A DNA stretch of 51,935 bases. Source: Monosiga brevicollis MX1 (taxonomy: Eukaryota). The DNA is taken from positions 725,617 to 777,551 of the forward strand of contig NW_001865055.1 in NCBI RefSeq assembly GCF_000002865.3. The letters are read 5' to 3'. The position numbers and the translations under genes are program-made. Each line of letters starts with the position of its first letter. Position 1 is the first letter of the stretch. Below are positions 1 to 51,935 of the stretch, piece by piece. The notes under the pieces were generated by a model that was not told the origin of the DNA, did not search any database, and saw only the letters and a list, made by a program, of their open reading frames with translations.

Positions 1-3000
1 TGGCCCGGTGGCGTCGCGCTCGCTCGAGCACGTCATCTGCCAAACGAGCACTCGGCGTGCCTCGGCCAACCTCAGCAGACCAGTCCACCCACTCAGTAGC
101 CTCTCGGCGATGTGAAGGCCGGCTAGTGCCACCGGTGCCGAGCCCCAGTCGGCTGTACTCGGCATTGGCATCTGTTGCCCATGCTTCGCTGGTCGTGGTG
201 TCGCCGTGCGCAAGACTGCTCACTTGTGATATTGTCGAGGCTGGCCCAGCCGGTACCGAAGTGGCATGGAGCGTGGGCTTGACTTGAGCAGCCGCGGGCC
301 CTGGGCTTTGGATATCCAAAACACTGCCCAACTCGGTCCAGGATTCGTCGCCACGCAAGCGCTGCGGGCGCAGGGGCACCATAGAGGGTCCAGGCACGCC
401 GTGGCCTTGGGACACCGTGCCCGAGTGGCCAACAGGGTGCAACCGCTTGAAAGTGGTTGCCAAGTCGATGGTTGGGTCGGCTTGAGGCCCAGGCAATGCA
501 GAATCATCTGCTTGGGCCGTGGGCATGGTCCTTGAGCGGGGAGGTGATGATGTCCGCGCCGGAAGCTCGTAGTCGATGATTGATGGTGCGCTTTCGTGGC
601 TTGGGAAGGTTGGTTGTAAGTCAAGCTCTTCCGTGCCAGAGCGCGTAACCATATGGGGATGGACCTGGGCATCAAGATCTAGTCGACGAGCCGCCTCACG
701 TTGGTGCTCGCGCAACTCCTTAACACGAGCCTGCTCAAGCAGCGCCTCTTGCTCGGCAGCAATTTCATTCAAACGCTGACCAACGTGGTCAAGCTGTCGA
801 CCACGTAGGCGATAAGCCGCTGCAGCCCGACGATTTTGCTCTAGCTGCCGGTGCCAGTCACTGGGCGCAAATTGACGACGTTGTGCGGCATATTGCGCCG
901 CGGCTACATCGCTGTCCACGCGCTCAAATACTCGACGCATTTCCTCGCTGGTGTGTCCCTGAGCCACTCGTGCTTCTCGGGGGCCGTAGTGTTGAGTGTA
1001 CTCGGTCGCTACGATTGGGAGACGACACGACGACACGACGACAACCCATTGAGCGTGCATCACCGTTCACCACCCAGCGCGAGATGGTACCATGGCGATA
1101 CAACGACACCACTAGGAATCAATAGGAGCAGACAAGATTGACCCCTTTTCCCCCTGACTTACTTGAAGGAATTTTTTCAGGTTGGGTGGGGCGCCGAGAA
1201 GGCGAGGGATATTGCCAGTCCATGTACCTAGAATCAGGAAGACAAAACAGTGAGGCCAAGAGCTGTGGGACGAGAAATTGAATGGATTCAAGTCCAGCTT
1301 ACCGATTGCGATATTCAGTATCATAGGTGGCTAGCTCTGGCAAATCGGGTTGACCAATGCCGCTCGATACCACGCTCGGCCGCCCAGCGGCTGGCAGATC
1401 ATGCTGTGCGAGCGTGGAACAAGCAATTGTGAGTGATCCAAAAACCTGGCCACGAGGCGGGAATGGAAAAATTGAATGCAACTCACCACTTGGAGGGTGT
1501 TGGGGGTGGTCGCTTTGGAAGCCAGCTCACGCTCGGAGCGATATGTGGCTGGGGCACCACGTGTCGGAGAGGTCACGGCACTCGTGGTTGGAATGTTGGT
1601 GTGCGGCAGGGGTAGTCCAGATCCAGCACGAGGCCAGGCGGGCTCTTTACTTGAAACATGGGGCTGTAAAGCCTGATGCGTCAGGCTGTCGTCGGTTTGC
1701 ACAGCGGTTGACTCGCGCCACGAGCGGGGAGATTCATAGCTGTGTTTGTATTCGGAGACAGGCCTATACTTCAAGGGGCTAGCGACCAGAGCAGCGGCGA
1801 TGGGGTCTAGCGGTGGCGCGACGTCGGCTTGAATGCCAACAGAAACGGCGGGCTTTTCACGGCGTGATTGCACCGCAGCCGTGGGCCAAGCCTCACGCGG
1901 CGGTGTTTGAAATGACGCCTTCGAAGACGCCGATGAAATGGTGTTATGCTGCGCTGCGGCTGCGTTGGTCCGTGCCGAGGCGATTGTAGCTGGTCGCGGT
2001 GCCGCAATAGGTGGGGCAGGCACTGGAGGCACATCGTAGGCTAGGGCATAGGTAGAGTCGACGAGGCCTGGTGGCGCAATGCTACGGTAGTGGGCAAGGA
2101 CATCGGCTACGGTGGCGGGGTCGGTACGACGAATATCGCTTTGCATGATACACCGTGCTGACGAGGGGCCACTCTCGGCAGGCCAGACGTAGGCACGATC
2201 GTATTCAGATGGAGGCATGGGCAGATCCTCGGGTGCGGGCACGGGCATGGGCTGTGTTGGCGGGGCCCAAGCAGGCCGTGGGGCACGGACGGGAGTTGAG
2301 GCGGTGTCAGGGCCCAGAGGTTTGCGATACTGCATAGTGTATTCTGATGGATCCAGGGGTGGAACGGGGCGATTGAGCGCCACGCCAGCTCCCGAAGAGG
2401 TGGAGTCATCGGCAGCAAAGAGGACGCGGTTATGGCGTCGATCGGCCATGGGGCGAGGCTCGTTGTGGAGAATGCTACGCACGGCATCGTGGTCAGCACG
2501 CTGATAGTGGGCAGGCAAAGGAGGTGCGTGCTGCAGGCGAGTATCCCCGTGGACTGGGGCTAGATCCAGTTCGTCTGGGGGAAGAGCGTGTCCGCGGCCA
2601 AGATTAGCCATGTTTTGACGCCGGACGGGCGAGTGGACATTGCCCGAGGGAAGGCCGGCCGCGCGCACGGGCACAGATGTGACGGCAGCCGTGGCTGCAG
2701 GAGCAGGCGCAGGTGCAAGCGTGGCAGACGCCGAGGTTGTTGGGACAGCCGTTGCAGGAGCGGGACGAGATGCTGGCGGGGGCGACGTGGCTGGGGGATC
2801 GGCGATGCGAACGTGTTTGGCAGCTGGCGCTGTGGTGGGCACGGGGGGCGCAGCTTGGGCAGTGAACACGGGTGTGCTGGGGACAAAGTGGCCATAGGCA
2901 GCATCGACAACGCGTTGGGACTCGACGTCATATTCGGATTGACGAAAGGTTGAAGCATCCACGCGCGTGTGGCTGGGAAGGGCGACCTGAGCCCGACGGA

Positions 3001-3169
3001 GAAGAGACCGGCGAAAGGCTTTGCTGAGACCGCTCCCGCCAAAGGGCAGCGGTTCGCCAAGGTCTGCGTCTGGCAGAAGAACGCTAGGAACACCTTCCCC
3101 TGCTGCTGCCCCATTGCCATTAACTGCTGACGCAGGTGCGCCTACACCAGCACCTGTAGCCGGCGGCAT
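1..3169 (-). CDS. MDM1-like (SAXO/Mn-motif) microtubule-lumen/centriolar protein; multi-exon, 3' end beyond the window
   Basis: Long ORF 1331..3334 (first ATG at 3169) continues through GT-AG introns (donors at about 1486, 1302, 1162) into a minus-strand frame that stays open to position 1. Repeated [ST]EYxxxY-type motifs: SEYTMQY, SEYDRAY, STYALAY, SEYKHSY, TEYRNRY, TEYTQHY. Segment WHRQLEQNRRAAAAYRLRGRQLDHVGQRLNEI resembles, from recall, the conserved MDM1 W..(V/L)..R..A..YR.R...H...LN.I block. Splicing around 1000-1160 is not fully resolved. Confidence 0.65.
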
Positions 3170-4093
3170 GGTGCTGGTCGGTCCTCGGGGATCGTAGGGT
3201 GGCGTCTGCGCATGGGCGGGCACGCCCGCCGACAGCAGTGCCAGGCTTCCCAGTGTGGCGGTCACAGCACACCACCACCTCGCCAGACAGAATGAGAAGA
3301 CGTCAGCAGCGCAGATGTCAACCGACAACGGCAACGGAGCGTCCAGCGCACGGGGGCAGACAGACGGTCACCGGTGTCGCAGCGCAGCGAGATCTGTTTG
3401 AGAGGCGTGAAAGTAAATGTGAGAGAGAGTGTGTATAAGTCGGGAACTGTGGGAGAGAAGAGGAACAAGTCTGGAAGACGATCAGAGATGCGTTTGTTTT
3501 GCGAAAACCTTTGCCTGCGAATCCGTACTAAAATAAAGAGATAGAGATCGAATTTGATGAACTTGAAGAGAGAACGAGATTCAAGAACTTGCAATGAGAG
3601 ACAGAGGCAGAGAAACAACGTAAGAAAGTTTAAAAAAAAAACGGCGAAAACAAGAGAGAGAGAGAAATTAAAACTTTTTGGTCGTTACAACAAGACCTAT
3701 TTTCGGCGCATTGGACTATCAATAGATTGTCAGAACAAATTCGCATTTGCTCTCTAATGTTAAGATCTTGATCTCGAAAGTTAATCGAGGTGAGGCTCGA
3801 CGGCGACAGCTGGTGCAGCGCGAGGGCAGCGCCCAAAGGACGGCGGTGGCGCGTCAGTAGTGATGAGGATGGTGTCAGGAGAGCAGCAAAGCGACAGAAG
3901 CAAGTTTTTGGGCAGGACAGCGATTCGTGACAAAGTTTCACAGTTCTGGGAGACACCCGACAGTCAGATGCCTCTTGGTGGCAGAGGTGGATCTCGAGAT
4001 GCCCTTGCTCAAAGCCCGGATTGCTCATGCTTGCTTGTTCGTGTTTGTAGGGGTGAGCACCGGATGGCACGACATCACGACGCAATGCATGAC

Positions 4094-5080
4094 ATGGCGC
4101 GCTTGGCGGCGCTGATGCTGACACTGGCTGTTGTGGGCGCCTCAAGCACAACACCTCTGCTGGACCCGGATAGCTTCGTGTCTGAGCGCATCTTCAGTAG
4201 CCCCACCCTTGGCTGTGGGGCCGCAGACTACATGCTCTCCGTGGGTTGGGCCAACAAGCAGTGCTACCAGGATGGACCCAACAAGTATCGCAGACTCTCC
4301 TTTGACGCGAGTGCTTGCTCCGCAGCGCAGAACGTGACCGTGGCGATTGACGCTCCATCGTGTGATGCTGCCCAACCCGACTCGTCCTTGCCTATGAACA
4401 AGTGCGTCCCATCGGCGGCCACAAACACCTCGGTGCTCTTTCAATGCATGTGCAATCTACCCGATGCGTCCCAAAACTTTGGTCTTGTGCCATTTAAAGG
4501 GCGCTGTGGCGATGCCTCGAGCGTAATGATGGAAAACGCCCTGTTCCGTGAAAACGGCTTCTGCACACCCAACACCGACGGATCAGAGGGCTCCACGCTC
4601 TACTTCCTAACTGACGCCTGTCAGGCGAATCAGACGGTCGTGGCTGTGGTCTATAGTGATCGCCATTGCAAGGGAACCCCGCTGTCCGTCCCAGCGGCCA
4701 TCAGCGTTGACTCTTGCTTCGAGTCCAATGGATACATGGTAGGAGCATATTGTCCTTGCCGTGGTACCGACCTGGGCCCGGCTACGTTGGATCTACGCAC
4801 CTTTGCCAATAGCGAATGTAGTAGCCGTGAGCCGGGTCCCCACATCCAAGCCCACTTGAACCAATGCGTGGCCTTTGCCGGGCCCTCCGGGCTCCTCCTG
4901 TCCATGCGCATTAAAACCCCGGCAGGCGATGTCTGCACTCCGCACGCCACCTACCAAGTGGACACATTTATGGATGCCAACTGCACGACGCCGGCCTCCA
5001 GCAACCCGCTTATTACACACACTTGCTCCATAGTCCAGTGGGGCACGATGCTGTTCTCCGGCAACGTCACCTGCCTTTAG
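4094..5080 (+). CDS. Secreted cysteine-rich protein of three ~100-aa Cys modules; intronless, unknown function
   Basis: ORF 3860..5080. The likely start MARLAALMLTLAVVGASS is signal-peptide-like (alternative ATG at 4064). Three modules have similar Cys spacing and end CMC, CPC and TCL; Y/FxDxxC motifs (YSDRHC, FMDANC); several N-x-S/T sequons. Confidence 0.7.
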   Translation: MARLAALMLTLAVVGASSTTPLLDPDSFVSERIFSSPTLGCGAADYMLSVGWANKQCYQDGPNKYRRLSFDASACSAAQNVTVAIDAPSCDAAQPDSSLPMNKCVPSAATNTSVLFQCMCNLPDASQNFGLVPFKGRCGDASSVMMENALFRENGFCTPNTDGSEGSTLYFLTDACQANQTVVAVVYSDRHCKGTPLSVPAAISVDSCFESNGYMVGAYCPCRGTDLGPATLDLRTFANSECSSREPGPHIQAHLNQCVAFAGPSGLLLSMRIKTPAGDVCTPHATYQVDTFMDANCTTPASSNPLITHTCSIVQWGTMLFSGNVTCL

Positions 5081-5731
5081 GCCTACCGCCTGGAAAGCCA
5101 CATGGATATGCGCGCTTTGAAGCCCGCACCCATGCCTGTTGATGTGCTTGTGATCATAGTCATACTCATGTTATTGTCACTGTGAGCGCTATTAATTGCA
5201 TACCGAGCGCTTGGCATCTTGGACCTCTGATGAAAGAGACTTCTCGAGTGTAGATGGGACAGACAAAACATGCGTAATATTTTATTCGCGCCACGTCGGC
5301 GCAAAGCCCGCAAATGGCAAGACGCGCTCCGGTTATGCGTGTGCTGAATCTTACTGAGAGAATGAAGTGCCGGAAACGGACAGTCAGGAAATCAATTGTA
5401 CGGCCTACTCCTTGGAAAGGCTGAAAGAGCATCAAGAGATTTGGGGAGTCAAGGTGATTGTCCGAATTTTGTGTCGAGGCTTGCCAAAGGACAGGCACGT
5501 CAGCCTTTGAAATTCAGTCCGAATATATGAGAACAAGATACAATACGGAAATACAGCAAATGCTTTGAACCGATGACGGGCTGAGCGATAGTCATCTCAT
5601 GGACGACAAAGTGTGGAAAGCTGACGGATACAACACCATTCAGGTTCACAGCGTCCTGTGGATGGAGGTCCATCATTCGGCTTGAAAGTCAAGACGCAAA
5701 GACGCAAAACTCAGCCTCGAGAATGCTAGGT

Positions 5732-7038
5732 TCAGATCAAGTTGAAGCGAGTTTTCCAGTACCACTGGCCATCGTTCCGGTACCAAGCAATCTTGTGGTC
5801 ATTAACACTGGCGCTGAGGACGTCGACATCGCCGTCCCCATCCAGATCTGCCGCATACACTGAGTAGGCAAAATCAGCGGCGGTGGAGATGATGATCTGG
5901 GCGGAAAAGGTGCCGTCGCCGTTGTTCCGGTACCACGCAATCTTGTCGTCGCCAGAAATGGCGCTGAGGACGTCTAGATCACCGTCACCGTCCAAATCTG
6001 CCGCATACACCGAGCGGGCATAATCAGCAGCGGTGGAGATGATGATCTGGGCGGAAAAGGTGCCATTGCCGTTGTTACGGTACCAAGCAATCGTGTTGTC
6101 ATTGATGCTGGCGCTGAGGACATCGAGATCACCGTCGCCGTCCAGATCTGCCGCATACACCGAGCGGGCGCTGTCAGCGGTGGCGGAGATGATGACCTGG
6201 GCGGAAAAGGTGCCGTCGCCGTTGTTCCGATACCAAGCAATCTTGTCGTCATTAACACTGGCGCTGAGGACGTCGACATCGCCGTCCCCATCCAGATCTG
6301 CCGCATACACCGAGCGGGCGCCGTCAGCGGTGGCGGAGATGATGATTTCGGCGGAAAAGGTGCCGTCGCCGTTGTTCCGGTACCACGCTATCTTGTCGTC
6401 GCAGAACTGGCGCTGAGGACGTCTAGATCACCGTCGCCGTCCAAATCTGCCGCATACACCGAGCGGGCATAATCAGCAGCGGTGGAGATGATGATCTGGG
6501 CGGAAAAGGTGCCATCGCCGTTGTTCCGATACCAAGCAATCGTGTTGTCATCAATGCTGGCGCTGAGGACGTCGACATCGCCGTCCCCATCCAGATCTGC
6601 CGCATACACCGAGCGGGCGCCGTCAGCGGTGGCGGAGATGATGATTTCGGTGGAAAAGGTGCCGTCGCCGTTGTTCCGGTACCACGCTATCTTGTCGTCA
6701 ACAGAACTGGCGCTGAGGACGTCAACATCGCCGTCCCCATCCAGATCTGCCGCATACACCGAGCGGGCGCCGTCAGCGGTGGCGGAGATGGTGAGTTGCG
6801 GGACGCTTGACCACATGCTTGCCGTTGCTTCAAAAAGGAAAGCAAAGGCCGCCTTCACGTCGACACCGTTGACTACCACTTTATCAGTCGAGTTGATGTA
6901 CAACGTGCCGGCCTCATCCACCGTGATCGATGGCTTCTGGGCCGCCGCCGCGACCAGTACCGCACACAGCACCCAAACTAGAACCAACACCTCCACGAGA
7001 CAACGTCCCCTTGCCCGCAGACGCATCGATGACGCCAT
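5732..7038 (-). pseudogene. FG-GAP repeat beta-propeller copy A (7 blades) with a 1-bp frameshift (pseudogene or sequence error)
   Basis: Split into ORFs 6388..7053 and 5732..6310. At about 6401 the repeat reads gtcgtc-gcagaact, one base short relative to sister repeats. Hydrophobic signal, leader KPSITVDEAGTLYINST, seven AADLDGDGD(L/V)DVL...IAWYRN repeats, C-terminus GQWYWKTRFNLI. Confidence 0.8.
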
Positions 7039-7467
7039 GACCCTGGTCTTCACTCCAATTCCTCTCGACCGTGTGCGTGTTCCTAACCAGCCTCCTTTGA
7101 AAGCAAATACATCCGGATGGACTACACGGACTCCCGATGTTGTGTACGAACGCAGTGATGGTATCTAGAATACGAATGCAGTGAATGTTTCCTGCGCTCT
7201 GCTGCTTCTTCTCTTTTTATCGGCATTGCTATCATCGAGCAGCTCAGGACAACACCACCACGCTTTTAAAATTCGAGTCAGATGAAAATGGCCTCATGCG
7301 TTTGGGGTCTGATGGAGAAGGAGGCGCTATCGGTGAGCGATAGCAACAATACCGAGAAGACACAGTGTCGGAAGCTCACAGCCAAAACAATATCAATTCT
7401 ACTGCCTACTCGTCAAACCCAGGTCGATCGTCCGGCTGGACAAGGCACAAAGATGGTCTCAATCAAA

Positions 7468-8823
7468 CTAATTGAAGTGAGTTTTCCAGTCCCACTGACC
7501 GTTGTTGCGGTACCACGCAATTTTGTTGTCGTCGCGGCTGGCGCTGAGGACATCGAGATTGCCGTCACCGTCCAGATCCGCCGCATACACCGAGAAGGGA
7601 TAATTGGCATTGGTGGAGATGACAAGCTGGGCGGAAAAGGTGCCGTCGCCGTTGTTCCGGTACCATGCAATTTTTTTGTCGTTCCAGCTGCCGCTGAGCA
7701 CATCGAGGTCACCGTCACCATCCAGATCTGCCGCATACACCGTGGTGGCAGCAAGCCCGGCAGTGGAGATGATGAGCTGGTCGGAAAAGGTGCCGTCGCC
7801 ATTATTTCGGTACCACGCAATTTTGTCGTCGTTGCGGCTGGCGCTAAGGACATCGAGATCACCGTCGCCATCCAGATCTGCCGCATACACTGAGATGGCA
7901 TAATCAGCAGCGGTGGAGATGATAATCTGGGCGGAGAAGGTACCGTCGCCGTTGTTCCGGTACCACGCAATCTTGTCGCCGTTGATGCTGGCACTGAGGA
8001 CGTCAAGATCACCGTCACCGTCCAGATCCGCCGCATACACCGAGCGGGCGCCATCGCCAGCGGCAGTGGAAATGACGATCTGCGCGGAAAAGGTGCCGTC
8101 GCCCTCGTTCCGATACCACGCAATCTTGTCGTCATTGACGCTGGCGCTGAGAACATCTATGTCACCGTCGCCGTCCAGATCTGCCGCATACACTGTGTGG
8201 GCATAATCGGCATCGGTGGTGAGGACAATCTGGGCAGCAAAGGTGCCGTCGCCGTTGTTCCGGTACCACGCGATCTTGTCATCACCAGCACTTGCACTGA
8301 GGACGTCAAGGTCACCGTCCCCGTCCAGATCTGCCGCATACACCGAGGTGGCGCCTCCGACGGCGGTGGAGATGACGATCTGGTCGGAAAACGTGCCGTC
8401 GCCGTTGTTCCGGTACCAAGCAATCATGCTGTCATGAACACTGGCGCTGAGGACATCGAGATCACCGTCGCCATCCAAATCTGCCGCATATGCCGAGAGC
8501 GGGCCGTCGGCGGCAGTAGAGATGACGAGCTGCTCTGGTGCGCTCCACCACAAGGCTGGCGTGGCGTCAAAAAGGAAGGCAAAGGCTGCCTCCACATTGA
8601 TACCATTGACCACCACTTTGTTCGTTGAATTGATGTACAACGTGCCTGCCTCATCCACCGCGATCGACGGCTTCTGAGCCGTCCCCGCGACCAGTACCGC
8701 ACACAGCACCCAAACCACAACAAGCATCTCCATGGTGCAACGTCTCCTGTCCCGCAGACGCATCAATATCAATGACGCCATGGTCCTCATCATCCCCACT
8801 TCAGCCAGATCGTGCTCGCCCAT
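7468..8823 (-). CDS. Secreted FG-GAP/calcium-blade beta-propeller protein, copy B (7 repeats, intronless)
   Basis: Intact 451-aa ORF. Hydrophobic signal MLVVVWVLCAVLVAGTAQ, seven ~50-aa repeats with the DLDGDG Ca-binding motif, ends GQWDWKTHFN. The true start may be a downstream Met. Confidence 0.9.
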   Translation of the reverse strand: MGEHDLAEVGMMRTMASLILMRLRDRRRCTMEMLVVVWVLCAVLVAGTAQKPSIAVDEAGTLYINSTNKVVVNGINVEAAFAFLFDATPALWWSAPEQLVISTAADGPLSAYAADLDGDGDLDVLSASVHDSMIAWYRNNGDGTFSDQIVISTAVGGATSVYAADLDGDGDLDVLSASAGDDKIAWYRNNGDGTFAAQIVLTTDADYAHTVYAADLDGDGDIDVLSASVNDDKIAWYRNEGDGTFSAQIVISTAAGDGARSVYAADLDGDGDLDVLSASINGDKIAWYRNNGDGTFSAQIIISTAADYAISVYAADLDGDGDLDVLSASRNDDKIAWYRNNGDGTFSDQLIISTAGLAATTVYAADLDGDGDLDVLSGSWNDKKIAWYRNNGDGTFSAQLVISTNANYPFSVYAADLDGDGNLDVLSASRDDNKIAWYRNNGQWDWKTHFN

Positions 8824-8849
8824 GCGCGTTTACTGCTTTTCTTGCTCGA

Positions 8850-8851
<2 letters not shown>

Positions 8852-8932
<81 letters not shown>
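8852..8932. repeat. (GT)n microsatellite upstream of FG-GAP copy B
   Basis: Uninterrupted GT dinucleotide run. Confidence 0.95.
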
Positions 8933-8934
<2 letters not shown>

Positions 8935-9714
8935 GTGAACAACGTCGAATGTCAGATAACTTGTTCGTGTCCGTTCGTGTCCGTTCGTCGGTTTATTTAC
9001 GCTTGGATGTTCATGGGAGCAAAGGCTTTTGGATCTGTGCGCAGGTCTTCAGGTGTGGAACGAATGAGGGGTGTATCTTGGATTACTTGAAGGACGTGAT
9101 GGGGCATGGCTTGCATGTGGTGTGCTAGCACGACCCTTCCAGCCATGATACACGGATGATGTCTGATCAGCCCATCTCTCAAGCTATAAAAGCCCATCTG
9201 ATCATGCCAACGACCCAGGCTGCGGCAAATGAAGAGCTCAAGATCAGGTCCGACCACGCCATCGCTTGTCGGGTAAACAACGAAACTGGTGAAGATAAGG
9301 CCACACACCAAGCCAGCTGCAATTCATCCTGACACGTGTATCGTCAAACCCCTTCTGTTCCCTGCATCCCCTTCAACATAGCTGGAACAGTCCTCGCAAA
9401 TCCTTGTCTACGATGGTCCCCTTGAGCAGTAGTTGGTGTCTTTGAGAAATCCAATTCCTGGACTTTGCTTTCTTCCAAATCCAATTGATGATGAGGATCG
9501 TGGTAAATGAAGGGAGTAGAAACACATTCGACCAGGCAGAGGAGCAATTTCGGAGTGAGACTCAAGCGCCACAAGTTGTAAGCCGATGTCTCCACTGCCT
9601 CCTCTTCCTGCTCTGCAAGGAGATTCAGAGCCAAGAGCATCTTGTGGAGTCAGCAATTGTCCGACGTGTATGAATGAGGCGTACAAGACGCAAAGATGGT
9701 TAAGAGTGCAGGGT

Positions 9715-9804
9715 TTAGGGCAAATTGAAGCGAGTTTTCCAGTCCCACTGGCCATCGTTGCGGTACCAAGCAATCTTGTTGTCATGGCGGCTGGCGCTGA
9801 GAAC
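9715..9804 (-). pseudogene. FG-GAP remnant C: 3' end only
   Basis: Encodes VLSASRHDNKIAWYRNDGQWDWKTRFNLP-stop, close to the end of copy E. Homology breaks abruptly at about 9805. Confidence 0.85.
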
Positions 9805-10180
9805 TTCCAGCTAAACACAACGTTTCTCATTTGCGCATGGAACATCACCGCGGGCCAAGCTCTAGTGCCGCCTCGAAAGACGCTTGCCTTGGTCGAACCC
9901 ACGCCACTTGATCAGACAAATCATCACTTCTTCTCTTTTTATCGGTATTGCTATCATCGAGCAGCTCAGGACAACACCACCACGCTTTGAAAATTCGAGT
10001 CAGATGAAAATGGCCTCATGCGTTTGGGGTCTGATGGAGAAGGAGGCGCTATCGGTGAGCGATAGCAACAATACCGAGAGGACTCAGTGTCGGAAGCTCA
10101 CAGCCAAAACAATATCAATTCTACTGCCTACTCGTCAAACCCAGGTCGATCGTCCGGCTGGACAAGGCACAAAGATGGTC

Positions 10181-10284
10181 TCAATCATACTAGAAGTGCA
10201 ACGTCTCCTGTCCTGCAGACGCATCAATATCAATGACGCCATGGTCCTCCTCATCCCCACTTCAGCCAGATCGTGCTAGCCCAT
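10181..10284 (-). pseudogene. FG-GAP remnant D: copy of B with nearly the whole CDS deleted
   Basis: 9927-10187 nearly duplicates the 3' flank of B (7205-7465) and is joined directly to sequence matching the first codons of B (8735-8845). Confidence 0.85.
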
Positions 10285-10323
10285 GCGCGTTTACTGCTTT
10301 TCTTGCCCGAAGAGAACAAACGC

Positions 10324-10328
<5 letters not shown>

Positions 10329-10384
<56 letters not shown>
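10329..10384. repeat. (GT)n microsatellite upstream of remnant D
   Basis: GT run at the position equivalent to the run upstream of B. Confidence 0.95.
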
Positions 10385-10387
<3 letters not shown>

Positions 10388-11156
10388 GGAGTATTGTTGT
10401 GTTTCGTGTGTGTGAAAAACGAATGTCAGATAACTTGTGCGAGTCTGAGCGTACATACGTTGATGAGAGCAAAAGCTTTTGATCCGTGCGTAGGCTTTGG
10501 AACGAATGACATGACCTCGCATGGCTGCAAGTGGCGTTCTAGCAGGACCGATCCAGCCGTGATGCAGGGATGATGTCGGATCAGACCATCTCTCAAGTTA
10601 TGAAAGCCCGCCCAATCGCGCCATCGACCAAAGCTGCGGAAAATGAAGAGGTCAAAATCAAGTCTGACGGCGCGATCGCTTGTCGGGTAAACAACAGAAC
10701 TGATAAAGATAAGGCCACACACCGAGCGAGCTGCACTTCGTCCTGACACGTTGATCATCAAAACACATCCGCTCCCTGCATCACCTTCAACAAACCTGGA
10801 ACAGTCCTCGCAAATCCTTGCCTACCATGGTCCCCTTGAGCAGTGGTTGGTGTCTTTGAGAAATTCAATTCCTGGTCTTTGCTTTCTTCCAAATCCAATT
10901 GATGACGAGGATCGTGGTAAATGAAGGGAGAAGAAACACATTCAACCAGGCCAGGCAGAGAATCAGGGGCAAGGGGTCGGACATAGCAGTTTCGGAGTGA
11001 GACTCAAGTGCCACAAGTTGTAAGCCGATGTCTCCACTGCCTCCTCTTCCTGCTCTGCAAGGAGATTCAGAGCCAAGAGCATCTTGTGGAGTCAGCAATT
11101 GTCCGACGTGTATGAATGAGGCGTACAAGACGCAAAGATGGTTAAGAGTGCAGGGT

Positions 11157-12458
11157 TTAGGGCAAATTAAAGCGAGTTTTCCAGTCCCACTGGCCATCGT
11201 TGCGGTACCACGCAATCTTATTGTCGCCGCCACTGGCGCTGAGGACGTCAAGATCACCGTCCCCGTCCAGATCTGCCGCATACACCGAGCGGGCGCCATC
11301 AGCGGTGGTGGAGACGACAATCTGGGCAGAGAAGCTACCGTCGCCGTTGTTCCGATACCACGCAATCTTGTCGTCGTTGAGGCTGGCGCTGAGGACGTCA
11401 AGATCACCGTCGCCGTCCAGATCTGCCGCATACACCGAGCGGGCACCGTCAGCAGCGGTGGAGATGATGATCTGGTCAGAAAAGGTGCCGTTGCCGTTGT
11501 TCCGATACCACGCAATCTTGTCATCATTAACACTGGCGCTGAGGACGTCGTTGTCACCGTCGCCGTCCAGATCTGCCGCATACACCGAGATGGCATAATC
11601 AGCAGCGGTGGAGATGATGATCTGGGCAGAGAAGGTGCCGTCGCCGTTGTTCCGATACCACGCAATCTTGTCATCATTATCACTGGCGCTGAGGACGTCA
11701 AGATCACCGTCGCCGTCCAGATCTGCCGCATACACCGAGAAGGCACCGTCAGCAGCGGTGGAGATGATGATCTGGGTGGAAAAGGTGCCATCGCCGTTGT
11801 TCCGATACCACGCAATCTTGTCGTCACCATAGCTGGCGCTGAGAACGTCGAGATCACCGTCGCCGTCCAGATCTGCCGCATACACCGAGCGGGCGCCATC
11901 ATCAGCGGTGGAGATGACGATCTGCCTGTAATAGAAGGTGCCGTCGCCGTTGTTCCGATACCAAGCAATCTTGTTCCAGCTGGCGCTGAGCACATCGACA
12001 TCACCGTCGCCGTCCAAATCAGCCGCATACATCGAGGTGACGCCGTCAGCAGCGGTGGAGATGACGATCTGGGCAGAAAAGGTGCCGTTGCCGTTGTTCC
12101 GGTACCAAGCAATCTTGTCATCGCTGCTAGCGCTGAGAACGTCGAGATCACCGTCGCCGTCCAGATCAGCCGCATACACCGAGTCGGGGCCACGAACGGC
12201 GGTGGAGATGATGAGTTGTGGCACGCTTGACGGCGTGCTTGTCGCCGCTTCAAGTAGGTAAGCAAAGGCCGCCATTACGTCGACACCATTGACCACCACC
12301 TTCTCAGTCGAGTTGATGAACAACGTGCCAACCTCATCCACCGTGATGGATGGCTTCTGGGCCGCCGCCGTGACCAGAACCACACACAACGCCCAGGCCA
12401 AAACAAGCACCTCCACGGTACATGGTCCCCTTGCCCGCAGACTCATCGATGGCGCCAT
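11157..12458 (-). CDS. Secreted FG-GAP/calcium-blade beta-propeller protein, copy E (7 repeats, intronless)
   Basis: Intact 433-aa ORF: signal, leader KPSITVDEVGTLFINSTEKVVVNGVDV, seven repeats, ends GQWDWKTRFNLP. Confidence 0.9.
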   Translation of the reverse strand: MAPSMSLRARGPCTVEVLVLAWALCVVLVTAAAQKPSITVDEVGTLFINSTEKVVVNGVDVMAAFAYLLEAATSTPSSVPQLIISTAVRGPDSVYAADLDGDGDLDVLSASSDDKIAWYRNNGNGTFSAQIVISTAADGVTSMYAADLDGDGDVDVLSASWNKIAWYRNNGDGTFYYRQIVISTADDGARSVYAADLDGDGDLDVLSASYGDDKIAWYRNNGDGTFSTQIIISTAADGAFSVYAADLDGDGDLDVLSASDNDDKIAWYRNNGDGTFSAQIIISTAADYAISVYAADLDGDGDNDVLSASVNDDKIAWYRNNGNGTFSDQIIISTAADGARSVYAADLDGDGDLDVLSASLNDDKIAWYRNNGDGSFSAQIVVSTTADGARSVYAADLDGDGDLDVLSASGGDNKIAWYRNDGQWDWKTRFNLP

Positions 12459-12554
12459 GACCCTCGTCCTGATTGCAATTCAACCTGACCGTGTGCGTGT
12501 TCCTGACCACCGCACTTGGAAAAATAGTAAGTAAGGATCAGTGGTTCTTTCTTT

Positions 12555-12555
<1 letters not shown>

Positions 12556-12633
<78 letters not shown>
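12556..12633. repeat. (GT)n microsatellite upstream of copy E
   Basis: GT run. Confidence 0.95.
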
Positions 12634-12635
<2 letters not shown>

Positions 12636-12716
12636 AACTTTTCGGACTCCTAATGTTTGCAGACATGTCCTTTCGGATGTGTGCGTTTTCGGACTTCGGA
12701 CTCGTGATGTTTGCAG

Positions 12717-12757
12717 ACGAATGCAGTGATGGTGTATCGTAGTCACGAATGCAGTGA
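12717..12757 (-). promoter_or_regulatory. Doubled TCACTGCATTCGT motif upstream of FG-GAP gene (candidate cis-element)
   Basis: Two copies of ACGAATGCAGTGA on + (12717, 12745). The same doubled motif occurs at 7146-7184, 15881-15919 and, inverted, at 24274-24312. Function is inferred only. Confidence 0.45.
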
Positions 12758-13513
12758 ACGTTGAGGCATTCACCACCTGCCACGGCATCATTCAACACTT
12801 CAAAGCTTGTCGAACCTTCAGTCTGTGCGCATGCACTCATTGTGGTCGCATTCCCAGCTGGGAAAAAAATGAAGGCACCGGCGATGGGTGCGCCTGGGAG
12901 AGAAATAAAGCCGGAGACTGAAAGACTTGGTCATGATATCAATCCAATGCCATAATGTGAGCAAAACCTTTGATCCATGCGTAGGCTTTCAGGTTCGGAA
13001 TCCATGCCTCCGTCTACAAGCCCGTCGGGTCAAGCCATATGGCCAAGCAGCGGAAAATGAAGAGAGTAAGAGCAAGTCTGACTGCGCATCGCTCGTCGGG
13101 TGAAGAAAGGAACAAATCAAAATGAAGCCGCACACCAAGCCAGCTGAGTCGTTTCTCGTCAAGACACTTATCTTGCCTGAAACAGCCTCCGCGAGGCATT
13201 GTCGCCCATGGTGCCCATTGGGCAGCAGTTTGTCTTTAAGAAATACAAATCTTGACTTCGTGATTTACGTTCCTTTCTTCCAAATCCAATTGAGGATGAT
13301 TAGCGTGGTAAATTAAATTAAGGGAATGGAAACACATTCAACCAGGCCAGGCAGAGGATCAGGGGCAAGGCAATTTTAGAGTGAAGATGACGTGCCGAAA
13401 GCCAAAGCCACTTCTCTTCACACAGATTCAGAGCCAAGAGCATCTTGTAGAGTCAACGTGTATGAATGAGGCGCACACGTACAAGACGCAAAGATGGCCT
13501 CAAGAGTGCAAGG

Positions 13514-15250
13514 TCAGTTCATATTGAAGCGAGTTTTCCAGTCCCACTGGCCATCGTTCCGGTACCACGCAATCTTGCCACCGGTCACGCTGGCGCTGAG
13601 GACGTCAAGATCACCGTCGCTGTCCAGGTCGGCCGCATACACTGAGCAGGCACCGTCAGCAGCGGTGGAGATGATGATTTGGGCGGAAAAGGCGCCGTCG
13701 CCGTTGTTCCGATACCAAGCAATCTTGTCGTCATTGACACTGGTGCTGAGGACGTCGAAATCACCGTCACCGTCCAAATCTGCCGCATACACCGAGTAGG
13801 CATAATCAGCGGCGGTGGAGATGACGATCTGGGTGGAAAAGGTGCCGTCGCCGTTGTTCCGGTACCACGCAAATTTGTTGTCGAAGCGGCTGGCGCTGAG
13901 GACGTCGAGATTACCGTCGCCGTCTAGATCGGCCGCATACACCGAGATCGGGCCGTCAGCAGCGGTGGAGATGATGATCTGGGTGGAAAAGTTACCGTCG
14001 CCCTCATTGCGGTACCACGCAATTTTGTCATCATTAGCACTGGCGCTGAGGACGTCGAGATCACCGTCGCCGTCTAGATCTGCCGCATACACCGAGAGGG
14101 CATAATCAGCAGCGGTGGAGATGATGATTTCGGCGTAACACGGTGCCGTCGCCGTTGTTCCGGTACCACGCAATCTTGTCGTCGTTGCGGCTGGCGCTGA
14201 TGCACATCGATATGACCGTCTCCGTCCAGATCTGCCGCATACACCGAGTAGGCGCCGTTGGTGGAGGTGGAGATGACGATCTGGGCGGAAAAGGTGCCGT
14301 CGCCGTTGTTCCGATACCACGCAATCTTGTCGTCATAGAAGCCGGCGCTGAGAACGTCGAGATTATTGTCGCCGTCCAGATCGGCCGCATACACCGAGTA
14401 GACGCCGTCGGCGGCGGCGGTGATGATAATCTCGGCGGAGAAGTTACCGTCGCCCTCATTGCGGTACCACGCAATCTTGTCATCATTAGCACTGGCGCTG
14501 AGGACGTCGTTGTCACCGTCGCCGTCTAGATCTGCCGCATACACCGAGAGGGCATAATCAGCAGCGGTGGAGATGATGATTTCGGCGTAACCGGTGCCGT
14601 CGCCGTTGTTCCGGTACCACGCAATCTTGTCGTCGTTGCGGCTGGCGCTAAGCACATCCAAATGACCGTCGCCGTCCAGATCTGCCGCATACACGGAGGC
14701 GGCGCCGTTGGCGGAGGTGGTGATGATGATTTGGGCAGACAAGGTACCGTCGCCGTTGTTCCGGTACCAAGCAATCTTGTTGTCATTGATGCTGGCGCTG
14801 AGGACATCGAGATCACTGTCGCCGTCCAAATCTGCCGCATACACCGAGGTGGCATAATCAGCGACGGTGGAGATGACGATCTCGGCGGAAAAGGTCTCGT
14901 CGCCGTTGTTTCGGTACCACGCAATCTTGTCGTCCAGGAAGCTCGCGCTGAGGACATCGAGATTTCCATCACCGTCCAGATCCGCCGCATACACGGAGGA
15001 GGCACCGTCAGCAGCGGTGGAGATGATGTTGCGGCACGCTAGGCCACATGCTTGTCGTCGCATCAAGTAGGAGAGCAATGACCGTCTTCACGTCGACGCC
15101 ACTTTCTCGGTCGAGTTGATGTACAACGTGCCGCCCTCATCCACCGTGATCGACGGGTCCTGAGAGGTTGCCGCGACCAGTATTGCGCATACAGTCCAAG
15201 CTAGAACAAGCACCTCCACGGTACATCGTCCCCTTTACCCGCAGCGCCAT
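13514..15250 (-). pseudogene. FG-GAP copy F: 10 repeats, frameshifted, degenerate 5' end
   Basis: Repeats are spread over several ORFs (13514..14320, 14074..15078). Single-base insertions at about 14140 and 14201. The signal/leader region 15030-15250 carries several small deletions relative to A and E. Confidence 0.85.
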
Positions 15251-15767
15251 GACCCTCGTCCTGATTGCAATTCAACCTGATCGTGTGCGTGCTCCTGACC
15301 ACCACTCTTTGAAAGAAATCGCAAGTCGAGAGTTTAGTTGTCGGACTCACAATTGGTCGTGTATACGATTATAGTGATAATGCTATTCTGCCCTTACACG
15401 TGTGAGGCTCACACGAATACGGTGAATTTGTGACGAATACGGGGAATGCACGACATTGTATTTGATTGTGGTTGACTTCGGTTGTGCGTTTAAAATGTGT
15501 TTGGGGCGCTGATAGTAAGGCGGGGATTGAACCAATACGCAGCCGCGCGCAAATGTCCGGAAAGCGAGCTGCCTCTCGTCCTGACCACGTTCATCGACAA
15601 AAAAAATCACGCCTCCAAAACGACATAAGCAGCCCTATCGACCACAGTGCCCATTGCGCAGCGGTTTGCTTGACTTCGTGATTGGCATTCCTGTCTTCCA
15701 CATCCGATTGATGCTGATCGTGGTTGTCCATTCAGGGAGTCGAACTGCGGCAGGCAGTGAAGATCAA

Positions 15768-15771
<4 letters not shown>

Positions 15772-15854
<83 letters not shown>

Positions 15855-15862
15855 TGTGTGTG
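15772..15862. repeat. (GT)n microsatellite followed by an orphan FG-GAP-type upstream motif
   Basis: GT run, then a degenerate doubled ACGAAxxCAGTGA motif at 15881-15919. Confidence 0.9.
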
Positions 15863-16620
15863 AGTACGGAACACATATTAACGAATTCAGTGATGATATA
15901 CAGTATACGAAGACAGTGAATGTTTCTAAACGTCCGAAGTCTTTTAATTTTGGTTCAATTGACTCTCTACAAATTTTCACAACTTTGACTCCCATCTCTA
16001 CTTTAAGCTTGAAGTTTGAAGGGAGGTATTTTTGACCCCGAACACAACCTCTGCGATCCTCACGCCACTTACCCTTATTCTCTACCCCGCTCCTTCTTCC
16101 CAATCGGTGTTTGAATTGCAAAACACACACACACACACACACACACACAGACGCGAGCGGGAAACGGCAGCGCCACGTTGGGGTGCATTTGTTCCTCCCC
16201 CTCCCCTGCCCCCCCCGCTGTTTAACGTCCGTCTACCTCGTTGCCGTTCGTTGGTAGACTCGTGCACGTACATACCTGGATACATATGCATTACGGCGCA
16301 GGGTAGATAGGGAAAGGGCTGGGTGGAGCTGGAACACGGGGATCGGTATGGTGGCTGGTCGGGCTCGTGGCTCTGCCAGGTGACTCGACACCTTTGCCTG
16401 CCACCGTGCAGCCGTCTGTGGCTGTGCCTGACTGACCTGATTGCTTGTCTGGGCTGGGCGTGTTGCCTTTATCTTTCAAGTCTGGGCAAGCGGTGTTCTT
16501 GTTGCTGCGCTTGTCGGCCGCTCGTGTGCGTCTTTTGGTGAGCTTTTGCCGTTCGCTTTGGAGGGTGGTGCTTGGTGCTGATTTGGCAGTACGGGCGGTC
16601 GCTTTGGTGACAAGCTGGTC

Positions 16621-19600
16621 ATGGCGTCGAGGCGCGATTCGCTGGCCGAGCTTGAGTTTGAGCGCTCAAGCTCGCAGCCGTTCATGGACGAGCCCGGTCG
16701 TCATGGCCCCACATCGGCGGGTGTGGCTGGGGCCGAAGGCATGGACGGCGATGATCCCCTGAAGCAGCTCGGGCGCCGCGATGGCATTCGCGTTGTGGTC
16801 CGCTCTCGTCCCTTGAATCAGACGGAACACCGTCCTGCACGTGACTATCAGGCCGTCGAGGTGCTCGAAGATCAACAGACCCTCGCCATCAAAACCACAG
16901 ACGCCGAAGCCCCACGCACCTTTACTTTCCACAGAGCCGTTGACGACCGCTGCTCCCAACAGCAATTTTTCGAGGTCTCTGGCATCAAGAACCTACTCGA
17001 CTCGGCCATGGAGGGCTATGCCTGCACCGTCTTTGCCTTTGGCCAGACTGGAAGCGGCAAAACTCATACCATCACCGGTCCTGATTCTCGTGAGTCTTGT
17101 TTTTCCTCAGATCCATCCTTCCTCAAAAACCCTTCCCTACTCCTTTTCAAAACGACTTGGTCCCCTCTTCAGAACGCCTCGTTCTTGGTCTAACCACAAA
17201 GCAATGCCTTTTTGCGATTAGCCTGAATCTTGCTCAAGCCCGCCCGATCCTCCTCATTCCTCACGCTTGACGCCCCTTGTGTGCCTTGCAGGCGACGATG
17301 ATGGCATCCTGCAGCGCTCCATTGCCTACATTTGGCAACAGGTGGCTAGCCGTTCCCACGTCACCTACAACTTTCAGGCTTCATACCTGGAAATTTACAA
17401 TGAACAAGTCATGGACCTTCTCAATCTTCGCTCGGAGCGAGGCGCTCTGCCCGTTCGCTGGAAAGCAGAACGTGGCTTCCACGTCGAAAACCTTTTCCGC
17501 GTAGAATGCGCCAGCGATCAGACCATGCTCAACGTTCTCGAGGAAGGTCTTCGTAATCGTCATGTTGCTGCCCACCAGATGAACGATCGATCCTCTCGCA
17601 GGTCCGCCCGTGCAACCTGCATGCCCAACCTCGTTCAAAGCGCCGGCAGCTCCTTGCTCGCCCGCACTCACGTCCTTCTTCTCCGTGCACAGCCATAGCA
17701 TCCTCTCCATCGATATTCACAGCATCGTCGAGGAATCAGATGGCACAGGCGATGGCCCCTCAGGTATGCATGTGCAGGGGCCCGCGCCGTCCTGTTTTAT
17801 TTTCCGCCCCCCGCTTGTTAATCTTGTTTCATGCCCGCTGAAGCCTTGACCTGGAGCAAACACGCTCAGTGACATTGTCTTTCTTTCTTTGACGCTGCTT
17901 TGTCTAGTGGTCCACCGACATGGCAGTATCAGCTTTGTCGACTTGGCTGGTAGCGAGCGCGTCGAGCGCACAAAGGCCGATGGCCAAACTCTTGTGGAAA
18001 GCAACAACATCAACAAATCCCTTTTGACCCTCGGCAACTGCATTAGTGCGCTGGCCGACCCCCGAAAGCGCAAGGGACACATCCCCTACCGCGATTCTGC
18101 CTTGACCATGCTGCTCAAGGACTCTCTGGGCGGTAGCGGCATGACCCTCATGATTGCCTGCATTTCCCCTGCGGCTACCTCTCTGCCGGTTTGTCTCGCT
18201 TTGCACAAGCTGATATTGCTTTTGTTCTGACCACACCTCTCACTCGTTGATCTACGAATTGGTGCAGGAAACTCAAAACACCCTGCGATATGCCTCACGG
18301 GCCAAGCGGATCCAAAACAAACCCATCGTGCACATGGATCCTCAGCAAATGATGATTCAGGCCCTGAAGCGTGAGGTGCGCATGCTTCGACAAGAATGTG
18401 CGTACTTACGCAATCAAATCGACTCGGGCAGCGAGGTCGTCTCTTCCAACTCTCTCCTCACTCAAGAGGCCCTCAAAGGTGAGCCGTTTTGTTTCTTCTA
18501 CCCCTGACCTGGCTCAACACAAAGCCAACAGGGAATGGCGATCCACAGACCACCTCTCATGCCCAGTCGGATGCATTGTTCGTCGGCGCAGCGCATACCT
18601 TGCTGGCTGGTGTTGGTCGTGACACAAGCACTGTCATCGGTGGGCGCACTGACGGTGGCGAACTGGATATGGAGGCCATCGCCAACATGGCCCGGGAGCT
18701 CACCCAAGCCAAAGTCCTGCTGCAACAGTACATGCAAGAAAACGAGGACATCCGCATGGAAAACGTGGCTCTCTACAGCCAGCATGCCGCACTACAGCTG
18801 CAGCAGGAGCAGCTCGAGCGTCACAATGCAGACCTTGTGGCTCAGCTGCGGGAGGTTCAGATCAATTATGAGCGTGCGCGCAACCCACAGTCCAAGGCAG
18901 CCTTGAGCCGGCGCCTGGGTGCTAGCCAAAACGGCGCGGTTAGTCTTTCAAGGCACCCTCTGCTCCTTCACTTGCTGCTCCCTGGCTCGGACACGTCGAC
19001 CCTTGTGCTTATTGTCTCACACCTCCTGACCTCGCCCTTGGCACAGCATCGCACCTCAAGAAATCGGGCCGGGCCCCGTGATGATGCCTACTTTAGCGCA
19101 CCCACCTCCATGTGAGCGTCGAGCTCTTTGTGCCTTGCCCACAGCACGTCTTTTATCGGTGCATGGTTGTTCTCACCATTTTATCGTGTTTTTCTCGCCT
19201 GCTTCTGGTTCCCTGCGTGTCGACATGCTCAGGATTAGCGGTACGGAAGCGCTTTCATCGGTGCCTGGCCCGACGGCCCATGTGACAGAGATGGCGCGCC
19301 TCGCCATTCGCCATCCCTCCACGGAGTGTGAGCGGCTGCGGGTATGTACCTTTGTGCTCGATTTGTTCGCTTGCCGTGCCATACCAAAGTTGCCCTACTC
19401 TTCCCGATGCCGAGCCAATCACACCGGCTCAACGCCCATGTTTATGATTTATTGATTTGCCCTGTATTGGCACCGACAGCCCGTTCATGAAAAGGAACCT
19501 CTGATCTTGGGCAAGGAGCCTGCAGCGCGCATGGCCTCGCCGTCTCTCAGTGAACCTCAAGGCAAAAGCCGCCGCAAGCGCAGCCTCAAGCCGGCTGCCA

Positions 19601-19963
19601 CCGCTCAGCGCCACGCCTCTCGGGTGTCAAAGGGCCGTGAACCCGCCCGCAAACCACCTGTGCAGGTGCCACCGCTACCGACCGCGACTCGGTCGTCAGG
19701 CCCTTCGTAAGTCTTTCATCGGTTTGATCATTTCTGACGCACTCCTGCTCACAATTTTTGGGGTCTGCACGCTTAGGCCAACCAAGTCGTTGCCCAGCGC
19801 CAAAGCTACCGCCCGCACCAGCATCAGTCGCGACTTGCTTGCTGGCATGACTGACTTGGACCGCGAGATTGCGGCAGCTGAAGCCGAGCTGTCATCCAAC
19901 TCAAAGAAGGCACCGATCAAAAAGAAGGGCTTGGCCCAGGCCTCGAAATCTCGTCGCCGGTAG
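16621..19963 (+). CDS. KIF12: Kinesin-like protein, KIF12/kinesin-16 type; multi-exon
   Basis: Motor motifs [10 protein letters not shown]-loop [27 protein letters not shown] (split by an intron), [50 protein letters not shown] is typical of KIF12. Followed by a coiled coil and low-complexity tail; the last exon ends KSRRR-TAG. 3' exon structure is less certain. Confidence 0.85.
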
Positions 19964-20370
19964 CTCGCACGTCTTCAAACCGTGCACTTACGCATGCAGT
20001 GGCACACAAGAGTGTCTTGTTGGGGCACGCTGTGTCTCATCCTCCGTTGTTTCTGACTGAAGCGCAAGTTTTCCTTGCCTGCTTTCTTGCTTTTGATTGA
20101 CCTGTGGCTTGTGATTGACCTGTGGTGTTTTGAGTCGAATGACTTGCTGTTTTGCTGATGTTTTTCCCCCTTACTGAAGTGCCCGAGCACGCTTTGAATG
20201 ACCCACGCCCCTGGCGGGCTCTTAATAACAAGAATTGACCCTTTGTCCGAATGCTCAAGAGCCCTACAAGTTTGTGCGTGAGGTATAAACGGTGCTTGGA
20301 TTCATGCGTGCTAATAAGCTGGCACAAAGAGCAGAGACTGCCAATCAAAACACAATGACACCTGGGCGCC

Positions 20371-23227
20371 TTAAGCAACAATCTGCTTCAGCTGGCTGAA
20401 GTCGGGCGAGCCCCAGCCGGAGGCAGGATCCTATGACACGGGTGCAGCATGCGTGAGACAAGCTGGGTGGGGCGAAGGAGCACGATGCCTGCGCGAGCTA
20501 GCAAGGTAGGTTGACATACCCAGCCAGTGCTGGCTTCAAAGCCAGGGCAAGCACCGTCAGGGTTGGAGCCTTGGATCACGTCATTGAAGCCGTTGTCAGA
20601 GCCACCCGCTTGATACAGCAGGGGGTTCAAGAAGCCTGGAGGAAAGTCATTTCGAAACAAAACAAAACACAAAAATTAGGAAAAAGTCAGGGCCAAACAC
20701 AGATTGTGATACGAGCCAGCGCAACTCGTTGACAACGCGATGGGCATACCCAGGGGGCTCTTGCCGGCCAGGATGCGAACGTCGTTAAGTTGGGCAACAA
20801 CACCTGCAAAGGTCGGGGTGGCGCACGAAGTACCATCCACACCCACAAAAGAGCCCATGTAGGCAATTTCAAAGTCTTGGCAGAACAAAAACCAGAAGCA
20901 GAGAGGTGAGCGCGCGCACACACAGCACGGTTAATTAATGAAGGAGGCACTGATGGCAGCCGTTTTGATCAACGTACTGGTGGCAAACGCGGACACATCA
21001 GGGTAGGCACGGCCTGAGGCGTTGAAGTAGCGAGAGGCCGGAGCCTTGCCGCTGTTCATGTACGCCTTTACAGCATCCGCCTGCAAGAGGGTGGGAATAG
21101 AAACCGGGGGTTAGAAAAGAAGTTGCAACATCAACCATCCAGTCACGTCGCATACACCAAAAAGAGAACGCTTTGGTATGTACCTGGTAAGTAGGCTGGG
21201 CGTAAAAGTTGCTGAAACCACCTCCGCCGTCGGACCAGACGCGCTCGGGAACACCCGAAGTGCCACCAACAGAGGTAATGTAAGGGCTTGAGGTGGGCCT
21301 AAGCAATGTGCGTGGTGGGCACATGTGTCAATCACTGCGTCGTGCAGCACACAAGCAAGCTAGTGGATATAGAAGTACATGCGGGAGGAAAGGCAAGCGT
21401 ACCAGTCGGGAGCGAATTTATCATTGGTACAGCTGACGCCAGAGTCGCCAGCAGCGACAAGGATGGTGCGGCCGGAGACGCCAAACTTCATAAAGTCGTC
21501 GTTGACGCGTGTCTTGTAGCTGTCGTCAATGCTTGACTCAACGTCACCGTAGCTGACCGAGTGTACCCAGGGACTCTTGGTGTCGTTGAGCTGGCCAGAC
21601 ATCCACGTCAAAAAGTCCTCCTACATCAATGATGCTGACTGTGAGATCATGAGCGTGGAGGCCTCGTTGCGGCTGACATGCAGTAACACACCTGGCCATG
21701 GTTGGCACGTTGGGCGGTGGACACGAACCAAGTCACAACACCACGGCCAGTGGCGCCAATGTACTACGCACGGGACAGCATGTGCATCATTAGCTTGGCT
21801 CGCGATTGGAAAGAAGGGCAATTGGGAAAACAAAAGCGCACCTCGACATCCAGATTGGCCTCCATGCCGGGTGCAAAGTCGACGTTGACACCGACGACCT
21901 TGGCGATGGGTTTGACGGGAAGGTTGAACTTCTTCTGGAAAGACTCGAGGTCCTCCTTGCGAAAGTATTGGCTAAAAGTCGACGAAAACAAGAATGATCA
22001 TCAAGACCGGCAACGGCTCAAGATGAGCACGACCCGACGGGCAAGCACCACAGACAGCACAAGAGGGCATTGAAGACTCAAAGGGATGGGGCCTTGAGGC
22101 GCCATGGTAAGGGAGCACGACTTACCCAAGGAAGGATGCAACAGCTTGGCTGTTGGTGCGGGCACTGCTGGTGTAGTTGCCCAGCTTGTAGGTCTTGTCA
22201 ATGAGCTGAGGAGTGGTCACCTCCTCGGGGGCCGTGAGAGGTTGGTAGGCCTTGGCCTCGAAACGCTGCAGGTCGGGGAGCAGACCATGGCCGAGGACAA
22301 AGTCCACGTGGGGACTCAAATGGTCGGGAACTGGGGCCTGAAACAGAATCGCAACAACGGGCACCAGGACAGGGTTAGCTGGAGGGTCGATCATCAGCTT
22401 GGAGCCGGCTTTTTAAAAGAGGCGTGGCAGACCTGGAGGCAACGGGCAACGGTGAGGTCCTGGGTGGCGTGGCGGTACAGTTGAGGCTGGCATTCCATCA
22501 GATGACCCATGTCCGCAGCTAGATCAGACGGCAATCGACGGTGAATCAGGAGGCAGGGCAGGAGCAGGACGCAGTCTGGTTGTAGGATGTGTCGATAACT
22601 AACCCAGGATATCGGCAAAAATGTAGCTGTGGTCCATTTGCTTGCGGACGTTGGTGGCACGGGCTGCCAGCATGCCCTCAATGTACCTGGAGGTTTGATG
22701 CAATGCCGATGTCCAAGTGCATCAGTGTAAGGGTCTCGGTGTAAGGATGGTGTTTGCATCTTAATGCTCAAGTAAGCAGGGTGGTTGTTGTTATTGTTGT
22801 TGTTGTTGTTTCTTATCGCCAAAGCAAGGGGGGCGTTGTGTGCAGCAAACGATACGCACTCGACACTTTCGGGAACGCCGTGAACGCGGGTGGCGAGAGA
22901 TTCCAGGGTGTGGTGTTGACCTAGGGCAAAGGTGGAGAAGAGAGCACGTGACATGAGAGCTTGGACCTGGTTGGGGTTCTCGAAAGCGATAGGCCAATCA
23001 AGGCACGAACCGTAGAAAGGGGACTTGGGATCGGACACGCGCATGAGTTCAGCTTCGAGCCATTCAATGCCAGTCTGGCGAACCGCAAAGATCATGGGCA
23101 CGAGTTCGGAGCCCGTGGCCGGGCCTTGATGCAGCCAAGCTGCATCCTCGCTCAGCGTCATGGTGACGGGTGCGCCAGTGGCGCAAAGCGCCACCGCGGC
23201 AAGGCTGATCCACAAAGATCCAGCCAT
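20371..23227 (-). CDS. TPP1: Tripeptidyl-peptidase I-like serine-carboxyl peptidase (sedolisin family S53); multi-exon
   Basis: Signal peptide MAGSLWISLAAVALCA; prodomain VSDPKSPFYG; EANLDVE; HSVSYG; AAGDSG; SSPYITSVGGT; GRAYPDVSA; catalytic GTSCATP; GFLNPLLY; WDPASGWGSPDF...VA-TAA. Confidence 0.92.
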
Positions 23228-24443
23228 CCTTAACCTACATATACCGGTGCAAACACAAGCCCGAACCATGTCAGTTCCAAATGCAATTGCCCACCACCAG
23301 CTCAATCACATCCCCCACCCTGGCTGCCATTCAGTGACCCCGAGAGAGAGAGAGAGAGAGAGAGACGTACCTTGACTTCCTCCAAAAAGCCAAAAGAAGA
23401 AGAAGAAGAAAAATGAGAGAGAGAGAGAGAGAGAGTTGTCATCAAATTTATTTATAAATTTTAATCATCTGATTTAAATTTCAAAAGATTTACAAATTGT
23501 CATCGCCTTTGTGCATGTGCACCTTGATGTGGTGAGGAGTGAATTTAAAAGTTAATTAACATTGGAATTAATCGTCTTTTTCTTGAATTTTTTACTATGG
23601 CGACCGTATTGAGTGGGATGGTGCCTCAGGCATGCAACGGCGCCATTCACGACAGCTGGTAGGAGAAGCCGCCACCCTCGACGAGGAATTGTGTTGCTCT
23701 TGATCCTGCCACTTTCAAAGCAGTCGAATCTCTCAGATAAAGGCTGCCTTCCGCCCGCTTGAAGGGAGTCGATAACCACTTGAACGACCAATCCGCACAT
23801 GTCGAACCCGAGGATACAACAGTGACGCCATCACAAAGCCCAACAAGCACGCCACTTACCAATTTGATACCAAGGACAACCACAACGCCGCAGCCTCTAC
23901 TGCGCGTTTGGGACGCCAATTGGAAGGCAAGGCGCACTTTGATCGTCTGGCCGCGAGTTTTTCGCGCCTTGAAGAGCCTCATCAAGATATGATCTACTCA
24001 ACGCCGCGCCAGCACCGCCGGCTCGATTGCACCTGCATCACCCTCAACAGCGAACACATCGACGACGTGCCCCCTCTTTTGGACCGATTATAAACATGAT
24101 CTTGATGTGGGACAGACACACTCACAAAATGGCATCATGTAGATTCAACAGAACTGCGCGGTTCGAACCATCTCAAGCGGGCTGGGCTTCGACCACAATC
24201 AACACCGGCCGCCATCCAACGAATTACCCCTTTCAAGGTGTGACCTACACGCCATTCGCGAACAAATGTATACTCACTGCATTCGTGTTTTATATTCCAT
24301 CACTGCATTCGTATGAAAAACATCCTGAGTCCGAAAAGTGATACACACATGATCTCCAACGATCTCGAATTGCTATTTCTTTGAAGGAGTAGTGGGCAAA
24401 AGCACGCACACGGCCAGGTCAAATTGGAATCAGGACGAGGGTC

Positions 24444-25775
24444 ATGGTGTCCTCGATGAGTTTGAAGACGAACGGACGTTGTACCATGGAGGTGCTGGTT
24501 CTCGTTTGGGTGCTCTGCGCGGTACTGGTGGCAGCGACCTCTCAGAAGCCGTCAATCGCGGTGGATGAGGCCGGCACATTGTACATCAACTCGACGAAGA
24601 AAGTGGTGGTGAATGGTGTCGATGTGGAGGTCAATGGCATCAATGTGGAGGCAGCTTTTGCTTTCCTGTTTGACGCAACGCCAGGCTTGTGGTGGAGCGC
24701 ACCAGAGCAGTTTGTCATCTCCACCGCTGCTGATTATGCCTCCTCGGTGTCTGCGGCAGATCTGGACGGCGACGGTGATATGGATGTCCTCAGCACCAGT
24801 CCCTTCGACGACAAGATTGCGTGGTACCGGAATAACGGCGACGGCACCTTTTCCGCCCAGATCATCATCTCCACCGCCGCTGATAATGTTTACTCAGTGT
24901 ATGCGGTAGATTTGGACGGCGACGGCGATTTTGACGTTCTCAGCGCCAGCCTCTACGACGACAAGATTGCTTGGTACCGGAACAACGACGACGGCACCTT
25001 TTCCGCCCAGATCGTCATCTCCACCGCTGCTGACCACGCCCGCTCGGTGTATGCGGCAGATCTGGACGGCGATGGGGATCCTGACGTCCTCAGTGCCAGC
25101 GTCAATGACAACAAGATTGCGTGGTACCGGAACAACGGCGACGGCACCTTTTCCGCCCAGATCGTCATCTCCACCGCTGCCAACGGCGCACACTCGGTGT
25201 ATGCGGCCGATCTGGACGGCGACGGTGATCTCGACGTCCTCAGCGCCAGCATGGATGACGACAAAATCGCGTGGTACCGGAACAACGGCGACGGCACTTT
25301 TTCCACCCAGATCATCATCTCCACCGCCGCCGACAGTGCCCGCTCGGTGTATGCGGCCGATCTGGACGGCGACGGTGATCTCGACGTCCTCAGCGCCAGC
25401 AGCAATGACAACAAAATCGCGTGGTACCGGAACAACGGTGATGGCACCTTTTCCACCCAGATCGCCATCTCCACTGCCGCTGACGGCGCCTTCTCGGTGT
25501 ATGCGGCCGATCTGGACGGCGACGGTGATCTCGACGTCCTCAGCGCCAGCCTCAACGACGACAAAATTGCGTGGTACCGGAATAATGGCGGCGGCACCTT
25601 TTCCACGGAGAATGTCGTCTCCACCACCGCCCACGGTGCCCGCTGGGTGTATGCGGCAGACCTGAACGGCGACGGCCACCTCGACGTCCTCAGCGCCAGC
25701 CGCGATGACGACAAGATTGCCTGGTACCGGAACGATGGCCAGTGGAACTGGAAAACTCGCTTCAATTCGCCCTAA
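24444..25775 (+). CDS. Secreted FG-GAP/calcium-blade beta-propeller protein, copy G (7 repeats, intronless, inverted relative to the array)
   Basis: Intact 443-aa ORF with the same signal, leader, seven repeats and GQWNWKTRFNSP end. Confidence 0.9.
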   Translation: MVSSMSLKTNGRCTMEVLVLVWVLCAVLVAATSQKPSIAVDEAGTLYINSTKKVVVNGVDVEVNGINVEAAFAFLFDATPGLWWSAPEQFVISTAADYASSVSAADLDGDGDMDVLSTSPFDDKIAWYRNNGDGTFSAQIIISTAADNVYSVYAVDLDGDGDFDVLSASLYDDKIAWYRNNDDGTFSAQIVISTAADHARSVYAADLDGDGDPDVLSASVNDNKIAWYRNNGDGTFSAQIVISTAANGAHSVYAADLDGDGDLDVLSASMDDDKIAWYRNNGDGTFSTQIIISTAADSARSVYAADLDGDGDLDVLSASSNDNKIAWYRNNGDGTFSTQIAISTAADGAFSVYAADLDGDGDLDVLSASLNDDKIAWYRNNGGGTFSTENVVSTTAHGARWVYAADLNGDGHLDVLSASRDDDKIAWYRNDGQWNWKTRFNSP

Positions 25776-26490
25776 ACCTTATACTCTTGAGACCGTCTCC
25801 GCGCCTTGTACGCCTCCTTTTTCACACGTCGTACAATCGACGACGTATCGCTCTTGAATCACCATGAAGAGTAGGCAGTAGAATTGATATCATGGCTTTC
25901 AGTGACTGACAGACACTTGAACTTCACTCCAAAGTTGCTATTGCTGACCCTATCTGCCTGGTCAAAGGTGCTTTTACTTCTTTCATTTGTCGCGATCAGC
26001 ATCAATCGGATGCGGAAGAAAGGAACGTTAATTACGAAGTCAAGGATTTAGATTTCTGTTCAATGGGCACCACATGGTCGACAGGACCTCACGGAGACTG
26101 TTTCAGGTCCCTTAAAGGTGATGGAGGGAAAGAAGTGCTTTGTCGATGAACGTGTCAGGACGAATCGCTTGATGTGATACTTCAATTTGGCTTCATACAT
26201 CTCTTTCATCGACGAGCGATATGGTGCAGTTAGACCTGGTCTAATTTTTTCCGCTGCTTATTAGACTATCGACGTGATTTGATGTGCTCTAGTTGAGAGA
26301 TGGCTTGATCAGTCAAGGTCCTTTGAGTACCACGAGCCATGGGACAGTCACACTGGATTGATTGGAGAGATTGTCACGCGAGTATGCATGGGTGTGGCCC
26401 AACGCCAGCTGGCGATCGTTGGGCAGTGAGCAAGGCAACAAACAATATTGAACATCAATGGGTAACTATAACAAGGGCAAGTAAAAGCTG

Positions 26491-28164
26491 TTACAAGGCA
26501 GCCGCGCTGCGCTGCACAAAGTACGCCTCAATCTTGCTGTCGGCGGGCTCCTTGACAAACTGTGCAATGACGTCACGCAGCGCAATGACGCTCTGCAAGA
26601 CGTTGTCGTCGTCAACGACAAAGACTCGGTGAACACGGTTCTTCCTGAGCTTTTCAATCACCGAGCGCAGCGTATCCGATGACGTGCAGCATACGACCTG
26701 CCACCCATATAGCCAATTACATACACACGTAACAAGCAGCACGTCAGATAGCATTCACGCCAGCCTTTGCTGTTGACCTTATGGGGCGTCAAGAGGGGCA
26801 CGCAGGCAAGACAGACAGGCTGGGCCACGCTCACCTCAGCATCAAAGGGGGCGACGTGGAGGTCGTTGAAAAGTTCAAGAGGTTGGTTCAAGAAGCGCAG
26901 ACGTGTAGGCTGGCGAATCAGCAACCGCGTGTCACGAGACGAAACAACGCCCAACACCTTGTTGGCCTTGTCCACGAAGGGCAGTGCGCTGACATGCTAT
27001 TGAACACACGAAATGCACGAAAGGAAATCAGCAAGGAAATTAGCAAGCCGCAAGGCTGTATGCAAGGGAAGGCCCAAGCTTGATCCACGAAAAATGGGAG
27101 GCAGGTTCGTCGGCGAGCAAGGGCACAGCAATCAACCTACGCACCTCGTCACGCATCTTGAGCAGGGCGCTCTGCATGGTATCAGTGGGCTTGCAGCTCA
27201 CAATATCTTTCTTTGTGCCAAGCTGCAGGTCAGCGACGGTGGAATCAACCAGCTTGGGAAACTCGTCCAAGTGGGCGTGGAGAAACTCCAGCAAGGAGGT
27301 TTGGGTCACGACGTTGGTGATGTCGGATCCTACGAGAGCCAGCAGCCAGCCAGCCAGCCAGTCAGTCGAGTGGCCACGACAGCACGACACGGACGAGTGG
27401 GAGCAAGAGCATACCAGGCTCCACAATGTAGGCACGGTGCTGGGCGTATTTGCCCAACAGGAGCATGACATCTAGCATGGTGTTATTCTCCTTGGCCAGT
27501 GGAATAAAGGGGTTGAAGCGTGCCGTGTCTGCGTGGCCCAGCGGTCAGGATAAGGTAAGAGCGTGTGCAAGCGGGCGCGGTGCGGTGGATGAATGGTCGA
27601 GGGAGAAAGGAGATAAGACGCACCCTTGTCCTCGTCAATCACGTTGGCAATCTCGGTGTGAGCCGCGGTGTGACGCAAGAGCATGTCCAGGTCTTCGATG
27701 CCGTCCGTGTCCTGGACCTAAGTTTGGACAATGACGTCAGCAAAGCAGCCACGCAGAACCCGAGCCAGCAGGAGCAGCTGGGGATCCTTGGCCCTACCTG
27801 GTGCAAGAGCCAGTGCATGAGGTTGACGGCGTCGGCGGTGCCAATGTACTTTTCGAGCCAGGGCGCATCATCGGGCTGATCGCTGTCGCGCACCGGGGCG
27901 CTCAGAATGTTGTGGGCCGCTACCAGAGGCAAGCGCGAAAAAAAAAATAAAAAAATAAACGCAACCGCCGACCAGTGATGCAGTGAGGCGGTCGAGGTCC
28001 CAAGTCAAGGTCATGGCGAATTCCTTACCGAGGGTACGGGTGGCTTGTGCAACCGAGTCGGAGGAGTTGACGGTGATGACCTTGTCAACGGCCGGCAAGT
28101 CCGACAGGGACTTGTTGGCAAAGAAGGCATTGTACTCTTCGGTTTGAGCCTCGGGCAGCGACAT
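26491..28164 (-). CDS. CBS-domain protein, AMPK/SnRK1 gamma-subunit-like (KING1 type); multi-exon
   Basis: Exons encode KVITVNSSDSVAQATRTL, HNILSAPVRDSDQPDDAPWLEKYIG, ITNVVTQTSLLEFL, VSALPFVDKANKVLGVVSSRD and RVHRVFVVDDDNVLQSVIALRDVI, consistent with four CBS motifs. Confidence 0.8.
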
Positions 28165-29426
28165 GATGGCGGTCAGTGGTGTTGAAATCTAAACGACCAG
28201 TGGTCAATTGAGGTTAATGCAGTCTTAATCAAGCTCACAACAACCAAGACGGCAGAGCCCCGCCTTACCCAAGTGAGAGAGAGAGAGAGAGATCAGTGGC
28301 AGGGAGCAGTGAGAGGATCAGTGGCGACTGGAGGTTTGATGCTGTTTGCCGGGTACGCAAGGAAGAAAAAATGCGCAAGAGACTGGAAACGCGCGCGAGA
28401 GAGAGAAAGAGAGAGAGATAGAAAGAGAGAGAGAGAGAGAGTTTGAGAGAGAGAGAGAGAGAGAGAGTGTGTGTGTGTGTGTCTGTGCAAACGCTCTTGG
28501 CAGTGATTGCTGCCCATGGCACATTGGGGTGCAAGCCAAGCCAAGCCAAGCCGGCATGTCCACGATCGGGGTCGGACGCGAGTTCACAGCGCCGCGCCGC
28601 CAGCTTCACTGGGGGGGCTGGTCATTGCTCTCATCAATCAGGTGTCGGTGTGCAAGACCATGTCACGAGCGCCTCGCCAAGAGGTCGAGCCGGTTCTGGG
28701 TTTTGCTGGTGGCATGGCTCGGTTGGAAGCTGCGCAAAGTCCAATATCATCGACATCTTCCAACACAAAATACATTAACAAGACTTCAATAAGCAAACCA
28801 ATTCGGATTAAAACCAACTTGTTGACATATCTGATCTTGATTGCAGAGTTGCCATGCTGACAATTCATGCCCATGACGCAAGCCGACAAGACATTTGAAC
28901 CCACGAAAGCAGTCAGAGTAACCAAATCTTCACCGAGACTCGGAGATCCAAAGACTCAAATGAATATCAATGTGTAGATCCTGTTACACTTTACGTTGGC
29001 TGCTGTGTTTTTGGCGCCAAAACGAGGAGCGCGCAAAGGAAACAAGCGCAAACGTGTAACGGTCAAGAGCCGTTTTTCTTCTGGATGTTGAGCGCTTGTG
29101 CTTGTGCACTCGCAAAGAAGCAGGTTGGCGCGCCGGACCTTGGGGTTTGATTCGGCCGCTTCTGAGGGGCTTGAAGGCGTTTCCAGTCGCTTGGTGTCGG
29201 GCTGTTGTTGCTGATTGCATTTCTCGTGGCGTGCCCTGAAAGCTCCTGTGGCTGCTGCCCTTTTGATGAATGCAATCACGCGGTTCTGTGCCATTCCTCT
29301 TGCTCGACATTAAATTTTTTTTTGCCCTTTAGCGCCGCTGAATGCGCGCGAGCTGCATTTACTTGCTCTGGACTGCGGTTGGCCGTCGTTCTTGTTCGTG
29401 ACTTCGACCTTGACCAGCCCAGCATC

Positions 29427-29786
29427 ATGGCGAGCATGGAGCTTTTCGCCGAGGATGGCGCCGAGCCCGAGGCCATCTCGACCGGCGTCTACCTCGATCG
29501 TCTCGAGATCAACAATTTCAAGAGCTACAAGGGACTCCAGACCATCGGCCCGTTTTCCCGCTTCACCTCCATCATTGGCCCCAACGGCGCGGGTGCGTTT
29601 ACAAACTGCTGCCTGCTCTTACTGAATGCACTGGGGGCTTGTTCGGTGCCAAGCACACTCAATCATCTTCTCGTTTCTTCTCATTCTCCACCTGAACGTT
29701 TGTCGCTGCAGGCAAATCCAATCTCATGGATGCCATCAGCTTCGTCTTGGGCGTGAGCGCCCGTCAGCTGCGTGGTAATGCCATCA

Positions 29787-29844
<58 letters not shown>

Positions 29845-32800
29845 CCGTTTCCACCATTGAGGGGTATATTCAAGCCCATCGCTCTCTGCATCTGTCTGCT
29901 GGCTGTCCCTCATATACAAATGCATTTTTCGGTTTGCTGATCAACCTCTGCTCAGGACATGATCTACGGCGCTCGCTCCAAGAAGGAGGCCGGGCGTGCC
30001 TCAGTCTCTGCCTTTTTCAAGTATCATGATGACGAAGATAAAGAGCTTGTTCTGAAGCGCTCGTGCGTTCACAGCCCGTTTCCTTCCACCTTCCTTCCAC
30101 CCCCCTCTTTGCGCGAACATCCGCACCCGTGACCTCACTTGAGGTCGACCCTCTCTCGCGTTTTCTGGGTGCCAGGATCTCTGGCTCCGCCTCAAAATAT
30201 GCTATTGATGGCAAAAACGTATCTTGGGATGAATATGACAGTCAGCTTCGCGAGTTTGGCCTCTTGGTCAAGGCTCGTAATTTTCTCGTCTTCCAGGTAA
30301 GAGTGTCCCTCCCTTTTGCCTCTTCAGCCGTTCCGCCTCTTCAGCCGTTCCGCCATTCCAATGCAGCTGCGCAACCCTCACAGTCTTGAATTTTGATTTG
30401 GACGCAGGGTGATGTTGAAAGTGTGGCTGCTCGCGATGCCAAGCAGCTGACCCAAATGTTTGAGCAAATCTCCGGCTCGGACGAGCTCGCCGAGGAATAC
30501 CACGCAGCTCAGCGCGAGCGCGAGCGTGCCAACGCCGATCACCAGCTCATTGGCCAGAAGAAACGCGTATGTGTATTCATCTCGCCCGACCAGGTCTCTT
30601 AGGAGTTTGCAATGCTCAAATTTTGCCGGCGTCTGCTTTCTGCACCCAGGGTTTGAACAAGGAGAAGAAGCAGTACAAGGCACAAAAGGAGGAGGCCGAC
30701 CGCTTCAACGCTCTGGAGGAAGAGAAGAAACACGTCGAGGAGGACCAGCTTGTGTGGCAGCTCTACCACTGCGAGCGAGGTGGGTGCATTTGCGAAATTT
30801 TGCATTTTTTTTGTTTCGTGTCGATTGCCTGCGTGACCGTACAGTCTGCATCACCGTCCAATGGAGACGATCGACCTTTGTTCTGTGCTCAAAATTGAGA
30901 TTTGTCCGCCTGCTCTTGGCAGACCTCGAGCAGGCGCGCGCAAGCGTGGAAAGCAAACAGCTCGACTGTGACAAGCTCATCCAGCGCCGCGCGACCGTGG
31001 AAGACTTGGCGAAGAATAACAAAAAGGCGGTAGGATCTTGCTGGGTGTTTTCCAAGTGCTGGGTGTTTTCCAAGTGCTGGGTGTTTTCCAAGTGCTGGGT
31101 GTTTCCAAGTGCTGCGTTGTCCTGAATTTCTCCGAGTCACGTTTATATTCTTGGCATGGCGAGTCACTCAAACTGTTGTTTCTCACAGGTGGCCAAAGCC
31201 AAGCAAGCCAGAGCCCTGGCAGCTAAAAAGGCCAAAAAGCAAGAGGACAAAACCAACGAGCTTAAACCCGAGTTTCTCAAGGCCAAGGAAGAGGTCAAGC
31301 ACGCCGAGCGTCGTCTACAAGCCGCTGAAAAGACACTTGCCAGCACAAAACAGGTTCGTTTGTGGCAAGAGTTGCTCTGCGTTTCCCTCGCTACATCCAG
31401 CTGCGTTTGATCTCACCCTCCAAGCTCGGTCTTGTCACCCCATTCGGCAGAAACTGCAACAATACGATGAAGAAATCCAGGAGCTGGAGGCCGAGCTGCA
31501 CACCATTGAGCGCAACGCCAAACAGTTTGAGGATAGCATTCGGGGCGAATCGCAACAGGACGAGATTCAGCTTGAGGAAAATCAGGTCGGTTCCCAGAAC
31601 TTGCATACCAGCATACCAGCATACCAATTTGCGGGCTCTTGACCTTGTGCTTTGCGTTTTTCCTTCGTTTCGGGCCGCCGGTGGACTAAACACCCTCTTA
31701 CCCCGACCGATACCGATATAGATGGCCGAGTATCAGCGCCTCAAGGAAGAGGTGGCCAAGCGAGGTGGCCTTCAAAAGTCCAACGTGGATCGCTGTCGCC
31801 GCGAAATTGAAATGTGCCAAGCTAAATGCCAGCGAATCCGTGCTGAGCGCGATGAGCTTGAGGCTCGCAAACAGCAGCTTCAGCAGGACAGGTGCGGCAC
31901 TCGATGCCCACGCGCAGCACGCTCCTTTCTGACGGTGACCTCATTGGGCCACTGCTGCTTCATCCCCTGTCGGCTTGTTCTTTACATTCTTATAGTGAGA
32001 AGCTGGAACTGCGCACGCGTAAAGTTGCCGAGGCCCTCGAGCGTCAACGCGCACAGGCCAATGAGGTTTGATCTTTCACGGGGCACAAATTATGCCAACT
32101 TGCTTGCCAGGTATCTCTCACTTGTGCAAATCGTTGCCACAGAAACGTCATGCTTTGACCAAGCTGCAGGAGGAGCAAGCGCAGCTGGATACCGAGCGCA
32201 ACGAGGCCTCGGCTCGGCTGGCCGAGGTGCAAAATATCTTGCAGGAAGCTCGCAGCGCAACCAGTGAATCGAATCGCGCCCGCCAATTTGACAACGCCAT
32301 TGCGGATCTCAAGCGCCATCACGAGGTTTGTTCGTCTTGATCGGGTGCCTCGACTTCTCTTTTTGGCTTCTCGTCCCTTTTTTTTTCACGCTCTTGTATG
32401 CCAACTCTCACGTCCGTGCCATTTGCTTGCGTTGCTTGTGCCACCCTCACTTTGTGGACAACTGCGTGGGACCTGCAATTTGGCGGGTTTAGGGCCGGGT
32501 GTTTGGAAAGCTTGTGGAACTGTGCGAGCCGCGCCACCGACGATACAACGTGGCCATCACCGTGATCATGGGCAAAAACATGGACGCCGTCGTTGTGGAC
32601 AACGAGGAGACGGCCATCGAGTGCATCCAGTTTTTGCGGGAACGCCGCGCCGGCGTGGGTACCTTTATCCCACTGCAGTCCATTCGCACCAAGCCCATCA
32701 ACGAGCGCCTCAGGTATGTGTGCGCGCATGTGCCATGGCTTACCGGCGCGCTCGCTCTCATTCTTCCTTTTTGCCTTTTGCCTTCCGACTTTGCTTCATA

Positions 32801-35800
32801 TAGGACGTTGGGGAACGGCACCAGTTTGGTCGTGGACGTACTCAAGTATGCTCCAGAGATTGAAAAGGCTGTTCTGTTCGCCTGTGGCAACTCGGTTGTG
32901 TGCCAAAATGAAGAGGAGGCCAAACGTTTGTGCTATGAAACGGATTTCGTCACAAAGGTGCGCGCGGGCGAGTGTGGCTCTGCGTGGTCATACCGTTTTT
33001 CTTGTTGTCTTTTCTGAAACATATACATGCCAAACTGACTGGCGCTTTTTGGTTTTGTTCCATTCTGTGTTTTGGCTTTTGTGTCGGGCGACTTGTGCAG
33101 GCCATCACGCTCTCTGGCACGTTGATTCGGTCCTCGGGTCCCATTGAGGGTGGTCAAAGTGCCGTGGCTGGCAAGGCTAAGCGCTGGGATGAGCAAAAGC
33201 TTGTGGCTGTTCGAGAGGAGTTTGACCAGTTACGCCGCAAGGTATGATGTCACTGTCAAGATCCTCCCTTGACGTGTGCCTGTGCTCTGATTGAGCTGCT
33301 TTTGTCATGCCTTCCATGCACGCTATGCCTGTACAGGTGCATGATCTGAGTCGGCGCAAGAATCGCCAACACGAGGTGACCGAGTTGGACTCGAGCATTC
33401 GTGGTCTCGAAGCCATGTGCATGCAGCTCGAATCGGATCGCAGTACCTCTCAGGTTGGTACACGGTGTTTTGGCCCACGTTGAGGCGGCGCACGACGCGG
33501 ACGTGTTGAAAAGGCGCCGCTGGGTTGCTTCTGGTTCTGCACACGTTCTGCTGCCTTGGTAACCCCTTATTCCTCACGTGTGTCATGTTGCGCCTGCGGG
33601 AAAATAATTGCGCAGGTGAGCTTGCAGCAAAAACAGGCTGAATTAGTGATGGCAGAGGAACGGGTCGCGGCCGTGGGCCCTCGTCTGGCAGCAGCCGAGG
33701 CTGAAGCGGCCCGTGCACAGGAGCAGCTGAACCGCGCCGAGCAGCAATATGAAGCGTAAGACACCCGTTGTGCACTTGTTTTGACCACGCTGTGCGCCAA
33801 GACTCACTCAGCGCAACGAATCTAACTTGGCAAACAGGATCGTCGACGAGCTTTTTGCTGCCTTTTGCGCCTCGATTGGCGTGGCCAATATTCGCGAGTA
33901 CGAAGCAGATCGCTTGCAGCGCGTGGAGGCACGAGCGCAACGCCGTGCCGACTTTACCAAGCACATTGCGAGCTTGCGCGCACAACTCGAGCTACAGCGG
34001 CAGGCTGACCCGGCCAAGGACGTCAAGCGTCAAGAAGAACAGCTGGAGCAACTGACCGAGAGGCTGCAGAAGGCACAGGCGCTAGAGCGTGAGCTTTCAG
34101 ATCAGCTGACCGAGGAGAGTGCGGGGCTGGACCGCTTGCGTGCCATTGAGCGTCAGCGACAGCAGGAGCTTGCCGACGCCGAGGTTGCCTTGAACGAGTA
34201 CAAGGCTCAAATGAGCGAGGTGGTGGGCAACCTGAACGCAGCCCAGCGGGTACGCGAACACCCCCGCCCTTGGTTCTTTGTTGTAACCATGTGACTGATG
34301 TTTCTCTGGTCGGCTCTTGGGCTTTGCACGTTGGAAGACGCTTGATCACCTCTTGGCACACGCCAACCTCAACTTTTCTGGAAGTGATGTGCTGTTGCTG
34401 CTCTCATGTCTGTGTTCTGCCATGCATCATTGTTGACCTTGCAGGAGTTGCGGGCCGCGCTGAGTGGTGTGGAGCGTTGTTCGTATAACCGACACGCATT
34501 GCTCAAGAGAGCCAAGGTCGGCCCTCGGATTCCGTGCTGTGTGCCTCTGTTTTCTCGATCAAACGTTGAGGCAATGTTGTTGACAGATATGGACTTTCTG
34601 ACTGCTGGTATGCTCACTTGAAACGCGCTCTCTTGGTCCGTTGGAAAACAAACCAAACCTGTTTCCAGGTCGAGGACGTGGAGCTACCACTGCGGCAGGG
34701 CTCGCTATCGGATGTCAGCGAGGAAGTTGTGACTGGAGGCCCGTCTGTTTCGATCAACACGTCAAACATGAGCGCCATGGATGTGGGCAGCATGGATACG
34801 GACAATGCTCAGCGCATCTTTGAACGAGAGGCCACGATTCAGCTGGATTATCGTGGTTTAGATGATGTGCGCTTTATCTTGTTGACACGTTTTTGGGCTG
34901 TGTGTATGAGCTGCCATTGACTCACGCTTGGCCTCGGTCGATGCTGGCTGTTCAATGCAGGATCTGCGGGAGACGGAGACAGAGGAGGATCGTGAGCAAA
35001 TGCTTCAGCATTTCCAACGGCGGCTCCATGATATCCAGTCCGAGATGGAGACGATTGCGCCCAACGGCAAGGCTTTGGAGCGCCTCGAGGCGGCCAAGGA
35101 AAAGTTGAAGGAGAGCTCGGATCAATTTGCCACGTCACAAAAGCGCACGGAACAGGCCAACGCCGAGTTTGAGCGCCTGAAGCGGCTTCGCCGCGAACGC
35201 TTTATGGAGGCATATGAGCAGATTTCCAAGCGCATTGATGGCATTTACAAGGTCAGTTCAAACCTGAGTCTGGTCTTTGCCTGGTCAACACGAATGGGCG
35301 TGTGTCTCGAGGACGTGCTCACTAGCTGGCTGGTGTGTGACATGGTCAGGAGCTGACGCGGGGGCCCAAGGCTCCAGTGGGAGGCACGGCATACCTGACG
35401 TTGGAGGATACCGAGGTGCGTTTCGCAGATGGATGGTTTGTCTTTGTCTTGAGCTGGGTTGTGGTATTGGCCGGTTACTGCCGATCAGCCTTGGTTGTCT
35501 GATGTGCATCGTCCGCTTCTGCTTCTGTAGGAGCCATACAATGCTGGCATCAAGTATAGCGCCATGCCTCCCTCCAAGCGCTTCCGGGACATGGAACAAT
35601 TGTCTGGTGGCGAAAAGACGGTAGCTGCCTTGGCGTTGCTGTTTGCAATTCACAGGTCTGTTTACCAGCCCACCGTTTGCCTGTGATGTCGCATTTGGAA
35701 GTTATTTTCACAGTTTATTTTATTGTTTTCTGGGTACACACAGCTTCAAGCCAGCGCCCTTCTTTGTTTTGGATGAGGTGGATGCGGCTTTGGATAACGC

Positions 35801-36128
35801 CAACGTGAACAAAATCGCGCGGTACATGCGTAAGCGATCTGGCACAGGCTTCCAGTGCATCGTTATTTCCCTCAAGGTACGTCATCCACCGGCGATGCCC
35901 AAGAGGCAACACTGTCGGCGCGGGCTGGGGGTTGAGCGGGCTGGGGGTTGTGTGGGCTGTTTTTTTTTTTTTTTTTTGACATTTTGTGGTTCTTGTTGTT
36001 CACGCGGGGCGCAGGACACCTTTTTCAGCCAATCGGAGAGTTTGGTGGGCATTTATCGCGAGCCGGAGGAGGAATGCAGCCGCACATTGGCGGTGGATTT
36101 GAGCCGTTATCCCGAAGCCGTCAACTGA
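29427..36128 (+). CDS. SMC1: Structural maintenance of chromosomes protein 1 (cohesin subunit); many introns
   Basis: [11 protein letters not shown], Walker [35 protein letters not shown], hinge [11 protein letters not shown]...TFIPL, signature [18 protein letters not shown], Walker [28 protein letters not shown]. Confidence 0.96.
29789..29842. repeat. (GT)n microsatellite at the 5' end of an SMC1 intron
   Basis: GT run beginning at the intron donor after ...GCCATCAAG. Confidence 0.9.
31039..31114. repeat. 18-bp minisatellite (TGCTGGGTGTTTTCCAAG) x4 within an SMC1 intron
   Basis: Direct tandem copies, the last one 1 bp shorter. Confidence 0.9.
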
Positions 36129-37780
36129 TTTTGTCATTGCATTGCCACGAAGGGTTTGGCGTTGTTTCTTTTTTTTTGTTCATGTCCTTTTTCTTTCGTT
36201 TCACGTGTTGTGGGGTTTTGTGTTGCGTTGGAGGAACCAACCCCGTTTTGGATCGTATGGATGTGTCACATGTCAACCACTTGCGAATGGATACCTGAGC
36301 TGATGAACACGTCAAAATAGAAGAAGAAGAAGAAAAAAAGGCAAAGCCAAGGGCAACAGTTGGCAGCGGGTTGGTCGGTGACATCAATCCTGGTTTTGGC
36401 AGGCGACAGGGCAAACCAGAACAGAGGCGCCACAGTTGTTTGTTGGCGGATGAGGTGGCGCGGAGCGGGGCGAAAACAGAACGACATTTCGAGGACGTTT
36501 TTATGGGGGCCGGGGCGGGGTTGATGGGTCATTTGGTACTTGGGAGCTGGTGGCCTGGTGGAGTGGAGGGCGAGGGTTGTTTTCCCATAGTTGGGGCGGC
36601 CGTCCTTGGAAACAGGGGTTTCAGGCGGTTTATTCAGATTCGGTTCCGAGACTCTCAGTCCCAATGGCAGTGGGAGAACCAGTGCTTCCCACCATGGTCA
36701 CAGGCGCCGTGGGCCACGGCGCAAACAGGGGAACGATGGTCGAGGTGGCAATGGTCTCGGTTGATCCTTCCATAGCTAGATGTAACGGTAGGGTCCCGCC
36801 CCCTTTGGTCTTCAAGGAATTTTTTTTATTTTTTCACTTCAACAACATGGCACTCTGGGCGGGCGCTGGAAGCTTTTTGGGGTAGTGTTGCCTAGGCATC
36901 GCGGCTGTGCAAAACTTCCAGTGACGCCGGTATGACCTTTGGAAGGCTCCTCCTCGCGCATGCAGGCACAGAGTCGCTGTGCGCGTCCTGATCGCCTGGT
37001 GATGTCCGCTCTGGTATCCACGGCATGTGGGGATGGTATCTCTGGTCTAGTGGCTTGGGTGCCGCTTACTCTCTGGGACATTACCGGTTTAACTTGGTTT
37101 AAGTTGTCGGAAAGGCTAGGACGAACACGTCATCTCTGCAAATGTCGCAAACAAAACCACGCTCTCTCAACAACTGATCGTCACCCCCTCTCACGAACAA
37201 ACAAAAAGAGAGAGAGAGCGAGTGGGAGAGAAAAGTTCAGAGGGATGCATTGAGAGCGAGAGCGTTTAAGAGGGATGGCGAGATCCTGTGTGAGTTTGAG
37301 AGGAATATTAAAGGGATTGGTAGAGTTTGAGACGGAAAGCGGGCGTTTGAGAGAGGGAGAGGTTGAGAGGGAGACATTTTGAGAGAGTGAGCGGTACCTG
37401 AGGATCACCAACGAACAAACCAAAGAGTGTCAACGTGTCCATGCGTCGTCTGCCTTGTCATCATCTCTGATTTCCCTATACAAAGTTGATCTCCCTGACG
37501 AGTTTGATTTTGTTGACGCTTTCTCTGGTTGTCTATCTGCTTTTCGTTACTCCTCTGATGAACGAAGGAGTTTTGTCTCCATCTCTGAATATGTTTTCAC
37601 AACGTGCTCTTTCTCCGTTATTGCCTTGATTTTATTGTCATGCCCAAACCCTGGTTTCATCCTTTCTCTTATTTTCCACCACCTTCTGCCTTCCTCTCTC
37701 AAGGCTCAAACCTCCCTCCCCCTATCTCTCCCACCTCCACCCTGACCCTTACCATCTCTCTCGGCACACACCGTGCCACT

Positions 37781-38040
37781 CTCTGTCTCTGTCTCTGTTT
37801 TTTGTCTCTGTCTCTGTCTCTGTCTCTGTCTCTGTCTCTGTCTCTGTCTCTGTCTCTGTCTCTGTCTGTCTCTCTGTCTCTATCTCTGTCTCTCTCTCTG
37901 TCTCTGTCTCTGTCTCTCTGTCTCTCTGTGTCTCTCTGTGTCTCTTGTGTCTCTGTGTCTCTCTAAGTCTCTCTCTCTGTCTGTCTGTCTCTCTGTCTCT
38001 CTCTCTCTCTCTGTCTGTCTGTCTGTCTGTCTCTCTGTCT
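37781..38040. repeat. (TCTCTG)n / (TCTG)n low-complexity satellite
   Basis: Pyrimidine-rich hexamer and tetramer runs. Confidence 0.9.
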
Positions 38041-38251
38041 TGTGGCATTTGCTGCTCTCTCGACTGCGCCGACGGGCCGTGTGCTGTGCTGTGCTGCGCG
38101 GATCCCTGCTGGCTTGTTCTCAGCGCTTCGGGCCACTGCAGCACTGCCATCGCCGTGTATCGGCTCCCCTAGACCCTTGCCTTAGGCCTTGTCGTTGTGG
38201 TCTATTCTACCCCCCCACCTACGCCCGGTCACAACGACGGCTCGACTGTCC

Positions 38252-38422
<171 letters not shown>

Positions 38423-38666
38423 GGCAGTTTCGGTCACTCGCTCGGGCTCGCGCGCGCGCTCTGAAGGCCTCGGCCCGGCGTGCGGCGGCGGGCCATTGTG
38501 CCGTGAGCGGCTTTACCGCTCCACGTCCTTTTCCTCGCGCTCGCCTTGTGCCGCTCCCTCGGTGTCTGGCAGCGCGGCGTCGCCGAGCCCGTCAAGCGGT
38601 CGTCTTGGCCCTTGATTGGGCATTTGTCCTCGAGTGCTCGGATAAGCCTCGACCGTGTGCCCGTTC

Positions 38667-41224
38667 ATGACCAAGACCAACTTTTGGAGGCGCATGGGAC
38701 TCGGTCTCGCGGCTCGCACAAGCAGCCCTGCCGCCGTCGACATTCCCACATCCGTCTCCTCCCTGCCCGCCTCGGCCTCTTCGGCGTCCTCCTCCTCCAT
38801 GAAACATCGGCTCTTTGATTCATCAACGGGGGACCAGCCTCCTCTCTCCCGCCCCTCGCCTCGACGCGCTGACCTTCCTCTCCATCTTGACGGACCATCC
38901 CACCATCGCCACACCTGGTCCACCGCCATCATGCGTAACCCCAACGGCTACATGATAGTCCTGGCCACCCTCCTCCTCACCGTTCTCGGCTTTGTCTTTC
39001 TCTCTGCCCCAAATTCGCTCCTTCGACCCGTCAACCCGACAATCCAAGCCCTCCGCTCCCATGACGAGTATGCCCCCGTCCCCGCGCAGCCTGATTCGAG
39101 CCACACATGACTTTTCCCCTCTCTTCCGCTCAGCCCTCTGTCTGGGTCCGCAGCCAGCTCATCGCCTTGCGATTGTCTTTTTCCTTGATTAGCGTTGTTC
39201 GCAGTGAGCACAATGACCATGATGATCAAGTTGCTGAAGACATGTTCAATGCTCCCGACCTGATTACGCGACCTGTGCTCTACGACCGCATTCCCGACGA
39301 TATCGCCGCCCCGGTCTCTCCAGGTCTGATGTCCAGCTCTGAAGCACCGGCTTGTTGCGCCTCTGCGTGGCATCGCCTCCCAGCTCCTTTGTCGAGCAGA
39401 ACGCCGTTTTTCTCCAACACTCACGTTCATTGCGCCGCATGTGTACTCCTGTGCAGCGGGTCGGCTCTTGATTGGAGTTTTGACCGACCCCTCCTCCCTC
39501 GACACCATCGCCCAGGCCGTCCACGACACGTGGGCTAGTGATATCGAAAGCTCTCGCATCAACGTACGTCCCCGTCTCGCTTTGCTCGCCCTCTTTACTC
39601 AACTTTGCTCTCTGCTCACGTGTCACCTCCACGCGCCTACCCATGCCCACAGGTCATCTTTTTCGTGGGAAGCTGTGCCATCAACATTAGCACCAATTTC
39701 AACGGCCGTCTGGTTTGCCTCAACACTCCCGATACCTATCCCCCGCAGCGCAAGGTGTTCCTCCTCTGGCGCTACATGTATACGCATATGGCCCACCGGT
39801 ATCAGTGGTTCATGAAGCTGGATCACGACGCCTACATCAACGTGGACCGTATGAGTGCAATGGTCGCCCTCATCAGCACCGACCTGGACCTGGCCAGTCA
39901 CGCTACCTACATGGGCGTACCGGCTGCCGGTCGCAAGGAAGAACGCCAACAGCTTGGTCTTGACGGCCACAAATACTGCCTAGGCCTTGGCTACATTGTC
40001 AACGCCCCCATCTTGGAGACGCTCACCCGCTACGGCGATGACTGCCTGGCCGACGTGCGCTCCAATCACTCGGACACCGAGATTGGCCGCTGCATCTTTG
40101 GTCACATGCCGGGAACCGAATGTCAGGACCTCCCCTCCAGCTTCCAATTCAAGCAGGTCTACTACCAGCAAGATGACACCAAGGTTTATCCCATGAAGCT
40201 CTTCAAGAGCGGGCAAATGCGCCTCGAGTTTTTCCAGCAGCCCAAGGCCGTGCATTTCAGCTCGGTCGTCGTCCACCCCCTGAAGCGCGCGGAGGACTTT
40301 GTGCGCTTTCATCACCAGCAGCGCACCTATCTGCGCCCCGTACAGCCACCCATCAACTCCCATGACTCTGATCCGGCCTCGTATCGCTCTGCCATCGGTG
40401 AACTTCGTGCCACCTGCGTGCACAACGCAGTCCTTCAAAAACAACTCTACCGCTATCGCCTCGCCGAGTGCCCTGCCGTGGTGGCGGACGTGCCGGCCAG
40501 TGAGCTACTGCCCCCCTCACGGGCCTTTGTGCTCACGGCCGATCCTTCCCAATCCCGGTATCAGGACCTGGTCATGAGCCTCAAGGACCACGGCATCACG
40601 GCCGAGCCCGTGCACCTCACCGGCAACGCCGCTGCCTACAACCGTGCCCTGGCCAACCTCTTTGCTCAAGCGCGCATGCGGGGAGACCAGCACGTGCTTG
40701 TCCTCGAAGATTCGGTCCTCCTGCGTTGTGACTTTCGCAAGCACCTCACGGCTCTGCTCCGGAGCCGCCGCTGCGGCCAGCATCTGTTTACCGCGGAGCG
40801 TGGTGGTGTCCTGGTCCTGGGTGCCGACCCCGTCAGCATGGACGAGCTTGCGCTCATTGAGGCTGATCAAAAAGACGCGTACGCTGTCAAGGACAGCACG
40901 GCAAACGATGCCATGTGCTACAACGTCTTGAGCGGAACCAAGGGAGCGTTTGGTGCCATCTATCACCGCGCCACCTTTGACGAAGTGGTTGCCAATCTGC
41001 AGCGTTTCCACGATCAGTCCTCCTCGGCCGCTCCTCTCGAGGGCATGTATCAGCATCTCTCTGCGCAAGGGTTTGTCGTCCGCGCCGCCTTTCCCAACGC
41101 TCTGTTGCGGGAAGCCACGCTCGTCGATCTGGACGATCGTGAGATCCGCGTTCGCATGCGCTGGACCGAGGGAGACTTTTGTTTGCACAAAGGCGAGGTT
41201 TATCAGCCGGACCTGTCACGCTGA
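38667..41224 (+). CDS. Type II membrane glycosyltransferase: chondroitin-synthase-like (GT31/Fringe-like) domain plus a second GT-A-like domain; multi-exon
   Basis: TM anchor MIVLATLLLTVLGFVFLSA; LLIGVLT...AVHDTWA. DTYPPQRKVFLLWRYMY..YQWFMKLDHDAYI and HSDTEIGRCI resemble the CHSY N-terminal domain. C-terminal HVLVLEDSV and GAFGAIY resemble GT25-like motifs. Start codon uncertain (38667, 38694 or 38799). Confidence 0.75.
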
Positions 41225-42134
41225 TGCAGCAAGTCATGCGCTGTCCATTGAGGTGTGCTCAGAATTCCAGCCATCTCTTTCCGCATCCTTTCCCTCTGGG
41301 CCCCTTGCACCAAGGGTGACAGCTTCTGTCACCTCGTCCCGATGACTGACTGCAGTTCTGCCTCTCAAGCGGTGCCGATGTCGATATGAAAGGATGTTGC
41401 CATATTTGGCGTGGCCTCACTGGCAAGGCTCTGCTCTTGGAGTAGCCGTGCCGTTTTCTTGCTGTGCAGGAGTTTTTTTCTTTTTTTGATGGCTGGCGAG
41501 CTTGTGATGTGTGCGTTGATGTTGTTGCCCCGGTATGAAGCGGTCTTGAGGAGGCTGCTTGAACAAGAGTTTGGCCGGGCCATAGGACGTGTTCTCTGTG
41601 TAGGCCCTATTAGGCGATTGTATGAAAGGCCGAGTGTGGCTGGCTGTCTAGAGCCTGCGTGTGTGTGCGTGTTGTTTCCCGGCATGTGAATGTGTGGGCG
41701 CAAGTGCGTGCGTGTATACCTTCTCTGTATTGGTAGGACAGTCAGCGAACTTGAGCTCCTCAAGGCTGGCTCCTGCCCCAGACCGACTTGAACCGAAAGA
41801 GAAATTGAAACATGACATGACGTTTTCCTTGCGGCCGTCTTTCAGATGTGTACTTTCTTGGTCCGGCTTACATAAACAGCGCACGTCCTTGAAAAGGTAG
41901 GAGCGCGATCAGAAGGTCCGAAGAGCTCATTGCCGTAATTACACGATTTGCATCACTTTGTCAGTTTCTCAGCGCATGTCGGCATGGGTCCAGAGAGGTG
42001 CACATCCAGGCACAGCATGAAAACAATGAAAATAAAGGGGGAAAAAAAAAAAAAAAACCAAAATCAATTGCCATGTGGGCCGCTCAGCGGCGTGGGTCGT
42101 GGACACTTGCATTCTCTGGCACTTTGGTTCAAGC

Positions 42135-45000
42135 TTAGGCCTCAGACGACGTAGTGAGAACGGCTGCTACCTGCGAGCGCGCAAGCTCGGCCACCGCGTG
42201 CGCTTCTCCTCGCGATTCAAGATAGACCCGGCATGTGGAGATGGCCCCAGCGATATCACGCTGCTTTTCCTTCAGGCACGTTCGCAGCGCTGTACAGGCC
42301 TCCCAAATGCGCGGGTCAACTGGCACTGAAGCTGGAGCGCTCATGGGGGCGTGATCTGGAGCTGGAGCCAGGCTTTTGGTCACCGGAGGGGCCTCACGAA
42401 TCTTTTGGGCGGGGACAGAAGTGCTTGGGGCTTGAGGTCGAGGTTGAGGCTGAAGCTCGCGCTTGAGCTCAGTTTGCTTGGCAATAGCTGGCACCGGGGG
42501 CGACGGCGGCTGGGCAGCCAGGGTAGGAATTGGTGGAGACCAAGGCCGAGGGGGCGAAGCCTGGGTGAGGACAACATCTGCCTCATCATCGTCGAGCCTG
42601 CTCAGCTCGGCTCCCGAGCCAACGGTGGTGGGAGGAGATGGTCCTCGCTCTTGGGCCACCAGGGTGTGGTTGGCGCGGCGGGCATGGCGGCGGGAGTGTG
42701 GAGGTGTGGCTGGAGGTTGCGGCTGAGGAAAGGCTTCAGTCGGCTGCTGAGACGAAGGCCGCGACGCTTGACGACGGCGCTGCTCCTCGGCCTCACGTTC
42801 AGCCTGTTGGTGACGCTGCACCTCGGCCTCGAGTTCCGCTTGCTGACGGCGTTGTTCCTCAGCCTCACGTTCAGCCTGCGCTTGTGCTTGGCGGAGGCGA
42901 CGCGCTTCCTCGCGTTCTTCGTCAGCGCGTCTCCGCGATTCAGCGATGGCAGCTTCCATGGCCCGGGCCTGTTCCTCCTTGGCCCGCTCCTTGTCAGCGG
43001 CTGCGCGCTGCTCGGCTTCGTACCGTTGCTGCAGAGCAGCTTGTTCCCGAGCCAGTCGCTCGTTTTCCTCGCGCTCAAGGCGAGCGGCATTTTCACGCTC
43101 TTGTCGCTTGGCTTCCTCTTTGGCTTCAATTTGGCGCCGGATATCAGCTTGATGCTGCATCAGAGCCTGTTTGCGTCGCTCCTGCTCAAATTGTTTGGCA
43201 TCTTGGTCGGCATTGGCGGCCATGGACATCATTCCAGCCTTGCTAAGTGCGGCAATATCCACATGTGCCGGGCCACCCACCGCGCCGCGGGATCCGTGAC
43301 GGGTGAGGGCTGGGGGTCCAGCCGCGGGGCCATGCGACTGGTAGTGCTGATGCGTCCCGTGTGAGGGCGGGCTTTGGGGCTGTGGCGGGTGCGAGGAGCT
43401 CGCATATGGGTTGTGTTGATGGGCGGGGTTGTCGAAGGGATGAGAAGCCTGAGGGTAGCCTTGAGGACCCGACTGCTGGTGATAGGCGGGTGCATGCGCG
43501 CCGTTCATGGCGTGCACGCTGCCGTGGTCATCGGGCATGGAGATGGATCGGCGACTGGGGATGGCACCCCAGGCCTCGTCGAGCGGGTTGCCACCGCGTT
43601 GAAAGTGGCCGGATCGTTGCAAATCCGACCGTTCCTGTTCCAGTTTTCGCTGCTTGTCAGCAATTTGCTGGGCGAGATCGGCACGAAGCTGCTCTTGCTT
43701 GGCTCGGCGGGCTTGTTGGGCATCGCTATCGACCACTGTTATGCGTTGTTGGGGAGCATGGGCTGCTGGTGGGGCGCCATGTCGGCGAATGGGGCTGGTG
43801 GCATCGGCCGCCGGAACGTTGGCATCGCGCAGCCAAGGGGGAAGGTGACTTTCGGATAGGCCCTGCTGCGGGGGATGGGCGTGGGAGGTTGCAATGGAAG
43901 GTAGAGGCACGCGCTCCTCGGAGCGCATGGACATGGCGGATTGGGGGCGAGAGCCAGTGTGGTGCACACTGCCAACGTGATGGGGTGGGCGGGTTCGAGC
44001 AGCGGGGGAGGGGTATTGCTGCACGTGGCGTGGGGGAGGTGATCCATAGGATGCGCCCATGGGTCCGCTGGTGTCGGGGCGAAACGGGGCCTGCGGTGCC
44101 TGGGCATGACTCGTGGCATAGGGCAGATCTGATGGGGGCCCGTGGTCCTGCTGAGCCATGAGTGCTGCATATTGGGCACGAAGGGCTTCTATTTGTTGCT
44201 GCCGGGCCTGTTGGGCGTGAATTATTTCGGCGTCAAGACCGGGGGGTGCGCTGCCATCCGTGTATGGTAGTTGCGCCTCCTCTTGGGCACGGGGATCGGC
44301 ATGACGCGGCAGGGGGCGGGCGCGTCGGTCCTCTGACACCTGGATTGAAATTAAGAGGGAATAGGGAAGAAGGGAGGAGGCAACGGACAAAGCGGAGGGA
44401 GAAGGGAAGCCCAGAAAAAGGAATGAGCTGGGCACAATCCTGGTTTGTCCAAGTGCAGGCGAACGTCGAGGCAACGGAGGGCGGGCCAACAACCCGATCA
44501 AGAAAAAGGAACAGGCAGAGAGGGAGAAAAGGGGCAATAAGCTTTGGCTGGGAGATGGCGAACCTGTTGCAAAAGACCGGAGAGGACATTGGGGCCATCG
44601 GTCTGGGACGGCGAAGCACGGGCGGGGGTGGGGCCCGACTTGTGCGCCGGTGCAGGGTCTTGGCCATGGCTGGGTGGGATGCAGAGGAATGCGCGTTAGG
44701 ATTCGTCTTTTAGGGCGGGGGCCAGCCAGCACGGGGGTGAGGGATAGGAGCCGGGTCGAAGCAGGTTGGCGAACCGGGATTGTTGAGCAGCTTGTCGCTG
44801 GCGTTGAGCGGGGCGCGACTTTGTGCTAGCTTTTGTGTTTCTAAAGGGGAGCCAAGGTCGGGGTGCGAGAGAGTCAAGGGGTGAGGCGGGGGGACAATCA
44901 AGCAGGTGCATTTCAAAACGGAGAGGGGAGGCAAGCCTACTTGGCTCCCGTCAGGGCAAGGACGGACTGCGAAGTATTGTTGGCACGCCTCCGATTGCGC
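42135..45000 (-). CDS. CCDC66/CSPP1-like coiled-coil centrosomal/ciliary protein; 5' end probably in or beyond the N gap
   Basis: Large exon of about 42135-44339 containing AKQEQLRADLAQQIADKQRK and ERRKQALMQHQADIRRQIEAKEEAKRQERE..EENERLAREQAALQQRYEAEQ, which resembles the CCDC66 domain. Small upstream exons with in-phase GT-AG junctions extend to about 45000. Confidence 0.6.
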
Positions 45001-45060
45001 CTGGTGGGAACGAGTCAGAGAAGGAGGGAGGGAGGGTGAGGTGCGGAGAGAGAAGCCACG

Positions 45061-45110
45061 NNNNNNNNNNNNNNNNNNNNNNNNNNNNNNNNNNNNNNNN
45101 NNNNNNNNNN
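45061..45110. other. Assembly gap (50 N)
   Basis: Run of n. Confidence 1.
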
Positions 45111-45276
45111 GCTCAGAGGGAGGAGAAGGAGAGCTCAGAGGGAGGAGGAGGAGCTCTCAGAGGGAGGAAGACGAGCTCTCAGAGGGAGGAAGAGGAGCTC
45201 AGAGGGAGGAGAAGGAGAGCTCTCAGAGGGAGAGGGAGGAGGAGGGAGCTCAGAGGGAGGAGGAGGAGGAGGAGAG
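45111..45276. repeat. Purine-rich minisatellite (GAGCTC(TC)AGAGGGAGGAG...) flanking the gap
   Basis: Repeated gagctcagagggagg units with variable GGA tails. Confidence 0.85.
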
Positions 45277-45341
45277 TGCGCCGATCTCTCTCTCTCTCTG
45301 ATTTTTTTTTTTTCGAATTTTTTGTGTGTTTGTTGACAGTG

Positions 45342-45372
<31 letters not shown>

Positions 45373-46069
45373 GGCTTTTTGACTTTGGGCTTTGTGGTTT
45401 GGGAGGTAAAAGAGGAAGACGTTGCTGTTAATGTAGATGGGTGTACGAGTTATTGAAGCTACATTACGAGTTTGTGAATAAAACGAAGAAGATAGTAATG
45501 TATAGAAGATAGGTTCTTGAAGATGTATTTGAGGTTAGAGAAGTAGTTGGTAATGGTTAAATACGCATCAGGTTGTTGTTTCTGTGTTTGTAAGGACTGC
45601 CTTGGTTGACTGTCAAGACAACTACTGTTTGTGCCACCAGTTCTTCCACATATTAAATGTCAGATGTTTTATTTGTCAGATTTATTCAAGCGGTGTGCGC
45701 GCCCCCACACACGCACACACACTCTGCCACACGGATGCAAAGGGATTTCCATACCCATAGTAACGGGTTCAAGGTAAATAACCCTTCGGATGGCCACACT
45801 TGTGAAGTGGGTTCATCACACGCAGTAAACGGCATTGCCACACACACTGCTTTTGCTATTTTTGCTCACTTTAACCTCTCCGTCCCTCTCTGTTGCTCTT
45901 TCCGTTTCTGCCTCTGTCTCTTTTGCCTCCTTTCGTCTCTGACTTGTTAGTCTTTTCAACGAAAAAATTGCCCCTGTATCTCTTGCTGTTTCCCCTGTCT
46001 CTTTCCGCCAGCCCTCTCTCTGCATTTTTTCCTCTCTCCCTCTCTCTCTCTGTCTCTCTCTCTCTCAAA

Positions 46070-48352
46070 ATGGCGGCGATGCGGTCAGTGGTGACGGCGG
46101 CGGCGGCGACGGGACGCCGGATCGGCGCTCGCATGGGATGGCGCGCGTATGGAGTGGAACAGGGCTCTAGGCGGAGTGCATTGGATGTTGTGGCCAAGCA
46201 GCTCGAGGAGATTGAGGCCGCTGGAACCTGGAAGACGGAGCGTGTCATTACCTCCACACAGGCCGCTTCCATTAACGTGGCCAACCGCTCAGAGCCCGTG
46301 AGTGACCCGCCCCCACCCGGCCGTGCCGGCCCATGCAACTTCACGGGGTTGTAGTTCTGGTACAAGGCCACGCGCTGCCCAAGGCAACCTCAGACGCGCT
46401 CCTGAATCTTTGCGCTATTAGGTCCTCAACTTTTGTGCCAACAACTACCTTGGCCTGGCCAGTACGTGCCTGGCCTGGTCGTCCTCTTTGCCGGGGCTTC
46501 ATCGATGAGTCCAGCTCCCGCGCCGCCTCATTCCGTCTCGTTCATGCACTGCACCTGGACACAGATAACCCAGAGGTCATTGCCGCTGGCAAGGCTGCCA
46601 TGGACACCCACGGCAACGGTCTGGCCTCGGTCCGCTTCATCTGCGGCACACAGGACATTCACAAGAACCTCGAGGGTCTCGTTGCTGAATTCCATGAAAT
46701 GGAGGTCTGAATCCGCTCTCTTCTTCAATTCTCGCCCGTGTCCTCGTGCGCTCGTGCCCTTGTACTCGTGCTTCTTTCCACCCTCATCCCCGTCTCCAAA
46801 CTCCGTTTCATGGCCAGGATACCATCCTATACGCCTCCTGCTTTGATGCCAACGCGGCCATCTTCGAGACCCTCTTGTCCCCAGAGGACGCCGTTTTCTC
46901 CGATGAGCTCAACCATGCATCCATCATCGACGGCATTCGCCTCTGTACGCTCGCGCCTTGAAGCGGGCCCCATCTTCCTGCTCCACCCAGTCGATGGTCG
47001 ATGCACCATTGCATCGTCTCACGCGCGCTGTTCTCCCTCCTGACTCCAGGCAAGGCACAAAAGGCCCGTTTCCGCCACCGTGACATGGGCCATCTGCGTG
47101 AGCAACTCCAGGAAAAGAAGGATGCTCGCATCAAGCTCATTGGTAGGTCTTCTTCTTTTTAACCAGCCTTTTTTTTTTTTTTTGGTCTCCACAACTGTGC
47201 CAACGAACTTGGCTGCTTCCTTGCTTTCTCTTTTTACACCTTTTTTTTTCGCCCTGCGCTTCGGGGCCTGTGTTTGTGCTCACGCTTGGACACCATGCAG
47301 TGACAGACGGTGTCTTTTCGATGGACGGAAACATTGCCCCCCTATGTGAGATTTGCGACCTGGCCGACGAGTTTGACGCCCTCGTCATGATTGATGAATG
47401 CCACGCAACCGGCTTCCTCGGCCAGGTGGGTATCCATACTCCACATGGTCATGCCAACACCCCATCTTGCAGGGTCCTATCACTTTGGCACCCCCCATGT
47501 GTCTCAACCTCCTCTCCTGCTTTGCACACCGCCATGGCATCATCATGACCCTCCAGCGCGGTCGCGGTACGGATGAGCTACTGGGCGTCAAGGGTCGCGT
47601 AGACATTATCAACTCTACCATGGGCAAGGCGCTGGGCGGTGCCATGGGTGGCTACACGACCGGCCCCAAGGAAGTGGTTGCTCTGCTGCGCCAAAAGGCT
47701 CGCCCATACCTCTTCAGCAACACCCTGCCACCGGCCGTGGTGGGCGCCACCACCAAGGTCTTTGAGCTCCTCATGAGCAACTCGGATCTGGTTGAAAAGG
47801 TAATCGCTGCGCTTTTGCCGCTGATCTTATTATCCTTTGGCCAAGGCCGTCCCAAGCCGGCACGGACACGATGGCGGCTCTCGCAACGCGACTCGTGTGT
47901 CTTCCACGCACGCTCACGCATGTTCACACCCCGTAACCGACAGGTGCAAGCCAACACCCAACGCTTCCGAAAGGGCATGGAGGCGGCTGGATTCGTGGTG
48001 GGCGGTGATCCCGAGCACCCCATCTGCCCCATCATGTTGGGGGATGCGCGCCTTGCCTCGCAGTTTGCCGATGAAATGCTCAAGGAGAACATTTACGTTA
48101 TTGGCTTTTCCTTCCCGGTACGTGCGGCCGGAACTTTTGGCTGCATGGATGCACCCACCTCTGCTGACTTGTGTGCCTTGATGTTCATTTGCACAATGCG
48201 ACAATGGATAGGTGGTGCCCAAGGGCAAGGCCCGCATTCGTACCCAGATTTCTGCGGCCCACAGCGAAGCAGATATCGACCGGGCCATCCAGGCGTTCCG
48301 GGCTGTCGCCGACCGGCTCAACTTTGACCCGGCCAACGTGAAGCTGGACTAA
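46070..48352 (+). CDS. GCAT: 2-amino-3-ketobutyrate CoA ligase (glycine C-acetyltransferase), mitochondrial; multi-exon
   Basis: Arg/Ala-rich presequence; [79 protein letters not shown] lysine in [36 protein letters not shown]. Confidence 0.95.
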
Positions 48353-49101
48353 TTCTTCTTCATTTTAAATTCGGCCTTTTCAACAATTGACATGTGAGGC
48401 TTGCGGTTTTTTTTTCAAGTTTATGGCTTCAGCCTGCTCTTCTCTTTGAGTCAAGAAGATCAAGACGAAGCAAACCAAATGTCAACGAAGCCTGGAAGCC
48501 AGCAGCGCGAGGGTGGGCCATGGATAGAATGGTGTCAATTTCTCGGGAGAACAAACCAAAAAAGCTCACATAGACAGCACTGCTAAAATTCAAGGCTAGA
48601 TGCAGCAGGCCGTCTAGGGTCGGGGGGATGATAACTAAGAAAAAAAAAAGTTTGTGGATGAATAAAATAAGCGCCCATGACAAGTCGCCGCTGTTGCACC
48701 GTGCGACAGCGTGCATGCCCAACAATAAGGTCCGAAAAGAAAGTCAGTAGCATGAAACCAACTGGGTGGGAAACAGGCAGGCCGGCGTGTGCGCGAAAGC
48801 AACACCAAGCTTCAAGGTAAAAAGCCAGGCAGACACGGGCATAAAGTTGAAAGGAGATAGATATCATGCAAAATGGAAAGCAAAACTCAACAAACGGAAA
48901 CTAAAGCCTTAAAAATGGTTCGAGATCGATCCAGAACGAGGAAACAAGGAAACGCATTGAAGGAAAAAAAAGGGGGGGAGACACTCACGCACTCACACCC
49001 ACACGAAAACAAAAATCAGAAGCCCAAAACAAGTGCATAAAATAAAGTGTTCTGAGTGAGGCAAGGCACAGATCAGACTCAATAGATCGGGTGCCCATCA
49101 A

Positions 49102-50715
49102 CTAGGGCTCTTCAAACTCGGAGACGTTGGTCAAGGTGCTGACGTTTGTGAGGCGGGCTGGATGTCCGGAAGCTTGTTCGTCATCGGCATCACCACCACC
49201 GTCAGTTTCGTCGTCTGCATCTGGGTCGCTGATATCAGTCATGACACCCTTGGTATTCATGCTGTTGAGCTTGCGCTCTGTGGAACGCAGGGCTGTTTTG
49301 ACATCGTCGATGGAGAGAAGGCCATCACCTGAGATGTCGAGTTCGTCAAAGCGATCCAGAATGCGGCGGATGATGTTTGGTTTGACGACGCCGTTCAGGA
49401 CGAGGAAAGCGGCCAGAAACTCAGCCTTGTCCACATTGCCGTCGCGATCCATGTCCAGGGCATCGACAATGTCCTTGGTCAAGTTGACGGACAGGGAGTC
49501 GAGCATTTCGTGGCGCATGATTTGGCGGCTGATGAGGCTCGAGGTCCAGGAGAGAACCTGGAGCATGAAAAAGAAGAAAACGACAATGTAGATGATGGTA
49601 AACCACATTCCACCGACAAACTGCTCCTGCACCAGGACCGAGGTGCCGTTTGGGAAGGTGACGTTGGCTTCGCGATAGGAGGGTACAACGTCACCAAAGC
49701 CCACGGACATGCCGGTGACGACGCTCCAGTAGACGGCGTTGATGGGTCCAAAGTTGAGAGCATGTGTGGCAAACAAGACTCCGACCAAGAGGAGAATGAA
49801 AATGCCAATGCCGCCCATGATGACGGTTTGAAGGTTTGGTGGCAGGCGATGCCACAAGCGGCGGGTCCAGTGGCGTGCGCGATTGGCGCGCCAACTACGG
49901 CGCTGTTGAGAGGGCACTTGAAGGGCACGGACGGACTCTTTGAAGCGGGAGGACATTTCTTGCGTGGCCGCTAGGCGCGAGCCGCGATTGGCTTGTACGC
50001 TGATAATCAGCGTGAACAATCCCACACCCTGCAAAGATGACGCCAGACACGGGGGTGCGACGCATCCAAACATGAGCATCCAGGCCAAATCATTGGGATT
50101 GGCCCATTCGAAGCGCATCTCGGCTTGGTTCGGCAGGGCGGAAAAAAAGGGATGCATACCATGAGAGCGTAAAAAGCCGTAAAAAGTTTACCACCTTCTG
50201 TGATGGGCACAATGTCACCATAGCCTGTGCGTGCCGTGGTGTAGCGTGCAAGAGGCAGCGTACAAAGTGGTGAGTCAAGTCAACGACGGCAAACAAAACA
50301 TGGAACGGTAGGTGAATTGACGTGGGGTTGGACACGCACCGGTGGTCGTGCTGATCATCATGATGACGTAAAGGCTTTCGGTGAAAGTCCAGCCTTCAAG
50401 CTCAATGTAGGAGACAATGCCGGCGACAAAGTAGACGACCACGTAGATCATGATCAGGAGGTCGATGCCGGTAAAGTGAGGACACCGGCGAGTGGGTTTG
50501 GTGGCCTGAAGGGTGGCAACAGCAGTCAGATTGTTGGTGCTTCCCGGTTTGCTACGGGCTTCGTGAGAGCGCATCAGGGCGGCATCGGCGGCTGGGGAGG
50601 CCGGCGCTTCAAGGCCAGGCTCTTCGGGTCCAATGTCGGGCGGCGCGGGCGCAATATCAGGCGGAGGCTTGGACATTTCCGTCATGGCGATGGGGCTTGA
50701 GGCCAACTGCGTCAT
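49102..50715 (-). CDS. Two-pore (4TM/2P) potassium channel with C-terminal EF-hands, TPK/KCO-like; multi-exon
   Basis: First pore STTT-GYGDIVP (split by an intron of about 50224-50339), second pore MSVGFGDVVP, four hydrophobic helices, EF-hand loops DMDRDGNVDKAE and DISGDGLLSIDD. Confidence 0.88.
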
Positions 50716-51052
50716 GTTGAACAAAGCAGGGCCTGCGGAGGCACGCAAGGGCGGGAGGTGCGTGTTGCTGCGTGTGGCAGACGGTAATGGCCATGAGCCA
50801 AAGGGTAGGGGGAGTTTGGGTCTTCAGCGCGGAAGCAAAGTTGGCCACGCGCACGACTTGAAACGGTCGAGCACCAGGTGAACGTGACCAAGGAAGAGTT
50901 GAACCTAAGAGAGAGAGAAAAAGAGGGAGAGAGAGAGAGAGAGAGACAGGGGGCGATGGTCGTTGACACGGTGAGATGAATGCTGGTTCAGGTGCGCGCG
51001 CATGGAGGAAGAGAAGGAGCAAACGGACGGGGGTGTCGACCAACAGAAAGAG

Positions 51053-51102
51053 NNNNNNNNNNNNNNNNNNNNNNNNNNNNNNNNNNNNNNNNNNNNNNNN
51101 NN
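51053..51102. other. Assembly gap (50 N)
   Basis: Run of n. The sequence to its right duplicates 50802-50945. Confidence 1.
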
Positions 51103-51223
51103 AGGGTAGGGGGAGTTTGGGTCTTCAGCGCGGAAGCCAAGTTGGCCACGCGCACGACTTGAAACGGTCGAGCACCAGGTGAACGTGACCAAGGAAGAGT
51201 TGAACCTAAGAGAGAGAGAAAAA

Positions 51224-51360
<137 letters not shown>

Positions 51361-51935
51361 AGAAAGAACAACAACGACAACAGTTGTTGTTAACATTTGC
51401 TTCGCAACAGCATTAAATTTTTCTGTTTTTTTTTTTTTTTCCGTTTTTTCTGATTTTTTAAAAAATTTGTTTTCTCATCATCTCGATAAATAGATTCGCG
51501 CAGCGCGCGCGCGCACTTGATCCGGGGTTTGACGGGTTGCACTGCAGAACAGACCCCAGTCGAACGTGAGTTGGCAGCTGTTTGCCTCGGCTCTGAACCT
51601 TTGCCGGCGGCTCAGTAACGGGGGTCGCTTGATGTGCTCGGCTCCTGGTGGTTGGCTGGATTGTCAGGGAGGCATTTGTCGTGCTTGATTGAGGACACAG
51701 ACTGGAGCGCACCGCAGGGCAACTGTGCTGGCATCGGCAAATGGGACTTGGGCGTTTGGGATCAAGTGTTCTGGGCCCTTTGAGACAGCTATAGTGTTTC
51801 CGACTCGCATGCACATGCCTTTCCATACCAGCCTCCGAGCTACCGGGCCACAGGCCCCCTGTTACTAGGTGGCTCGTCGGCGTTGTCACCATGACAGAGC
51901 ATGCCGCGGAGGGGCCCTCGCTGGCGGATGGCCAG

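Follow-up and report, generated by a model that had tools for sequence, protein, structure and literature searches.

Does a tandem array of propeller genes in the eukaryote Monosiga brevicollis MX1 encode a diversified recognition repertoire, or ordinary extracellular proteins with tolerant loops? The array was analysed in a window of 51,935 nucleotides (contig NW_001865055.1, positions 725,617 to 777,551), to which all coordinates below refer. A sequence-only reading had described 38 repeats with a near-constant scaffold in copies A, B, E, F and G. A six-frame motif scan gave exactly this result, with 38 FG-GAP_3/VCBS blades of fifty residues in five gene copies (A 7, B 7, E 7, F 10, G 7) and 13 alignment columns invariant in 38/38 blades.

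A locus of intact genes, broken genes and remnants

Copies B, E and G are intact with seven blades each, A and F are broken, and C and D are remnants within the array (Table 1). The array of seven-bladed copies originally placed at 5732..15919 is correct for A, B and E, but G lies outside it, F has ten blades, and A and F no longer have an open frame. Arrays of 150-nt units were detected by TRF at 5774-6794, 7499-8533, 11233-12214, 13556-15028 and 24714-25733.

Table 1. Coordinates of gene copies, remnants and the microsatellite in the window
Feature	Position	Strand	Description
Copy A	5732..7038	-	Signal-like N-terminus, N-domain, 7 blades; frame broken
Copy B	7468..8823	-	Intact ORF, 7 blades
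(TG)40 microsatellite	8852..8932	.	Just upstream of copy B
Remnant C	9104..9801	-	Final ~87 nt of blade-7 coding end and 3' flank
Remnant D	9927..10445	-	B-like 3' flank abutting B-like 5' end and flank
Copy E	10878..12458	-	Intact, single exon; CDS 11157-12458, 433 aa, 7 blades
Copy F	13514..15331	-	Pseudogene, 10 blades
Copy G	24444..25775	+	Intact, single exon, 443 aa, 7 blades

The blade has two variable sites, site 1 before an SVY motif and site 2 after an SAS motif. Copy A has lost one nucleotide near 6401-6405, within site 2 of its third blade, and its frame shifts there. Two groups of its blades, 1/2/4/5 and 3/6, are nearly the same (92-97% nt identity), and TRF reports a 449-nt period with 92% matches. 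Copy F contains an internal 450-nt duplication; its frame is damaged by two 1-nt insertions in blade 6 and, in its N-terminal region, by a stop and more frameshifts. Copy B probably starts at the ATG at 8781, judging by homology with the other copies, and has one extra codon in site 1 of its fourth blade. The N-domain of copy G contains a 7-residue duplication. Remnant C shares 86.9% identity with the 3' end and flank of copy E (10519-11243). Positions 9927-10192 of remnant D are 98.1% identical to 7205-7470 (3' flank of B), and positions 10196-10445 are 86.6% identical to 8735-8971 (5' end and flank of B); by these alignments, D is a gene copy with its propeller coding region deleted. Two broken copies and two remnants, one with so recent a flank, are evidence of gene birth and death. 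Microsatellites similar to that upstream of B are found at 10324-10384 (in remnant D), 12556-12633 (upstream of E) and 15772-15862 (upstream of F).

The genes are single-exon and transcribed, and lie within a eukaryotic contig. RNA contigs of runs X4 and X5 have GT..AG joins in both neighbouring genes, and list none inside E and G where they cover them. Expression, expected from the sequence-only reading, was indeed found: the 3'UTR of copy E extends to a poly(A) site at 10878, marked by a poly-T loose end of X4/X5 contigs, and copy G is matched exactly by RNA contigs that run from 24386/24395 to 24863. In copy F, 14787-15273 agrees fully with contigs of X1, X4 and X5. In these runs, allelic differences in the genes are almost nil, with three in copy E, all synonymous by reading. 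One X5 RNA contig (joint 6401>6107, differences at 6164-6176) carries an A-like blade scaffold with another site 1 and site 2; this blade is absent from the window.

As read from the sequence, the N-termini consist of a basic n-region, a hydrophobic core of 15-17 residues and A-x-A/S followed by QKPS; an N-S-T sequon is conserved among the copies, and a hydrophobic C-terminus that could serve as an anchor is absent from them. The proteins are probably secreted, as had been proposed.

Fold, calcium motif and relatives

PF13517 (FG-GAP_3) matches copy B with 331 bits (E 8e-101) and copy E with 340 bits (E 1.7e-103), for a cut-off of 26.9, and covers eight stretches in each. It is accompanied in B and E by PF01839 only, both being explained by the repeats; a NACHT/NB-ARC or other signalling domain gave no Pfam match in the array proteins. 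In the calcium motif DxDxDGxxD, Asp is present at columns 16, 20 and 24 in 38/38 blades and at column 18 in 37/38, and Gly at column 21 in 36/38. An AF2 model of copy E (pLDDT 86.9, pTM 0.81) has seven blades of four strands each, the last of them completed by strand 81-85. The solved structures nearest to this model are PVL, AAL2 and PAL, all seven-bladed (Foldseek E 1e-15 to 1e-16, TM 0.54-0.58); phmmer retrieves PVL (2.9e-15) and AAL2 (4.3e-12). These fungal lectins are not known to carry a signal peptide. By domain match and model, the array proteins are FG-GAP_3/VCBS seven-bladed propellers with predicted calcium sites, in agreement with the sequence-only reading. Homology searches with the N-terminal 92 residues (signal and N-domain, the latter of ~55 residues) gave no homologue.

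Identity with integrin alpha subunits was rejected, as the ORFs stop 9-11 residues past the third strand of blade 7 and the hydrophobic tail is absent. In integrin alpha, by contrast, the propeller is followed by thigh and calf domains and a single TM helix, and the protein has a beta-subunit partner.

The fungal GlcNAc lectins (PDB 2bwr, 4tqj, 5mb4) likewise form one seven-bladed propeller of about 400 residues with calcium in 1-2 loops, but are only about 22-24% identical to the array proteins. Their blades have ~56 residues instead of 50, and the connecting segment is shorter in the array. AAL2 binds two Ca, whereas the array proteins have the motif in all seven blades. In the fungal lectins, a GW motif together with a conserved His and Asn/Asp makes up six pockets that are nearly alike and bind one sugar (PMC4483166); the array blades vary precisely at those pocket positions.

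The highly repetitive VCBS propellers described by Pereira and Lupas (2021, PMC8023676; 2022, PMC9218822) share with the array PF13517 membership and the DxDxDG of loop AB. A signal sequence and an extracytoplasmic location are given as typical of the VCBS core group (PMC8023676), and the N-termini of the array proteins make the same probable for them. Internal identity above 60% is likewise found, at 76-85% in the array (median amino-acid identity of blades 0.85 in A, 0.78 in B, 0.84 in E, 0.76 in F, 0.78 in G), as are frequent frameshifted copies and a protein-specific internal blade amplification leading to odd blade numbers, such as the ten of F (PMC8023676, PMC9218822). The 2022 survey reports these propellers "only in bacteria" and many of them disrupted, and suggests that they may serve for a limited time, for instance in immunity or self-recognition (PMC9218822). 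The array differs from the surveyed proteins by its intron-containing eukaryotic host, its tandem arrangement and its minimal organization of predicted signal peptide, N-domain and propeller. The positions that vary in a blade and their substitution rates, analysed here, are not a subject of the available parts of these two papers.

Expanded eukaryotic FG-GAP_3 "integrin-like" families are described in Pirsonia diadema (PMC13524835). They also belong to PF13517 and many have signal peptides, but, as described, they contain EGF and other domains, introns and often TM segments, whereas the array proteins are intronless. The Chrysophaeum taylorii proteins P0098/P0125 have a signal peptide followed by seven near-identical blades with a WYRN motif and the same two sites varying. 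They run on into a multi-pass membrane region, whereas the array proteins end about 10 residues past blade 7. Over the blades, homologues are up to 68% identical among the 120 matches listed, and those with a named source are mostly bacterial.

Three variable codons per blade

Three codons vary most: column 10, which precedes SVY, and columns 30 and 31, which follow SAS. In the 38-blade alignment, column 30, the first residue past SAS, has an entropy of 3.34 bits with 13 residues, followed by column 10, the residue preceding SVY (2.99 bits, 11 residues), and column 31 (2.37 bits, 10 residues). Column 8 (1.77 bits) shows a G21/Y11 dimorphism, and column 23, the x of DGDGDxD, has 1.73 bits. Indels occur in site 2 of blades E1, E2 and A3, and once in site 1. 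All the site-1 triplets and site-2 pairs listed in the sequence-only reading are present in the alignment. Its two hypervariable loops are indeed where variation is focused, but they reduce to one and two codons plus the G/Y dimorphism. Their supposed richness in aromatic and charged residues applies to column 10 (R/Y/F/H/D in 24/38 blades) and less so to column 30, where V, I, L, A or M is found in 19/36.

Variation at these positions recurs in the consensus of 29 homologues and in 172 blades from 68 of the best 120 homologue matches; the same two sites vary in the C. taylorii homologues and in one probably bacterial homologue. With these three positions also leading in variability across the family, the pattern may come from loops that tolerate change in general, and not from an adaptation particular to the array.

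Site likelihoods were computed with home-made code on 150-nt units and a poorly resolved tree, comparing the nonsynonymous rate of each site with the mean synonymous rate and, in a two-rate test, with the synonymous rate of the site itself. Overall omega is 0.32-0.35, indicating purifying selection on the scaffold. The nonsynonymous rate of column 10 is 3.4-4.7 times the mean synonymous rate (p <= 1e-7), and also exceeds the column's own synonymous rate (two-rate p 6e-6 to 1e-4), including when intact genes are considered alone. The rate of column 30 is 3.3-5.2 times the mean (p <= 4e-6) and that of column 31 1.8-2.5 times. Each has a high synonymous rate of its own (alpha about 3 for column 30 and 1.8-2.6 for column 31), and the two-rate test is not significant for either (p 0.42-0.99 and 0.56-0.89). 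Parsimony counts are 28 nonsynonymous and 0 synonymous changes at column 10, and 31 and 9 at column 30. In nine independent closest blade pairs, five of which are drawn only from the broken copies A and F and a sixth of which joins A5 to G3, the three codons have a pN of 0.359 for a pooled pS of 0.150 (ratio 2.4, Fisher p 2.7e-4); the ratio is 0.28 for the remaining codons. Synonymous sites are unsaturated, as codon choice is column-specific (heterogeneity p 3e-26), Asp being GAT in 36/38 blades at column 16 and GAC in 36/38 at column 20. By three tests, columns 10, 30 and 31 thus evolve at about 2.4-5 times the synonymous rate, as the sequence-only reading anticipated, robustly for column 10 and only relative to the mean synonymous rate for columns 30 and 31. 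Because of the high synonymous rates of columns 30 and 31 and the indels of site 2, a local mutational hot spot at this site is possible.

The idea of a recombination-diversified set was not upheld. A PHI-type test gave no signal of recombination within blades (observed 0.757-0.796, permuted 0.75, p 0.62-0.97), and only whole-blade duplications are visible, in copies A and F. The blades were probably amplified from one unit at about the time of gene duplication (dS about 0.5), and still duplicate as whole units.

By ungapped spacing from the AD..GDG motif, which is a spacing in sequence and not a distance in the model, column 10 falls on the His position of AAL2 and columns 29-31 on Gly-Glu-Lys. 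At this fixed spacing to the calcium loop, columns 10, 30 and 31 correspond to His117, Glu137 and Lys138, which line the GlcNAc pocket of AAL2 (PMC4483166). In AAL2 and PVL, two elements are described as jointly making the sugar pocket, with calcium separately in the 1-2 loop (PMC4483166). Homology with these solved relatives suggests seven separate pockets, one per blade, contrary to the single binding face first proposed. Mapping the variable residues by spacing places them on pocket positions, and these positions vary across the family. Sugar binding is not implied: the Trp of the GW motif, which hydrogen-bonds O3 of the sugar from the connecting segment (PMC8023676, PMC4483166), is found in 0/38 blades (columns 1-10 scanned), the column equivalent to His117, which precedes the first Asp of the calcium loop by six residues, is His in 2/38 blades only, and the connecting segment is shorter.

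Possible roles of the array

The array is probably a birth-and-death tandem family of secreted, calcium-binding, lectin-like propellers with non-identical pockets. A lineage-specific family of single-exon genes in an intron-containing eukaryote would evolve by gene birth and death. Each product would comprise a cleavable signal peptide, the N-domain and a seven-bladed propeller closed by an N-terminal strand, with about 400 mature residues, each blade presenting a DxDxDGxxD Ca2+ site in the 1-2 loop on one face. If codons 10, 30 and 31 line pockets and were diversified beyond the synonymous rate, each propeller would have up to seven non-identical pockets, and paralogues would differ mutually. 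From this we infer that the proteins most likely act as Ca-stabilised binders of carbohydrates or similar surface ligands. As a whole, this explanation is the best available, with chances slightly better than even.

A clearly less likely alternative, still to be taken seriously, is an ordinary structural or adhesive extracellular propeller, for example of the cell covering or matrix, in which only the scaffold would count, the variable codons being its least constrained loops, perhaps prone to mutation and indels as well, and their diversity functionless. The variability of the same positions in C. taylorii and probably bacterial homologues fits this well, as do the two-rate results and high synonymous rates of columns 30 and 31, the clustering of indels at site 2 with one at site 1, and the breakage of two of the five copies. 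Column 10 argues against it, exceeding both the mean and its own synonymous rate, also in intact genes; so do the closest pairs, in which neutral loops should give a ratio of about 1, and the match of the three positions to residues named as lining the pocket of AAL2. That the array is contaminating bacterial DNA or a product of misassembly, as intronless genes among intron-rich neighbours and the mostly bacterial named homologues could suggest, is very improbable. Contig 7 of the DNA-like run X1 (8733 nt, unspliced over 16163-24857) ties spliced eukaryotic genes to copy G, copy E has a poly(A) end, the GC content of the array (0.53-0.56) is like that of the flanks, the signal and N-domain have no homologue, and eukaryotic FG-GAP_3 clades are on record (PMC13524835).

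A true recognition repertoire is an unlikely reading. The window would show part of a larger, fast-turnover family in which blade shuffling and diversifying selection make specificities for non-self, prey, symbionts or pathogens, by analogy with fungal NLR repeats or tachylectin-type immune lectins. Lamprey VLRs are repeat receptors with a conserved scaffold and few hypervariable positions. Fungal NLR WD40, ANK and TPR repeats are described as combining high internal conservation with few hypervariable positions (PMC4986451, PMC12222747), and coral tachylectin-2 as being under positive selection (PMC2880987). As far as these descriptions go, the common logic is a near-constant scaffold, dN above dS at few binding-surface residues, and gain and loss of repeats. 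The rate excess at pocket codons, the fresh remnants, the whole-blade duplications of A and F and the out-of-window blade of the X5 contig are consistent with such a repertoire, as are the limited-duration roles suggested for disrupted VCBS propellers (PMC9218822). It is disfavoured by the family-wide variability of the same positions, the presence of only three intact genes in the window, the absence of a within-blade recombination signal and the near absence of allelic differences. Unlike NLRs, which are cytosolic, the array proteins are predicted to be extracellular. The likeness to variable LRR receptors drawn in the sequence-only reading does not hold: three intact and two broken genes make a small germline family, as far as the window shows, with neither somatic assembly nor repeat shuffling within units in evidence. 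It is likewise unlikely that the window shows one portion of a germline-encoded system of recognition in a unicellular eukaryote, a lectin-based counterpart of repeat immune receptors with seven different Ca-scaffolded pockets per secreted propeller. In such a system, new combinations for binding surface glycans on prey, symbionts or pathogens would arise as whole blades duplicate, genes are born and lost, and selection diversifies three pocket residues.

The locus is compact, eukaryotic and transcribed, and it brings together multiplied blades, duplicated genes, decaying copies and an excess of substitution concentrated at codons whose counterparts line the sugar pocket of the solved relatives. 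The protein family itself is known and the array is not unprecedented, eukaryotic FG-GAP_3 expansions having been described only recently (PMC13524835). If binding differs among blades or paralogues, the proteins would be natural lectins of roughly 45 kDa with several unlike pockets, and a simple scaffold for studying and engineering how pocket residues set specificity. If it does not, the locus still illustrates clearly how propellers amplify and then differentiate.

Array layout, gene copies and transcripts

Six members lie on the minus strand between positions 5732 and 15331, in the order F, E, D, C, B, A from high to low coordinates; with copy G on the plus strand, the family comprises five gene copies and two remnants. 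The tandem array described by the sequence-only reading is real, with exactly 38 blades found by a six-frame motif scan, although G lies beyond the span that had been given, A carries a putative single-nucleotide deletion and F is a pseudogene. Between F and G lie two genes with many introns and no relation to the family (16163-20239 and 20322-23236). The FG-GAP_3 profile (PF13517) matches copies B and E with E-values of 8e-101 and 1.7e-103, respectively, in eight stretches each.

Members of the propeller gene family and associated microsatellites (window positions)
Feature	Position	Strand	Blades	Remarks
Copy F	13514-15331	-	10	pseudogene
Copy E	11157-12458	-	7	intact
Remnant D	9927-10445	-		copy without propeller
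Remnant C	9104-9801	-		3' coding end and 3' flank
Copy B	7468-8823	-	7	probable start at 8781
Copy A	5732-7038	-	7	putative 1-nt deletion
Copy G	24444-25775	+	7	seventh member
Microsatellite	8852-8932			upstream of B
Microsatellite	10324-10384			upstream of D
Microsatellite	12556-12633			upstream of E
Microsatellite	15772-15862			upstream of F

The putative deletion in the assembly sequence of copy A falls at site 2 of blade 3. No indel was reported for any sequencing run, but none of the listed contigs is shown to span position 6400. An RNA contig from run X5 joins 6401 back to 6107 with five other letters, its sequence departing from that of A at 6164-6176. We read it as a blade of A-like scaffold with other site-1 residues and an in-frame site 2, which suggests that another paralogue or allele exists outside the window. 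Copy F is clearly a pseudogene. It owes its ten blades to an internal duplication of 450 nt, contains two 1-nt insertions in blade 6, and has more frameshifts and one stop in its N-terminal part; segment 14787-15273 shows zero differences from contigs of three runs from two studies. Remnant C consists of the final 87 nt or so of a coding region and its 3' flank, 86.9% identical to those of E. In remnant D, a B-like 3' flank (98.1% identical) abuts a B-like 5' end, so that D is a copy that lost its propeller. Evolution of the array proceeds by birth and death of genes. Microsatellites of 30-45 (TG)n/(GT)n units stand directly upstream of four members, and may mark or promote the unequal exchanges behind the array.

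Contigs from runs X4 and X5 contain GT..AG and CT..AC joins in both neighbour genes, whereas run X1 yields a single unspliced contig across 16163-24857; X4 and X5 therefore hold processed RNA, and X1 holds DNA. Contigs from X4 and X5 are present on E, G and A. Those on G match 24386/24395-24863 with no difference, from some 50 nt ahead of the ATG, and a loose poly-T end at 10878 marks a poly(A) site 279 nt past the stop of E. Cover by these runs is sparse on B (7791-9124) and parts of F, contig depth being no guide to the ranking of genes. No splice join inside E, G or A is found among those listed for the X4 and X5 contigs. A hidden intron leading to further exons, with a donor site where blade 7 ends (between ..NDG and GTCAGTGG..), was considered and rejected because no listed join falls in E or G, whose contigs are among the deepest, and because of the poly-T end at 10878. 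The propeller genes have a single exon, and the proteins stop 9-11 residues past the third strand of blade 7.

The neighbour gene at 20322-23236 (minus strand) has at least 12 short CT..AC introns (GT..AG on its own strand) and is covered by RNA contigs; its N-terminal ORF resembles a signal peptide with a protease pro-domain behind it. Beside copy A, an ORF of the plus strand (3860-5080) encodes 406 residues, rich in cysteine and with a signal-like start, for which no Pfam family scores at E ≤ 0.01. Assembly gaps at 45061-45110 and 51053-51102, each a run of 50 N, have dense simple repeats nearby: (TCTCTG)n at 37780-38040, (TC)n at 38255-38350 and (AG)n at 51209-51356.

Predicted fold and variable positions

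The N-terminus of the intact copies consists of a basic stretch, a hydrophobic core of 15-17 residues and A-x-A or A-x-S immediately before QKPS. A segment of about 55 residues bearing a conserved N-S-T sequon follows, and then the blades. No hydrophobic C-terminus was seen when the intact copies were read. These features suggest that a signal peptide is cleaved off and that the protein is secreted in soluble form. The N-terminal 92 residues had no homologue among 157 candidates searched, and a structural search of the Atlas returned no usable look-alike (TM ≤ 0.33). The N-domain of G (24444-24716) contains a seven-residue internal duplication (VDVEVNGINVE) when compared with A, B and E.

An AlphaFold2 model built on a 32-sequence alignment (pLDDT 86.9, above 90 across the propeller; pTM 0.81) displays seven blades of four strands, the last being filled out by the N-terminal strand 81-85. 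Among solved structures, the fungal GlcNAc lectins PVL, AAL2 and PAL come closest (Foldseek E ≈ 1e-15; phmmer 3e-15), ahead of CRTAC1, BBSome propellers, aldos-2-ulose dehydratase, a Streptomyces UmbA4 complex and integrin alpha. The DxDxDGxxD cation motif is kept in all 38 blades.

The 38 blades were aligned over 52 columns, two being rare insertions, and 13 columns are invariant. Entropy is highest at column 30, the first residue past SAS (3.34 bits, 13 residues), at column 10, which precedes SVY (2.99 bits, 11 residues), and at column 31 (2.37 bits). Column 8 is dimorphic (G in 21 blades, Y in 11; 1.77 bits), and column 23, the x in DGDGDxD, reaches 1.73 bits. A repeat array with focused variation is thereby confirmed, down to each of the site-1 triplets and site-2 pairs originally noted; the two hypervariable "loops" amount in effect to one codon and two codons.

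The strand order of the model places site 2 in the 2-3 loop, site 1 at the end of the 4-1 connecting segment and the calcium motif in the 1-2 loop. A meander of four strands has its 2-3 and 4-1 loops on the same face and its 1-2 and 3-4 loops on the opposite one. In AAL2, the pocket comprises Asn104, Gly110, Gly111, Trp112 and His117 of the segment and Gly136-Glu137-Lys138 of the 2-3 loop, with calcium in the 1-2 loops (PMC4483166). HMMER alignments are without gaps from the first Asp of the calcium loop through the 2-3 loop. Counting from this Asp, and with an offset of one between chain and published numbering deduced from residue types, Gly-Glu-Lys of AAL2 falls on columns 29-31, and the pocket His, six residues upstream, on column 10. 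Given this ungapped spacing, columns 10, 30 and 31, the three most variable codons, would each match a pocket residue named in the nearest solved relative. The idea that the two sites act together gains support from this mapping, which implies seven separate pockets, one per blade, instead of the common binding face that had been proposed. Sugar binding as such is not implied, because the Trp of the GW motif is missing in 38 of 38 blades and the connecting segment is shorter than in AAL2.

Substitution rates and blade history

Pairwise comparison among blades gave a pS of 0.383 and a pN of 0.118, and parsimony counting on a maximum-likelihood tree an overall omega of 0.32. Nonsynonymous and synonymous counts were 28 and 0 at column 10, 31 and 9 at column 30, and 23.7 and 9.3 at column 31. 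A home-made MG94-type site likelihood (global omega 0.35) was run on trees that included or excluded the variable codons, both for all 38 blades and for the 21 of intact genes. The ratio of nonsynonymous rate to mean synonymous rate was 3.4-4.7 at column 10 (p ≤ 1e-7), 3.3-5.2 at column 30 (p ≤ 4e-6; discarded in the 21-blade set, where the estimate reached its bound and overflowed numerically) and 1.8-2.5 at column 31. When a site-specific synonymous rate was allowed, significance was kept for column 10 only (p 6e-6 to 1e-4), the synonymous rates of columns 30 and 31 being themselves high.

A tree-free comparison used nine non-overlapping closest pairs (88-97% nucleotide identity), of which five involve A or F blades only and a sixth joins A5 and G3. 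The three codons had a pN of 0.359 against a pooled pS of 0.150, a ratio of 2.4 (Fisher p 2.7e-4), versus 0.28 for the remaining codons. Synonymous saturation was rejected as the cause of the excess since it persists in these closest pairs and since codon choice is column-specific: at column 16, 36 of 38 blades use GAT for Asp, but at column 20, 36 of 38 use GAC; for Ala, column 14 has GCG in all 38 blades, but column 9 has GCC in 30 of 31; and heterogeneity by column has p-values of 1e-11 to 1e-79 (D, G, A, S, L, V, I). Variable codons evolving no faster than synonymous sites had been set in advance as a refutation, and the rates go against it; the excess is firm for column 10, but softer for site 2 because of indels (E1, E2, A3) and raised synonymous change, which leaves room for a mutational hot spot.

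Nucleotide identity between blades is about 82% everywhere: 0.820 both within and between genes, and 0.827 for the same blade index versus 0.824 for different indices (p 0.37). Divergence between the N-domains of paralogues (pS 0.26-0.50) equals that between blades (pS 0.38-0.40). Either of two histories fits these values: amplification of the blade to seven not long before the genes duplicated, or conversion that holds all blades equidistant. Later whole-blade events are visible in A (A1/2/4/5 and A3/6, 92-97%) and in F (F3/6 and F4/7, 94-95%). Within the 150-nt unit, a PHI-type test detected no dependence of incompatibility on distance (p 0.62-0.97), so that diversification by recombination, as formerly proposed, is unsupported at this scale.

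Homologues and alternative readings

Among 8000 candidates scored in a protein search, 7368 had E ≤ 1e-3. Within the best 120 of these, identity over the blades is at most 68%, none covers the N-terminus, and the minority that are named are mostly bacterial VCBS or T9SS proteins. When ten matches were looked up by cluster, three clusters had a name more specific than "hypothetical protein". Such names bring contamination to mind, a reading with hardly any probability; the region is eukaryotic DNA, with dinucleotide microsatellites and neighbour genes having many GT..AG introns in RNA contigs. The earlier interpretation as a whole is partly supported. With slightly better than even probability, the array is a birth-and-death tandem family of secreted, calcium-binding, seven-pocket propellers with diversified pocket residues, acting as lectin-like binders with several unlike pockets.

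It is rather unlikely that the loop variation has no functional meaning and sits on a structural protein; here the possible hot spot at site 2 has to be weighed with the firm excess at column 10 and its match to a pocket residue. A genuine recognition repertoire, with only a part of it inside the window, is improbable. A literature search, supplements aside, found no paper that links FG-GAP/VCBS proteins with diversifying or positive selection on positions of the blade. Conceptual parallels are fungal NLRs, whose repeats are reported to be highly conserved internally, and coral tachylectin-2, which is reported to be under positive selection.

Pereira and Lupas define the VCBS supercluster and report propellers that are highly repetitive and were amplified recently. 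Among these are VCBS propellers, in which blade amplification is protein-specific and copies are often disrupted; their survey found them "only in bacteria" (PMC8023676, PMC9218822). According to a 2026 paper, the stramenopile Pirsonia diadema has 445 integrin-like FG-GAP_3/EGF genes, and a eukaryotic FG-GAP_3 clade takes in ochrophytes, Guillardia, Diacronema and Ostreobium, a bacterial origin being left open (PMC13524835).

The consensus of the homologue alignment has "x" exactly at columns 10, 23 and 30-31. In 172 blades from 68 of the best 120 matches, columns 10, 30 and 31 are again those of top entropy (3.75-3.81 bits), although these blades also vary in the 3-4 loop. In the Chrysophaeum taylorii homologues P0098 and P0125, a signal peptide precedes seven near-identical WYRN blades, variable at the same two sites, and a multi-pass membrane region lies C-terminal to the blades. 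Their last blade ends abruptly, and the gene models may be imperfect. P0001, probably bacterial, repeats the two-site pattern over 13 blades. Since the same positions vary in all these proteins, a constant scaffold with variable pocket positions is a design of the whole family and is not peculiar to the Monosiga array.
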